A stretch of 64,000 nucleotides of DNA, taken from the NCBI GenBank assembly GCA_023515725.1, contig JALDTO010000207.1, positions 68,908 to 132,907 of the forward strand, in the 5' to 3' direction. Below the pieces are notes generated by a model. That model was given only the letters and a program-made list of their open reading frames with translations. It had not been told where the DNA came from and did not search any database. The stretch comes from Amoeboaphelidium protococcarum X5. Taxonomy: Eukaryota > Fungi > Aphelidiomycota. Every line of letters begins with the position of its first letter. Within the stretch, counting starts at the first letter, position 1. Of this stretch, positions 1 through 64,000 are shown one piece after another. The position numbers and the translations under genes are program-made.

Positions 1-1202
1 GACACGGGACATAAGGCATAATTCTAATCTGAGCAGAATTAAGATAGTTGCTGGTATTGCGGAGTCAAACTCACGTCACCACTGTCAACTAAATCGCATT
101 TATTAGCCAAAATGAGAACATTATTCTAATGTGACTTGCTTTAAAGTTGCCATGAATAGCCACTGTAATTCAGATTGTCAAAATACGCGTCCACTTCATG
201 TTTAAGAGTACGAAAATCACCGACTAAATCCTCTCTGGTGCAATCCAACATGTAAACCAGCAGTCTACATCTTTCAGCATGCTTCAGAAAATCCAATCCA
301 AGTCCTCTGCCTTTCGAAGCATCTTAAATAAGACCAGGTAGATCTGTAATCTTGAATTTACAATCCAGCTCAGGGATTTGAACAGAGCCTAATCGGGCTG
401 TCAGAGTTGTGAACGCGTAATCCCCAACACCTGACTTTATCCCGATACCATTCTCTTTCAACTTCATAGCTGGATTTCGACCTGGACACACGGCTTCCAT
501 GAAAGAGCTCTTTCCAGCATTAGGGAGTCCTATTAAGCCAACATCTCCAACCAACTTGGTCTCAAAGGCTAGATCAACAGATTGAATCTTTTCATTATCC
601 GACCATTACCTCCGTGCTAATATATCTGCAGACTCTTGACCTTTCGTTGCCCAGCTGAATGGATTGTGAATATTACTTTACTTTAATAACGTATTTACTA
701 ATTCAGGATGGGACTATAATTCCTATACCAACTACTAATTCTCTAGTCTATGGGAATTGGACGAATAATTGCCTCTACCACCGGTGCCTCCTCTAGCCAC
801 AACAAACTAAGCTCCACGCGGTACGAGTGGATGATTCGTGTCTATCCATATAGATTTCTGAGCATCGCTATTGTTTACCTCACGTATAAGTGTTCCCTTC
901 GGTACATTAATGATGGTGTCTTCACCACGTGCACCTTTGCCTCTAGTATGAGTACCTTTCCCTCCAACACCAGATTTAATGATTGAAAAGTGACTACCAA
1001 AGCGACTAGTGAGCATACGCAAATCAGACGCGTAGTTTTGACCATCACCACCCACAACATTCACAATTATATCACCACCACTATTACCATTACCACCATC
1101 AGGAGGTGCCATTCTCTGAAACGGCTGACGCGCAAAATGGACCGCTCCGTCGCCACCCTTGCCCGGTTTCAGGCGATACACAACTCGATAGAATTCTCTC
1201 AT
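1..1202 (-). CDS. Obg-family GTPase, probably mitochondrial (MTG2/GTPBP5-like); 3' end runs off the window
   Basis: Gly-rich Obg domain (GKGGDGAVHF, PPDGGNGNSGG), G1 GLIGLPNAGKSS, G2 YAFTT, G3 DLPGLI-[TAA]-DASKGRGLGLDFLKH, G4 ANKCD. ORFs 807..1202 and 324..554 join into one frame when TAR=Gln. Confidence 0.9.
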
Positions 1203-1270
1203 TGACTGGATTTTAAGACTGCGCAGTCACCTTAACAGAAAGAGATGCAACGCGTATATAACACATGAAT

Positions 1271-2483
1271 TCAAGTAATATTAAAATAGTACATCATTTC
1301 AAAAGAAAACACCTTAAAACATTTAAGCCATTGCTCTTTTCCTTTTTCCTCTTCCTGAAGGTCTCAAATATTATATAAACGTTACAGCCTCTCAGGGTCT
1401 TCCAAATTCAGTTTTGATTTAATGGCCCAATCAAGTTACTTTTTTTCCGCTCTAGCAATTTGCGCCATTTGTCTCACAACTGCAGTCTACGTTCTACCCA
1501 GCAATGGGGGAATTACTCTAGGATCTTTACCATTCCTCAACTGAAGTTATAGCTATAAACGTTGCTCATTTCAATAACCGTAATGATTAGGATGAGGATC
1601 CTATTCAATTTCTGGGTATATCTCATTGTACTCATTGGCGAATTCAAAAGCAGTTATAATCAGTAAAGGGTTGTCTTTTCGTCTTTATGCCAGAGGTATG
1701 TACTTTTTCTCTTATGATCCACTAACAACTAAGTTGACCTATTTAACAACTTGCAATTATAGAGAGGAATTAGCATCACGCGTACAATCGATTTCAATTA
1801 CATCACCACCATCCGTTAAATCGCAATCTTCATCATCATCACATTAATCACTACTGAAAGGCTCATCTTTAGCAGGAGTGGCGCGCATACTCTTTGGCGG
1901 TGTCGGAGGGAACACCGCTTTCTCAGATGTCTGACATTTTCATTCTCTACTTTATCCCATCCAGCTCAGTATCAGCAGTAATCTCTTTCTTCTGCCTCTT
2001 TCCAACAATAATCTGAGGAGTGTACAACGTAACTGCTCCATGATTACTTTCATCAGACTCAACACTTCGCTTCCGCTGGGGCGTTTGATTCTATTCCACG
2101 TCAACCTCTGAAGCAGATTTATTTGTATCCACAGACTTCTTCACCGGCTTAGATTCTGACTTGAGCAATGCTTGATGAGAGGGGGTGGAAGTAGCTTATT
2201 ATTATAAAACTGAGGTATTCTGACGCTAAGCCACAAAGGCTGAATACTCATCAACTAGCAGTCTTTTGAGCTAATTATATCTCTTGCCGCTCAGGTGCAA
2301 CTACAGATAATCCAAAACTCTCCCTTATCACTAAGAGTGGACATGATACGTAGCTTTAAGTATATAAAGATTCAATTATTAGCAATTCTTTACAAGATTG
2401 AAAGCTTTAAAAATACAGTTTAAAGTGAAAGTGATTTAAGGAGTGTCATATTAGTATGGTTGCTACGCTGATTGGCTGAACAT
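1271..2483 (-). pseudogene. Disrupted hypothetical gene with a C-terminal HTH/Myb-like segment
   Basis: ATG at 2483 and a possible intron 2301-2349 (GTATC..CTGTAG). The frame is open to a TGA at 1923-1925. A second frame continues (EKAVFPPTPPKS..HYGY*NEQRLQLQLQLRNGKDPRVIPPLLGRTQTAVVRQM..) with in-frame TGA at 1571-1573 and 1364-1366. Confidence 0.35.
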
Positions 2484-2671
2484 TTATCGGTCATTTATCT
2501 TGTGTGTCACACTAAGTTCATCAATGTTTACTACTTAAAATAGCTCTTCAATATGTCCACAACGTTTTATACATAGTTAATTATCAGACACTTGAATTTA
2601 ACATCGAAACGTTCTTCCGAGGCATCAACTACACGTAAGAACTGACACGACAATGTCCAATACTCTTTAAA

Positions 2672-2684
2672 ACGCGTGACGCGT
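2672..2684. promoter_or_regulatory. Tandem ACGCGT (MCB-like) elements in a divergent promoter
   Basis: ACGCGTGACGCGT lies between the divergent starts at 2483 and 2834. ACGCGT is the MBF site in yeasts. Confidence 0.4.
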
Positions 2685-2833
2685 CACTCCTGATTTCGTG
2701 TTGACAAGCGATTCATTACCGGTCTTCTTCCTACACTTGACTTACTCTTTATTGTCTGAATTATTCGAACAAATTAGTCTGATTATCTTATTCTTCTCAT
2801 AATTAGTATATATAATTGAGTGAAGACTTAATA

Positions 2834-5800
2834 ATGGCTGATGAAGAGTTTATTGATCCACTTGGGTAGACTGATGGCTCAGATTTGTTTGGTGACAATA
2901 TGGCTAGTACAGGAAATCAGGGAGGGAAATCATCATTTTTCGACGACACTGAAGACATGAGATCATTTGGTAGTCGTGGAAGGCTTGGAAGACGGTTTAA
3001 TAATAACGACACGCAAAGTGGTAGTACATAGTAGTTGTAAGAGGCCAATTCTGTTGATTAGATTTTCTCTGCTATAGATTAAAATGAACAGGATTACACA
3101 GAATCGACACCTTTTCTGTCATCATATCCGGATATCATAAAGCAGTAGGACGTAGAAGATGGTGACAATGATACTAATGGCAATAAGACTACGCGTCGTA
3201 AAAAAGATAAAGCTGTTAATTATGGTGGCGGTGGTAGACGGCCTTGGTACAGGAGAAAATGTTGTGCTGTTATCCTCTTGATCATTCTCCTGTTGATTGT
3301 CACCATGTCTCTAATCACTTGGTTTGTTATAATTCCCTCGGTGGCGTCATAGAAAATGCGTCTAGTTGGATTGAGAGTTAATAGTATTGTAATGTCAAAA
3401 CCACGTCCATCATCTGTGTCATTGCGAATGAACGTAACTCTTGAGGGCCTCGGCGCGGCGACACAACTTAGTCAGAAGATATTGAGCGAACGAACGTAGA
3501 TTTAGGTGAATTTTAATGGCACAGAAATAGGAAGAGTTCCGATGCCTGAACTCGCCATTGAGAAGGGTATGGAGACACTTGATTTGATCATTGATGAAGT
3601 TATGGAGGTGACTAATTCTGAGTGGTTGACAATAAATATTAAAGATGTTCTTGATAAAGAGGTTTTCTATTGGAATTTGAAGGCACCAAAGGGATTGCAT
3701 CTCAAGTTAGAAGGGGTACCTGTTCTGAATACAATATCAGTCGGTAATGTAGAGTTCAACAAGGATATCAAGTTGACTGGAATGTAAAAATTTTCAACCG
3801 ATGGCGGATTTAAAGTATTATCTCTGGAGATTCCTCGTAATCTCAATTGGGAAAAGGACGGTAATAAGTTACCACCTGCCAAGTATTAGGGATTAGAGCT
3901 GCAAGTTTAAATCTAGATTCCAAATCCATCGAGTATAACTATGCTTTTTCCTGACACCACGTTCTCTCTGTATTATAAGTCAACTAAGCACGAGAACTAT
4001 TTCATTCCGGTAGGGCTTCTATCTGCTTCAGCCGAGTTAATGGTAATCCGACCTAGTCCTGTGCAAAATAATATTACTCTCGTGGGTGGCCTAATTAGTT
4101 ATCAGACGCTCCCTGATGCTTTGAAGTATGGATATGGCGAAGCGTAATACAGGGAAGTGTTGAGCGAGTTCTTTACGCGTTATATCGGCGGTGAGAAGGT
4201 TGACCTGCAGACTCGTGGATTCTCATTTACCGATGAGTTTAATAGTTTACGCAACCATACCAAGCCGGATTTGCCTCCTGTTGATAGCGCAGGTTGGTTA
4301 CTCAATCCTCTATCTTAGATCAATTTGAACGTGACTTATCAGCATGACTCTGAGCGGAATGGTCGCACTAGTATCAATGGCATATAAGTAGACAAGTTGA
4401 ACTTTAAATTCCGGAAAGATTATCCCTTTAAACCTGTAACTGCTGGTACTATTCAGGCCCGTATGTTTGTGCCATATCTATTTGATCTCGATGTGGTTCA
4501 GGTGAAGTAGAGAGTTGAAATTTGGCGTTGTGTGTCTAGCTGCACTGATTTAGTTCTTATTGGATTGCTGGAGACTTAGTGGGAAGACTCCGAGTCGTCA
4601 GCAATTGAAACTGTCTATTCTGAGCTATAGGATGGCTCAACTCTCGCAATCGGCAAGAGTTATAATGTCATTATGTCTATCAACAATTCCACGATGGGTC
4701 GATCTGATAATACCATCTTACAAGTTTCTGCGTAGTCTAGAACGTATTATTAGTAATTCATCCGAGATCTACTAAAGTATGAATTCGTCGATGTCTTATT
4801 CAAAGGATCTGCTTCTGCTAATATAGATCTCGGTCTTGGCCTACCTCTGTATGTGATGGATCTACCAGTCGATCATAGTGTTCGCTTGCCAGGTATGGCC
4901 AATTTGGTAAGTGGAGGTGCAGATGGTATGAAAGTGGTGTAAAATCTGGAAGTTAAAAGTGTCGCTAGAGGTGGAGTGCTTGGATTCAGCATTGCCGGTG
5001 CTTATATGCGTCGATATCTCAATTGGACTATTGGAATTGAAATTGATGCTCCTATGCAGTTTGATATGTTTTACACTCCAAACTCTGATCCTACAAGTGG
5101 TAAACACGTATAGACGTTGCAGTAGTCATAGAGTTTATTGGATAAAGACTATTTAGTGGGTAAAGTTTCGATACCGTCGCTAAATCTTGGTGATACCGCA
5201 GATTGCTATCAACGAATATACGATCCTCTGGCTAATGAAACTATTGCAGTTGGAGATTCTGGAGTTGATTATTGCAGTGTCGTTGCGGATGGGGACTTTT
5301 AGCCTGTGGCTTCAGACAGAGATCAGGAAATATGTGATTAGAGAGGCACTTGTGTGTCGCGGGCCTTCTTTTCTGCATATACCACCAACTATGCTCTCCA
5401 TAGGAACACGTCTCGATTCGAGCCTACAGAGATTACGCTGAAGGCTGTCAGTCTTCCGCCTGATTTCGAGTTGGCTAAGTCTTTGATGTCGTTACCAAAA
5501 CTATAGCTGCCGGGATACCGCTCCAGTTATAATGCCACGAGTAGACCTCCATTTCCTCTGGTGCGGCGTATAGTCGTACAGCCTACAGGTAACATAATCA
5601 GCGGTAAATTGTCTTGCTGGCTGGATCTCTATAATCCTTTAAAGATTCCTCTCAGGTATCATTATCTTAACATCAAGACTTATTATGGCAATGTATAAAT
5701 TGGCTCATTGAACGTTAATCTCACTCAGTATGATCCATTCGAACATAAGAAAGGATACGAGTTTGCGGGATACCCGAATAGGCGCACGAATAAGAAGAAA

Positions 5801-6376
5801 GATCCATATGGACCTCATGCGTCCAGGTGGTGTATGAACTAGCAAGATTGCCAAGTTGGGCCGATTGATCTAGTTCCTAATGGCGTTGATGGACTCGATT
5901 GCACTGGTGGTTATCAGAACTTGTCAACTATAAGCAATCGAACTGAAGTTACTTTCTCTCTAAGTGTTCCAGGTGTAGCGTAATTCTGGAAGAGTTTGTG
6001 GGACCGGGATGGAGCCGCTGTGAATGTCACAATCAAAGGCCAAGTCTTGATTGGATTGAACTCGGTACCTTTTGTTGGAAAGCCGCGGTTAAATAATACA
6101 GATCCTCCATCGAAGAAGGAAACTGATGATGTTAAGCATGGCAGAATACCGGCTGATTTAGTTGATCCTTATTGGTTTGGCGTACAGGATTTTGAAAAGT
6201 CAAACACATTCGTCACTTGGCAAGATTTTGGTTAGTTTGAGACTCCATTAATAATGAGACGATTCATAAATGGTGGTAATGGGAGACCAGAGCCTCTAAA
6301 GTTCACTGTTCCGGGTTGTGATGAGTATTGATTCTGGATTGAGGAGCGTCCATCACCTGAAGTTGACGAAGCCTGA
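2834..6376 (+). CDS. Large (1180 aa) type II membrane protein with beta-rich luminal repeats (DUF3712/LEA_2, Tag1-like)
   Basis: One continuous frame with TAR=Gln, ending at TGA. Acidic disordered N-terminus, RRPWYRRKCC, one TM helix, then repeated NPS/NPL-type beta segments with many NxS/T sites. Absorbs ORFs 3506, 3941 and 5996. Confidence 0.7.
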
Positions 6377-6555
6377 ATAATAATAAATTGTTGAGTATAC
6401 CATCGTAGAAAGATTCTTCAGTGTGCTAAGTTCATATCTGCTTCTTGTGTTTTTGTTCCCTCCATCTTCAGACACTTTGGTTCCGGACTTTTCCGTTTGT
6501 CTGTTTGTTTCGTCTCCCATCGGCTCAAATCTTAATCGATCGCGTCGACAGTCGC

Positions 6556-6616
6556 GTTTCAGGTGAGGCTTTCACCGGATGGTTTTGAAACCGTTTCAGC
6601 GGCCTCGCACTATAAA
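6556..6616 (+). promoter_or_regulatory. TGAAAC-N-GTTTCA palindrome plus TATA box upstream of the small RLGGGKP gene
   Basis: GTTTCA at 6556, TGAAACCGTTTCA at 6586-6598, TATAAA at 6611-6616. Confidence 0.55.
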
Positions 6617-7090
6617 TTCAGATTCCCATCGGTTTCACTTCTGTTCTCTCTTTGTTTCGTTATCAACAATAACATTTGTCTAAACAATTGTTTGGAACTC
6701 TGGACTGTGTGTTCTCTTAACATGCAACTACTTTCTTCCGCTTGAGATGCTTCCGTCCCCTGATGCTGGTGCTGGACTTTCTTCTCCTTTATCAACTCTG
6801 AATCCTCCTCCTTGGTCCTCCGTCCTCTTCTTGATAACGTAGTGCTGTATCAGGTAGATATTGTGTTGGAAGTGATGTCCAGAACGTCTGCCCCTAAACC
6901 GAAGCGTGAAAAGTTTTTTCACAACGATTAAGGCGCCACTCTCATTAACTTCTGATCCTTGAATGATAGACATCAGCCACACGGCGTATACAATTAATAT
7001 TTCTTTGTTTCACTTCATTGATATATTTCTACATATTCCGTCTTTGAAGGCTCTGGTCTGCTGTTTGGATTCCTCTGTATTGATTTTAAC

Positions 7091-7577
7091 ATGGCTACCA
7101 TCTGGCTGCAAGTATGGCCTGCTGCTTGATGATGTTCCATTGTAGATGTTTTCTTGTAGGCGAGACTGGGTGGGGGTAAGCCACTAGGGCAGTCCGGTGG
7201 GCCGAATGTCTATTATCCTCTGGAACGGAGAGCAAAAGGTTGCTGGTAAGATTAGCAAAGTTGGTTGGTTCCTCGTCCCTGAAAGATTTGATCCCTTTCA
7301 CAGAGGCTCGTCGGGTTAGTGGTGGTAACGATGACTGGTGGATGGATGCCTGCCAGTTTGCAGTGAAGCTCTACGTCGTCGAGTTCGTGACGTCGAACCG
7401 CTTTGCTAATTCTGGAGCAAGTTTAACTCATCTAATACCTGGCACTAGGGCGAGCGGCTGTTGTATACGAGGCTGGGCGGGGGCAAGCCAGGTGGGCAGT
7501 CCGGGGGATTGAAGCAAACGACGCCCTAGTAGCATGTGGTATCTACTTGGGTCCTGACTGCGTCTCATTAAGATTGA
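7091..7577 (+). CDS. Small (~106 aa) protein with a duplicated RLGGGKPxGQSGG motif, 2 introns
   Basis: Introns 7112-7159 (GTATGG..TTGTAG) and 7246-7363 (GTAAGA..TTGCAG) give MATIWLQARLGGGKPLGQSGGPNVYYPLERRAKGCCEALRRRVRDVEPLCQFWSKF..LYTRLGGGKPGGQSGGLKQ..TWVLTASHQD*. Apart from the variable x codon, the two motif copies differ only at third codon positions. From memory it resembles a small conserved fungal protein family of unknown function. Confidence 0.75.
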
Positions 7578-8020
7578 CGTGTGAATGAGAGCGAGTCGCA
7601 CTTTGGTCTTGTTGGAGTTGACACTGATTCTTTTTGATTTCGCTTCTGCCAATGACGAGCTGATTGGTTTTGTTCCTCATGGTGCTTCTGGGAGGTGCAC
7701 GATTTGGGTCGCTGATGGCAGAGCGACACCAAGAGCCTCACTCTAATGATGTTGGCCACCTTGACGTGGTATTAGAGCTCCTGTTCTACAGGTCTAAGAG
7801 CCAACACTCTATTTAATGAATTTGATTTGAGTATAGTCTTTAATCTCTAGTTTAATGTATCTCTTTGGTTATTTTCTAACAGAGCATGGATTGCAAGATG
7901 GCGACATTAGATATAATGATAGGCGATCGATATGAATAGATTTAAGCCTGAGCATTGAATACAATCGAAAATACAATAAGAAAGTCTTTAATGATGACAA
8001 TAAGTAGCGAGTCATTCATT

Positions 8021-10207
8021 TCACACCGTTGCTTCATTGTAACAAATGTTGAGCATTTGGATTACATCAACCATTGACAATTGAACATCCAACATTTCCT
8101 GGGACTAGATAAGTGGACTCAATGGCTGCTGTAAACTGACAGGCGACGTTGCTGCACTACCACTGCCACTTGCACTACCAGCTTTTACCTCCTGTATCTG
8201 CTACTACCTTGCGCGTAATTCAATCGCTAAACTCTTATTATCAATATAGACACCAGCCTTAGTCAGTTGAGAAGTCAAACATTATAATCTTTCATGAAAG
8301 TAATGCATTCCGCGTATCAGGACTTGAACTGACACTTTGCCACTAACAGCGTTCATACATCTCAGCAAAACTTCAAGAGATCCTTCACCAGTCACCATGC
8401 CATATTATTAGTTAAGAGCTGCATAGAATGGAGACTCTCCCTCGATAATCTGGCGCCATATCCTATCATTAATTTCATCCAATGTGCCATTCACCTCATC
8501 CAAATCATACTGCTGTCTCATAACTTTCGGTTTCTGCAACGGGTACGTATGAATTATCAGCGGACGCACGTAAAAAGCAATAAACGCCAAAGCCATGTAG
8601 ATCTCACCATATACGGACTTCTAAGATCTAAATACAATCAGCTCCTTCCACAAAATCAGGACAGAATCCAAGTGTGGCTCTCTCAGTGACTGAGTAAATT
8701 TATCTCCAATAATCTCCACCTGTTCACATCTCAAATCTCTCTTGAACAGAAGCAGCAGAGACTTGAAAAACCAAAAGAAACTCTTTGAGCCATGTCTGTT
8801 ATTCTTCATCTTTTCTTCTAGAATATTTTTAGTGCCACTAGAGCTGGAAGACTACTAAGCATTACTAGAGTCTGAAGCATTGGTTTCATTATTGTTAGAT
8901 ACAGCGGATGTCTCCAATTCAGTCCAATCATCCTCAACATCCCTAGCAGTGATGGCCTCATCATCTTATGTTTATTCTCGCTGAGCAGAATCTGTGTAAC
9001 TTCGTTAAGCATTACTCTAATGGGCACGATTATCATTAGGATTGGATGTGCTAAACTTATCATGAGAGTCCAAGTCTGTCAAATGTTGGGCAAATACAGG
9101 ATCGAGCCACTTGATGCAATGGGATAGCATATTGAATCGAACATTCATACCACTCTAATTGGTGAGGTAATTAGAGAATATATCTCGCGTAAACAGCAGT
9201 TCTCTCACATTACTTTAATCTACTACTGAATTACCACCATCAGAAATAAACTTGACATCATGGCTCTGGGGACCAAACATGAATGATTCAATTAACGCAA
9301 AACATATAGCGAATTCAACATCATCATCATCACTCGGGATCTAATTGTATCTCTACTTGAGACTGTCAGTGTTTATGATACAAACGAGATACAGGAATGG
9401 ACTTAGAAGATCAGACATTCCCTAGACATATCCAACCTCAGGATGTCTCAAAGCCAGACTGAACAGAACCAAGCGCATCAATCTCAACCGAGGATTCGAC
9501 AGATAATTAGAAGAATCATCACATCGGTACATAGTAATACCTGCATCAGTTCTCACTATATCCTTGTCTATTCTATGCAATATCGTATCCAGTTCTGAAG
9601 GATCATTATTATTATTACCAACCTGCTCTGGAGACTTTATCATCCACTCAGATTCAACCTGATTACGCACAGTCAATACTGAATCCAAATATGATCGATT
9701 AACATCAAAATTAATTCTAAGACTTGATAGCAGTTCATCTAATAGTTACAGATAATCAATCTTTAGGTCCTCACTGCTTTATTATTCGTCACTTTCAATC
9801 TGATCAGTTGAACCATAACTCACATCAACTGGCGGCATATCAATATCTATGCGATACTATTCATATAGAAATCTTTACAACAGAGCCTCGGTCTCCCATT
9901 CGTATTACTTTTATCTCAGCTGAATATCTTCTTCATTAACAATAATATTCTATTACCTGTGTTAAGAGTACAGATCCCCAGCGGAAAACAGAGTATTATC
10001 ATCATTCTGTCTGGAACCACCTTGCAGACTATCTCTAGCCTTGTCAATGAAAGAGTCTGCCATATCCAACACTGACAATATCCGCTCTCCATCCCTCAGC
10101 TCTCTCTCCTGCACCACACGCTTCAATTATCCAATACCATTCTTGGCTCCATGCTCCACCATTGATAAAGCTTCATGCGTCTTACTAGCCAGCCAATCCA
10201 AATTCAT
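8021..10207 (-). CDS. TBC-domain Rab GTPase-activating protein (728 aa)
   Basis: IDKDIVRT (Arg finger) and GYV-[TAG]-GMSDLLSPF, the YxQGM Gln finger with TAG at the catalytic Gln. Also FFWFFKSLLLLFKR. Ends at TGA. Confidence 0.9.
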
Positions 10208-10655
10208 TATTTATAATAAAATCACTTAAAGTATCTCTAACTAATTATTACGAAAAGAGTGATGATATGATATGATATATTGATGATGATGCACGAGCCA
10301 AAGAAAAATAAAGTGTAGTTAAATGAAAGAGCCTACCTGCTTGGTCTAAGACACGGAAAGAAACGTTTGAGGTCCATCGGGAGAGAGCAGCGAAAGGGGA
10401 GGGAAAGAAAAAAGAGGCAGTCAACAAAGCAATGATGAGTGCCGAGACAACCGGCTCGACGTGGTCAGTCGCGCGCTGATTCAATCATTCACTCATACTA
10501 GCGTCACATTGCGAGACAAGATGGTGCAAGGCAACATGGATGCGGAACACGGTACACAAGAAGCTTAGTGCCGTTATGATCAGATTCAAACAATTGGGAA
10601 TAATAAACATAGTTTCAACATCTTCATCATTACATCAACACATAAGGACATGTTG

Positions 10656-11900
10656 TCAATCAACAGAAACGGCCTCGTCTTGACTGATCGCTGAAGAAGC
10701 AATTGAACGCGGTGCTCTCTTCATACTCGATGACTTGTCATTATTGCCATTAAACACTTTAAATAAATCACCACGTGGCTTTTATCGCTTAGCATTCTTA
10801 TTGCCGCTTTCATTCACTGGCATGGCCGCATAATTACCCGGTGCAGTCTAAGCTTCAGATTAAGAGTTGATCACTCCAGTCACAGTTTAGTATCGCGATA
10901 TAACAGGTGATCTACCGCTCTAAGAGACACCTGCACGCAACTCTATATCCCTTCCGCTATTTGTATTCAATTAATTTCCATTAAGATTGTTCTTGTTCTT
11001 GTTACTGTTACCATTCTAATCTTTATCGATACCATCCACTTTATCATTCTCACTCAACTATCTGCTGCCGGCATCATGATTTCCACCACTTTATTAGAAT
11101 GGAGACTGAGAGTAAAGACGGGAGTACTCTGAGATCTTATCCACAGTATTAGAACTGTATCGCTTCCAATTGAGGCTATTACTTTTACGTGAATTACTAG
11201 CAGAACTCATACTAGCATTAGGAGACTACTAACTCAATGCAGATGCAGATTATGGGGAATTGTATTGAGGGGACTCTTTATAATCCGGCAAAGATGGCGG
11301 GGAGGTGGAATACGTTCCATGATTAAAAATACCACTTGGCTTATTAGATTACATATTCAAAGTGCCACTACTCCCCGTCTTTATATTATTAACATCAAAA
11401 CCAGAAGGAGTTGAATGATCTGCAGTACTACTACCATTATCTTATTGACTATCGACAGTCTATTGCTATGATTATTAATCAGAATTATCACCGTCATCTT
11501 AAGAAGTTGAAGGACTCTTACGTCGTCGTTGATAAAATAAAGAAACTATGGTCACCACAAATCTAAAGGATACCATCCATAGAACCAAATTAAAAGCAAT
11601 CAATCCATACACGACTTCAGTGATAATCTAACGACCAGCTCGTACTTTGGATTAGATTCCATCGCTGATATAATTAAAAGATGACGTGATCATACGAATA
11701 GCCTTGTAATTATAATCAATAAACTTGGAAGCATAGGCAAACATGGTGGGAATGGTTCTAAATGCCAAGGTGTATGCCACAGAGCCCATAAACGACATGC
11801 AAAACACCAATACTGATATCCAAGTCAGAGCCGCATACACTGCATACTCTTACACAATCTCGAACAATGTTCGTCTTTCAACTCTAGTAGTAGCTTGCAT
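10656..11900 (-). CDS. Hypothetical membrane protein (414 aa): N-terminal hydrophobic helices, disordered S/N/Q-rich tail
   Basis: Open frame from ATG 11900 to TGA 10656 with TAR=Gln; contains ORF 11652..11840. Confidence 0.65.
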
Positions 11901-12163
11901 ATTCTTAATTATTACTGTTATTATTATCAGTATCAAATACTATCACAAAAACCAGAGATTAGTACAATATGCCACAACAAGCAGAGAGAAATTACAGAGG
12001 TGATTATGAATTGACCCTGAAAGAGAAAAGCTGAAAGAGAGAAACGAACGAAGCGAATCAACGCTGATTCTTTCAAGAGAAAACTGAACAATTACAGTAT
12101 TTAAATTCTGTTGCTCTGTGTTGTCAAAGTAGTGGTTTTAACTGGAAAATATATATTGATAAA

Positions 12164-13132
12164 ATGGAAGATGCAAAGAAGGCGGCCGCAGAAGCTGCTT
12201 TTCGCGGATAGATCTTACCGTTACTGAGTATTGATCATAAGGATGATAGTAAGAGTGATTAGGTGAAGAAGAGATAAATAGTTGTTGGAATAGGCTCTGG
12301 ATCTACAGTGCCGTATTTGGTTCCGCTGTTGGATAATCTGGCTGAATAGTTATAGTAAAAGTATCGCATAGTATGTATTCCAACATCTTATTAATCTCAA
12401 CAGCTGATTGCGTAATCTAAAAACTTGCAGCTCGGAACTCTGATGCAATACCCTTAAATTGATATCACTATTGATGGCGCTGATTAAGTGTTTATGATTT
12501 CGCGTAATGATGATTTTAATGATAAGAATAATATGTCTGATCATTATTTAGTATCAGATATTGCATGTATCAAGGGTGGTGGTGGATGTCTGCTTTAGGA
12601 GAAGATTGTGGCGTCAGCATCACGGAGATTTGTTCTGATTGCTGATGATAGAAAGCTATCTCCTGCTGGACTATGTTCATTTACATCTTCATGGTAAAAT
12701 GGGATACCCATTGAAGTTGTACCTGCTGCTGCTTAGATTGTTCTTGATCAGCTGCTTAAATCTCCTAGCGATAGTGTTAATAACAGTAATGAGTAACGTG
12801 TCATTGGTAGAGGCTTTCAATCTGGAGAAGAATCAGCGTATAGTACAAGGTCTCCATTTGTGGTTAAGTAGGCGGTATTGAGATCTGGATCTGGTAAAGC
12901 TGGGCCGGTTGTGACAGATTCCGGTAACTTCATAATCGATATAAAGATTGGATCAGCATTGGACTCTATTGAGAAAGCTAGATAGTTGGAATTGTATCTG
13001 CTCAGTATAATCGGTGTTGTTGAAGTTGGCCTATTTGTTTGTATGGCAAACTCTGTTTACATTGCGTCTACATCTACACCATCCTCATCATCATCCTAAA
13101 CTGATTCTAAAGTTACTCTATACCGCAAATGA
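12164..13132 (+). CDS. RKI1: Ribose-5-phosphate isomerase A
   Basis: VGIGSGSTV, CIPTSY, IDGAD-[TAA]-V, IKGGGGCLL-[TAG]-EKIVA, IPIEVVP, GKAGPVVTDSGNFIID, GVVEVGLF. Confidence 0.95.
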
Positions 13133-13252
13133 TCGAGTTTCTATAATGAACAAAGCTTTATACATGCAACAGATTTTTGCAGTAAATGTAAAATAAACAA
13201 AGTAAAATAAATCAAGATATATTTTCTCATTATGCCTTTAACAATTCACTTT

Positions 13253-14323
13253 TCAAATAAAGTGGTAACACTTCATAAGAGGCACCTTTTGGATAACTTT
13301 ACGCGTGAGCAATAACTACTTGATCGCGTTGAACTGCGACTCGTCATGAACGTCATATTTATCTTGTAGCCACTTGTTCAACTATCGCTCACTAAACACC
13401 TGATCTTGAGGTGTGAATGCACGGCGATACAACTTCTTGCTGATATCAATCTTTAATGGTACTCCGATGGCTGCATTATTGGACTTCAGGATATACTTGC
13501 ACCATTGATCAAACTGGAATTGGGTAAAATCGTACGATAACAGAGCATCTTTCCACAGTCTGTAGAGAGTAGTGTTATCGTTACAGATTGAAATATAGTT
13601 TTTACTGATCATGGCCGGCAGCAGGGAGTCACCGCCATCAAGTGGATCATTAGAATCGTCGATAGCCTTAATCAATCCATCAATGTCGCGTCCATGAGAT
13701 AGCAGCGGCTTCACATCAGCACCATCTTATCTAGCCTTGTTCAGTTACAGAGTACATGGAATCAAGATGAAGTACTTATTACTTAGATAATTGGCAACAT
13801 GTTGTGCCACTTCAACTGAGCATAGTTTATCATTTTAAGTAGTATTAGAACTGGAATCTTCAGAGATATTAGTCGCGTCAGTCTCAGATGAAGAGCTTTA
13901 AACAGACATCAATTGCGGCAAATGAACACACACCAGTCTCTAAATCAATTCAATCGCATCTGCTCCCGTGAATACATTAGGATGTTTAATACCAAAAGCC
14001 ATTACCGTCTTTGATTTAAAAGCAATCTCCTGCCGGAAATCTCTAATCAGTGCTTACAAACTATTAACATTGCCTTTATGCCGACCATCATGAGATTTCG
14101 GTGAAGATTGTCGCGTTTCATCAATGCCGGCCAGTACATCCTCCACCAGAGTCTCTGAGGCAGTATAGAATGAACAATTAGACACTTGATTCATCTTGCC
14201 AGAATCTTCAGAAAATACCTGCGTCTTTCTACTAAAGAATGTGCCAGATCGCTTCAATTTTAACGGTTATTACTGCAACTACGGACTGGTGTTTCCATCT
14301 TCTTACATAACGGGCGCCTCCAT
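13253..14323 (-). CDS. Hypothetical protein with a DEP-like domain (356 aa)
   Basis: Single frame joining ORFs 14054..14257 and 13382..13714. HPNVFTGADAIELI resembles the DEP N(C/V)FxG motif. Confidence 0.6.
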
Positions 14324-14769
14324 GCTCAGATGAATCAAGCAATGGTCAAAAATAGAGAAATGGTATCCAAAAAATTAAGGCAAATTATTGTTAGTAGTAA
14401 TACTAATTAATCTACAATACAAAAGAAAGATGACAATCACTTACAGCAATAATGATAATGATGATGACTACAACAAGGCGATGGTATAAATGAAAGTTGC
14501 AACGCCCCTTGTTCACGCGACAAGATCAGAACGAGTGCTGAAGCGGGGCGTGGCTATTATAGTTTTTATCGCGCGGTGATAGTTTTATCGCCTCACATTC
14601 ACATAGACTCATCCTATTTTAAATCTGGCGTCATCTCTTTAATTCTTTTTACTGTTCTTATTATTCCTGGACTTTTAGAGGAAATTTCCTTGTTTCAACT
14701 TTGTTACAATCATCGTTATTGTATTCTAGATTCACGAGTTTAGCAGTTCAGATCTCTAAAGTATAAGGG

Positions 14770-16095
14770 ATGAATCTGAATAAAATGTTAGAGCGACTGG
14801 TGGGAGATGAGATTGTGAACAAGAGGGCCAAGAGTTACTTGGGCTATGAGCAGAAGATGGAGAGTAGAGATTGTGATAACTATGGTGTATATGCTGCCAA
14901 GTTAATAGACTTTGTCAGTGACTGGTTAAATGATAAAAGTAATTAATAACCACAGCCATTTGACAATGAGCTTTAACAAGATTAATTTTGGAAAGATCTT
15001 ATACGGCGATATCTTGTACTTAACTCTAGATAGTTATCAACATCATCAGCATTATCTGATTAGGACGCGGATACTATCAAAACTGATCCTGTCGATTAAT
15101 AATCTTTTGATGACTTGTTCTTCTTTGTGCTTGATGATTATTCCAAGTCTACCGGTACTGATAATAGCAATGGTGAATCTGGAGGATATTAATCCACTAA
15201 TGTAATAGTGCGCAGAAATGATGCGGATACTTCGCTTGAAGTTCATGTTGCGCATATACTACCTAGTGCAGAGATTAGGTGGAAAGATACGCTGCTCCTC
15301 AATTTAATTTGTCATTTACAGTATTAAATTGTAGTCTCAAAGTGCACAAAGAATCTGAATATTTAGCGCAGTGAGCGATAATAGAAATTAAAGATTTCAA
15401 GTACCACTTTGATACCTATAGAGTAATCGGTGAAGAATCTTTACGCGTCACCATATAAAATGACTGTAATGGATGCTGGCAGGTAGCACAATAAGTCGTC
15501 TTCATTAAGTAGCCATAAGTTGACCTATCCTATTTGCTACTTTACATTGAGCGATTATGATTCTGCAAGTTATAGTGAGGATTCTGATGGCAGTGCAAGT
15601 GGACATATAATTCTGAAAGATAGTTTGCATGAACGAGACTTGGAGTATTTGACAGTAGAATTGATCCTCAAGATTCCACGATTGAATTCCGGCGGTGGCG
15701 ATAAATCAACGGATATGACTCTATTCCAAGGTGCCGTGTCTTACTATGCCCTTCGAGAAGCCTTTTAGACTAAGCGGAGATAATCTGTGTAATTCGACCC
15801 TCTTCAGAATTTAAAAAATGTTTTCAGTTCCATAAACAGATAATTTAAAGGCTAGTAGTAGTCATCTGATATATAGAATCAAGACGATGTTCATCAAGAT
15901 TAGTAATTCATATTGATGCGCGGACCCAATGGGAAAGGCTTTGCTTAAGTGGCTCTATCAGAGATTGTCTATGAAGATTAACAGGTTGGATCTTCCTAAA
16001 TTTAGAGTATCTAAAAGGGATTAAAATGCGACATGGTGTACATATCTCTGCCTCAAAGCAGTATCATATCTGACATTTTGAATGCAGTAATTTGA
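14770..16095 (+). CDS. KIAA0930/DUF2045-family protein (441 aa)
   Basis: DDLFFFV, WKDTLLLNLI, LYASP, TYPICYFTLSDY, LFQGAVSY, MRGPNGKGFA. Confidence 0.8.
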
Positions 16096-16172
16096 TATTA
16101 CATCATGATATTTTACACTTTAATATATGCCATTTCATATTACACAGACTGACTGACTTTACTTGATTCTAA

Positions 16173-17243
16173 TCATTCCTGGTCCAGTACTGTGATCAGG
16201 CTAGCCTTGTATTATTTTAATGATTAGATTAACCAAGGAAGTCGTGGTAAGCGAGACTTTTTTATCACCGCAGGATGTTCAATTAATGAAGACTTGAGAA
16301 CTAAAGCCTAGTCAGACTCCTTTAGTGTCGCATCATCCACCTTTTTATCATCTAACGCGTGTTCTGTTACATTGACTTCATTATTAGAGTGACTTTATTG
16401 GTCCAATTCCATAAGTGAAGCAGTCTTGAATTTAATGCTGCGAGTATGCTGCAAAGTGCCTTGATTGATTTACTCACTACTCAAGTTCAGTCCATCTTAC
16501 TTTTGCTCTCGCATGATGTGCTGTATTACACGTTTATATGTAGTCTCTAGTCGCGGTTCGCAAGTGTTATATGCATCAATGAGGTTCTAGTCCATAGTGT
16601 TAACTATCACCTTGAAATCATCCAAAGTGATAATAGATTAAATATGCTTCAACGCAGCCATAAAATGGTGCTAATAAATCCCGTTACTTGTTTTATCTTT
16701 GTTCTATTAACCGTGACTGATTAGCGTTAACAAAGCAGATATTAACTCATTGTATGACTGTACGCGGGATTTAGAGGATATATACCTGATGATGAAGCTG
16801 CACGTTGCAACAACCACTGCCTGATTTTCTGATTAAAGTCCGAATACTACTAGGCACTGAACAACTGATGAGTTGACGTTAATTTTATGGAGCAACTTGA
16901 TCAAAATTGACTATGTAATCAACCTAATGCGAATTCTATTATGAATTAGAGTGGTCCGTATCAAGATCTTCATCACTATCCAGAAATGTTCATTATGTTA
17001 CGGATTAAAGACATGCGGACACTTTATCCCCAGAGAGTAGATGAGCATACAGGAGGAGAACACCATCGCAGTGTCCTAGGGAGAGTCTAGACATTTACAG
17101 AGTGGCAGCCACATAGAATCCATAATTATCTATGCATCTCGCAGCTTATTTACTTTTAATAATCGCCTAACATGATCAATCCCAAGATGGACATCTTCCT
17201 ACTTTGATGACTCTAAATAGCCTTTAATTGTTTCAAGATCCAT
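16173..17243 (-). CDS. Hypothetical helical-repeat (HEAT/ARM-like) protein (356 aa)
   Basis: Uninterrupted frame with TAR=Gln from ATG 17243 to TGA 16173, with an amphipathic helical pattern. Absent from the ORF track. Confidence 0.6.
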
Positions 17244-17516
17244 GGTTCATTACAAAAGAGCGTATCCAAGGTGAGTTGATACATCCTCTTTATCGTCACC
17301 ACTGATTGCAACGGAGTCGTTTGCTCAACAGCTTTAATATACGCAAAGTTTAGTTTATCGATAACGTGTGAAGGCCTCAATTGCTTTAAAGTATTGAAGC
17401 CATGGACTTGATACGATCACATTAGAAATACAATGTCAATGACACGAAATACGAACAAAAGAGACACTTTGTGGCAATAAATATTCATCTCTTATAATCA
17501 ATAGTATTATACGACA

Positions 17517-19376
17517 TCATTCGTCATCATCATTTACAGCACTGTTAGCATCAGAAAGAGGTTCTGTGCCATCAAATTGTCTCAAAATCAGAGCCTCCTT
17601 TTTAAAGTTGTTCTCTGTCGACAATCTGCGAGACTAGCGCCGTTTCACACGATCAGCCAACGAGAAGTCCGCACCATCGACTGGCACCTGAGCAACTACT
17701 GGTCTTTAAATCTAAGCTATCAGTGCATCCACATCTACGTAATTCTGGTCATCATTAACAAAGTCCTTGTGCTTGATTGACGCGCAGTGTTCCACCAGGT
17801 CGGCGAATTTCTCCTGACACACCTCACAAAATCCAGGTTTCTATTCAGCAGCATCAGCGTCAGACTTTTTTTTGCGCACAGACATGTTGGCGTCCCTCAT
17901 CTACACCATTTTTTGATATTTCTACTTTGAAGCTTACTCCAACTCCTCCAGTCGAATAATACGCCCTTCTTCCGTGAGTTAATGGAGCACCTTCGGTGGT
18001 TTCCAACTGAATAAACCGTATGGATCTTTCATATTACCTGGCTTTTAATTCAGTCTCTTCAGCTTCATGGCCTCTTTCGATAACACTGGCCCCTTTTCTT
18101 CCTCGTCATCATTCTCTGGCATGAGCAGATCGGAACTCTCAGGTGGATAAAATGGGCAATCACCAGGCACACTGTCAAAGTTGAGATAAGGCAATGTGTA
18201 CTCATTGGGAAGTAATTCTTGTCCCATTTTCAACTTCTTCTTACATTCGTGGGATGGTACAAATTCTTTAAACACTGGCCGGTAACAATTGCCTCTATCT
18301 AAGACTAACATGTATGGGAACTTGAATTCATGAAACTGCGACTATTTAGGATCTTTATACCAGTATTCCTATAAAAGACGTTTATTTTCCAATTGCTAGT
18401 AGTCAGGCGCTCCAAAATACTTCTTCAATGCAGTAAGGACCTGATCAACATGTATGACTCGTATGCCAGATTCTCGAGCTTCACGTATCACAGATTCGCG
18501 GTCAACCTCAATCGATGCCGACGAGTTTACAGTTATGACAGACTGAGTGCCTGGGTGCTGAGAGTATATGGAAGCGGCAAGTTTCGGTGCAGCTGACAGC
18601 ACTGATGCATTATCGACAAAATTACTATTATTGTGATGACGTCTCACCGGAGGATTCGGGCCGCTTTGAGAAAAGTGCTTCTACTACTGAGCCTTACTTT
18701 CATTAGCGGACGGATGACAGGATACCAATATAGAGACTGAAGAGTCAAAGGTGGTTGAGTACTTGCATACTTCATTATCTTGCATAAAGGACTGAATGAA
18801 AGCCAGCTTGTGCCTATCCTTGACATCCAGCATGAACACATTCTCACGGAAGTACCTGATATAGTTTTTCTATTTCATGCAAAACTACTCTTCCTGAAGC
18901 TACTTTGCAGACTTCTGCTCCTGATCCCGCTTAAGCAATTTAAAGCTTTGCTGTTACTTGGCCGCAATGTCCACTTCGAAGGTACGTTTACGCACAGCAC
19001 GGGCTGGCTCTTTATCAGCACTTCTACTTTTAACCTGCTTAGTTGACACAGCAGCTGCAGATATATTCTCTTATTCAACAGACTCCTGAGCCACGTCAAT
19101 CTTGGTGCTTACTCGCTAAAAGGATTTGGTAAAACTATATTAGGCGCCTTGTTGTACTTTTGCTGCGACAAAGGTACGCTTTCTCTCCTTCTACTATAAG
19201 GCGACTTTTTCTTACAGAGTCGATACCTTATTGCTCTCTGTTCTTCCAGGACCAGTGATAGCTTAAGTAGAATGAACATAATTACCAGTGACATTAACTT
19301 CATTGCGTTTAAGAAGACTGGCAGCATATGATGACCGCAATTTGGGTAGATTAGAGGCAGCAGGTTAGTTCTCCAT
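17517..19376 (-). CDS. DBF4: Dbf4/Dfp1 regulatory subunit of Cdc7 kinase (619 aa)
   Basis: Motif N-like ARESGIRVIHVDQV, motif M-like KFPYMLVLDRGNCYRPVFKEF, and a DBF4 zinc finger KPGFCEVCQEKFADLVEHCASIKHKDF. Confidence 0.85.
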
Positions 19377-19693
19377 CAGCAGATACGATAATCAGATTCT
19401 AAAAGAAGTTAAAGAGTAGATCAAGACCAGATAAAAAGCACACAGAATTGAAACTGACGATAGAGGGAAATACCGTAAAACAATTAAGATAAATGTACTG
19501 GGGACTGCACAAGAGTTAAAGATACTGTAGATAACACGGTGCAGAGAGACCGAGAAATGACCAAAGTTGAAACAAAAAGAGGGCGCGCATAGCACCGCGA
19601 ACTGAGAAGATCAAATGGCGACGAAACTTTATTTCGCTCATGTTTCACTTCCTTCTGTCTCGCTCGGTCTTGATCAACCAGTCTCTATCTGAT

Positions 19694-20539
19694 TCAAGGC
19701 TTCTCAAACAACTTGGCAACCTGCGACTCTAGATTGGCATCCTATTTTATTATATCGCTCACTTGCTTTACAAAGTCAGGAAATGTTGGATCCTTCAGAA
19801 TTGCGTCGATTTTGGCATCAATTCTCTCTTCATTACCACACAGTTGGTCCTAAGTGCTAATCTACGATGCAGTAGAGTTGATTTTATCATTGATTTTTTG
19901 TTACGTTGCAGCCATCGCTTCCAGAACTGATTAATCTTCAAGTGACTGTTTTGATTATATTGTTGCAACTGGTATCGAATGCTAAGTAGTATTTCCTTGG
20001 GCAATGACTAACGCATCTCCGACCGACTATGTTGATAGAGTAGTTGCAGGTGGCATCTAATGCTAAGTGTATCCATTATCAGTGGCTTGTCCAACATTCT
20101 ACGATGCCAATCTTGGGACGCTCAGCATTGGAGGACTAAACGTTTGAGATGGCGCAATGTTTCTGACAGGCGCGTTCCAGAATTGAGAAGCCTAACTTTG
20201 AGTGAAACTGTCACCATTCGACGCGTCTTTGATGTTCAGAGAGCCAGGCAAGCAATTTCTCAATAGATTACAATCTTCTGGAGTTTTGAACTTTAATTAC
20301 ACTTTGATGGAAGCATTTCCTTCAATATACTTTATGCCAAACGTATCGTGTTTCGTTACCAGCTTAACATTATATTTGCAAAGATTTGCCGCGTTCAACC
20401 CAAGTTCAAACACAACGCTCTGACTGTCCCTGACTACGAGCTTCGAGTCATAGTAATCAACTTCACAATTATAACTTCTGGTGTCCCAAGCACTTGTCTT
20501 TGCATTGTAAAAGCTAATCTTTCTCAATTCAATATACAT
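19694..20539 (-). CDS. REC114: REC114-like meiotic double-strand-break protein (281 aa)
   Basis: N-terminal PH-like beta region, S/Q-rich linker, and C-terminal IDAILKDPTFPDFVKQVSDII. The last matches the Rec114 terminal signature LxDxxFxxFVxxV. Size fits the family. Confidence 0.7.
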
Positions 20540-20714
20540 GACTATCTCAAGATGTATTTATTTTAGAAGTAAGTTGATCAAGTCCACAAGAAACAAAAGT
20601 GAAACGAAACGAATAAATCTTTAATCAAATGCTACTATACTTGGTCATTATCTACAGTTACGGGTCAGTTCCTAATAGCAATAGCAAATCAAGTCAATGT
20701 GACTGCATGAACTT

Positions 20715-21779
20715 TCATGGAATTAGAATAAATGAATTTGCACTCATGAGACCGACTTCAGCCTTGGCAATTGCCAAATCGGTAGGCAGCATATCAATTC
20801 GCGCCAGTTCACTGAAGTGATAATTAGTTGTTGATAGCTCGCCTACGCAATCATTCGATATATTCACATCAGAAGAGGTAGATGATGCGGGTAAGGACGC
20901 GTCACCACCAGCACTTTAGCCATTACTAAGAAGGAAATAATCGATGCAAAAGCCAGTGGCAAAAGCGAGAAGAACAGAGACGGTGAACGCGTTACCATAA
21001 GGTAGAGCTGGTTTCAGTCGTTACTCGACGCCATTCCATGCGGCAGATATGATACTCCACAAATCCTCAGTCTCTACTTCACCATGATTGTCATTACCAT
21101 CAGTGATAGCATTCAACTGACGATTAGGAAAGAAGATGCCAGATAGCCCAAATCTTGAGCCTCCAGAAGGTAGAGGAGAGTCACTGAATCTTACATCTTG
21201 ATCCCCGATATGATGCGATCGCAGTTGGATACCAGATGTAGAACTTGGCTTTCTCTTTCTCCTGACACGAGTAGACTCTTCGTTTGAACCAACCACCACG
21301 ACACTTTTACCACCAATGCGACGCGACACCAATGATCCACCAGAATATCCAGCAGGGATGGTGACTTGCGATAGAGGAATCGCTTAAAATTCAAGACTGT
21401 CATGCGATGACTCAGCATCATCAGTGCTGTACATGAAGTCACATTCACTAGATGCCGCACTACTATTCGCAGCACTGACGCTAGACTCCTTCTTACCATA
21501 TCGTTGTAGTGCATTACTTATGGACTGAGGGTCAGAATGCTCACGCGCAATAGCAGATGAAGACGATCTGCTCTTGATTGAACGCGGGCTCCTCGGCGTG
21601 AGCGTCCGACTCCCAGTCGTTACAGACCTGACTCCCAAATCAACATCATCACTCTCCAAGTCAGTGCTCAGCATTGAATACGAGCTCATGCTACTCTTCA
21701 TATCCTTTTACTATTAAATTAGTAGTTATTCCTCACTCATTCCAACTTGATTCATATCTTCCATTTTTACAATTGACAT
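20715..21779 (-). CDS. Hypothetical Ser-rich protein with one C-proximal TM segment (354 aa)
   Basis: ORFs 21384..21701 and 21021..21332 join via TAR=Gln. TM-like NAFTVSVLLAFATGFCIDYFLL. Confidence 0.65.
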
Positions 21780-22369
21780 TCAGTGTTAGACTACACACAC
21801 ATACAAGATACAAAATACAATTAGTACAATTACTGTTTCAAACACGAATGAAACGCCCCTGCTGACGGAACAATTGATGAATCAACTGTCGGTTGTTCAA
21901 GCCAGCAAGGGCCCCACAAAGAAATCTTACCTTTTCAAAGAATAGATTTAATTTAATATTGGATAAAGTATTCTGTTGATTTATGAGTAGAATTATAACA
22001 AATTACAAAGTGTAAAAGAGATAAGAAGGTCCAAGACTTTTGCGGGTCAACTGACTGGCCAATTTTCCGATCAGTGTTACACGAGAATCCCAGTCATCTG
22101 ATCAAATTCTGACAGGGATTAAAGCTGCCTGATTGGCACTTGATTAATACAGATCTGTTTATGTATCATGCTATTGAACTTCTTATGAATGTCCGTGATG
22201 ATATTTTTCGGATGGCCTTAAAAATGACCTGTTCATGATGCTATGATCTACATGGCCTGACTTAATCAGAGACTGCCGTGTTATTCATCCCTGTTCTCAG
22301 AATTTCTCTCCCACGTTCCTTTCTTCAAAAACCGCGTCATATCCTAAAACTATCATCTACGCTTGTTTA

Positions 22370-23944
22370 ATGTCGTATTATTAAAATTAATCTGGTGTGG
22401 TTGATGATAAAAATTAAGGAAGACAGAGATATGATGATTCTTTTTCTTCACATCACACCATGACTAGCCACATTACGTAGTAGAGTCCTTTGATGGGAGG
22501 AGGAGGAGGAGGTGTGTAGTAGAGAAGGCAAGAGTCGATTGGCTCACTGGTGACTGCTCTATTCTCTCATAAATGTGCATATAATGGTCAAGGATAAGGT
22601 GGTGCACATACGCGATCACCATTTATTTAGAATCCACGTTAGCATCTGGGGTAGCAACGCTGTCATAATGGATATTAACTTGCCAATACTCAAGATTCTG
22701 ATAGCGATGCAGATTTTGATGATTCTTCGCCGTATTACACTTCAGCTAATATTAATATCCCCATAAAGCCACAGTAATTGTCATCATCTTGCTTCACTCG
22801 TGCCTCTTAATTTAATGCTGATAGAATTAGAAAATTATAACGGAAAAGACGCAATAGGCTCATAGCGATTGTGTGTCTACTTGTTCTACTGCTTTTGGGT
22901 ACGGCGATGGCTGCTGTCGTGGTACCTAAGCCTTCGCAACATTCCAAAGATTTATATAGAGGAGAAAGAGTGCTGTATGAAGCAGATGGTAAATGGATAC
23001 ATTAGCTCTCTGTGGAGGGTAGAAAAGTTCAGCGTGTTCTACTATTTCGTGAACAGCCACCCATGACTAGACGGGAGAAGTTTTCGCATGAGATGGCTGT
23101 AGATTTGAGCCTGTCACAATTGTCTTATTATAGAATTGCTGCCTATGATGGCTCTACACTCTCTTTAAAGTGGGGATTGAATATGATGTCGAATTCTATT
23201 GTCAATCTGCAGATTATTGAGGGCCAGGATGGATTTAATCGATTGCAAAAGGGCCAGTTACTACTTGGTGATAGAGAAATGAAGATGAAATTGTTTGGAA
23301 TAGAGCCATATGGCACAGTCAACTATACTTTTAGAAGTCATACTGGTAATACTAGGAAGAGAGCTGTATATTTTATTGTATTTCAGGTGAAGACTATTTC
23401 TCTCATTGTTCCATCCTCATCATAGACCTCAATTAGAGTTGGAGGGAGTGCCAAGTTGGATGTTGATCTTTTAACTTTTGACACTTCTAAACTTGAACCT
23501 GCTCAAAGTTGCGATGAAGCACCCTGTCAGTTTGTAATCGCACCCACTTAGCGGTTTCTGCTCATCGACGGTCCTTATAAAGATTATACTGGCGCACCTG
23601 GCTATTTCTATTATGAAGAACATGCTCGTTTGTGGCCTTACTTTGCGCTCTTTGGTATTCTTTGTCTTGCCTCGCTCCTGGTGGCTTTACTTGCTTGTGC
23701 CGTTTATATTCGTAAATCCTACTCAATGTCTCCGCAGTCCGCTTAAAGTAGTATCATAAATGGTAATAACAGCGCTAATGGTCTAAAATTTTGGTCATAA
23801 TATTCTCTTCGTGGTAATTAAGGCAGTTAATTTAATCGCGATGTCGATCATTTGCGTTAATCAGTGTGTAATGTCAGAAATCCATCCAATGCTCAACTCG
23901 ACTCTTAATAGCCACCTGCATACAATGAATAATAACAATAATGA
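22370..23944 (+). CDS. Two-TM membrane protein with an APD1-4-like (DUF4792/4793-like) luminal region and a C-terminal PPAY motif (524 aa)
   Basis: TM1 LIAIVCLLVLLLLGTAMAAVVV; luminal YDGSTLSLKW..FDT..C..C; TM2 after ARLWPYF; tail QQPPAYNE. No RING domain seen. Confidence 0.6.
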
Positions 23945-24002
23945 AAAATGTGAATATTATCTGTGTATCATATTATTCTTTAAAAGACTTATCATTATAT
24001 AT

Positions 24003-25712
24003 TCAAGCCTTGACAGTCTGCTGAGGACCGCCAGCTGACTACTTTTAATGAGAGCCATGCTTGGACTTCCTACGACGCTTCTTACTACTTTTAGTCTGAA
24101 CATCGGCCAGAGATTGAGGGGCAAAGACTTCTTGTGGAGCGAGGACACTATAATTCGATACATTGACCGGCAGAGCTTCTTCCATGTCAATAGCCGGAGT
24201 ACTACTCGACAACACTCTCAACTCTATCTCGGCGGGACGCGGTACAAAGTGATGCTGAGTCAGCGAATCTAAATTGTAACACAGTTTCTGGAATAGAGAC
24301 TTGATCTCCATATGTTCAGGTTTAGGATTAGATTAGCTCAACATATCTTCTTTAGCCAATCTAATTACATCGGACTGACCATTGAGCTCTGCCGCGGCTC
24401 TAGCCTCCTGATACTCGTTCTCATACATCTGCGACAGAGACTGGGCGTTCTGATTATCATCGATTTCCAGTCGCTCCCGCTTACGTCCATGTCTATCAGC
24501 GGCATCATACTGCGCTGATGGTGGCAATTCATACTTTCTCTCCACATCATCGAATACAGCATCTTTGATCCTCTGTTTGATCATACTCTCAATGGTTGAA
24601 GTGAAATCATCAGTGATAATGGGCACCGGCTTGGAACCATGATCAAATTCTAGCTGATGCTCAAGAAGACTATTCTCAGGTCTGCTCTTGCTAGTAGCTT
24701 CTCCCAGCATAGTCCATTCCTTCTTCTGAACATTCTGCTACTCCAATTTCTCTATCGTCCTCTTCATCTTGAGCTGCTACTTCTAGAAACGTGTCAGCTC
24801 TTACTGATCTTCATCGCCATCTTACGTGCCTCCTTCTAACAATAAATTTAGCTTTTCATCCTCAGACAAGTCTTCTTATTCTTCATCAAATAGGAATTAT
24901 TGTCCATTTTCATTGCCTTATTCAACGTGTTCAAGATCTAAACCATCGTCGATATCCAAGCTATCCTAAATCTGATTACTCTAACTACCATCTTACTTAC
25001 GCGAAGGAGGTGCAAAGAAGTCTGCATACATCAAATTTGACGCGTCCAAATCCTCTTCATCCTCCTCCTCTTCTTCATCTTCATCAAATTATAATCCCTC
25101 TACTTCTTCTTAATCAGTAAAGTCCTCTTCATTGGAGGCCATATCATCCTCGACTACTTCTTAATCAATATCACCATCAGGCGCGTCGGATAAACTCAAC
25201 TGATCCTGATTATCACTATAATCATCTAAACTATGATCAATCAATTCTGTATCACTCTATTATGCATTTTAATCTTCAAGCATCTCATCAGAGGCATCGG
25301 AATCAAATGGGACAACGACATCACCTTGTGCTGCTGAATAACGAGAATATGAACCCGCAGCATCAGAGTCGCCATCATCCCCATCTGGCATATAAGCGAG
25401 AATTTTCTCCACATACGCATTTCGCCCCATATCAATCTGCTGCCATAGCTAATTCAAATCCATATCTTCCACCACAAGCGATTAAAACGTGTCAAAGAGA
25501 TCCAGATTATCGTTTTCATCATCAAGGCAATGGAGATCGGTGAACATTTTCTGCATAAACTGAAGCAAGTCACTCTTTGAATTCTCCGAAGACTATAGCT
25601 AGCTGTCTTTGTCATTACATTTTTGCAATAAGTGTCTGTAATACGCAGTATCAAAGTATTACGGTGACTATTGCATGCAAGCGACTACTTTATCCATCAG
25701 CGTTTTCACCAT
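24003..25712 (-). CDS. MPP10: U3 snoRNP protein Mpp10
   Basis: EWTMLGEATSKSRPENSLLE, IKQRIKDAVFDDVER, SLSQMYENEY, LDSLTQHHFVP, PAIDMEEALP, LAPQEVF. Confidence 0.92.
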
Positions 25713-25876
25713 TTTTCACTCGTCAATTTTTATTCAAAACGTCTTCGCCCTTAAAGAGAAAAGCCTGACAGATCGAGACTTCCTTTTGCATTTCTCTCTA
25801 TAGTGAAGCAAGTATTTATCCGACTTCAGCATTGTGGACTCGTTAATATAATTTTTATTAAAAATCTTATAACATA

Positions 25877-26788
25877 ATGCAATCAGTGGTGGCTAAGCGA
25901 TTTATAAAGTATTCCAAGGTGGGTGAAGTGGTGTCGAAGCCTGATAGTATCAAGTGGTAAAAGATGTACCATCCGATTCTGGGCGAGTACGATTCCGAAA
26001 TCATCTAGCAGAAGAGCAGTGGATTTATTATGTCTGACTCTAATAGTAATAATAAGATAAATGACGCGTATATGGATGCGCTATAAAGTCACCCGCGTCT
26101 CGCTGGTTAGTAGTCGCTCGGTCAAGAGTAGTAGCAAATGTAGCTGATGCAGATGCTTAGAAATAATCCTCCTGGTGTTAGCGACCATTTGAAAGAATCA
26201 ATTAGTAAGCTTCGCTTGGGCCAGGTGATATATCTTAGAAGAAGAACTTAGTTGGATGGTCCTGTTGAAGATCGCCAATTATTGTCTGTATTTGGTCTGA
26301 TCATTCAATTGAATTTGCCAATCGATCTATTGAAGAGGGAACGCCCATCGCTGGACACTTCTTCCATCTATAGACGCGATAAACTGGAAGCTAACCCATT
26401 TGTACGCGTTCGCGGTGTGATATCGAACGTTGGCGTAGAGTACAAGATCCCGCTGTACAGTCCTCTACTACACGATATCCACATTTTGAAAGAGTCTCCA
26501 TTAATCAATGATGATACTTCTTCCAATGACAATAAACTTTTACTCAGCGTGACTGGCGGTCTTAATCTATTTGGTGTTCGTGGTGATGGTGTCACATACA
26601 AGCGATCTCTGGTTGACGCTGAGCTGAGTGGAGAGAATGACCAGCAGACTCCGGACTGCGTGGAGAGGTTGTCAAAGTACATCAATATAAACGTTCTCAG
26701 TGACAAGGGAAGAATGGCTATGATCAGGCAGTTGAATGCGGCTATTAGAAATGGGGATTAATTGGATGCAATCAAGGCATAGATTTGA
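25877..26788 (+). CDS. Mitochondrial ribosomal protein bL19m-like (303 aa)
   Basis: VRVRGVISNVGVEYKIPLYSPLLHDIHIL matches the L19 signature. Basic, presequence-like N-terminus. Confidence 0.75.
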
Positions 26789-26854
26789 ATTTAATAAGAA
26801 TTAAAGATTACATTATACACTTTGAAGTCTCACTCTCATATTAACATTTCATCA

Positions 26855-29800
26855 TCATTGTTGTTTGTTGGAGGTGATGGATTTGAAGAGGCTCCTAATC
26901 TTCTGGCGCTGCAGCAATGTGGATAAGCGAGTGTTTTCTCCAGTAGGTTCACTACTAGAATTGTGGACCTCATTTACATTAACACCAACATTGCCGATCC
27001 AACCAATCTATCCCAGCATACCATCAGACTTCTTCTTTGCATTGAGTACTAATTACTGAGGTATTCCAGCCATCAGTGCAACGTCCAGCCCATGACTAGA
27101 TGCACTTGCACCATCAATCAATTTGTACAGAAACACGATATCTCTTCTCTTCAAATCACCGCCACTTTCATCATTGCCACCATGAGTCTAGTCAGGCACT
27201 AGAGTCTACATGTGCATGCAGCGTACATTCTTGTGACCAACATAATCTTTAGTCAGCAGAGCATAGTGAGTGCTGAATAAGCCAAGACAACGTGAAGATT
27301 CCACCAAGTAAGCAAGCACCGCAAAAGCAATAGAGTAACCATCCATAGTTCCGGTGCCTCTACCAAGCTCATCCAGAATGACAAGCGAATTTGAGGTTGC
27401 ATGTTTCAGTATCCTACTTGTCTCTGCCAACTCGACCATAAATGTAGACTGTCCAGCTATGATGTTATCATTGGCGCCGATACGAGTGAACACACGGTCA
27501 AATAGAGTCATTTCACACTTGGTGGCGGGGACATAACAACCAAGCTGGGCCATAATAACAAGAAGACAAGTTTGACGAAGCATTGTACTCTTACCGCCCA
27601 TGTTCGCACCCGTTAGAAGAATCATATTCTGTTTATCTCCACCCAGCTACAAGTTATTAGTGATAAACGGCTTGTCACTAGTTGCAGCTACACATGGATG
27701 GCTCATATCTTGAACACGGATAAAAGCATCGCACTCAGTGTGGAACTCGGGACGACAGCAATTTCCCAAAATACCACCATCTATTTTGCTGACAAGAGCA
27801 AGCGAAAGATGTGCATCGAGAACTGCAACAGCTCTCACTACCGATTTGTACAAATCGTATTGTTCATCAAACAGGGCAAGAGTATCTTTATACAATTCCG
27901 CCAGTAGGAGACTCTTTCGCTCCACTAATTCATTGTAATGGTCTACCAACTTGATCAATTCCGGAGTATAAAAGCGGGAACATTGCTTGGTACCACTACG
28001 CTTGGACCACATCTCAGGAACTTTCCGCACTAGAGAACTAGGAACTTCAATTTAAAACAGTTCCTTACCGATATCTTTGAATCGCAACTCGGAAGATCCA
28101 AGCAGCTTTTGCTACTATTTCAAATACTAATTCAAAAGAGTCAACTGATCATCCACTCTTTACACTATAGAATCAAACTGCTCATTGATGCCACCAATTA
28201 AAGAAAACTCATCCTTTTAACGCGCAGCATTGATATCAAAGCTTAAAGCCACCTATTCTAAAGAGGTTTTCAAACTACTGAGTGGCACCTGTTATACCAG
28301 AGTCTTTAAGCCAGATTACCAGCTATCAGCAGCTTCTAACAAATGACTGTTAAATAAATTATGGATAGCACAGAATCCATCAATAACTTTCACAAAGTCC
28401 TTCAACTTTATGCTCTTTGAGTGAATTCTGGTAATCAAACGTTCGAGATCCGGGAGTTTACCCAGAACCTTCTATACAGTACCGACACAATCTAATTAAG
28501 AAAGATCGTCAATTGCATCAAGTCTGTCGTTGATCTTTCCAATATCAAACAACGGATGACACAGCCATTATTAAAACAACCGCTTACCAAAAGGAGTCGA
28601 ACATTTATTCAGTAGAGAGAACAAAGAGCCGGCAGCTTACCCGTCAGTAGTAGAGAAAATCTCCAAATTCAACAAAGACTAACCATCAATGATCAGAGAT
28701 TACTAGAATTGGAGAGGATCATACTAAATCACTGAGCACTGAGTTAACACTTACTAATCCAAGTTCAATGATTGCAGATAGTAAATGATCGCACCAAGGG
28801 ATGATAGAACAAGTTCATTCTGAGAACAATTAACCAAAGATTAAGAGTATTCATGCCTTGCTATTTCATCCAAGGCTTTAGGCGCATCGTAAAACTATTC
28901 GTACATGATCAATGGAGTCATTTGAACATTGTTAGGAAGAGAGGACTTGATGAGCTTCACGACTTTTGGACTAAGATTATTCTTACCGAATAGGATTTCC
29001 TTTGGTTTACACTAGGCCAACAGAGTCTCCAGTACACTCAAGTCATCCAAGTGACAGAAATGTAAGTCATTCGTACTAGCGTCCAACAGTACCAAACCAT
29101 ACTATCCATTCTATTCTTTAATGGCCAGGCAAAAGTTGCTAAGATCATCTTTAATCATTGAGGAGTCAACAAGTGTGCCCTGAGTAAGAACACACGTCAA
29201 CTCTCTTCTAACAATGTCCTCCTTTTCTTGTACACCATCACGGTCTTTAATCTACTTCCCCAGAGACGTTTCCATCTAATCGACACGGCTCACTTTATAT
29301 CCACTCTCAATAAACTTGCTGGCCCAATAATCGAAAGAATTCTGGGGCACACCAACCATTCTCATCACACCACGTTGCGTCAACTTGAGATTAAATAATT
29401 GCGCGCCAATATCAGCATCATTTTCAAATAATTCATAGAATTTGCCCTTCTGAAAGAACAGAATGGTATCAAAGTGCTCACTCTTTATCTTCCAGTACTA
29501 ACGCTCAAATGGAGTACAATTTCTGTAAAACTTTTCCGGCACATGGATAGTAGACGCATCATACAGTTCATCAACTGGGCGTCTCCCTTACGAATCCTTC
29601 TTATCATCCAACCACTTGTACTTCTCATCTTCCTACCGGATCTTTTTGGCGGCGGACGCGGAGACTGCAGGGGATGAGGCAATGCAAGGAGTTGATTGAG
29701 GCTCATCATATTTACGTTTCAATGCAGGCTGTCTAGGAGTACTGAATGAAGATTACTTGCCAATTGAAGATAAATTATCCATACGATATGTATTTTCTTC

Positions 29801-29971
29801 CTCTGAATTGAGCATGACCGTTCTAGGAGTTGCAACAGACTTGACACTGGATGACATCATTGTTACATTAGGTGTCTTGAATGAGGATCCAGCATTGTTA
29901 CTCTGAGCAGAAGTCTTGGTCTTTGGAGTAAAGAAGGAATTCAACGTAGCCTACCTGGAATTCTTACTCAT
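26855..29971 (-). CDS. MSH6: DNA mismatch repair protein MSH6 (1038 aa)
   Basis: N-terminal PIP box [TAG][51 protein letters not shown]. Confidence 0.95.
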
Positions 29972-30011
29972 ACTTTTCTTGTACAGTACTGGTTGCAATA
30001 TAGTCGAAACT

Positions 30012-30038
30012 AGAGAGAGAGAGAGAGAGAGAGAGAGA
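30012..30038. repeat. (AG)n microsatellite upstream of MSH6
   Basis: About 13 perfect AG units. Confidence 0.9.
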
Positions 30039-30121
30039 CACTGGATGAAAAGATAAAGAACTTTGTTTCGCGCGTCAGTCAAGAGAGGAAAGTGAAAGAA
30101 AGAGGAAGAGAATGGCGCGCG

Positions 30122-30283
30122 TGAAACACCTCGACTGGAGATCAAAACAAAATTTGGTTTCAAGATCTGTTTCAGACTGGTAACATTGAAACCACAGTCC
30201 GTCAACACAATGCTCGTAGGCGACGCGTTACGAATACGGCAGGTCGGAACCGTTTCAAGCAATGTTCATGGCGCGACTATAAA
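30122..30283 (+). promoter_or_regulatory. Cluster of five TGAAAC/GTTTCA hexamers plus TATA box
   Basis: Hexamers at 30122, 30157, 30169, 30187 and 30252; TATAAA at 30278-30283, about 105 bp before ATG 30388. Confidence 0.55.
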
Positions 30284-30387
30284 TTCCCTTTTAGACAATG
30301 CCCATTGTTCTCCTCAAACTTATCTATCAACTTGCACAGTTATCCATCAGTCTCTTTTACTCGATACAATACCAATTATATATAGTC

Positions 30388-31280
30388 ATGTCTGTTATCC
30401 GCTTCATTCTCGCTGCTTCTGCACTAAGTTCTCTGGCTGTATCAAGGGCGGTGGTGCCTACTCAGTTCTGCAATCTAATTCCATCTGGTAGCTACTGCAA
30501 TCCAAGCAACTAGAGGGTGGTCATCAACTGTCCTGCATCTATCCAAACTTGGTGCCCTCAAGACAGTGTCTGTGTGGAACGTCCATTGCGAAACGGAAGT
30601 GTTGCTACTTGGTAAGCTTGTCTTTATTTAGACATATAGTTAATGAAAATTGTTTACGAGATTGATTTGAAATGTAGCTAAAAGAATTACAAGTCGCTCG
30701 CCATTGACTCCTGCGTTGGTGTAACAGTAAAGTCATCCAAGTGCCTTGATGAAACTACCATTGTCGAATGCCCAAGAGCTAACGTGTTCAAGTGTTCTGC
30801 CGGTCTCAAATGTGTTAAGCGAGGATTTCGCGCCTACTGCCAAACACCAGGTAAGCTCTCTGTGTATTCGTCAAATTCTGTATCAATTGAGACAAATTGT
30901 TCAATGTCTGTGTAGATCTTCCAGCTGGAGCTCAAGTTGATGTTTGCGCTGGATATGACAGTAAGGATAAGCCAGAGAAGCAGGTGTGTGATGTGATTAA
31001 TCTAAGGAAAATTGTCACTTGCCCAACTGGAAAATCATCTCTATGCCGAACTGGATTCGTCTGCAGTCTGGTGAATGGAACTGCTGGATGCGTACCATGG
31101 GCTCAATCAATGAACTAGTTCTGCTCAAACAAGCCTCTATTCAGCTCTTTCTGTGTCCCAAGAGATAACGAGATTCCTCAAGAGTTTGTCGAGTGTGGAT
31201 AAATCCCAAGAGTAGTTTCCTGTCCTGAGCGCTCTCGTAATTGTGTACAGAAGAATGGCATCACTTCTGAGTGCTTTTGA
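30388..31280 (+). CDS. Secreted protein with four tandem 6-Cys repeats, 2 introns
   Basis: Signal peptide MSVIRFILAASALSSLAVSRA. Introns 30612-30677 and 30851-30915 (GTAAGC..TGTAG). Repeat pattern FC-x(6-7)-YC..I-x-CP..C..C..C. Confidence 0.8.
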
Positions 31281-31376
31281 TTATCCAGTCCAATCCGTGA
31301 TGGTGCATATAAGTAATGAAATGATGCATAGTGATGCTTTTATTGTTATTGAATGAATATTTATCATGTTTTAAAT

Positions 31377-32480
31377 TCAACTACTTTCAATTGTCCATCC
31401 AAGATTCTACTTTGCCATAAATGGAACAACTTTGATGCTTTCATCTTCCGTCTTTACGAATGAAGAGACTTAGCAGTCTCCTTTGATTAAAATTAATTTT
31501 GATGGTTCCGGCATAGATTGTAAACCAAACTGTAATTAATAATTCTTCTCCACCTGCTCTCTGTAAATACTCAGTCCTCTGCTGTGGGTAAACTGAGTCA
31601 TAACGCGTTAGAGATCAGAGGATGGCACGTTCATAACATCGCTGAAAGTATAAGCCAGGTATTGAGCCAAGTATTTGCTGGTGAATATTCCCGCACATCC
31701 ACCTTCCAACTTCTTATCCACGGGGTGTGGTGCAGAATCGCTACCTAAAAAGAATGCAGGATCATTCAGTGCAGCATCGCGAAGTGCCATCACATCAAGC
31801 GGATACTTGGCCACCGGTTTACAGTACTTGTGCACATAAACAATATCATCAACGGTGAGGAGTAGATGATGCGCAGTGATAGTTGCTCCTACATTCAAGT
31901 TACCACCAGATCGAACTTCCTTGACAGCATCCACAGCTGCTTTGGTGGTGACATGTTCCAGAACAATCTTGAGCCGCGGATACTTATTGGCCAGAGATTT
32001 GAACGTGGGCAAGAACTTCTCCTCGGCATTCATGATACAAGTATTAGAGGCAAAACAGGACCCCACCTCACCATGCAGCATTAATATAAGACCGTGATCT
32101 TGCATCGCTGAGAAGACTTCATCGAACGTATCCAAGATCTGATCAGATACTACACCAGCAGATGAGTTGGTAGTCACGCCCTGTGGATACATTTTCACTC
32201 CCACCACACCATGGTGTGATGCCTTCTCAATCTCTGCGCGCGTCAGTTCATCATTCAGATATAAAGTCATTAAGAAGAGGGTCTTATCGTCCAATCGCTT
32301 CAGCTTATCGCGATACTCAACAGCCATCTCAGTGGTGGTAATCGGGGGTACCAGATTTGGCATTACAGTGCACGTCTACACTCCACCTTCTCTAACGCAA
32401 GGCACCACCATCTCCATCATCTCCCCGTCTCTCAAATGGATATGAAAATCATTCATCATTGAAATCTCCAATCGCTCCAT
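31377..32480 (-). CDS. URA4: Dihydroorotase (monofunctional, PyrC/Ura4 type)
   Basis: DFHIHLRDG, VMPNLVPP, VKMYPQGVTTNS, LHGE, LEHVTT, TITAHHL, CKPVAK, LGSDSAPH. Confidence 0.95.
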
Positions 32481-32493
32481 TTTATTATAGTCT

Positions 32494-32531
<38 letters not shown>
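32494..32531. repeat. (TAC)n trinucleotide microsatellite just upstream of the URA4 start
   Basis: About 12 perfect TAC units. Confidence 0.9.
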
Positions 32532-32694
32532 GGACATTTCACTTTAACTTGATAAAAAGAACGGGACAATACTCTCTTAGATGGAAGTTTCTCTTTCAAA
32601 AATCAAAAATTTAAATTCTTCTCCACTGTGAAATTAAAGAATTCACTGCATAAAGCAATAGAACTGAATTTATAATATTAGTATAAGTATTAAA

Positions 32695-34347
32695 ATGAAG
32701 AGAAAAGGAGATGATGAACAGTCACCTAGATAGGATAAGTAGTTTAAATCACTCAAGAAGGATGAGGATTTTACTCAGTTGGTACGGCGCATCAAGTAGA
32801 GATCGTAGAAGAGAGTTGATAACAAGCGTCTTACCCAGTCCAATAAGTCTGATGGTCAGAAGTTGTCTTTTATGTATTATGGACCAAATATAAAGTCTAG
32901 TTTGATGGCTGTAAATTAGGTTGATCCCCATGACTTGCCGCCTTTTATGAAGATTAAAGCTCAGTTGGCTCATTAGAAGACAATGGCATTGCCTTCGAAC
33001 GTGTAATAATAACCTTCTGCATCTGTTAGTGCTGATTAGAATAGAGTTCCTGATTAGTAGCTATCAGGTACTGCATAGACTTTGTTAAAAATAATTAAAA
33101 AGACTTCCCCTCAGAGATTTTAATAAGAGAAGAATACTCCTAAAAGTGCATAAGATTTGAGATCTGATAGTCGTGGTTCAATAGCTGCAAACTCTAGCTT
33201 TGTTGTATCTTCATCTCCACTCTAATAGAAGCCTCCACTTTAGAAATCTTATCTTAAATCTAAGCCTTCTGCTATAGAAGAATAGTAATTACAGTAGGAG
33301 AGTCGCGGGTGTAATAAGCCTTATTAGCCACCGGTAGACGCTATTCAAGTTGAGGACTTGGAGCCTGAAGTTATTGATTTGACTTCAAGTCCAGAGGCGG
33401 AAAAGAAGTATTAGCCACCACCGCCCGCGACTGATGGTGGAATTAAGATATTGGGCTCCCTCGGTCATTTGGTGAGGAAGGATGTGTGGAATTGTGATGT
33501 ATGTTGTGCAGAGAACAAGTTGTCTGATGCAATGTGTCTGTGCTGCGAGACACCAAAGCCTGGTAGTTAGTAATAGCAATAGTAGTAGTAGCCTTCAGTA
33601 CTAGCTGCCGTCAAACCGCCAGTATCAGAACCTGCTGTGAAAATTATTGGATCTCTTAGCCATCTGGTGTAGAAAGATGTTTGGAATTGCGACGTTTGTT
33701 GTGCTGAAAATAAAAACTCCACTCTAATATGTCTATGTTGTGAGGCTCCTAAGCCTGGATCGGAGTAAAAGTCGTCTGATTTATAGCAGGCGGGAAGTTA
33801 ATAGTTGTCTGACATTGCACCACCGCAAGCATAAATCACGTCTGGTGGATTCAGATTTGGAGATGGTGGTGCTGTAACCTCCTAGCAGAGTATTGCTTCA
33901 CCGGCATTTACATTTGGATCAAAGCCTCAATCTGACTAAAATGTTAACAATCAGACGTTAACATCCGCTCCAGTTACCTTTCAGTTTAAAGGGTTTGGAA
34001 CTCCCTCTACTACAACTACTACTACTATCACTGCTTAAGATACATAGACCAAGCCGGTTGATTCTAAAGATGATTAGAAAACCGCTAAGGAGGCACCAGA
34101 TTAGTTACACACTTCCTCGAATAACAAATTGCTCTAAGTGTCAGCGAACAGCGATGCAAATGCGGATGAGATGAATGACGAACAGGATGAGTAGACTACT
34201 GATAATGCTTAGAAGTCTTATGAGTAGAAAACCTTGATTGATTCTCTTCCTCAGTTTGAATTCAAAGTTGACGCGTTATAGGTTGACTTTGAACCAATGC
34301 CTTCGTCTGTGCTGAATGAGGCGTCGCTATTTTCGTTCGCTGTCTGA
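32695..34347 (+). CDS. Nup153/Nup1-like nucleoporin with two RanBP2-type zinc fingers (550 aa)
   Basis: WNCDVCCAENKLSDAMCLCCETPKP and WNCDVCCAENKNSTLICLCCEAPKP; GFRFG, AFTFG and FxF motifs. Confidence 0.7.
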
Positions 34348-34414
34348 TCAAGTCGCTGCTGCGGTTGTTGTTGTTGCAACTAATATTAAACATTGAACAT
34401 TAATAAAGTAAAAT

Positions 34415-35644
34415 ATGACTATCCCATCCGATTGCGCTTTCTCTTAAACTTAAATAGATTCTATTAGGCAGCAGGCTTAAGGAATTTAGTAGTAATTATA
34501 AAGTTTGAAGGTCGAGGAAAACAGTGAAGAGATTGATTAAAGCGTACAGTTTTGGTGTGCATTGTCGCGGTTAATTAATGCTCCTCAAGATTATTTTAAT
34601 ACTGCAATATACGCTCTAGTACCACCGCTGGATGAATTCATTAAACACGAGGCGGATGGAAAGTATTGCTCGCGGATTGGCATGCCTATACTGAACAAGA
34701 AGGCGTTCATTCGCATCCAATTGTAGCAGAAAATGTAGTGTATTGATTATTCTGAAATTTAACGCGTACTAAAGCGGGCTAATTAAATAAAACTTTAGTT
34801 TTAAATAGGCGGTGGTCGCTCAAGGGAATACACTTATGAACTTGATAAAACTGCCGTCGCTGACTTGGAAGTATCTTTAGAGGAACTACCACTCAAACTA
34901 CAGGTGTAACTAAAGTTTAAATTCATTAAATCGCCTCAAATACATTTAGATGCAGACGGTATACTTTATCTATTTGATAACTGTATCATGTGTTATGGTT
35001 AATCTTATGCAATTTGTAGAATGGTTTACAGCTGTGATTGAAACGCGAAGATTTGACGTTTTAGACTTTGCTGTACCTGTACTATAACGGCAGTCTCCCA
35101 TGGATAAAAATGTTCAATATATCGCGTCTTATGTTGATTAAGACGACAGTAGAGATAAATAAAATGACTTGATATAGATAGAGAGGCAAATCCATTTTGC
35201 CGTTGTAAATGTAAACAATGTCCAAGATTTGAACTCTCTATTGTCCGTTTTTCTCTCTGGACCATCTATGTAAGTTATACTACCGTATGAGGTGAATCTT
35301 CGATCGTAACAATGAGTGTATGTAGACATTATCTGGAAAGAATAATTGAAAGCCCTCAAAATGCAAATTTCGTTATTCCACCTTATGGTCACCGAATGAA
35401 TATCCATTCGAAGATCCATGAAACGCGTTAAAGTGGACTATTTAGAGTTTCAGTGTCAGTGTCTTCTGTGGGGACACAAACTACTGTTGATCTGGTACAT
35501 GATGCTTTATGTCAACGGCTGAGATACTTGCAACAGAATAACATCGAAATTGCTAAAGGAGTTATGATAGATGATATAGTTAACGATGATGATGATGGAC
35601 TCATGAGAGATGATCGAGTCGATATTGTGGATCTGATTGATTGA
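34415..35644 (+). CDS. Hypothetical protein (~370 aa), 2 introns
   Basis: Introns 34959-35019 and 35270-35325 (both ending TGTAG) restore one frame through ORF 35453..35644. Confidence 0.6.
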
Positions 35645-36002
35645 TTGATGAACGATATTGCCGATGTTTACGCGACGGAGGTTTTCGAGATTTCAGCTAC
35701 GCTTGTCTGTTCCTCATTTCGGGAGGCGTTTACATAGTGTATTGTCATCTTATTCCATAATCTCAAGTTCGAAATGATATTATCGCTGTTGTTGAAACAT
35801 CAAACCGCTCAAAGATGATGACGTAATGGCTTCCGCATGAAGATCTCGCCATCGCAGCAGCTTGAGCCCCTCTTCCTAACAACCACCTGTGTCTCTTTTT
35901 GCAATAAAGTTAAAGTTTACTCTTCTCTTGAACTTCTATTATTTTTTAGTCGTAAACTATTGCCAAGATATAATAAGCAGTTGTGATTTTTTAAATCTTG
36001 AA

Positions 36003-37967
36003 ATGTCTGAATTTAATCAAAATAGCATTGTGATTGACGTTAATGCGGACATTGTTTCGACTCCTGACAATCAGTCCATGGCTATGGATACGGTAGGCCA
36101 GTCTAAATCTCGATCGACTGGTGCCACTGATCCCTCTGCAGTAGATCAGCATGAACCTATCACTCTGTCTTGGTCAAATGTTTCGTACTCGGTTGATGTT
36201 GGTGGGCAGAAGAAGCGTACACTGTTGCAGGATGTCAGCGGTATTGTAAAGCCCGGCGAAGTGGTAGCCATTATGGGTGCATCCGGAGCTGGAAAGTCGA
36301 CACTTCTTAATGTTTTGGCTGGTAGGATTGGTGCCGGGGATCTGAATGGTGAAATATTGGTAAACGGGCGTCCAAGAGATCCTCGTAATTGGAGAAATGT
36401 TATGGCCTTTGTTGAGTAGGATGATCTGCTATTTGATAATCTCACCGTGAAAGAGACCATTTTATACTCTGCCAGATTACGTCTCCCTGGTAATGCAGCA
36501 GGTAATAAGAAGAAGGATTTTGAGGATAAGAAGCGCCTCGTTGATGACATTATACAGGAGTTATCACTAACCAAGTGTCAGGATACAAAGATTGGTGGTA
36601 CGGAGAAGAGAGGAATATCGGGAGGTGAGAGGAAGAGAGTTAGTATTGCCGTGGAGTTGATCACCCAGCCAAAGCTTCTATTTCTGGATGAACCTACATC
36701 AGGCCTGGATGCTTTCACTGCCTCTAATATAGTAAGTACAGTGAAGAAATTGGCAGTTGATAGTAATCGCGCTGTGATTATGACTATCCACTAGCCACGT
36801 GAGTACATTTTGACTCTGTTCGATAAGCTGATTCTGCTGAGTGAAGGCAAAACTGTGTTCTTTGGACCGGTGTAAGGAGCTATTCAGCAATTTCAGAATT
36901 GTGGGTTCTCTATTCCGCCCAATACTAATCCGGCAGACTTCTTCTTGGATTTGATGACTATTGATATGCGGTCCGAGAAACTAAAGCAGGAGTCTATCGA
37001 GCGTAATCGTGTGCTGCAGGAAGCCTGGTAAGCTGAGCCGCCGCAAGTTGTTAAATAATCTAGTGGTACGGACATAAATGGTACTAAAGATAAAATGCTG
37101 GGTAATTCTTGGGCTAATCCATTTGTTCATGAGTATTTTATTCTGCTGGAACGTAACGTTAAGGATGTCATGAGGGACAAGATCACATTATTTGCCACCA
37201 TCGCTCAAGGTGTTATCAATGCAATCATTATCGGATTCATATTCTTTCGGATGGACACTTCTTTTGCTGGTATTCAGAACAGAATTGGATCTCTGTTCTT
37301 GATCATTATTAATTAGACATTTGGTAATGTTATGCCCGTGATTGCAGTGTTCACTCTACAAAAAGCTATCGTGAAGAAGGAGCGCGCCGCTGGTACATTC
37401 AGGGCAATCAGTGCCTATTTGGCAAAGATCTCTTCCTAAATACCGCTAGCTCTGTTCGGTACTCTGGTATTCTGTGTACCTATTTATTGGATGCTTGGTC
37501 TATAGGCTACTGCAGTTCGCTTCTTTACATTTGTGGCCATTCTGTGTTTACATACTGTTGTGGCGACACTTCTCGGTATTGCCATCTCTTCTGGTGCGCC
37601 ATCAGTCAGAGTTGGTCAGATTATTGCGCCACTCTCGATCATTGTGTTTATGATATTCGCCGGTCAACTAGTTAATGTTGACTCTGTGACAGTTGTCCTT
37701 CGCTGGATAAAGTACACTAGTTTTGTCAGGTACTCCTACTCTGCCATAGCTGTGAATGAATTCAGCGGTCTCAACTTTGAATGCCCAACGCCTCTGCCTG
37801 GATGTGTTTAGACAGGTTAGAGTATTCTTGATCAGTTCTCTCTGGTGGCATTCCCGAGTTCATTATGGTATTGTCTGCTGGTAAATGCTGGCATTGCATT
37901 GATCTTCATGGTTGGCGGTTATCTATTGTTTGAGCTAAAGTCTCGCCCATTAATGCGCTTGAAGTGA
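36003..37967 (+). CDS. ABCG/White-family half transporter (654 aa)
   Basis: Walker A GASGAGKST, Q-loop FVE-[TAG]-DD, signature ISGGERKR, Walker B LFLDEPTSGLD, H-loop TIH-[TAG]-PR, C-terminal TM domain. Confidence 0.95.
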
Positions 37968-38145
37968 TTAGTATAAACTGGTACTTTTTCACTATGCGAT
38001 AACATTTTGGTGTGACAGGACGAATTAATAAAACTCTATCATCAGACTATTAGTATAACTATTAAATTCAGGGCCTAATGCAATATTTAGCAAATTTAAA
38101 AGTTTATTATAGCCTCATCAACAGCTGAATCAATCAATCAATTAA

Positions 38146-39472
38146 TCATCTTGGTGGCACCATCGGTCTGTTCAACGCTTCATTGCTCTTCTTCACCGGT
38201 GGTAGAGGAGCGGGCCTTCGACCAGCCGGTGGACTAACTTTCATTTTACTTGTGCCACTTGTGAGGCTAAATTAATTCGCAATTGAGGATCCTGTCGATG
38301 CGCCACTATGATAAATTTTGACCGACTATACAAATGGTCTCGGTTGAGGCAGATCCCCCACCTCATGAAACTTCCATCTACCCTCGCTTTCAAACGATCC
38401 ACCATGTGCATTTTACTATTACCGCGCCTGCGATGATGAACTAGTTGAAGATACCACCGAAATTTATGGAATAGCTGGTGCTTATTAAATTCTGCTAGGA
38501 GTAGGCGGAGCAGGTGCTTTCCTTTCCATTGGAGGAGTCTTGATAGGCGTACGATTAGGAACAGGTGGAGGCACTTTCGGAGGTGCAACCGAGGCAAATG
38601 GCAAAGATGGAGGGCCGGACAGAGCAGGTGCAGCCGGCTGAGCAGGCCTCGAAGGTGGCACAGGTGGCGGGGCTCGCTTACCAGGTACACTGCTCCTACG
38701 AGACATATCCTCCTGGGATCTATTGACAGATTCTGCTGAAGGCGATTTAAGCATCGTCAGCGGTGGACCTGCGGGTTCATTCAACTTTTCTACAGTAATC
38801 GCATAATCATTAACACAATACAATTCAACAATTAATATATATCTAAGTATAGAAACATACCTTTAGATACTGCCGGCTTAGGCAAAGTAGGAGGAGGTAC
38901 AGCAGGTGGTTTCCTACCGCTTACAGGGGGAGGACCTGTAGAAACAGCTGAGGTGGTAGCAGGAGCAGGCTTAACCACTCCAGGTACAGGACCAGGTCGA
39001 GCAGGGAGTGCAAACGCTGGCCTACTTGGAGAACTAGCGCTAGCTCCACTATTACCATTTGATAAAATACTACTTGTATTTGAATCCAATTTCTCGTTTG
39101 ATTTTTTAGTCGACTTCAACTTGGGCATGCCACCAGCAAACAATCCGCCCAATTACGGAGCACCGCCACTGGCAGGCTATGCAGAAGATCCTCCTCCACC
39201 TATACTTTGAGTCGCAGAACTATTCTTAGGAGCTACATTAAGTCATGATCACATGTACAAAACATACTTGATATTAAAGTCAATAGTATCATTATCCAAC
39301 CTTCAATAACAGGAGCAGACTTGTCAACAGTTTCCACATTTTTCAACCTGGCTCCTTTCTAAATCTACTTTAACAACTAGTTTCTATCTTTACCAGCAGG
39401 TGGTGGAGCACTTGAAGCCTCAAATTTAGGTACTGGAGGGGCGGCAGGTGGTGGTGGAGGTCCTGGTGACAT
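38146..39472 (-). CDS. VRP1: Verprolin/WIP (WASP-interacting protein), 2 introns
   Basis: N-terminal polyproline, WH2 domain (LLKQIQKGARLKNVETVDKSAP), GGLFAGGMPKLK, C-terminal EGRWKFH..DLPQPRPF..KIY. Introns 39233-39300 and 38790-38860. Confidence 0.88.
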
Positions 39473-39781
39473 TTTTCTATTATTAAATTAATAATTTAAG
39501 GCTTTAACGTTGAACAAAAAGAGAACAATCACTGAGAGAATGAAAGATCAGCGCTCAAAGTTTCTCAATCAGGGAAAGAAAGAAAATGCGCTCATGAATC
39601 TAAATCCGAATGATGACGAATTGTCAAAGTTAACTTACCAAGATGTTCATTATTTAATGTTGCCTATTCAAGATAGAAATTGATTGCCTATCATTATAAT
39701 AAGGCGCAATGTTATATCTTCATCTTGCGAAATGAGAAGTTTGCATATTCAAAATCAATCTATTTATTCTATACTATTCAA

Positions 39782-40924
39782 TCAAATATCGTCAAGTTCA
39801 ACGAGAGGCTTCTTAGGCTTTGAACGCTTCATAGTGCCACCTTTCTTCTCAGCAGGCTTTGCTTTGGTGCTTTGGGTCATGGTGGATGCGCGTTTGCTGC
39901 GATCATCAGCTCTAGTGTCTTTTCTCATCGAAGATTGAGTTCTAGAAGCTTTCTTGAACTCTGAGACTGACATTCTCTTCACAATACGGTCTGCATCGGA
40001 ATCGGTAGTAGTGTCTGAACCAGTTACGGATTCATCATCCGAGTCAACATTACGCTTAGCCATCAAATCGCGCTTAGTCAAGCTGGAGCGTCTCTCATTC
40101 TTGGCCTAGGTGGCATTAGTTGGAGCCTTCTTGGCATCCTTCTCACCATTCTTTGTAGTAGTAGTAGTATCAGGCTTCTGAGTCATTTTACTCTTTGCAG
40201 CCATAGTAGCAGTAGTTGAAGCAGCAGCAGTCTTACCAGCCTTACTAAATGGTGCGTATCTCTTGTTGTCACTTGGCACAGTGGCACCATCACCGCCAGC
40301 ATCTGGTCTCTTCTCACCGAACCAACCGGCGCGGTTACTACTTCTTGCCATAGCCTCCTCCTGAGCCTCGATATCTTGAGCATTAGATGGCACCTTCTTG
40401 ATACGCATAAAGAAAAAGTAACCCATGCCGACGACAACCAGAATGATACCAACCATCACAGGCCAGAATGTTGCTGGTGGATACGCACCAAGTGGACCCA
40501 GATTGACATAACCATCAGGTGCACCATCGGAAGTAGGCGTGACAGTACCAGCAGTATCGAATCCCTTACACCAGGTGGCACTCTCACAAGTCTCACCATT
40601 GGCTTTCACAGTTACCTGCGGCATACCATTAGAATTACCAGGAGTGAACAAGGTGAATGTACCATTGAAGATGGATGACGCGCCATACGTACAAGTAAAA
40701 TCAAATGCACTTGTTCCAGATTTACAAGATCTTGGAGACCCCTTGACCAGGTAAGATGCTGGAAATACAACTGATATATTTGAGTTTGTCTTTAGAGTAG
40801 AGACAATAGCTAGATTCAAGTCGAAATTGCTAACCGACAGAAATTTAGGCGTTGGAGTGTAACAACACGCGCCATACACCGAGGAGATCAATGCAGCAGC
40901 AGACACCACAAAGTGTTTCAACAT
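39782..40924 (-). CDS. Type I membrane protein of unknown function (380 aa)
   Basis: Signal peptide, Cys-containing ectodomain, TM FWPVMVGIILVVVGMGYFFF, basic K/T/D-rich tail. Two ORFs joined through TAG. Confidence 0.8.
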
Positions 40925-41551
40925 TTTTATTATTTAGAGTGATATATGTTTTGTTGAAGATATTTATATAACAAAAGAAGAAAGGGATAGAGATGATGAA
41001 CAGCTTAAGAGCATTAGAGCAGGTATTGTATTTTTAGTAACATCTCATTCTAAATGCGGAGCAACTGATGCTAAAACGAGAGCATCTACTTACGTGTGAT
41101 CTATTAATAGACAAGATATTGATCAATGTTGAGTATAGAGAAGTATAGAGAAATAAGATGGAAAGTCGTGATGGAATAATATAGTCTTGTCTTGCAAATA
41201 TAGAGTCAAATGGCAAGAATACGCTGAATGTCTTGAAATAAAGAGTCACTAAGTCCAATATGCCTAAAAAGTCAAGAGTCCTCCTAAGACAAAAGCCGAT
41301 ATTTAATAATAGTGTTGATAAAAGCACGTAATGCTTGACCAAATTAAGTCACTTGGAGAGCTGAAACAAAGACCTTGGTAGAACATTATCGACATTGACG
41401 CGCATTTCAATTTATGGCTTGTCCGCAAAGGGGCGATCGCTGATCAGAAAGATCACCATGTAGAAACGGATAGAAACTTGGCGAAAGTGTTTATGAATAA
41501 AGTCCTTCCTCTTTGAAATAATCTCATTCACACCAAGAATAAACGTATGAA

Positions 41552-43162
41552 ATGGAAATAGTGGCAAATTAAGTTTACAAAAAGATAATCACATTGGCTA
41601 AATCTGATAAAGCGCCTCAGCCAGGTGATGAAGTACGCGTGCTGTACGTTGGTAAATTAGAGGGCAGTGAAGAGGTGTTTGATTCCAGCTAGAACCGTGA
41701 TTCTCCATTCAAATTCACTCTGGGCACAAAGCAAGTCATTCAAGGATGGGAGGAGGCAGTGGCCACAATGAAGGTGGGAGAGAAGAGCCAATTTACTATC
41801 AAGCCCGATTATGGATATGGCGCGAATGGTGCTCCGCCTACCATTCCGGGTAATGCGACTTTAGTGTTTGATATCGAGTTACTCGGCTTCAGAGGTGCTA
41901 ATGATCTTACTGATGATGGGCAAGTAAAGCTAGTGATTACAGAAAAGTGTAACGATGAATGGCGACATGCACGCGATGGGTGGGAGAGCAAATTATTGTT
42001 AGATGGAGGCGCGGAGAAGGTTGTCAAAGTCAATGATGAGTTGTAGCCTCTAGGTGAATAGAAAGAAGCTTACTTGTGGTCTCTGGTGGCGAAAAAGTTG
42101 AAACGCGGTGAGTAAGCACAGTTGATTATTGAGGCTGGATACATTAATGAGGGATAGGAAGCACTTAACATATAGGTTGAATGCTTGCAGATTGTGGAAA
42201 TTGATGATGTATTAGAGTCTGAGTTTGATGGTCAGTATAAAAATCTAGTTTATCGAAAGATTTTGCAGGAAGGTGACAAGTATGACCGTCCAAAGGAAGG
42301 GCACAGTGCTACTCTCTAATTGACTGCCTTTGCTGTTAAGTCTGATGGCGTTGAAGAGGTTGAGTTGTATCGCGATGATGCTCCTCGTTCAGTGCAATTG
42401 GGTAGTGGCCAGTTACCAGAAGCTGTAGAGTTTGCGTTGTTGAAGATGAAGCGTGGTGAATTGGCTGAAGTAACTTCTCCACTCTCTTTTGGGTGGGGCA
42501 CATCGCAGTTGAAAGATTCCATTTAAATTCCAAGTGACGCGTTGACTTTAAAGTTTATGGTGTAACTTGTTGATTTTGAAGAGGAGAAGAATCTGTGGAA
42601 GATGGAAGCTGCTGATAAAATTGAGCATGCTACTTTATTAAAGAATTATGGTAATCATCAGTTTAAAGATGGAAAGTTTCGACTTGCTGTGAAGTATTAC
42701 TCCAAAGTGCTTGACGTGTTGAAGGCGGATAAGAAAAAGCTGGAGGAGGACTCTGCAGTGAAAGATATAGTTGTGGCTCTGCAATAATCTGTCCATCTGA
42801 ACCTGGCTGCTTGCTATCTGAAGTTTGAAGATTATTTGCAGGTGATTGAGAAATGTGAAAATGCTTTGAAGTTGAATTTAGATCCTGCACAGCGTTGTAA
42901 AGCTCTGTACAGACGCGCTCAGGCGTATTTTATGCGATAAGAGTATGATGAGGCTCGTCGTGACTGTATGACGATCTTGAAAGTGGATGCAGAGAACATT
43001 GACGGCAAGCGCTTGCTAAGCAATGTGAACTTGAAGATGAAAGCCCTGATAAGTAAGCAGAGAGCCGTGTTTGGCAACTTATTTAAGAAGGTGAGTTTGA
43101 CTGACGATACTGAAGTTGTTAAATCGGACAAGGAGAATTATTTCGGAGTTGTTGGATAATGA
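41552..43162 (+). CDS. Multi-domain FKBP-type PPIase with TPR domain (FKBP4/5- or ROF1-like, 536 aa)
   Basis: [51 protein letters not shown], further degenerate FKBP domains, [31 protein letters not shown]. Confidence 0.92.
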
Positions 43163-43280
43163 ATCAGTTTTGGATTTGTATCCTCTTTATTGTCTACACG
43201 TTTAAATCAAGTTTTAACTCTTAAACTGCTTTATTTTTGAGTATCTTTTTCACTTCTACGATCTCTCCTAGAGTCCCTAT

Positions 43281-43934
43281 ATGATGACTTTAACTGCTAC
43301 AGCATTGAAAAACCTGACGGTTAAGCCCAGCGTGGCGCGTGCTGCTTTCGTTGCAAAATCAGCCAACATCATTGGCAATGTCAGTCTTGCTAAAGATTCA
43401 AGTGTCTACTACAATGCTGTAATTCGCGGTGACATTAATCATATTTCAATTGGTGAGCGATCTAACGTTCAAGACAATGTTTGTATTCACGTAAATAGAA
43501 TATCTGTGTTATACAACTTATCATATTCAATATAACCATAGTGTAGGTGACTAGAAAGTATCCAGCTGTCGTGGGTGAGGGGGTCTCAATTGGCCACTCA
43601 GCAGTGCTTCATGGATGCAGAATCGGAGATGACTGCCTTATTGGTATGGGCGCAGTGGTGTTGGATGGCGTTTAAATAGGAAGTTAAAGGTAATAAATGT
43701 TTTACAGTAACAATCATGGCTTATCGGAGCATATATACTTGTAGTTTAGTAGCAGCAAATTCAACGGTGGCTATGAACAAGACGTTCCCAGAGAGGTCTT
43801 TGATCATGGGAAGTCCTGCAAAATTGATTCGACAACTCAATGAGGAAGAGCTGGCTGAAATTAAAGACAATGCTGCCCGATACGTGGAGTACTCTGCACA
43901 TCACGCTTTATTGTAGCAGAATGAACAGTCTTGA
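43281..43934 (+). CDS. Gamma-class carbonic anhydrase-like (YrdA/CaiE-type) hexapeptide-repeat protein, 2 introns
   Basis: [55 protein letters not shown]. Three Zn-ligand His present. Introns 43491-43546 and 43690-43744. Confidence 0.9.
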
Positions 43935-44080
43935 TTTAAATTTTGAAATCGGTTGGTGGAATCATCATATTTGATGCAGTCTGATTCCCACCTTTTCCTT
44001 TTGTTTCAACTTTTGCTCATAAACAGAATACTAAAGGTAAAGTGCAGTAAAGTTCCAATACCCGTAAGCACCTGAATATT

Positions 44081-44477
44081 ATGCCAACGGTGAATAATTC
44101 TACATCTAAGTCTGGCGGTAGTAATACTGCATAAAATAAAGCAAAGCAAACTAAGGTTGATGATGATTGGGGAGATGAAGGCGATGCAAGTTAGAGCCAA
44201 GGCAATCTGCCGAGTTACATAGGAGTGTTCATTGTGACGAGCGATTATATTCCAACATCAAACAAGCATCTAACATTATTCAGGGATGAGCTGGTATACG
44301 TTTATAAAAAGTCTTCCGACATTGAGCCTGGATTTTGGGAGGTAAGATCATATTTGATAGCTCTTTAGCAAGTATGTTGTATGCTCTTTCCTCTATTCTG
44401 GTCGTTTTTTGTAGGGAGAGTGCAATAATCAGTATGGTCCGTTCCCTCCTGATCATGTCACTGAGCATAAAATTTGA
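44081..44477 (+). CDS. Small SH3-domain protein (~107 aa), 1 intron
   Basis: VFIVTSDYIPTSNKHLTLFRDELVYVY..GFWE|GECNNQYGPFPPDHV. Intron 44342-44414 (GTAAGA..TTGTAG). Missed by the ORF track. Confidence 0.75.
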
Positions 44478-44632
44478 TAGTGGTGGTGACTTAATTTTGA
44501 AAGAGACATGAATACTGAGAAATTACGCAGAGAAATTTAGATGATGATTATATTTTAGTGATTACAGTAAAGAGCGACTTTCTGTTTCCATGTGTTGGCT
44601 TCCCTTTCCTTTGCGGGCACCAATCTCCTGGG

Positions 44633-44664
44633 TGAAACTGTTTCAGAATATAAAAGGCTGAAAC
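44633..44664 (+). promoter_or_regulatory. TGAAAC-N-GTTTCA palindrome, TATA box and an extra TGAAAC
   Basis: TGAAACTGTTTCA at 44633-44645, TATAAAA at 44649-44655, TGAAAC at 44659-44664, upstream of ATG 44802. Confidence 0.55.
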
Positions 44665-44801
44665 GATGACGCGTTCACAGTTCATCAAAACAAATTTCCA
44701 TAACAAAAGGTGTAACGTCACCCGCTCTGTTTAGTTTAACTCTTTGTTCAAGTAAGTTGCAAGAATTTATATATCCATTTAACTTTGTAATAATAATAGC
44801 C

Positions 44802-45725
44802 ATGCAAAAGTTACTGATTGCAAGTGCCATGGTATTTGGTCTGATATCCGCTCAGAATCCTGGGAACCAATCTGATGCTGAGCTGGTGGACAGATTCTGT
44901 GATGACAAGCCTGTTGGCCTCTACTGTTCCCCTGTGTCTATCTTCTAGAAGATTGAGTGTCCTAGAAAGACCATCTTCACTTGTCCTAAAGCTCCGTTTG
45001 AGTTCTGCCAAGAGCGTGGTATTAAGCGCACGTCCGGGTACCGTGCTGGTATTGCTCGCTGTGTTCCTAATGTTGGTAATGCCTCTATCGTTGCCTACTG
45101 TGCTAATAAGGCGCCTGGCTCGTACTGTTTCGGTGATAGATTGAACAATGTTCGTATCGAGTGTCCTCTGGGCCTGCTGTACAAGTGCGAGAATGATCCT
45201 GTACCGAACAGAGGTAAGAAGTGTGAACAATTGACGCCTACTGTCGCCGTTTGCTCATTCAACAACAGTACTGGCGGTGGGTCTGGTAGCGGAACTACTC
45301 TATGTCCACCTGTCTATATCACTGTGATTCGCTCCTCCACAACCTTCTCGAGCGGTACTACTTCAATTAACACTGGAACGCTGTTCCCTATCACCTCACC
45401 TATTACATCACCAACAACAACTTCGTCTTTAGCTACTGAAACTAGTTCGTCAACCTCTACTGGCGACTATAGTCTATCTACTATTGTCAGAACGACAGTG
45501 GCTACTGAGACTTAGACTGGTGTAACGACTCTGTATCCAAGTGACTCCCTGTCCCTTATCACTTCAACTCTGGCCACTACTCTAACAGATACCACCGTGT
45601 TCTTCTCAACCATCACTACCGGAGTGGAAGAGACTGTCGTTGCAGGTGCAAATGATGATGGAGTGGTTTCCGTCACGTACGTTGTCCCGACTGATACTCC
45701 AAGCAGCAGCAGAGCCATAGTATGA
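44802..45725 (+). CDS. Secreted protein with two 6-Cys repeats and a Ser/Thr-rich mucin-like stalk
   Basis: Signal peptide; FCDDKPVGLYC..IECP..TCP..FC..ARC and YCANKAPGSYC..IECP..KC..KC..AVC; long S/T tract. The exact 3' end is uncertain because an alternative frame stays open to about 45774. Confidence 0.8.
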
Positions 45726-45961
45726 GGCCCTGAATACTGGTGAAGATGGTGCTGTTGTCACCAATACTATTTGATTTTGCATTGTTATCATGTCTAGGTG
45801 CTGGTAGTAAAATTTTGTCTTCATATGTGATATGTTTTTAAATGAATGAAGTGGATGAAGAATTGATATTTATTTTTCAACTGCTACAATAATTTCGTAT
45901 CTACCTTATTAAATCAAATGATAAAGATATAGATAATGAATCTTTAATATCAATAACTCAA

Positions 45962-47353
45962 TCAATCAATGACTATCATTGAATCGCGTGAAGGACCTAC
46001 GCCAATCCACTTTACAGGCACACCAAGAAGTGTCTCAATTCTGCGGACATAATCTTGAGCATTTTTTGGTAACTCTGAAAACTTGCGACACTTTGAAATA
46101 TCCTACTTCCAGCCTGGTAAAGTCTCATACACCACTTCAATGTTATCGAGTACATGCAAATCGGACGGAAAAGATTATAATAGTTGACCATTATGCTTAT
46201 ATGCAACGCCAATTTTCACCTCATTTAACTGATCTAGAACGTCCAGTTTAGTGAGATTAATACAAGTGTAATGATTAATCATGTGCGAATACTTGAGCAC
46301 CACCATATCCAACCAACCGCATCTTCTCTTACGCCCGGTGGTCACACCATACTCGGCGCCAACATTCTACAAGTGCTCACCCACGGCGTTCAACTGCTCT
46401 GTAGCAAATGGACCACCGCCAACACGCGTAGTGTATGCCTTTACTACACCAATGACATCGCCAACCCAGTGTGGTGATATGCCTAGACCGGTGCAAACAC
46501 CACCGACACAAGCATTAGAGGAAGTTACAAACGGATAAGTACCAAAGTCAAGATCTAACATCAGTGCGTTGGCTCCTTCTATCAATAAGGTCTTACCAGT
46601 CTGACTAATCTACTGATTCATAAAGTACACGGTATCACACACAAATGGAAGCATCCGCTCGGCATAGTCTTTATATCTCTGCAATTCCTGATCAATATCA
46701 TACTCAAAGTGACCATATCTTTTCCATCGATTCTTGACAATAGTGCTGAACTTGACACAGAATTCAGTCTATTTCCACGTTTCAATGCTTGTATCACCAC
46801 CCATTCTCCACTATTCATACGAGCGTACTAGATGATGAAGCCTCAAGCCGCTTCTACTAGCCTTGGAACTATAAGCCGGACCAATCCCCTTCTTGGTAGT
46901 GCCAATATTCTTGCCACCCAACTCAACCTCCTTCAACCCATCCACAATCTGGTGAAAGTCAAACACCAGATGTGCACGCTCACTAACGTATAAACGACCC
47001 TGTACACTGATTCCACCATCGATGAGCTTCTACAATTCATCAAAGAAGGATGGAATATGAACGACGACTCCATTTCCGATAACATTAATTGCACTCGGGG
47101 ACACTAGACCGGAAGGTATTAAGTGAAAGTCGTACTTTTTCCCGCTCTCAGTAACAATAGTATGTCCGGCATTGTTACCACCTTATGCTCTAGCAACCAC
47201 ATCCGCCTTCTATGCCAAGATATCAACCAGCTTTCCCTACAATAAATAACAATCGCTTTAATTTAAAATTCAAATTTCATTTAAATACAACTCCGATATT
47301 ACCTTTCCCTCATCGCCCCACTAGGAACCCAGAACTACAGTGACTTTAGACAT
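45962..47353 (-). CDS. ADE12: Adenylosuccinate synthetase, 1 intron
   Basis: GS-[TAG]-WGDEGK|GK, RA-[TAA]-[52 protein letters not shown]. Intron 47237-47302. Confidence 0.97.
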
Positions 47354-47648
47354 CTCCGCTGATATACAAAAACCTCTTTGCCTCTATCTGGTTGTATAAG
47401 CGATTGATATTGGTAAGAAAGTACCACAGAAGAACAGCGCGTGCGTCCCTATTAAAGTCTCAGCCAGCGGAATTCAAAGAGCGGACACTGAAGAGGACGC
47501 GTCTCCGAGAATGAATTTGGTAAAGTAGGAGCTCTCCAGCAAAACGGATCGCGCTCCACTGAAAACGCGTCAAATCTAAGCAACTATTCTATCTGTTGAC
47601 CAATTTCTAGTGCATCTGATAAAATAGGAATACTGATAAGATAACATA

Positions 47649-48098
47649 ATGGGAAAAGACGATATTGAGGTGGAAATTAATATGGCCAATATGGTGCCAA
47701 TTGCACATCCTTTCGCTGACTAAAAACTCACGAAAAAGCTTTTCAAAGTGGTAAAAAAGGCCACAAAGGCTAAGCATGTCAAGAGAGGCGTGAAAGAAGT
47801 TGTCAAGGCAATCAGAAAGGGCGAGAAGGGTGTCGTCTGTATCGCTGGTGATGTCAGTCCTGTTGACGTGATCAGTCACTTGCCACTGCTCTGCGAAGAT
47901 GCTGATATTCCATATTGCTATGTATACTCAAAATCCGCGCTCGGTGCAGCTGGACTGAGCAAGAAATCTACATCAGTCATTATGGTGGCGGAGAAGTCAA
48001 AAGCTGGCACTGATTACGAGGAGTATTATGATAGTTGCGTTAAAGCTATCAAAGCTATGCCTATTTTGCCTTCTCACCTAGCTGCTGCATAGATTTGA
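47649..48098 (+). CDS. NHP2: H/ACA snoRNP subunit Nhp2 (L7Ae family)
   Basis: PIAHPFAD, KRGVKEVVKAIRKGEKG, IAGDVSPVDVISHLPLLCED. Confidence 0.93.
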
Positions 48099-48387
48099 TT
48101 TCACAAGCGTATTTGTGATCATGGTATGATACGGTAGAAATTTGCTAATATATATTCTTTGATTATTATCTAGAGTACTAAAGAGTGTATATTTACTCGC
48201 ATATTTTTTCGGCCTTATTGGCAACTATTACTTACCATCTTACTCCTCCTTCGTTTAGAATCAGCATAGCAACGGAGTCGACTTGATCTACAATTAGCTT
48301 CACTGCCACAATCACACCCAACTTTTATTTCAACTCTATCACAAAGATAGACTAAACAGGTGATCATAATAATCTTTTAGTTTCATA

Positions 48388-49773
48388 ATGTCATCTCTGA
48401 ATAAGTCAATCAACAGAGGTATTAAACATGCCTTCAGTCTCACTGACATTATGAGCGAGTCTATGCAGTCCATCATGATTCAGCAGCAGCAGCAGTAGTA
48501 GTAGTAGCAATAGTAAAACAACGGCACTCAGTCGGTAACAAAAGGGGGAGATGCAATGGACACTGCTGATGATGGGCTATAGGCGAATGGACACTTGGAT
48601 GCTAGTTTGTCTCCAGGCAGAAGAGGAAGTACCACCTAAACATCTCCATAAAGTAGCAGTGGTAATAATAATGGTTCAAAGGCTTCTAATAACCATCATT
48701 AGAGTTAAAAGTGTGCTGTGTTTTGGGACTATGAGAACTGTCCACCCCCTTAGGGAATGCCTGGGTACGTTGTTGTCGATAACTTGAGACAGGTTATCCA
48801 TCACTTTGGACACATTGTTCAGTTCAAGGCTTACCTGGAGATTAATGACGTTAAATAATCCTCTGCTTAACAGTACTCTGATAATTACAAGCGATTGCTT
48901 AGATCTGAACTCTAGTCGTCCGGCGTTAGTCTGACTGATGTCCCTCACAATGGTCAGAAGGATGCCGTGGATAAAATGGTGATGATTGACATGATGGCCT
49001 TTGCTTTAGATCATCCACAGTCTACGATTGTGCTGATTTCAGGTGATAAAGACTTTGTGTATGCTCTATCAGTGCTAAGAAATAGGAAGTTCACTATTGT
49101 ACTGATCGTTCCTAACCAAGGTGCGCACATCATCCTGAAGAGTCAGGCAAATGCAGTCCTAGAGTGGAAGTATGACGTGTTGAATATGGATGTGTGGAAT
49201 ATTTAGCAACAACAAATCATCAACGAGAGTAATACATCGTACTAGAAAGTAGCATCTTTGAATTCAGAGAGTTCAAACTATGCCTCCATGCCGGCAAGCA
49301 ATGTTGTGTCTCCGTAGAATAAGCAGTAAGTGAACGCGATTAACAAGTAATCTGAGGCTGTTAAACCAACCTTGGCTAAATAGCCTGCAAGTTCTCCATC
49401 TCTGAGAGTCCGTACAGAATCGTCTCCTGTTGCGCCGGATGTTAACACTAAGGCTAAATCTAAAGTGCAAGCCCAGATTGAACAAGAATACGCCGGACCA
49501 GTATTTTCACCAATGGCACCTGGTTTCTTTGACTTGCTGATTGAGATTCTAGAAAAGGCTAGACTTGCGGGAGAGCCAAAGCCGCGTAGATCTCGTGTTG
49601 GCAGTGAGTTGACGCGTAGAAATCCTCTGTTGTATCACCGAGTTGGCTGTTCTAATTTCAAAGAGTATATTGAACTTGCTGTCACTGAAGGTATTGTGAC
49701 TGTGGGTGGTGAAAAAGGTTTAGCTTGGATTTAGCTTAATGACGATCATAAAGACAAGCTTTACGCGTAATGA
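48388..49773 (+). CDS. NYN-domain putative ribonuclease (MARF1/limkain-b1-like) with a C-terminal OST-HTH/LOTUS-like domain (461 aa)
   Basis: VFWDYENC, KDAVDKM, LISGDKDF; C-terminal RSRVGSEL..FKEYIELA..GIV. PolyQ tract encoded by mixed CAG/TAG/CAA/TAA. Confidence 0.85.
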
Positions 49774-49836
49774 TAATAATGATGAAGAATGTTAATCTAT
49801 TTTGATTACAATATAAAACTGTTTAATGATACATGC

Positions 49837-50554
49837 TCAGGGGAATTTTACACCAGTTTCCGTGACATCTCCATTACCAGATTTTAGAATTTGCACTTTA
49901 CCTTTCCGATCTAATACTTATAGAACCATGATCATCAAATTGGGATCCATACCATAAAATTCTACATGGTAATTGTTAAAGCAAAATTATTGATATTCAA
50001 AGTGTTTATTCAATATCTACCTTCCATGGTTGTCTCATCACCCTGCGTGAGCTCGTAAATAGTAAGAATTTATCCTTGCATGTGTCCATCAGACGCCTAC
50101 AGACATTATGAAACTAGTTATACCATTTAACGTATTGTAATTGCGAATAGATAGTGACAAAATTTACCCATTTGAGTATATATTCTGCCCACTCATCGAC
50201 AGACTTCCAGAGCACGAAGACAGAGCTAATCTTGTCGGAGCAATCAATCTGAAACTTGCCAGCGTCCATTAGATGTTTATACAGTGCATTGATCAGATCT
50301 GTAGATGCCTTTCGCTGTATATTGGGATTGGTAAATATTTCAAGTCCATTGTACTGATTAAGAGTCAACTTGAATCGCTTCTAATCTTTGAGATGGTTCA
50401 TCAGCAGATTGGTCCATGCATCTCTCTACTTGATCCACGTCTATGGCGTAGGCTGTTTACTACACAAATTAAATTTATCGATGTTATAACAGCTGAAATC
50501 CAAGAAGTATTACGTAAAGAATGGTGGGAAACTGTATATTGCAGGAAGTTCCAT
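49837..50554 (-). CDS. VPS25: ESCRT-II subunit Vps25, 3 introns
   Basis: YSFPPFFT|KQP, IFTNPNIQRK, WKSVDEWAEYILKW, TIYEL..EFYGMD, GVKF. Introns 50460-50513, 50097-50167 and 49962-50020. Confidence 0.92.
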
Positions 50555-51291
50555 GTCGAGATGATGCGTATATCGAAAAGTTAACAGAAATTCTATCAAT
50601 ACGAATTCAAAACTTCAGAACGCGTTAGTTTTGATCTGCCAGTTAGGCGTCTCTTCTGAAAACAGTAGACTTTGGAATGCTAACAATTTTCATTGTATAG
50701 ATTCTATTGGACCTATGTACCAGACCCGTATACCACCCAAGTACACCCGTAAAAGTCGATAAATACTCTGGGACTGATAAAACAAGAGTTATACCTATGC
50801 AAAAAGAAATTAGAAAGACACGATAAAAAGTAATAAGTGAATATGTTTGATAATCACCAAAAACGGAGATCCTGAATGCTAGCCATTGCCCATTAAGAGA
50901 CAGAATTTGTTGAAACTGATTCAATCTCAATGGGAATCAACCGAGTTCAGGGTCATGGAAGAGGCGCGCGCGAGTCGTTCATTTGGCGATTCAAGTGACG
51001 AAACATCCAGTCCAGTAGCAGAACAGAACAGAAAGAGCTAACCGAAATCGCGTGAAAAATTTCAATCGGCATCGGGAAACGGGAACGAGCGATGAACTGA
51101 ACTGAACTGAAGAGAGCCGAAGAGGTACAACGACGTCGAGAGAGATATTTGCGCTGACGACGGCTGCCGTTGATTTTCTTCGTTTGTCTTTGTACTTGTT
51201 GGATCGATCGATAAACTTTACTCTTATTATCTTCTGTATTTGACGGACAGAGAGTCGACGTTATACTTTAACTAAATAAACTAAAAGCACT

Positions 51292-52319
51292 ATGGGTGAA
51301 GGAAAGAAAGTTGCTGATAAGTCCAAGAAGGGCGATGACAAGGGACCATACGGTTTCTTGGCTGATTTTTTACTGGGTGGTGTGTCTGCTGGTATCTCAA
51401 AGACTGCCGCTAGTCCAATCGGTATGATTTACTTGATTATAGGTTGATCTAATGTCTATTATTCATTCATTTTTGTTGTTGTGTAGAGCGTGTTAAGCTT
51501 CTGATCCAGAACTAGGATGAGATGATCAAGCAGGGTCGTCTTGCTGAGCCTTACAAGGGCATTGGTGACTGCTTCCGTCGTACCATCAAGGATGAAGGTT
51601 TTATCTCCATGTGGCGTGGTAACTCTGCCAATGTCATCCGTTACTTCCCTACCCAGGCTTTGAACTTTGCATTCAAGGACTACTTCAAGAAGATGTTCAA
51701 TGCTAAGAAGGAGAAGGGATACTGGACCTGGTTCGCTGCCAACTTGGCTAGTGGTGGTGCTGCTGGTGCAAGTTCCCTGGCTTTCGTCTACTCTCTGGAT
51801 TATGCACGTACCCGTCTGGCTAATGATGCCAAGTCTGCAAAAAAGGGTGGTGAGCGTCAGTTTAACGGTCTGATTGATGTCTACCGTAAGACTATGGCCT
51901 CTGATGGTATTGCCGGCCTGTACCGTGGTTTCGTCATCTCCAGTGTTGGTATTATTGTGTACCGTGGTCTGTACTTTGGTATGTACGACTCATTGAAGCC
52001 TGCTCTGCCTGCTCAGTACCGTGACAACTTCTTGGCCAACTTTGCTCTTGGTTGGGGTGTTACCACTGGTGCCGGTCTGGCCAGTTACCCAATTGACACT
52101 GTCCGTCGTCGTATGATGATGACCAGTGGTGCTGCTGTCAAGTACAGAAACTCTATGCACGCTTTCAGTGAGATTGTCGCCAAAGAGGGTGTCAAGTCTC
52201 TCTTCAAGGGTGCAGGTGCTAACATCTTGCGTGCTATTGCCGGTGCTGGTGTCCTGTCTGGTTATGACCAGTTGCAGCTCATCTTCTTCGGTAAGACTTA
52301 CGGTGGTGGCAGTGCTTGA
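51292..52319 (+). CDS. AAC: Mitochondrial ADP/ATP carrier, 1 intron
   Basis: SKTAASPI|ERVKLLIQN-[TAG]-[31 protein letters not shown] signature. Intron 51422-51486. Confidence 0.97.
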
Positions 52320-52483
52320 GCGTAGTATTCAATCACATGATATCTTAAGGGAAATAAAGTTGAAAATTATACTTTCGATTGGTTTTAAATCTTTTTTAAC
52401 CTTCTGCAACTACTTTACTATTAGTCATCTTCTGACTTATAATCCTAGACACCAAAGCACTTAACCAGGCATACTGAATATAC

Positions 52484-53734
52484 TCAGTCAGATTCGTCAT
52501 CTTCATCTGCATTCTCCAGCCACTCGACAAATGGTTTGGCAATCTTGCGGAATTCCTTATTCAGGTCCTTGTCCACGTAACGCTTCGAAGACTTTTAGCT
52601 CCAACTGATGATAACTTCTTCGTCCAGAAGATCAGCTTCATACGCTTCTTTAAGCACTATAACAAACTTACTCTTCAATTGAGGATAGTTCACGCCCAAC
52701 ACACGTTCCACACCTCCGATGAAAGCTTTCTAACACTTTTCATTGTCAGCCAGTAATTTCAGGAAATACTAAGCCTTCTTTGGGACTTGCTGCACAATAC
52801 CATCATCGAATAGAATTTGAACCATCACAGCGACTGCCTTGTCTGGGCGTATACCAAGAGAAGATATCTTGCCATGTAATTCTGCAAGTGTAAAACTTTT
52901 AGTATTCTACATATAGTCAGCCAATTACTCGAGAGGATCATCTCCACCATCTTCACCGTCATCATCTCCATCGTCATTCAAGTTCAACTTCTTACTCACA
53001 ACCTCAGAGATTTACTCAAACTCAGCCTGGCGAGCAGCAACCGCCTCCTCACTCACATCTGCACTCCAGTCATCCAATGAACTCTTGATCTGATCCACAG
53101 GCAGATCTGCAGTCTGTTGGTTGATTTGACGCGTAATTTCATCGTGATTCTCTTCATCATCGTCAAGATCATCGTCATCAAGCAGCTCGTCATCTTCGCC
53201 ATTCTCTTGATCACCAGCTAGATCATCAGCGGAACCTTTACTCTTCTTGCCCTTCTTCTTGCTATCACCATTGGCATCATAAATGCTAGAGCTGGTAGGC
53301 GGGTTCTTCTGGATATAAGTCACCAGCTTGTGTCTCATATCAACTCTAGTTCTCTTACCGCAAGCTTTACAATCGCGTAATATCTCGTCTTTTCCCACCA
53401 GTAACACAGTTTCTGGATTAAGACACTCACCACAGAGCACAAATCTCTGAATAAAGCCATCAAGAGCCACCTGTAGCTTTTCGGCGTCATGCGCACCATT
53501 GACAATGTATCTATCAGCAGCCTCGTTGCATTTTACTTGTGCTCCCAGCTCGCAGCCGAAATACTTTGTGGTGTAAGTAGGTGGGCGCGCTAAAGCCTTG
53601 GCCACTTCACTCATATTGGGAATAGCAGTCTTGATTCCATTTCCTTTGCCTTCAATCTTGCTCTAAATACGCGGCATTTTATAACGGTAAAAGGAGTCCT
53701 TAACATCTCTACGAATATTAACTAAGCCGGACAT
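52484..53734 (-). CDS. TIF5: Translation initiation factor eIF5 (416 aa)
   Basis: [38 protein letters not shown], zinc finger C..C..PET..CKACG, C-terminal W2 domain ending [15 protein letters not shown]. Confidence 0.96.
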
Positions 53735-53899
53735 GATCTTGATTGCGTTAAGTGGCGATTTACATAAACTATCTTTGAATTTTATCTAAATTGGAGCTCG
53801 CAAGATTCAGTATTGGAAAAGAGAGAGAAGAGAAAAAGTCACACGAGATGACAGAACAATTAAGAGAAAGCTCAGAATTTGGTGCCCCTAGTCTTTAAT

Positions 53900-54493
53900 T
53901 TGACACTTAGAATTACACTAGTTTATATAACAATAAAGTATTTGTAGCATATATCACATGGTCCTTAGTCTCTTTTTCTCCTTCGCATAGTGCTCTATTG
54001 CTTTCTCTCTCGACTCAATCAAGTACCGCTCCCTTATCCCAGTAAAAATTGTTCCCAAAAGGCGATTTGTTAATGCATCTTGCACACCAAAATGTCTTCG
54101 CGCGAAAGCGATTACAGCAACTTCTAAAGCATCTCTTCAATATTAAGAAGCAATGTCATCAGCCACACACCAATGATACTTTGGTTCACCCAGATTCGTG
54201 ATATAGGATTGCAAGGGGTATTTACGTTGATACGCATTTACAGTCTGGCCAATATAAACTTTAACATCATCATAATTTACAAAATCACATAAATTTCTTC
54301 CTTGATGAGTAGTCCAAATCTTGATGTAGGCGCAGTTCGTGGTCGCCGAGAAGCGATTATTGATTGGTTTCAAAGGGCCGCTAACAGGACGTAGGCTATC
54401 AAAATCGATTATTTCTCGTAATTTTGTGAGCCCATCCATGAAGAACACGCGGTCAATCATATAGTGGGCACAGTAGATGTCAAACTAGTTCAT
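53900..54493 (-). pseudogene. GIY-YIG nuclease-like ORF interrupted by an in-frame TGA
   Basis: CAYIKIW..KVYIGQTVNAYQR, then ASQY-[TGA 54137-54139]-RDALEVAVIAFARRHFGVQDALTNR, where the Glu helix and late Asn typical of GIY-YIG lie after the stop. 3' limit approximate. Confidence 0.5.
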
Positions 54494-55185
54494 TTGGAGC
54501 TGTAATCAAAAGAGTTTTAGTTTGATGTATTGTAAGGTAATATAACTCTCAACTGTGAATGGCCTTAAAATGTAACATGTTGAAAACGCATAGTCATCAA
54601 TTAGTGTGTTGCGATGCGTTTATTAATAGCACTGGAGTTCGCCAACAGCGGAGCTTGTAGCTTGTAGCTTTTGCTCAGCTCGGCTAGCTGTTTCTAATAA
54701 ACGGTATCAATTGCACGTGTATATAGTGGGAAAAAAACAAAGTAAAATAACAACACCAAGCATATAAAGAAAGAAATCATAATTTCAGCTAATTTTATGA
54801 GTGAAGCCTTTGCAAGCAGTTAAAAATACTGACCAAATAAATATACAGGGACAACAAATAATCAAATACTTTTCAAAATCAAAACGTAAAAAACATTGCA
54901 ATTTGCTTGATGCACAGGCATAACATATTGGATAGGTACCTTATTTTTGTTTAGAGAGCTGCTCTGCCAATTTATCGCCCGGCGAGACTTTTGTCGTTTC
55001 TCGAGAAGAGGCGCGACGAAAGCTTGGCAGCAGGACCTTGGAAGGAGTTGAACCCATCCGCTCTTGTAATCATATTAGAGAACCATGTCTTCCAACAACA
55101 ACAAAAAAAAACTTCTTGTTGACCTAACTTAACTTTAGATGATTATATAGAACCAAGTATGTAGTCAAAAAAGCAAAAAGAATTG

Positions 55186-55258
55186 GAGCGCCTAGTGGAT
55201 TCGAACCAATGACCTTCGGATTATGAGACCGACGCCCTAGCCGCTGGGCGAAGGCGCT
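55186..55258 (-). tRNA. tRNA-Met (CAT), elongator-like
   Basis: Cloverleaf with acceptor stem AGCGCCT/AGGCGCT, anticodon arm TCGGT-CTCATAA-TCCGA and GGTTCGAATCC B-box; downstream T-runs serve as a Pol III terminator. Confidence 0.93.
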
Positions 55259-55272
55259 GAGTAAATACTGAA

Positions 55273-55509
55273 TGTTACAGTCGTGCAGACTGATCAATGA
55301 TCTTTGCCTATTGTGGCTGAGCAACGTTCCCACGCCTCCTCAAGATTATACAATCAAGTTCTCACGATAGATGAGATCCATCTCTTTTGATCATCGTGTT
55401 AATATAGTATTCAACTTATTTACACGTTTTTACCTTGCTTGTCTGGTTAGATCCTGTATAGTCAGTCTAAGTTCCCCTGTCTAGTATATCAAGTAGTCCC
55501 GATCTAACA
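55273..55509 (+). repeat. 5' LTR
   Basis: Direct repeat of 60199-60435 with TG..CA ends. Confidence 0.97.
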
Positions 55510-55510
55510 C

Positions 55511-55520
55511 TTAACACGAT
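55511..55520 (+). other. Putative self-priming primer-binding site
   Basis: TTAACACGAT is the reverse complement of ATCGTGTTAA at 55393-55402 inside the LTR. No TGG-initiated tRNA primer site is present. Confidence 0.75.
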
Positions 55521-55531
55521 CCATAAGTATC

Positions 55532-56503
55532 ATGTCTGACTTCCGTGCCACAACACCTGAAGGTGTAAATGCCGAAATGTTGCATGCGTTGCATAATGCT
55601 CAGGTTCACAACGAGTAGTTATAACAATAGATTGCTGCATATGAAAATTAGCGTTTGTCCACTCCAGCCCAAGTTCCAGTGTCAGTAGAGTAAAATTCAG
55701 TCATCTTGCCTTCCAAGTACAATGGTGAGCGTGAACTGTTCCGTGGGTTCAGAAATTAGTTAACCATCCTGTTTAAAATCCATCCTTAAAGGTACAAGAG
55801 CGACGAGATTAAAATTATGACCGTCATATCTTTGCTGTCCGGTAATGCCTTGTAATGGGTCAATCCAATACTAGAACATCCGAGTAAATATCCAGATACT
55901 TTGGCCAATTATGACAGGTTTATGAGCGCGTTAGCTGCTGCATTCTAGCCTATTGAGCAAATGGCAATTGCTGGGAATCGAATTAAGCTATTGAAGCAAC
56001 TGAAGAAGACTGCATCTGTATACTCTACTGAATTTTTAAGTCTTGCTTCCGACTTAGATTGGAATGATTCTGCACTAATGTTCTAGTACAAGGATGGGTT
56101 ATCTTATCAGGTTAAGAAGATGTTATTAGGATACCCAGAACCAAGCAAATTGCAAGAGTTGATAGACTTATCCATCAGATGTGACTAACGTCTGTCTTTG
56201 TTTCATGCTGCAAATGGCAGAGTTGTCAATAATCAATTATTCCAGAATATCGCTAATAATCGCATTCCGTAATTTGGTCCTGCTAATAATCATCAAGTTG
56301 TTCCAGCTGCAGTTCCAGTCAACAATCCAGATGCTATGGAGATAGATCAAATTCAACGTGGTAGATTGTCGCCAGAAGAGAGAGCCCGTAGAATCGCCAA
56401 TAATTTGTGCATCGTCTGTGGTTAGACTGGTCATTGGAGACGTGACTGCCCATTAGCTGTTCGTAACCGTCCAGCGCGCCGTGCATAAGTCAATGAGCAA
56501 TGA
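55532..56503 (+). CDS. gag: Retrotransposon Gag with CCHC zinc knuckle
   Basis: LPSKYNGER, LSGNALQW, YSTEF..LDWNDSAL..YKDGL, AMEID, CIVCGQTGHWRRDC. Ends at TGA 56501-56503. Confidence 0.93.
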
Positions 56504-59500
56504 CAGTTAGTTAATGAAGATGATAATGGTATTGAAGTAATATTGAATCTGAACTCAATTTCATCTTGCAAAATTCAACTTAACAGTACAATCCTTATTG
56601 GCACATAATCAATCAAGGCTATACTTCTACTGGATTGTGGTGCTGATGTCTGTTTCGTCAGCCAGAAGTTGGTGGATACTTACAAGATTCCAGTGGTTCA
56701 ATTGAAGTAGTCCATTACTGTCAAGTTTGCCGATGGCAACGAGGATCATTGCACCAAGATTATCCATCAAACTACACCCTTATAGTTGCATATTGGTGAA
56801 CATATTGAAACGATTACCTTCCTGGTGACTTAATTGTCATAAGATATCATTCTTGGCATGTCTTGGCTGAAGCAACATAATCCGCTGATTGATTGGATCT
56901 AAGAGAAGGTAACATTTAACTCTGATTTCTGCGTTATCAACTGCGTTGTTCATGAAACTTCTGTCTATAGTAATGCTTAGTCCTCTTCTAGTGTCAGATT
57001 GGAATAAGAGTCTTTAAAATAACCTGCTCCAAAGGTCTCTTTCAATCTGAATTCTATGGTCTAATCCAATAATATAGAGATGGCAGACAGTCATCTTGCC
57101 ATCTTATCTAATGTTGATTCATCTACACAAACAGAATAATAGCTAAAAGAAATTAATTCACCTAGTTCTGCTTCTTCAGCTACTGCAGTTAAAGTTTCTA
57201 CTGAGATTCAAGTGGATGTTTCAGAAATTCAGTCGTTGGTCGAAGAAGAGAAGCGTTCCATTGTTCTGGAGATTGATGATCTTTACACTCAGATGCGTGA
57301 TATCTCTGAAGTTCCGAATAATACTGATCATGTTAATTAAGAGTTGCCAAAGTAAATAGCTGATTATTAAACTGTGTTTGACAAGAAGATGGCTGATTAA
57401 TTGCCGCCTCATCGCGCGTCTGATTGTACTATTGATTTAAAGCCTGGCCCTGAACCATTCTTTGGTAAAGTCTATAGTCTGACTAAAGAGGAAGATTTTG
57501 CCTTGAAGGAATGGTTGTAAAGTAATATTGATAAAGGTTTCATTCGTCCAAGTAAAAGTCCATTTGGTGCACCTTGTTTTTACGTGAAGAAGCCTGACTG
57601 GACTGGAGATAAGAAGTTACGTCTGTGTATGGACTATCGTGCATTAAATAAGAATACAATTAAGAATAAGAATCCAATGCCTTTAGTATCTGATATATTT
57701 AGAACGCTGCAAAAAGCTAAGATGTTTACTACTTTGGATTTGGTTGGTGCATACAATTTATTGAGAATAAAGGAAGGCCATGAATTTAAGAGTGCATTTC
57801 GAACTAAGTATGGTTCATATGAGTTTTTGGTTATGCCTTTTGGACTTGCAAATGCTCCTGCTCAGTTTCAGACTTTTATGAATGAACTGTTGAAAGACTA
57901 GATTGGAAATTTTGTCATTGTGTTCATTGATGACATTATTATCTATTCAGACAATGAAGATGAGCACTGGTAACACGTCCGTGAAGTTTTGGAGATCTTA
58001 AGATAGAATAATCTTTACTGTAATATTGCCAAGTGTCACTTTGCATAGCGAGAATGTAAGTATTTGGGTTATGTTCTTTCAAAGGATGGGTTGTCAATGG
58101 ACTTGCGTAAAGTTGAAGCTGTTTTGAAGTGGCCAAATCCAAAGAACGTGAATGAAGTGTAAATGCTGCTTGGTTTTCTTAACTTTTACAGAAGACTTAT
58201 TAAGAACTTTGCTAAATTGACCATGCCATTCACTCTGCTGCTGAAAAAAGATGTTCAATTCTGTTGGGGAGAAGAGTAGAAGGCTGCATTAGAGTAGATG
58301 AAGAAAGTTTTTGCTGATCCTCAATTTCTCATGCATCCGAATGAAGAGAAGCCATTTATTGTTGAAACTGACTCGTCTGATTTTGCCATCGCTGGTGTTT
58401 TGTCTTAATATGATGAAAATGGTGAATTGCGTCCTGTTGCGTTCTATTCTCGTCAAATGATTCCTGCTGAGCGTAATTATGAGATTTACGATAAAGAATT
58501 GCTAGCTATTCATGAATGCTTTAAAGAATGGAGACACTTTTTGTAAGGTGCTGATCATCAAGTCACTGTTTTGTCTGATCACAAGAATCTGCAATACTTT
58601 ATGGAAACAAAGTAGTTAACGCGTCGTCAAGCTCGTTGGGCTACATTCTTTGCAGAGTTCGACTTCGTTCTTACATATCGTCCTGGAAATAGAAATGGCA
58701 AAGCTGATATACTATCTAGAAGGCCCGACTATTACGTTGAAAATGATAAGGCTAATTTCTTGCGCATTATTGATCCTAATCAAGTAGTTAACGCGTTATC
58801 ATTGGCTGTTTTTGGTTCAGTTGATCAAACGGTGACTATTTAAGAAATTGAGACTGTGAATTAACTAGATTGGCCTCTTTATGTAAAGAAATGGCTAGTT
58901 TCTGGCGAATGGAAAGCAGATTTGCCTGTTGAAGTTTTGTAGTTATGCAAAGATCAAACTAAACATTTCTCTCTTGATGATTCTGGTAATCTCTGCAGAA
59001 TTGCTGATGATGGAATAACTAAAAGTTGGTATTTACATCCTTCTTCTCGTCTGGAACAATTGGAAAGACTGCATGATAAGCTTGGTCATTTGAAGAACGA
59101 CTCAATTGCTGAATTGATTAAGAGAAGATACTGGTGGCCAAAGATGGATCAAGAGATTAAAGATTACATTTCTCGTTGTGCATATTGTTAACTTGATAAG
59201 TCCTAATCTACTTCTGTGTCATCCACTCCTATTAAACCAGTTCCACCTGTTGCTTTGCCCTTTGAAAGATGGGGAATTGATTTGGTATAAGATCTGAGTG
59301 AGACTAAGTCTGGTAATAAGCACATTATTACTGCAATTGATTATGCTACACGTTGGGTCATTGCTAAAGCTGTTCCAAATAGAGATGCTAAGACTGTGGC
59401 TAATTTTATTTATCATGAGATTGTAATGAATTTTGGCGCTCCTTTTGAAATTATCAGTGATCGTGGTAGTTCTTTCTTGGATGAAGGTGTTAAATACTAT

Positions 59501-60226
59501 GAGAAGAAGTGGAACATTAAGCATCTAGCTACTTCTCCTTATCATCCTTAGACCAATGGAATGATTGAACGTATGCATGCTATGTTGCGTCATGCTATTG
59601 CTACTCTAGCTGCTGGTAATCCTTCTCGTTGGGATGAATATTTGGCAGAAGCTGTATTTGGTATTCGCGTCAGAACTCATGCAGTTACTAAGTCATCTCC
59701 ATTTTATCTCATGTTTGGAGTAAATCCAAGAATTCCTGGTGATACTCACCCACCATTGTCATCTATGAAGCCACTGGATGAATTGGAAGAGATTGAAGTA
59801 GAAGGTGCAATTATGGCTAGAACCTTCGAAGAAATGGGTAATGCTAGACGCGCTGCTTATGAACGCTCGTTGACTCAAGCTGAATTGATGCGTAAAAGAT
59901 ATAATTTGGATCATAATGCTCCTGAGTATTTCTTCAAGGTTGGTGATTGGGTGAAGTTGAAGCATTATGGCAAGAGTAAATTTGAGTTCAATTGGAAAGG
60001 CCCTTACAGTGTGGTAGATGTTGGGTTTCCTGGTACGTATTGGCTAATGACTCCGGCTGGCTTGCGTCTTGACTCTGTTGTTAATGAATCTGATTTGGCT
60101 CCTTGGCTTTAACCAACTGTTAATAATGAATCCTTCTTCTATGATGGTACTACAAGAAGAACTAATGCTTTACGTCAAGGTTTTGGAGAGGGAGATAGTG
60201 TTACAGTCGTGCAGACTGATCAATGA
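56504..60226 (+). CDS. pol: Retrotransposon Pol (PR-RT-RNase H-IN), in frame with gag after a TGA
   Basis: PR LLDCGA and ILGMSWL..NPLIDW; [21 protein letters not shown]; RH ETDSSD, DKELLAI; IN H..GH..CAYC, GIDL, SDRG, GMIER and a GPY motif. No ATG of its own at the start; the stop lies inside the 3' LTR. Confidence 0.93.
60185..60198 (+). other. Polypurine tract
   Basis: GGAGAGGGAGATAG directly precedes the 3' LTR. Confidence 0.85.
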
Positions 60227-60435
60227 TCTTTGCCTATTGTGGCTGAGCAACGTTCCCACGCCTCCTCAAGATTATACAATCAAGTTCTCACGATAGATGA
60301 GATCCATCTCTTTTGATCATCGTGTTAATATAGTATTCAACTTATTTACACGTTTTTACCTTGCTTGTCTGGTTAGATCCTGTATAGTCAGTCTAAGTTC
60401 CCCTGTCTAGTATATCAAGTAGTCCCGATCTAACA
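60199..60435 (+). repeat. 3' LTR
   Basis: Direct repeat of 55273-55509. Confidence 0.97.
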
Positions 60436-61384
60436 TGAAAACTGCTCACTATGCTAAATATATAGCAATTGAACAAAACGCTTGGTAATTTGACACTCTA
60501 AAAATGATATCTATTCTCTGCAATAGCATGTCGAGTAGGCTTGTATCATTTGAATTGAAAAAGTCTTACTTTAATTACGATCTGATCGATGAGAAACCAT
60601 TTCAGTTCAGTAATATTTTTGTGTTACGAATTCCTTTTTGGTGGCGTGTAGTCAATCTTCCGCGATTGTTGATCTATAGAAAGTTCACAATGGCTTTGAC
60701 ACAGTCCACGCAGTTCTCTTAGATGTCTAAATTAATTTTATAAGACTAGACACTTAATAAATGCCGGTGATCAACAATCGAAATAGCTTGCTAGCTGTAT
60801 CAACGCAGAACTCTCCATGAGCCTTGAAGGCGGACCCATCGCGTCATGCGAACAGACTTGCAACTACTGTGTTAGTCCAGTTTGATGGGCAGATGTGCTG
60901 GTGGTTAAATGGCTTATTGCAAAGAACACCATCTTTGTATAGGCAAAATGACTGTCCTTTTGTAAACTATTCTTCAGTTCAGATATAGTCTGTATCAGGC
61001 CCAGTTAACACCACTCTTCCTACTGCTCAGTTAGATTCTGTTGATCCGCCGTAGAAGAAGGCCAAGGTGGAAGAGGAGTTGGATCGCTTGTCTCAACCAG
61101 TTGTAAGTTGAAGAGGTACTCGTTACTGAAAGTTTCGCGAGAGAGTAGAAGCATTGATGGGCGAAGATAGAACTGTTAAGCAATTGATGTGGATTGGACA
61201 AGGGTGATCATCAACACACTCATTAACGGGGATAGTCAATGGTTGCTCCTGTTGGGTATGGCGAAAGTCAAATATATATCTAAAGATGGAGACAATAATC
61301 ACGGCTTGTTGCTTGAAAATTCTATTTAAAAGCTGCAGTTAAGTACGTAATATTATTTGCCACAATTACTAGAATATAATCAAT

Positions 61385-62791
61385 TCAAACAGATGTAGTA
61401 TCCGTGCGACTATTATCACGACTCAAAATAACTTCTTCAATGTCAGCACGACAAGATGGGCATGTTCTGTTGGTCTGCAGCCATTAATCCACACATTCAG
61501 CATGATAGTGGTGTCTGCAACCTGGCAAGCGTTTAATCAAATCACCATCTTCATATTCAGCCAAACAAATTAAACAATGAGCATCATCCACCTCAATATC
61601 ATCAATATCAACAATGTCTTTATTCTTGGCGCTATTGGAGCGAGTAAAAAAATTGAATCCTTTACCACTTTTCCTCTAAGGATTGTTATTATTATTACCA
61701 TCCTGACTGTCACTAGCAATTGCATCATTCAACTGTGATAAACTACCAGTCCGTAGAGATTGATACGCATGATACTTCAAAGTGGGAATCTTTTTCAAAA
61801 CATCAACTGTGGTGCCTTATACTCTGGACGGATTATAATCTCCATTAAAGCCGGCAACTAAATTTACACCAGTCCATACATAAGTAAGTCTCAAAACAAC
61901 AAGTACTACAGGCAGACAGAATATTATAGCCAGTATTAGTAGCACCGGGAATAAAATGACAATGTATCCCACTATAACAAATGATAAACTAGTATAAAAC
62001 TAATAAGGCGCTGTAACTGAACACGTTTTAACAGACGTGAACACCCACCAGTTACCGAGTAGGAACCAAAGCATTCCAATAGTCTCAACAAAGCTCCTTA
62101 TTCTCTACTACGGAGAATTGGTCACTCTCAGACTATTATTACTATCGCGTACTTCATTCGCTACTTGCTCACCGTTATTATTGTATCTATGCCTATCACT
62201 ACTAGCACTTGTGGGAGATTACAGGGCAGAATCGGGTGAAATGGGAGTGGCGGATAATGATGATGTCATCGGTCGCAGATTTGATTGACGTTACGTGGCA
62301 GAGCTAGAAGAACCTTATAACTCAGCATGATTATTACTATTATTATTATGACTTATAGAATTAGTGCGGCTATTATCGCGGGTACTAACGTTGGATCGAG
62401 GCATGTCCCTTTGTGATGGCATTATCCTGAGGTAAATCATCAGCGGCAATCGAATGAATATAAGCACAATAAATCCACCCAAATAAACATCCAAAGGATT
62501 CTCGCACTATTCACCATTCTAAATCCCCAGTACCAGCATCGATATTCCCACCGCTACCTCAGCCAGCAAGAAGAAAGAATGTATCAGTAATAGAATCTTA
62601 TTCGCCCGGGATATTTACATAAACTGATTAAAGAAGTTTCTCCGCACCTAACCTCGCTCTCGAAGCCTGGTATTCTATCGCTAAGTCTGCGACTGTGGAC
62701 TGCCTTACTATTGCTGTGATTACTCCTAGTCCTATTGACTATTTACAGCATTGAGTCGCATTTAATCTCCATTAATATTATTACCGTCCAT
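61385..62791 (-). CDS. Multi-TM RING-H2 E3 ubiquitin ligase (468 aa)
   Basis: TM segments (LWFLLGNWWVF..C..AP, IIFCLPVVL) and C-terminal CLICLAEYEDG..LPGCRHHYHAECVDQWL..TCPSCR. Confidence 0.9.
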
Positions 62792-63011
62792 CACTTGGCT
62801 TTAAGTCAAAATATTGTTGTCACTATTGTTATTATTATTCATTCGACCGACAGTGTTGATTCACTGAACGAAACAAAATAGAAACGAAAATCGGCACAAG
62901 TCAGAAGGAAAGTCTGCTGAGCGCGTGACACAATTTAACGCAATCACACAAGAGCCATCGATATAAGGGAAAAGTATTATTACGAGAGAATAGGGTCAAT
63001 TTATTAAATCT

Positions 63012-63749
63012 TCAAAATTCAAAAGCAGGAGGAGAAAGGGAGCGCTGTATATCCAATTCTACTTCATTGAGCATTTTCCACGATTGATAATCGGCGCGCA
63101 TTATCCGCCTGTCAAAATCCCAATTCTCCCAATCATCCTCAGACATTTCAGAGAGGCCGACCGCAGACCGATCATACTCCTTCTTATCATACGTGTAATA
63201 GACTTGTGCAAATCTTGATATTTTGACCTTGGCTCTCTTATTACTTGAGGCATTTTCAGAAGCTACCCGCATAGAGAGGTGTCCATTAGTAGACATTTAA
63301 GAGTCTTCACCATCACTGGAATCGCACGAATAATCGGAAGACGCGTATGAATCTGTCATTTTCACAACTTGGACTTGAAACTTGGTAGATGATGACATAT
63401 CCTCATCATTATCATCGATATTAACTCCAGCTTGAACACCATCTTCTGAAAAACTATCTTCTTCTTCTTCTGATATCAGCTCTGTATCCATGGTGGATCG
63501 GCGATGAGTTACCACATCCTAATTGTCCAAATCATCGGCAATGCTCGATAACTAAGACATTGGCGAATTAGAGATAGCACCAGAGGTTGACACACTGCAC
63601 TCCAATGTGGACGCAGAGCTTGATATAGAATCATCGCGGACTCTTCCATCCGATCGAGGTAGATATGAAGGATGATCAGTCTTGGTCGCGCTCTAAGCAG
63701 AATCAAAATATTACACAAGTTAGTCTTCTTCTTAAATATTGTACTCCAT
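63012..63749 (-). CDS. Acidic disordered protein with a PP1-docking-like motif of the Bni4/Phactr/neurabin type (245 aa)
   Basis: ORFs 63297..63515 and 63012..63296 join via TAA. KVKISRFAQVYYTYDKKEYDRS resembles RVxF..T(Y/W)SxxEYDR. Confidence 0.6.
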
Positions 63750-64000
63750 ACTGTATTTTTTAAATGTATCAATATTTATAAAGCAGTATTTTAGGATAGT
63801 AGATTACAAGATAAGAAGGCGGTCGATCAGTTGACCTCAATACTTCAACCTTGATAGCAATGTAACACCAATCGAGGAATCTTAGTGGTCAGTCACATTT
63901 TACACGCAACGTCGATCACGTTTCTTCATGTCCATTCAAATTTCGGTCTTAATACCAGACTAAGAGTAGAGGGAATTCAAAGGACATGCAAGACAATCAC

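Follow-up and report, generated by a model that had tools for sequence, protein, structure and literature searches.

The tRNA-Met locus and the inserted element

The window, that is, the whole 64-kb stretch of Amoeboaphelidium protococcarum DNA analyzed here, contains a Ty3/gypsy element of 5,163 bp (55273–60435) next to tRNA-Met(CAT), the only tRNA found in the window by ARAGORN (Table 1). The B box of the tRNA gene, GGTTCGAATCC, is of the elongator type, and T5/T6 terminator runs lie just beyond the 3′ end of the gene (approximately at 55160–55184). The coding strand of the element is the forward one, so that element and tRNA gene are divergent. The two LTRs form a direct repeat with 100% identity.

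The spacer between tRNA and LTR, read in the tRNA-Met orientation, is TTCAGTATTTACTC, and we infer that it comprises the pre-tRNA leader and the start site. The first-pass annotation had described a spacer of this length, inclusive of the 4-bp target-site duplication, and a divergent element; both are exact by the ARAGORN call, the LTR repeat and the TGAA present on both sides. It had also placed a TATA-like box beyond the 3′ LTR. With the element and one copy of the duplication removed, this box occupies the region 31–40 nt upstream of mature tRNA-Met, its end being 16 nt upstream of the insertion point, and a TATA-like box ending 16–19 nt before the insertion point is found at six reconstructed sites, this one included (see below). 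The search for an empty allele, suggested at the same time, was negative: the right flank (window 60436–60900) matches only itself in the assembly.

Stop-free pieces of the element, all in one frame, match Pfam families RVT_1 (8e-16), RT_RNaseH (2e-14), Integrase_H2C2 (5e-15) and rve (2e-11). The only internal TGA (56501–56503) ends gag, and pol continues in the gag frame in the order protease–RT–RNase H–integrase, the integrase consisting of the HHCC part, the DDE core and an SH3-like C-terminal domain; pol terminates at a TGA (60224–60226) within the 3′ LTR. As the pol domain matches come in this order and the closest solved structure for the RT is that of Ty3 (4ol8, 7.8e-26), the element is assigned to Ty3/gypsy: it is an intact, recently inserted LTR retrotransposon of the Metaviridae. 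An annotated A. protococcarum protein, P0104 (MIR68_003176), is 99.2% identical to the window copy and 99.9% identical to a second copy on contig C146. The 9-mer CTTAACACG that follows the 5′ LTR (55510–55518) is common to all aphelid families described below (L031, L034, L035, L036, L039).

Table 1. Features of the tRNA-Met locus, LTR-element insertions, TATA-like runs and 5S rRNA genes (locations without a prefix are positions in the window)
Feature	Location	Strand	Description
tRNA-Met(CAU)	55185..55258	-	ARAGORN (anticodon CAT); RF00005, 56.8 bits at C206:124093-124165
Spacer, mature tRNA 5′ end to LTR	55259..55272		14 nt, 4-bp TSD included
TSD copy 1	55269..55272		TGAA (TTCA in tRNA orientation)
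5′ LTR	55273..55509	+	237 bp, TG...CA ends
PBS-like CTTAACACGATCC	55510..55522	+	immediately 3′ of 5′ LTR
gag	55532..56503	+	Ty3-type capsid and CCHC knuckle; Pfam families of P0104
pol	56504..60226	+	protease, RT, RNase H, integrase; Pfam
Integrase C-terminal tail motif (11 residues)	60125..60157	+	conserved across chromodomain-less clade
Polypurine tract GGAGAGGGAGATAG	60185..60198	+	sequence
3′ LTR	60199..60435	+	237-bp repeat
TSD copy 2	60436..60439		TGAA
TATA-like box CTATATATTT	60456..60465	-	tRNA orientation; AAATATATAG on + strand
Family A, full copy	window		tRNA-Met; 14 nt; TGAA; divergent
Family A, full copy	C146		tRNA-Gly(TCC); 35 nt; GAAT; same orientation
Family A, solo LTR	C192		tRNA-Glu(CTC); 19 nt; TTAT; same orientation
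Family A, solo LTR	C146:915169		5S rRNA, position +1; TTCA; same orientation
Family D, full copy	C154		tRNA-Pro; 13 nt
Family D, full copy	C155		tRNA-Gly(GCC); 14 nt
Family E, full copy	C158		tRNA-Gln; 21 nt
Family E, full copy	C249		tRNA-Lys; 28 nt
TATA-like run, tRNA-Met			TATATATTT
TATA-like run, tRNA-Pro			TATATA
TATA-like run, tRNA-Gly(GCC)			TAAATATAAA
TATA-like run, tRNA-Gln			ATATATT
TATA-like run, tRNA-Lys			TATATA
TATA-like run, 5S			TATTTGTA
LTR 3′ ends, family A	55483-55509, 60409-60435		
LTR 3′ end, family B	L031:7360-7387		
LTR 3′ end, family D	L035:7818-7845		
LTR 3′ end, family E	L039:2722-2749		
5S rRNA genes	C146:920905, C192:813876, C214:545244, C233:560709, C162:2661, C233:158654, C212:215280, C211:301918		

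Genetic code and host genome

The genome of A. protococcarum is compact (23.65 Mb, 346 contigs). Under the standard code the interior of the element has no long ORF, and the entire window has only four ORFs of at least 200 aa. If TAA (30 occurrences) and TAG (19 occurrences) are treated as sense codons, the frame is open from the ATG at 55532 to the TGA at 60224. The host reads UAA and UAG as glutamine. A tRNA with anticodon CUA on contig C158 (L038:1556-1629), called ‘tRNA-Pyl’ by ARAGORN, is most simply a UAG-reading glutamine tRNA. At least eight 5S rRNA genes are scattered singly over seven contigs, with no tandem array.

Insertions of family A and its sister families

An LTR search of the assembly has yielded two full copies, two solo LTRs and two unplaced fragments of the family represented in the window (family A). 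The second full copy (C146:455715-460879) is 99.6% identical to the window copy overall, and its LTRs are near-identical, differing in one 1-nt gap and no mismatches. All four independent family A insertions adjoin Pol III genes, and their target-site duplications differ. At one of these sites, the 5S gene on C146 (5S match of 90.8 bits), the end of a family D element, whose two LTRs are identical, lies 2 nt before Rfam position 1, and the TCAT duplication of this element spans positions –2 to +2; the family A solo LTR lies beyond this element and has its own duplication. As the two duplications are offset by 1 nt at the 5S start, both families target this start.

Sister families B–E, retrieved by RT searches, have RTs 72–77% identical and pol intact under the host code, and there is, in addition, a distant family F. 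Besides the full copies listed in Table 1, solo LTRs were found near tRNA-Arg (11 nt) and near tRNA-Lys genes (28 and 36 nt). LTRs are stacked upstream of tRNA-Glu in the order A, then D, then B/C-type, the newest insertion being the closest to the gene.

Genome-wide, 59 LTR matches were mapped to about 38 loci, and 20 of these adjoin a known Pol III gene (17 tRNA and three 5S genes), compared to approximately 0.006 loci expected by chance for 78 genes (63 scored tRNAs, seven further tRNAs and eight 5S genes) with 50-nt windows in 23.65 Mb. The observed number is a lower bound, with 63 of 1,171 tRNA candidates scored and 16 of the approximately 38 LTR loci uninspected. In all 20 cases the LTR is on the upstream side of the gene, with 11 in the same orientation and nine divergent. 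The distance to the mature 5′ end is 11–45 nt at the 17 tRNA genes, while three of the eight dispersed 5S genes have a D or E LTR 2–4 nt upstream. The targets include at least nine different tRNA species in addition to 5S. The converse count agrees with this: among 63 tRNA genes chosen regardless of LTRs, 12 have an LTR at most 45 nt upstream. Hence the Pol III-targeted integration suggested by the first-pass annotation for a single copy holds for all independent family A copies and for at least 20 of about 38 loci, situated 2–45 nt upstream of tRNA or 5S genes, and the random placement that mapping of further copies might have revealed is contradicted by these counts.

Random integration could nevertheless produce an excess near tRNA genes if purifying selection had spared only such copies, as gene-disrupting insertions would be purged from a compact 23.6-Mb genome. 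We consider this explanation very improbable: copies with 100% identical LTRs have left little time for selection, the sites are precise to the nucleotide (TGGA used twice at tRNA-Lys, the 1-nt offset at 5S), the insertions are exclusively upstream and none downstream, and other intergenic DNA, although equally harmless, harbors no fetched copy. The chance that a single LTR–tRNA unit has been copied around the genome by segmental duplication is negligible. Some tRNA genes are indeed duplicated with short flanks (inverted tRNA-Gly(GCC) and tRNA-Arg(ACG) pairs, paralogous tRNA-Lys leaders), but the insertions involve tRNA species too diverse for that, and 5S as well, and their duplications, flanks, orientations and LTR families all differ.

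One target site has been used repeatedly. The tRNA-Lys gene on C249 (L039:2451-8103) is accompanied by an LTR–internal–LTR–TGGA–LTR array with three identical LTRs, and the same gene in another A. protococcarum assembly (GCA_023515745.1, L058:4375-9775), by LTR–internal–LTR only; this family E locus, whose target site has been reused, is structurally polymorphic. A different arrangement is seen in L043 (C162:102200-112199), where an inverted tRNA-Arg(ACG) pair flanks a family D solo LTR and a divergent element with family F LTRs and an RT 30% identical to that of family A; there is an assembly gap inside.

Two fetched family B loci have no recognized Pol III gene beside the insertion, and these insertions are still at TCCA/TTCA sites. 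Scanning of the family B flanks and of a 110-nt repeat unit with Rfam at permissive thresholds gave only chance-level matches (U6atac, 15.5 bits; RAGATH-32, 16 bits). The flank on C207 (L031:7388-7775) contains GGTTCGAGAC and has T6 at its end, and in the flank on C13 (L046:4020-4143, minus strand) AAATATATTTT lies 15 nt upstream of TTCA. Both flanks may be unannotated Pol III genes. The repeat unit of approximately 110 nt, 83% identical between its copies, is found beside LTRs at L031:7629-7735 and L044:9179-9282; the unit includes TACTAAC as well as AATTTTCGCCGTGTGGCAAGCGG, an Sm-site-like sequence with a hairpin after it, and only one copy has a weak U6atac match. Among the 16 uninspected loci, the one at C155:642673 has a B box approximately 30 nt beyond the LTR and is probably next to a tRNA. 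A B-box pattern search yielded at least 178 listed matches, not above the reversed-pattern control, and a U6 search produced no scoring match, its controls being likewise silent. For annotators of aphelid and chytrid genomes the insertions suggest a practical rule, that piles of LTRs mark Pol III genes, unannotated ones included.

Insertion points relative to TATA-like boxes and transcription starts

Empty sites were reconstructed for six targets (Table 1) and read in the gene orientation. In these, the insertion point follows the end of a TATA-like run by 16–19 nt, whereas the interval from the insertion point to the mature RNA is between 2 and 28 nt. T(T/C)CA predominates among the duplicated bases, and in the 5S case the A of TTCA coincides with RNA position 1, which is the 5S start site. 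Two unoccupied tRNA genes have the same layout, a TATA-like run separated by 14–15 nt from TTCA. The 5S genes calibrate the start site internally; start sites at the other genes were inferred from the 5S +1 position and the TATA spacing. These sequences are most simply read as having the Pol III +1 nucleotide at the A of T(T/C)CA, in which case the elements would cut across positions –3 to +1, in agreement with the site choice of Ty3 and Tj1 (see below). Distances of 28–36 nt imply unusually long leaders or, alternatively, a precision lower than that at 5S. Moreover, tRNA genes of A. protococcarum are seen to possess upstream TATA-like boxes. Likewise, upstream TATA-like boxes are a feature of tRNA genes in Schizosaccharomyces pombe.

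The LTRs of families A, B, D and E (Table 1) themselves have a TATA-like box (GTATATC, CATATAC, TTTATAG or TATATAA) 16–20 nt from the 3′ end, and this spacing matches the one between native TATA-like boxes and insertion points. Therefore insertion in the same orientation would leave a TATA-like box as far from the Pol III start as the native one had been. No such box is present at the LTR ends of two relatives from outside A. protococcarum, L050 and L055.

Taken as a whole, the data make it highly likely that this intact, young Ty3/gypsy element, together with the rest of families A–E and the distant family F, integrates at start sites of Pol III genes. The staggered 4-bp cut falls on T(T/C)CA, 16–19 nt downstream of the end of the TATA-like box; it is 11–36 nt from the mature 5′ end at tRNA genes, on the upstream side, and at positions –3 to +2 of 5S genes. 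Both orientations are used, and later insertions stack at the same spot. In this way the element multiplies in a compact genome, sparing protein-coding genes. In the mechanism we propose, the integrase would be tethered to the Pol III pre-initiation complex.

Integration might also be directed without any protein tether, by direct recognition of a T(T/C)CA initiator or of TATA-bent DNA by the integrase. T(T/C)CA is recurrent, TTCATCCAAA is common to several sites, and the duplications in the gene orientation are TTCA (several), TCCA, CTTC, TCAT, ATTC and ATAA. However, a degenerate 4–10-mer is present thousands of times in 23.6 Mb, and the insertions are found at Pol III genes; the motif is missing at the ATAA (tRNA-Glu) and ATTC (tRNA-Gly) sites; and it belongs to the tRNA promoters themselves, as it is also present at unoccupied genes. 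We regard recognition of DNA alone as improbable.

For a tethered integrase, the site geometry suggests TFIIIB (TBP/Brf1), positioned on the TATA-like box, as the most likely partner, and we hold this assignment with about even confidence. What favors TFIIIB is that the distance from the insertion point to the TATA-like box is fixed and that to the tRNA body is not. A possible, somewhat unlikely alternative is targeting via TFIIIC or a Pol III subunit. It has precedents in DGLT-A, whose RNase H is proposed to bind Tfc4, and in Ty1, whose integrase binds AC40 (PMC6101501, PMC5911963); both TFIIIC and Pol III are recruited by tRNA and 5S genes alike; and the integrase lacks detectable similarity to the C-terminal domain and chromodomain by which Ty3 contacts TBP and Brf1. 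On the other hand, the distance from the insertion to the TATA-like box is constant, and that to the tRNA body, which bears the A and B boxes, varies from 11 to 36 nt, which fits a factor placed on the upstream DNA, as TFIIIB would be.

Integrase tail and comparison with known systems

The integrase is well conserved across families A–E. Past the SH3-like C-terminal domain (...WKGPY...DLAPWL) only 38–46 residues remain, and this tail begins with N-x-[DE/S]-[FY]-F-Y-D-G-[TS]-x-R in families A–E. An AlphaFold2 model of the family E C-terminal domain with the tail has one SH3-like barrel (pLDDT above 90), and the tail, with pLDDT of 40–60, is predicted to be disordered. The chromodomain family PF00385 is absent from P0104. 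Searches of PDB sequences with the integrase C-terminus retrieved the PFV integrase core only and no Ty3 integrase (7q5b), and a search of the ESM Atlas, generic integrase C-terminal clusters. The initial observation that no chromodomain follows the GPY/F module is thus borne out by the Pfam result, the single barrel and the short tail, and with so few residues and one barrel there is therefore no room even for a vestigial chromodomain of the Ty3 type. By analogy with the short integrase peptides of Ty1 and Ty5, we tentatively suggest that this conserved tail motif might form the tether; the FFYDG tail occupies the place of the chromodomain in related chromoviruses.

Targeting of Pol III genes is a textbook safe harbor for transposons. 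To our knowledge, its mechanism has been solved only for Ty3 and Ty1. The A. protococcarum families provide a further natural case, still active at present, in a lineage that branches deeply beside Fungi, with nucleotide-level precision and with an integrase devoid of the domain used by Ty3. The behavior is a known one, now observed in a chromodomain-less lineage, and the integrase tail may be a new variant, the FFYDG motif being a candidate peptide for a different tether.

Budding and fission yeasts, Candida, Yarrowia and Dictyostelium are known to harbor gypsy elements that target Pol III starts (PMC5911963, Table 1). Insertions of Ty3 in Saccharomyces cerevisiae lie no more than a few bp from Pol III starts, at tRNA and 5S genes and in both orientations (PMC8632968, PMC5911963), 1–4 bp from the start (PMC5911963), and Ty3 integrase binds Brf1 via a vestigial chromodomain after the C-terminal domain (PMC8632968). 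The aphelid elements are similar to Ty3 in targeting the starts of both tRNA and 5S genes (three of eight of the latter) and in using both orientations. They differ in having the predicted-disordered tail of 38–46 residues in place of a second barrel, with no detectable similarity at the integrase C-terminus, and in the gag–pol junction, which is an in-frame UGA in a host where UAR encodes glutamine, versus a frameshift in Ty3.

Tj1 of Schizosaccharomyces japonicus is approximately 5 kb long, with about 240 bp per LTR; its gag and pol share one frame and are separated by a stop codon, and its PBS is of the self-priming type (PMC4600332). Its insertions lie between the TATA box and the start, 5–11 bp from the mature tRNA on the upstream side, and also occur at 5S genes (PMC4600332); they are 1–10 bp upstream of the start (PMC4600332), in one fixed orientation and with a 5-bp duplication (PMC4600332). 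Our elements agree with Tj1 in size, LTR length, the single TGA between in-frame gag and pol, and the choice of tRNA and 5S targets; unlike Tj1, they are found in both orientations (11 same versus nine divergent) and generate 4-bp duplications. No S. japonicus proteins occur among the 120 best relatives. An origin independent of Ty3 and Tj1 is plausible, since neither of these two elements is among the 120 best relatives.

DGLT-A of Dictyostelium discoideum, also a Ty3/gypsy element of a compact genome and without a canonical chromodomain, inserts 13–33 bp upstream of mature tRNAs (PMC5911963) and is thought to bind the TFIIIC subunit Tfc4 via its RNase H (PMC6101501). Compared to DGLT-A, the site here tracks the TATA-like box, and 5S is struck at +1.

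A model for the FFYDG tail is provided by the peptide tethers of Ty1 and Ty5. In these copia-type elements, short C-terminal integrase peptides act as tethers, and Ty1 inserts across a window of approximately 1 kb, not at the start site. The peptide of Ty1 integrase tethers it to AC40 (PMC7459421). A full-text literature search, whose coverage possibly does not extend to the aphelid genome paper, returned no aphelid or chytrid element with such behavior.

Relatives outside A. protococcarum

Searches with two queries, a stop-free piece of the integrase and the polyprotein encoded by an environmental relative, identified three groups of relatives: other A. protococcarum copies, many proteins of Batrachochytrium salamandrivorans and B. 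dendrobatidis (50–60% identical), and contigs from uncultured samples. Nearly all members of these groups end with DLAPW(L/R)...FFYDGT.R, and the motif N-x-[DE]-[FY]-F-Y-D-G-T-x-R is common to families A–E and to this chromodomain-less clade. More distant matches have VFHVSLLEPY and a chromodomain (PF00385).

In a quick maximum-likelihood tree (55 rows, 1,128 columns) the chromodomain-less clade (SH-aLRT 100) is set apart from the PF00385-bearing relatives and is sister to the sampled chromoviruses. The aphelid families group together (83), and the environmental element L050 is their sister (93). Chromoviruses of fungi and plants share with this clade the domain order and the GPY/F C-terminal domain; the difference is in what follows, VFHVSLLEPY and then the chromodomain in chromoviruses, versus DLAPWL and then the FFYDG tail.

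Some of these relatives are also located near tRNA genes. The end of the L050 element is 11 nt from tRNA-Val(TAC), on the upstream side, an LTR at a locus represented in two samples (L053/L054) lies 7 nt upstream of tRNA-Asn, and the B. salamandrivorans element L055, with 96% identical LTRs, starts 2–3 nt from a tRNA-Val(AAC) that is called by ARAGORN and not listed by Rfam at the gathering score. No tRNA is present at five of six B. salamandrivorans loci, which are nested TE islands, nor at two of the environmental loci, of which four, on five contigs, are independent. Because of these loci, the FFYDG motif is not in itself sufficient evidence of targeting. Pol III targeting is probably not confined to A. 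protococcarum, and it may be older than this species. It is conceivable, if doubtful, that FFYDG-tail elements of aphelids, Batrachochytrium and uncultured organisms constitute an old lineage where a disordered peptide replaced the chromodomain as the Pol III tether, separately from Ty3 and Tj1 and before the aphelid–chytrid split.

The 5′ LTR of the B. salamandrivorans relative is followed by CTTAACAAG (L055:3920-3928). The anticodon arm of the L055 tRNA-Val(AAC) also contains the aphelid 9-mer CTTAACACG in the same sense, which is probably a coincidence.

Follow-up and report, generated by a model that had tools for sequence, protein, structure and literature searches.

Probable self-priming leader in a Tj1-like Ty3/gypsy retrotransposon inserted next to a tRNA gene of Amoeboaphelidium protococcarum X5

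How is reverse transcription initiated by an LTR retrotransposon whose 5' LTR is not directly followed by a TGG primer site? This question is raised by an element located in the window, which is the complete 64,000-nucleotide stretch of DNA analysed (positions 68,908 to 132,907 of contig JALDTO010000207.1, Amoeboaphelidium protococcarum X5 assembly GCA_023515725.1). The original prediction read the leader of this element as a tRNA-independent, Tf1-like self-primer, in which a site next to the LTR pairs with the start of the element's own transcript. The leader was compared with those of related elements in the same genome (23.6 Mb in 346 contigs searched) and of relatives in other organisms.

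The element is a Ty3/gypsy LTR retrotransposon of 5,163 bp (window positions 55273-60435; Table 1). Its two LTRs, which have the termini TGTTA...TAACA, were found by a repeat search to be identical over their full length, and because of this identity the element is young and recently active. Target duplications of 4 bp were also found at copies A2 and B (ATTC and TCCA), which are described below.

Table 1. Features of the retrotransposon and its surroundings (positions in the window)
Feature	Position	Strand	Remarks
tRNA-Met(CAT) gene, elongator type	55185..55258	-	ARAGORN; Rfam RF00005, 56.8 bits
Target-site duplication TGAA	55269..55272	+	Second copy 60436-60439, read directly
5' LTR	55273..55509	+	237 bp, 100% identical to 60199-60435
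TATA-like box TATACAA	55347..55353	+	46 nt upstream of the LTR 10-mer
Conserved LTR island	55376..55428	+	82-88% identity between families (own-genome DNA search, blastn, alignment); holds the 10-mer and the block following it
Proposed self-primer ATCGTGTTAA	55393..55402	+	Exact complement of 55511-55520; at predicted RNA 5' end
U5 stem, 5' arm GTTAGATC	55446..55453	+	In MFE and centroid folds
U5 stem, 3' arm GATCTAAC	55501..55508	+	Complementary to 55446-55453
PBS TTAACACGAT	55511..55520	+	One base (C55510) past the 5' LTR
gag ORF	55532..56503	+	ATG 55532; terminates at TGA 56501-56503 (frame scan)
pol, in gag frame	56504..60226	+	Protease, RT, RNase H, integrase; TGA 60224-60226 inside 3' LTR
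Polypurine tract GGAGAGGGAGATAG	60185..60198	+	Abuts 3' LTR
3' LTR	60199..60435	+	237 bp; own 10-mer copy at 60319-60328

The reading frame that opens at the gag ATG extends over 4.7 kb into the 3' LTR and contains 49 in-frame TAA or TAG codons and, before the 3' LTR, a single TGA, at 56501. Since the element is young, these codons imply that TAA and TAG must be read as sense codons in this host, leaving UGA as its sole stop. The sequence TGA-CAG-TTA at window positions 56501-56509, which includes the sole in-frame TGA, fits the stop-CARYYA readthrough motif. A tRNA gene with the anticodon CUA, labelled Pyl by ARAGORN, is located elsewhere in the genome (L038 4956-5029; C158, minus strand); its product is probably the reader of UAG as a sense codon, which is consistent with the code reassignment. 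Stop-free pieces of the element matched the Pfam families RVT_1, Integrase_H2C2 and rve, and weakly MLVIN_C, in the domain order of Ty3/gypsy. No Pfam match to Chromo or SH3_Tf2-1 was found in the element, and its final 186 amino acids matched, weakly, MLVIN_C alone, with a leftover tail of about 38 amino acids that is too short for a chromodomain.

Immediately 3' of the 5' LTR follow a C, the ten bases TTAACACGAT, the 11 bases CCATAAGTATC and the ATG of gag; a TGG primer site is absent directly after the LTR. Re-reading of these positions bore out the coordinates and sequences of the original prediction, including the perfect pairing of the putative primer binding site (PBS) with the 10-mer ATCGTGTTAA in the LTR. 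The duplex ATCGTGTTAA/TTAACACGAT is exactly 10 bp long, with the bases on either side unpaired. When the first 14 nt past the LTR were compared with dinucleotide-shuffled versions of the LTR, a complement of at least 10 nt was reached in 22 of 20,000 shuffles for the window element and in 57, 22 and 21 per 20,000 for the sister families (overall p about 0.001-0.003). A functionless coincidence would thus be expected in about 0.1-0.3% of cases, and the genome holds many LTR elements; this explanation is taken up again below, with the evidence from other families.

The original prediction also described a U5 stem between the two arms listed in Table 1. The 8-bp pairing is indeed present, in both the minimum free energy (MFE) and the centroid fold, and a stem of this length was reached in 123 of 20,000 shuffles. 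As a conserved feature, the stem was rejected: none of the sister families has a homologous counterpart, their best pairings amounting to 0-6 bp. A U5-IR-like stem-loop beside the primer/PBS duplex is required in Tf1. The fold energy of the leader 55393-55520 is unremarkable (z = -0.92), and fold stability was consequently set aside as uninformative with respect to self-priming. For RNA running from the 10-mer through the PBS, the closing helix was present wholly or nearly so in the unconstrained MFE folds of 6/7 families (9/10 pairs in family D).

The genome contains a second full copy of the window element's family (family A, copies A1 and A2), together with several sister families that have an identity of 72-77% in the RT core. 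The comparison of 5' LTR and PBS covered two copies of family A, three of family D, and families B and E. Between A, B and D/E, the LTRs can be aligned only at their termini, at the TATA box and over a 53-nt island around the 10-mer. Despite this divergence, both 10-mers are identical in families A and B. Families D (all three copies) and E carry AACGTGTTAA in the LTR and TTAACACGTT as PBS, with one pair changed on both sides; through this compensatory double change all 10 bp remain paired, and the register is that of A and B. The register itself, with the PBS starting one base past the LTR, is the same in 9/9 LTR families. Old solo LTRs, which are part of a stack of LTRs on C192, display the mutated 10-mers ATCGTGTTAG and AACGTGTGTA, and the 10-mer is therefore maintained only in elements that retain an internal part.

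Several other candidates in the genome were tried and discarded. The PBS-like TTAACACGGC at L031 2616 is a chance occurrence in ordinary host sequence without an LTR; an element on C98 (RT 51% identical) is degenerate and lacks a usable LTR or PBS; and ATCTTGTTCA, found on C233 in a B-like LTR, is uninformative, since this LTR is truncated and fused to another repeat. Further, more distant RT matches are located on C162, C249 (272 kb) and C290.

Outside this genome, a 126-aa piece of the RT was searched against 1.84 billion protein representatives, which yielded thousands of relatives. The nearest full-length RT relatives are 66-69% identical and have no Chromo domain, followed by a tier at 62-65% with SH3_Tf2-1 and Chromo, an integrase tail of the Tf1/Tf2 kind. 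Among solved structures the best RT match is Ty3 (4OL8 and 7Q5B; E about 1e-25), with a score of 94 bits versus 150-190 bits for the relatives that are Tf2-like or lack a chromodomain. A 21.5 kb locus (L051; JAKFGI010000206.1) contains, at positions 2079-21350, four related and nested gypsy LTR families; it belongs to assembly GCA_021556675.1, which is that of Batrachochytrium salamandrivorans (PMC11515996). All four contain ATCGTGTTAA in the LTR and CA-C-TTAACACGAT at the LTR edge. The lengths of R plus U5 in these families are 60, 163, 238 and 243 nt; judging from the sequences compared, it is the pairing that is conserved, and not the spacing or the sequence in between. An older LTR at the same locus (8091-8384) has the D/E-type PBS TTAACACGTT at its end and a decayed internal 10-mer. 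Polypurine tracts comparable to that of the window element were found in families B and E, in X2 of B. salamandrivorans and in the relative L045.

More distant RT relatives from metagenomes, tested with 5,000 shuffles each, display the same LTR/PBS layout with other sequences. The chromovirus L047 has a 12-nt pair, GAAATTGGATCA/TGATCCAATTTC (0/5,000 shuffles), and the metagenome relative L055 a 10-nt pair (18/5,000); pairs of 9 nt were found in the metagenome relative L046 (24/5,000), the chromovirus L053 (85/5,000) and L063, an RT relative on contig JAABUS010001769.1 (129/5,000). In L057 the match extends over 7 nt only, and the LTR ends are uncertain; L045 and L054 contain either too short a portion of LTR or no PBS. 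The original prediction had proposed looking for covariation between primer site and R region across related elements, and it is present: one pair is changed in both of its bases between A/B and D/E, and five distant lineages carry other complementary pairs. That the complementarity is a functionless product of chance is extremely improbable, since it recurs in nine LTR families and five distant lineages in the same layout and with one compensatory change, while the 10-mer is lost in decayed solo LTRs; chance would moreover require the pairs of the relatives to be artefacts of LTR-end placement.

Self-priming demands that the 10-mer be located at the 5' end of the RNA, and the promoter geometry bears on this point. 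The conserved island around the 10-mer (Table 1) is probably the transcript start and R region. A TATA box is located 36-46 nt upstream of the 10-mer in 9/9 LTR families (46 nt in family A; 41 nt in B, D and E; 36-39 nt in the four B. salamandrivorans families), and the 10-mer, which starts with an A, is preceded by a pyrimidine in 8/9 families. Based on this TATA spacing and the pyrimidine-A context, we infer that transcription starts at or just upstream of A55393. In many eukaryotes the spacing between TATA box and start is roughly 30 nt. Because 36-46 nt somewhat exceeds this usual value, the start could also be situated some 10 nt upstream of the 10-mer.

This looseness at the nucleotide level gives some room to the explanation that the pairing is real and does not provide the primer. 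It could be a leader structure involved in packaging, dimerisation or translation control, or the 10-mer copy near the RNA 3' end (60319-60328) and the 5' PBS could circularise the genome, a variant which presupposes a transcript start downstream of the 10-mer; that the helix closes the whole R-U5 domain in MFE folds would suit a structural role as well. The circularising variant would bear a loose resemblance to Ty3, which has a 5'-3' bipartite PBS, of which the distal element binds the tRNA. Unlike that distal element, the LTR copy in the present families would itself occupy the PBS in competition with any primer. Furthermore, minus-strand synthesis must begin at the U5 edge, where no other primer complement is found, and a start downstream of the 10-mer would need an unusually long TATA spacing in 9/9 families. 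We consider a role of the pairing other than priming to be improbable.

A different possibility is that the PBS binds a host RNA, either an internal or half-molecule tRNA fragment, as in copia, or a small RNA ending in ...CGTGTTAA, and that the LTR copy is incidental or has another use. Half-tRNA primers are known in Ty1/copia lineages (PMC6317226), and at least six LTR families from two distant hosts share one and the same 10-mer, as would be expected if a conserved host RNA fixed the sequence. In the clade carrying this 10-mer there is a single covariation event, the rest of the evidence there being conservation, which could also reflect a constraint imposed from outside, for example by a host RNA; an identical 10-mer in an aphelid and a chytrid exceeds what a freely co-evolving primer/PBS pair needs. 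The tRNA catalogue that was scored for the 10-mer comprised 63 of 1,171 candidate genes, a sample that leaves room for such a primer.

The searches themselves argue against a host RNA. A match of the site to a host tRNA, which the original prediction had named as the result that would speak against it, was not encountered: the exact 10-mer is present in 0/63 scored tRNA genes, and the PBS region pairs with ten distinct tRNA sequences over at most 6 nt. In the whole genome the exact 10-mer occurs 89 times versus 47 times for the control, and the counts of its 8-nt core CGTGTTAA beside a T-loop motif were at control level. Three multi-copy contexts of this core were examined as tRNAs and rejected: the one beside the B element (C207) matched no tRNA model in Rfam at E values up to 10, the one on C98 and C250 has no anticodon arm in the 61 nt read, and the one on C245 is followed downstream by the context of the L035 match, which lies outside any LTR. 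A host-RNA primer would also leave unexplained why every family has a same-sense copy in the LTR at a TATA-fixed distance, why LTR and PBS changed jointly in D/E, and why relatives with other PBS sequences have matching LTR complements. Together with the lack of a TGG, these observations make a host-RNA primer quite improbable.

The Tf1-like self-primer reading of the original prediction is supported by the conservation of both 10-mers in diverged LTRs, the compensatory double change, the distant relatives with other complementary pairs, the TATA-to-10-mer spacing and the lack of a tRNA match. We consider it likely, on the basis of these sequence comparisons, that the leader 55393-55520 is the R-U5-PBS of a gypsy element which starts reverse transcription by self-priming, a mode demonstrated for Tf1 and put forward for Tj1. 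RNA synthesis would begin at or just upstream of A55393, and the first 10 nt of the RNA (AUCGUGUUAA) would fold over the approximately 117 nt of R-U5 and pair in vivo with the PBS. By analogy with Tf1, the RNase H of the element would then cut at the end of the duplex to generate a 3'-OH, from which the RT would copy U5 and R; both the cleavage and the priming step are proposed on this analogy. Plus-strand synthesis would finally copy the primer back into the PBS, and primer and PBS would change together because of this proposed copying.

The insertion sites of the element and its relatives display a clear association with tRNA genes. The tRNA-Met(CAT) gene listed in Table 1 faces the 5' LTR with its 5' end across 14 bp. 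Copies and solo LTRs of these families are located 13-35 bp from the mature 5' ends of tRNAs for Met, Gly(UCC), Glu, Pro, Gly(GCC) and two distinct Lys(CUU). Their orientation is mixed: the tRNA gene lies behind A1, D and E, which are directed away from it, and A2, the C192 stack and an LTR on C98 have the same sense as the gene. The C192 stack (L034 6069-6973, minus strand) is composed of three LTRs in head-to-tail order immediately upstream of a single tRNA-Glu gene, one being the 3' LTR of a B-like element and the other two solo LTRs of families D and A, and represents repeated insertion at one Pol III gene.

Other sequences were found in similar surroundings. A repeat of about 235 bp, with 92-94% identity among its copies (L044 7640-7876, L032 2076-2309 and L042 6576-6812), adjoins retrotransposon LTRs at 3/3 loci and has a tRNA gene within about 330 bp at 2/3; it may represent another family of solo LTRs. 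No tRNA gene was found past the 3' LTR of the B element (C207). About 70 nt beyond this LTR is one copy of a three-copy sequence with CGTGTTAAGTCACGGGTTCGAGAC (L008 1690-1730, corresponding to C207 7441-7481; C214:184789; C249:552128), which has a T-loop-like motif and no Rfam match, and which could be an unrecognised Pol III-type target. In the standard-code genome GCA_013565735.1 (contig JACCDR010711887.1), a chromodomain-less relative with an RT core 69% identical (L045 4734-5100) has a tRNA-Gln(UUG) gene situated about 10 nt downstream of its 3' LTR end; its LTR contains TCGTGTGTTAA, and the contig stops short of the PBS.

The original prediction knew of no described element in which self-priming, tRNA-gene targeting and stop readthrough occur together, and saw here a candidate for a new system. 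This claim of novelty does not hold, as Tj1 of Schizosaccharomyces japonicus combines all three (Guo, Singh and Levin 2015, Mob DNA 6:19, PMC4600332). Tj1 is 5,003 bp long with identical LTRs of 244 bp, has a PBS that can pair with its mRNA's 5' end and an in-frame TGA closing gag without which it is inactive, and in transposition assays placed 13/17 new inserts at most 12 bp upstream of tRNA genes (PMC4600332). The likeness of the window element to Tj1, which rests on the published description of Tj1 rather than on protein or primer sequence, comprises membership of Ty3/gypsy, a size of about 5 kb, short identical LTRs of comparable length, a PBS complementary to an upstream LTR sequence, which in Tj1 is taken as the mRNA 5' end, a gag closed by a TGA with pol in frame (here the sole TGA before the 3' LTR), and insertion just upstream of tRNA genes, although at 13-35 bp from the mature 5' ends rather than within 12 bp. 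Unlike Tj1, which inserts only in the orientation of the Pol III gene and generates 5-bp target duplications, the elements described here are found in both orientations and with 4-bp duplications, and their host reads UAA and UAG as sense codons with UGA as the sole stop. The element thus shares the described trait set of Tj1 and represents no new mechanism.

By the complementarity between PBS and LTR, the element falls into the same mechanistic class as Tf1, and Tf2-type chromoviruses (with SH3_Tf2-1 and Chromo) are 62-65% identical to it over the RT core. It differs from Tf1 and Tf2 by having no chromodomain and no SH3_Tf2-1 match. Tf1 consists of a single gag-pol ORF, whereas here a TGA is located between gag and pol. 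Further differences from Tf1 are the duplex of 10 nt instead of 11, the unconserved status of the U5-IR-type stem, and the targeting of tRNA genes and not of Pol II promoter regions as in Tf1 (PMC4600332). The PBS of Tf1 pairs with the initial 11 nt of its RNA, which RNase H cleaves between bases 11 and 12 (PMC7175516). Self-priming has been predicted for the Tf1/sushi group (Maggy, Skippy, Cft-1, Tcn1 and sushi-ichi) and for the plant TAR lineage of copia elements (PMC6317226).

With Ty3 the element shares integration at Pol III genes (at their transcription start sites in the case of Ty3), and the lack of a chromodomain, and Ty3 is its best match among solved RT structures. Ty3 uses the 3' end of initiator tRNA-Met as primer and expresses pol by frameshifting. 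The window element, unlike Ty3, has no PBS for initiator tRNA-Met, lacking both TGG and a tRNA complement, and its pol is in the gag frame. To our knowledge, Tf1 is the only element with proven self-priming, and Tj1 the only one described as joining it to Pol III targeting and a leaky gag stop.

It is conceivable, though doubtful, that a Tj1-type, chromodomain-less, Pol III-targeting and self-priming gypsy lineage is old and widespread in the early-diverging relatives of fungi, with the pair ATCGTGTTAA/TTAACACGAT frozen in at least six families of aphelid and chytrid and a one-pair variant in three further aphelid families. If true, this stasis of the primer pair would point to a sequence-specific recognition of the duplex by RT/RNase H or by a host factor. 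The findings extend a rare replication strategy, as the Tj1-type combination would now be present in the fungi's sister group, with the priming signature found again in a chytrid that kills amphibians. They also provide natural primer/PBS covariation data, previously unreported for this lineage. Because a compact and apparently intact element is located here in a host with UGA as its only stop, it would be a convenient system in which to study readthrough and priming jointly.

Follow-up and report, generated by a model that had tools for sequence, protein, structure and literature searches.

Tj1 of Schizosaccharomyces japonicus and the related Tcry1 and Tosmo1-3 elements are Ty3/Gypsy retrotransposons with a conserved GAA-TGA-CT junction between gag and pol, for which gammaretroviral readthrough has been cited as the model, and Tj1 depends on its stop codon, removal of which abolishes transposition (PMC4600332; bioRxiv 10.1101/2022.12.06.519325). 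Tj1 also primes its own reverse transcription and targets tRNA genes (PMC4600332; bioRxiv 10.1101/2022.12.06.519325). The element described here lies in a 64,000-nucleotide stretch of Amoeboaphelidium protococcarum X5 DNA, referred to as the window (contig JALDTO010000207.1, positions 68,908 to 132,907), and resembles Tj1 in having a gag that ends at an in-frame TGA and a pol without an AUG of its own. The host differs from that of Tj1 in having UGA as the sole stop codon. Comparison of the window element with its sister families and outside relatives suggests that Gag-Pol is made by programmed UGA readthrough, to which we give a probability of about 0.8.

Results

Structure of the Window Element

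The features of the element and its immediate surroundings are collected in Table 1. Paired TG...CA LTRs, a target-site duplication and a polypurine tract are present as in Ty3/Gypsy elements (Metaviridae), and the order of the Pfam matches together with the motifs confirms the domain arrangement gag(CCHC)-PR-RT-RNase H-IN. Because TAA and TAG occur in frame, the Pfam and database searches were run on stop-free pieces of protein. Ty3_capsid and zf-CCHC domains are found in the gag proteins of relatives, tracts resembling the polypurine tract are present in the other families, and other copies of the element are likewise flanked by 4-bp duplications. The C-terminal 186-amino acid integrase piece gives no match to a chromodomain, and the last 38 amino acids are too short to hold one. 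The window element is a recently active ("young") Ty3/Gypsy LTR retrotransposon.

Table 1. Features of the Ty3/Gypsy element and flanking sequence, in window coordinates
Feature	Position	Strand	Evidence or remark
tRNA-Met(CAT) gene	55185..55258	-	ARAGORN; Rfam tRNA 56.8 bits
Target-site duplication TGAA, 4 bp	left 55269..55272, right 60436-60439	+	flank sequence
Ty3/Gypsy LTR retrotransposon, intact	55273-60435	+	5,163 bp
5' LTR, 237 nt, TGTTA...AACA	55273..55509	+	repeat search; 100% identity to 3' LTR
LTR-internal 10-mer ATCGTGTTAA	55393..55402	+	complementary to primer-binding site
Primer-binding site TTAACACGAT	55511..55520	+	no tRNA 3'-end complement (no TGG)
gag, 323 codons + TGA	55532..56503	+	ATG at 55532, 23 nt after 5' LTR
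gag CCHC zinc knuckle	56408-56449	+	motif
Recoding site CAA-TGA-CAG-TTA (predicted)	56498..56509	+	TGA 56501-56503; +4 C at 56504
pol, 1240 codons + TGA-T terminator	56504..60226	+	terminator within 3' LTR
pol protease motif LLLDCGAD	56624-56647	+	motif
pol RT	RVT_1 match in 57521-57898; FIDD 57923-57934	+	Pfam RVT_1 + motif
pol RNase H	58409-58543	+	Pfam RT_RNaseH_2
pol integrase zinc domain	58943-59188	+	Pfam Integrase_H2C2
pol integrase core	59291-59548	+	Pfam rve
Polypurine tract GGAGAGGGAGATAG	60185..60198	+	directly upstream of 3' LTR
3' LTR	60199..60435	+	repeat search + sequence

The 10-nucleotide complementarity between the primer-binding site and the LTR is present in all four families of the element and includes a compensatory swap, with an A:T pair in two families and a T:A pair in two. 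The LTR-internal 10-mer is the probable 5' end of the transcript and would act in self-priming of the kind known from Tf1 and Tj1. The 5' LTR begins 14 bp from the 5' end of the tRNA-Met(CAT) gene, which is the likely Pol III target of the integration. At seven of nine loci the distance to a tRNA 5' end is 13-36 bp, and one more locus adjoins a 5S rRNA gene; insertions beside tRNA genes are found in both orientations.

Host Code and the Gag-Pol Frame

With TGA taken as the only stop, the open reading frames 55391-56503 and 56504-60226 are in the same frame with a single TGA between them, as the original prediction had stated. Within the element, TAA and TAG occur in frame 52 times as sense codons, and at these positions standard-code relatives most often have glutamine (64 cells, against a background glutamine frequency of 3.4%). 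The host reads UAA and UAG as glutamine and UGA is its sole stop.

The claim that pol has no start codon of its own is borne out for the window element, where pol has its first in-frame ATG at codon 119, far beyond the protease motif (codon 44), leaving no usable start. The first in-frame ATG likewise follows the protease active site in the L033 family. In the L035 and L037 families the TGA is followed after 17 codons by an in-frame ATG that precedes the protease motif and at which internal initiation could take place in these two families. This ATG speaks for the alternative that the UGA always terminates and that pol is expressed from another message or start (through splicing of an intron over the TGA, from a subgenomic RNA, or by initiation or re-initiation further downstream). 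Such separate expression is quite improbable given the position of the first ATG in the window and L033 families, and several further properties speak against it. Coding constraint reaches the TGA on both sides; a separate message would not require pol to be in the gag frame at zero spacing, yet this is the arrangement in all copies compared; and the sequences flanking the TGA, read by eye, differ in every family and share no common GT...AG pair.

Conservation of the Junction across Four Families

Readable junctions are available for nine copies in four families (the window element with L040; L033/L034; L035/L036; and L037-L039), and in 9/9 the TGA is followed by C. A single internal TGA is present per element and is invariably found where gag meets pol. 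In protein alignments, in which it was written as X, this codon occupies one column with conserved sequence on either side. Among the deeper lineages (window, L033 and L035/L037) synonymous sites are saturated, with proportions of differences of 0.68-0.80, and identities are 34-59% for Gag and 56-65% for Pol; L035 and L037 form a far closer pair. In the first 40 pol codons, L035 and L037 differ at proportions of 0.25 for non-synonymous and 0.75 for synonymous sites. The lower non-synonymous value shows that this stretch is translated in frame, and on these proportions the protein directly after the TGA is under purifying selection.

Two full copies are 99.6% identical, differing by 19 substitutions and a 1-nucleotide insertion in each LTR. 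Within each copy the two LTRs are identical, and the copies have separate target duplications and separate tRNA neighbors. Both retain TGA-CAG-TTA. The presence of two near-identical copies with identical LTRs at different tRNA genes means that the TGA-bearing form has itself transposed. The gag of copy L033 is frameshifted, and therefore not all copies are intact.

These comparisons make it exceedingly unlikely that the TGA arose by chance as a nonsense mutation in an inactive copy whose ancestor had a fused gag-pol frame. Fused frames do occur among other Ty3/Gypsy elements: gag and pol form a single open frame in L057 (contig C290), a more distant family of the same genome, where no TGA lies between zinc knuckle and protease, and some outside relatives (L069 and L070) are also fused. 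The TGA, however, stands at the same alignment column in every one of the nine copies from four deeply diverged families, none of which has a sense codon there, and is carried by both of the separately inserted copies with identical LTRs.

Stop Codon Context and Host Terminators

The junctions read CAA-TGA-CA, GAA-TGA-CG, GGA-TGA-CT and GGG-TGA-CT across the families. The TMV-type stop-CAR-YYA signal with an upstream CAA that had been proposed is exact in the window family, where CAG-TTA follows the TGA as a full CARYYA match and CAA precedes it. The signal is not kept in the three sister families, which have CGT-TTG, CTA-ACT and CTC-TCG at this position, so that alignment of the copies bears out a conserved TGA-C and not a conserved TGA-CARYYA. 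The shared determinant is UGA-C, as the bases after the C differ among the sister families.

Host genes had been said to end mostly in TGA-A or TGA-T with TGA-C rare, and the counts agree. In window open reading frames of at least 200 codons the base at +4 after the TGA is A in 16, T in 14, C in 2 and G in 2, and in host open reading frames of at least 250 codons it is T in 20, A in 15, G in 9 and C in 2 (n = 46, a small sample drawn from the window and the flanks of other loci). The pol frames terminate in TGA-T or TGA-G and none in TGA-C. The leaky TGA-C context is thus present at all junctions and shunned by host terminators (2/46), with a hypergeometric chance of C at 4/4 junctions of ~6.5e-5 (calculated by hand, treating four related families as independent). 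As four diverged families keep UGA-C while varying downstream, and host genes avoid it, the +4 C rule appears to be retained, which suggests that a C at +4 weakens termination even in a host whose release factor no longer recognizes UAA and UAG.

Folding of 130 nucleotides in each of the four families reveals no stable RNA structure 3' of the TGA beyond shuffled controls (z-scores +0.84, -1.14, 0.00 and +0.26); each family was folded singly, since their nucleotide divergence precludes a reliable alignment. An Rfam search over 55000-60700 at E values up to 1 returns only the neighboring tRNA, with no SECIS and no match to a stimulatory structure. With no downstream RNA structure found, the readthrough signal would have to be local context alone.

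A host that has already reassigned two stop codons might also read internal UGA efficiently as sense and terminate only where a UGA is close to the 3' end of the mRNA, as Condylostoma does, giving a single polyprotein with no excess of Gag. This is very unlikely. The TGA-bounded open reading frames of the window are long and clean, extending up to 1182 codons without an internal TGA, and the one internal TGA of each element is confined to the gag/pol boundary. Neither a tRNA-Sec in the genome nor a SECIS match in the element is available to support UGA as a sense codon, and Tj1 is inactive once gag and pol are fused, which is at odds with a single polyprotein.

Selenocysteine insertion at the UGA was considered separately and rejected on the lack of a tRNA-Sec in the 23.6-Mb assembly and of a SECIS in the element. 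Termination-reinitiation was rejected because the ATG that overlaps the stop (A-TGA) lies in a different frame from pol.

Proposed Mechanism of Gag-Pol Synthesis

Programmed UGA readthrough, the core of the original prediction, has strong comparative support in the TGA-C of all nine copies and the saturation of the four families. On the full-length RNA most ribosomes would halt at the UGA ending gag and release Gag, and a minority would decode the UGA with a near-cognate tRNA, since UGA-C terminates translation poorly. In the window family, CAA before the stop and CAG-UUA after it may assist. Ribosomes that read through would stay in frame to give a Gag-Pol fusion, from which the protease would free PR, RT/RNase H and IN, and the leak rate would set the Gag:Pol ratio. 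The observations beneath this scheme are the anatomy of the element, the sense TAA and TAG codons, the conservation of TGA-C and its rarity in host genes, the absence of a separate pol start in the window element and the absence of a stable 3' structure; that readthrough occurs, its frequency and the amino acid inserted are what we infer from them.

Nearest Relatives and Origin of the UGA Junction

The nearest relatives (L067, L068, L071, L073 and L074) are metagenomic contigs and one NCBI assembly contig, with 46-69% identity to the C-terminal integrase stretch of the window element (186-amino acid query). Their domain order is that of the window element, and their gag C termini are homologous to its own, sharing both the zinc knuckle and the basic tail. 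They differ at the junction: in these relatives, which come from standard-code hosts, pol occupies the -1 frame, overlapping the last part of gag. Slippery heptamers occur in L068 and L073 (G GGA AAC), L074 (U UUA AAU) and L071 (A AAA AAC), and a downstream stem-loop is found in L073, L074 and L067. P0043 and P0059 also show a -1 frame offset, as read from gene coordinates only. Because the nearest outside relatives either place pol in the -1 frame or have gag and pol fused, the in-frame UGA is derived in the host lineage. The statement that most Ty3/Gypsy elements frameshift or use a single frame accordingly holds for the nearest relatives and omits the readthrough in Tj1, Tcry1 and Tosmo1-3.

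It is possible, if unlikely, that reassignment of UAA and UAG to glutamine in the host led the clade to exchange -1 frameshifting for UGA-C readthrough. A UAA or UAG at the end of gag would then have ceased to terminate, and the junction would have had to form anew with the sole remaining stop. If so, a change in the genetic code of the host reshaped the recoding signal of a retroelement, and the four families, differing as they do after UGA-C, would form a natural panel for termination fidelity in a one-stop-codon eukaryote. The firmer wording of the original prediction, in which the signal is adapted to a one-stop-codon genome, goes too far: UGA-C readthrough is also found in standard-code hosts, and the single related piece of evidence is the -1 frameshifting of the relatives.

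Discussion

The four families provide what would be an instance of programmed UGA readthrough, clean and backed by comparison, in a one-stop-codon eukaryote, for which a literature search found no published description. With nearest relatives that use -1 frameshifting, the clade would also record a switch of recoding mechanism. The mechanism is well known from Tj1-type elements and gammaretroviruses, and the gain is therefore one of scope and not of principle; what is new is a readthrough layout held in four old sister families within a variant-code host. For annotation of this genome, gene models should run from gag through the TGA into pol, and the TGA-C junctions of these elements should not be taken as gene ends.

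Tj1 and its relatives are among the described systems closest to the window element. Tj1 is 5,003 bp with 244-bp LTRs compared with 5,163 bp and 237-bp LTRs for the window element, and both have a primer-binding site complementary to a site within the LTR. The GAA-TGA-CT junction of the Tj1 group is similar to the four junctions here, and both sets of elements are inserted just upstream of tRNA and 5S genes. Differences are apparent in the details of integration: the distance to the mature tRNA 5' end is 13-36 bp here compared with 5-11 bp for Tj1, insertions occur in both orientations where that of Tj1 is fixed, and the target duplication is 4 bp and not 5 bp. A further possible difference lies at the integrase C terminus, where no chromodomain match is seen here. 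As the nearest relatives found use -1 frameshifting, the UGA junction may have arisen independently of that of Tj1, which is compared here by its published description.

The proposed layout is also that of the gammaretroviruses of the MLV type, in which gag and pol share a frame interrupted by one stop and Pol is made only as a low-ratio Gag-Pol fusion. MLV itself uses a UAG followed by a downstream pseudoknot; the window element differs in having UGA as the stop and no stable structure downstream. Parallels for the signal are also found among the short-context stop codons, as the window family has the exact CAA-stop-CAR-YYA of the TMV type, the L035/L036 family has UGA-CUA, and UGA-C is present in all families. 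Precedents for UGA-C and UGA-CU(A) are known from Sindbis virus and from fungal and animal peroxisomal isoforms. These short-context signals have been defined in plants, yeasts, animals and their viruses, all with three stop codons, whereas here the host has one.

Structure of the Window Element

The window has a G+C content of ~40% and is densely packed with long ORFs when TGA is taken as the sole stop codon. The LTR retrotransposon located within it, termed the window element, has the domain order of the Ty3/Gypsy layout, with pol matching RVT_1, RT_RNaseH_2, Integrase_H2C2 and rve in that order (Pfam and database searches used stop-free pieces as queries, not whole polyproteins). The ORFs confirm the original observation that gag and pol occupy one frame split by a single TGA (CAA TGA CAG TTA). 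Pol is also, as proposed, devoid of its own start, the earliest in-frame ATG being codon 119, downstream of the protease motif. The protease active site reads D-C-G-A in place of the usual D-S/T-G-A, and the sister TGA families have DSGA. The DCGA variant is probably functional, since it is also present in the closest outside relative, L067.

Features of the window element (window coordinates)
Feature	Position	Strand	Details and basis
LTR retrotransposon	55273-60435	+	LTR pair, target duplication, ORFs
LTRs			2 x 237 nt, 100% identical, TGTTA...AACA ends; repeat search and sequence
Target duplication			4 bp, TGAA, either side of the element; flank sequence
gag	ATG 55532 to TGA 56501-56503	+	ORF reading, TGA-only stops
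pol	56504 to TGA 60224-60226	+	same frame as gag
CCHC zinc knuckle	56408-56449	+	motif, upstream of RT
Protease motif	56624-56647	+	motif, pol codon 44, upstream of RT
Polypurine tract	60185-60198	+	immediately 5' of 3' LTR
Self-priming pair	55393-55402 and 55511-55520		LTR 10-mer and 10 nt after 5' LTR; same places in L033, L035 and L037

Gag-pol contains 52 in-frame TAA/TAG codons. The commonest residue at these positions in standard-code relatives is Gln (background 3.4%), the same pattern as at the CAA/CAG codons of the element, and UAR-to-Gln reassignment has been published for Amoeboaphelidium protococcarum, an aphelid (PMC5304391). A tRNA gene with a CTA (CUA) anticodon at L035:2456-2529 (minus strand), labeled 'Pyl' by ARAGORN, is probably a tRNA-Gln reading UAG in the host. 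Elsewhere in the window (41528-43249, minus strand) two 287-codon TGA-bounded ORFs share one frame with a single TGA between them; a 572-codon plus-strand ORF lies opposite, and the pair are probably shadow ORFs.

Conservation of the In-frame TGA

A second full copy of the window element, L040 on contig C146 of the 23.6-Mb assembly, differs by 19 substitutions and a 1-nt insertion per LTR, has its own identical LTR pair, target duplication and tRNA neighbor, and keeps TGA-CAG-TTA. In three further families in the assembly (pol nucleotide identity 68-75%) a TGA closes the gag ORF and pol follows without a gap in the same frame, the junctions being GAA TGA CGT TTG (L033 and L034), GGA TGA CTA ACT (L035 and L036) and GGG TGA CTC TCG (L037, L038 and L039). 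A one-off nonsense mutation is discounted by this comparison across genomic copies, as TGA followed by C is present in nine of nine copies from four families. The TGA forms one column of the protein alignment, flanked by the conserved zinc-knuckle tail and the protease N terminus. The deeper lineages (window, L033 and L035/L037) have Gag and Pol identities of 34-59% and 56-65%, with a synonymous difference proportion of 0.68-0.80, which is saturation. L035 and L037 form a closer pair (Gag 75%, Pol 86%), and over their first 40 pol codons the non-synonymous proportion is 0.25 compared with 0.75 for synonymous, indicating that the stretch just after the TGA is translated in the pol frame. On these comparative grounds, programmed UGA readthrough is the best explanation for Gag-Pol, with a confidence of about 0.8.

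In L033, the second-family copy on C207, the two LTRs are identical and gag contains a frameshift (L033:2594-2960), which either marks the copy as defective or stems from an indel in the assembly. L034 has no LTR pair, and the C249 element carries two tandem LTRs at its 3' end (L036:6797-7399). Outside the four families, L045 (G000:C154:198338-202000) and L046 represent another RT-bearing element, which matches RVT_1 and stays open for >1221 codons.

Stop Codon Context

Host genes in the window were originally noted to end mostly in TGA-A or TGA-T with TGA-C rare, and this holds for window ORFs of at least 200 codons, where the following base is A in 16, T in 14, G in 2 and C in 2 (n = 34). 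The counts for ORFs of at least 250 codons from the window and the flanks of other loci (n = 46) are A 15, T 20, G 9 and C 2. At the end of pol the four families have TGA-T or TGA-G, and all four gag junctions have C, with a hypergeometric chance of ~6.5e-5 (calculated by hand, taking the four related families as independent). The presence of C at all gag junctions and its rarity at host stops suggest TGA-C is shunned for tight termination and retained for leak. The CARYYA motif originally predicted as the readthrough signal applies at most to the window family, the only one of the four with the full motif; the sister families differ, and the feature common to all four is UGA-C. The UGA-CUA of L035/L036 is another leaky stop context known from the literature. 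No stable RNA structure was found in the 130 nt 3' of the TGA in the four families (z-scores +0.84, -1.14, 0.00 and +0.26), an Rfam search including SECIS gave no match in the window element, and no tRNA-Sec gene was found in the assembly.

Self-priming and Pol III Genes

Within the LTR, ~40 nt past a TATA-like box, is a 10-mer complementary to the primer-binding site TTAACACG(A/T)T, with a compensatory swap from A:T to T:A in two families. No TGG-type tRNA primer site is present at the primer-binding sites of the window element, L033, L035 and L037. At seven of the nine loci an LTR end lies 13-36 bp from a mature tRNA 5' end (window (55185-55272), L034, L035, L036, L038, L039 and L040; the neighbors are Met, Glu, Gln, Lys, Gly, Pro and Gly), and in L037 (7404-7525) a 5S rRNA gene is 2 nt from the 3' LTR. 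Both orientations relative to Pol III genes occur, and several loci have multiple insertions, or a solo LTR, at one such gene. The four families appear from these positions to target Pol III genes.

Origin of the In-frame UGA

A 186-aa integrase piece used as query found 3,508 relatives. In a quick maximum-likelihood Pol tree, with branch support by SH-aLRT alone, the four TGA families form one clade (SH-aLRT 99) with P0002 as sister and metagenomic elements surrounding both. Outgroups with readable DNA at gag/pol encode pol in the -1 frame, where it overlaps the gag end, with the exception of L069 and L070, in which gag-pol is fused. The slippery heptamer is G GGA AAC in L068 and L073, U UUA AAU in L074 and A AAA AAC in L071, accompanied by a stem-loop in L073 and L074; the sister L067 has a stem-loop and no clear heptamer, and P0043 and P0059 show a -1 offset from gene coordinates only. 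The -1 frame or fusion in outside relatives argues that the in-frame UGA junction is derived within the host lineage and has been retained since. Adaptation of readthrough to a one-stop-codon genome is unproven, and is worth testing because the nearest relatives use -1 frameshifting and the TGA clade switched.

L070, a close relative on a JGI metagenome contig, has an in-frame TGA (L070:3960-4075) at the Trp of the window element (PFER-W-G), reflecting either mutation of TGG or decoding of TGA as Trp by its host. L057 (G000:C290:312-2818), a distant fifth Ty3/Gypsy family with the same TAR=Gln code and 25 in-frame TAA/TAG codons, has gag-pol as one open frame without TGA at the junction; the element is incomplete owing to the short contig.

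Comparison with Known Readthrough Systems

Readthrough of a gag/pol stop codon is established in type C retroviruses and several LTR retrotransposons. The GAA-TGA-CT junction is strictly conserved in the fission-yeast Ty3/Gypsy elements Tj1, Tcry1 and Tosmo1-3 (bioRxiv 10.1101/2022.12.06.519325), and removal of the stop from Tj1 abolishes transposition (PMC4600332). The present elements resemble Tj1 in their self-priming signature and insertion by tRNA/5S genes. They differ in having a 4-bp target duplication, both orientations relative to the tRNA gene and a host with a different genetic code, and no chromodomain was detected by Pfam in the stop-free pieces of the window element. The mechanism is thus already known from Tj1-type elements and type C retroviruses, to which the present elements would add a further case.
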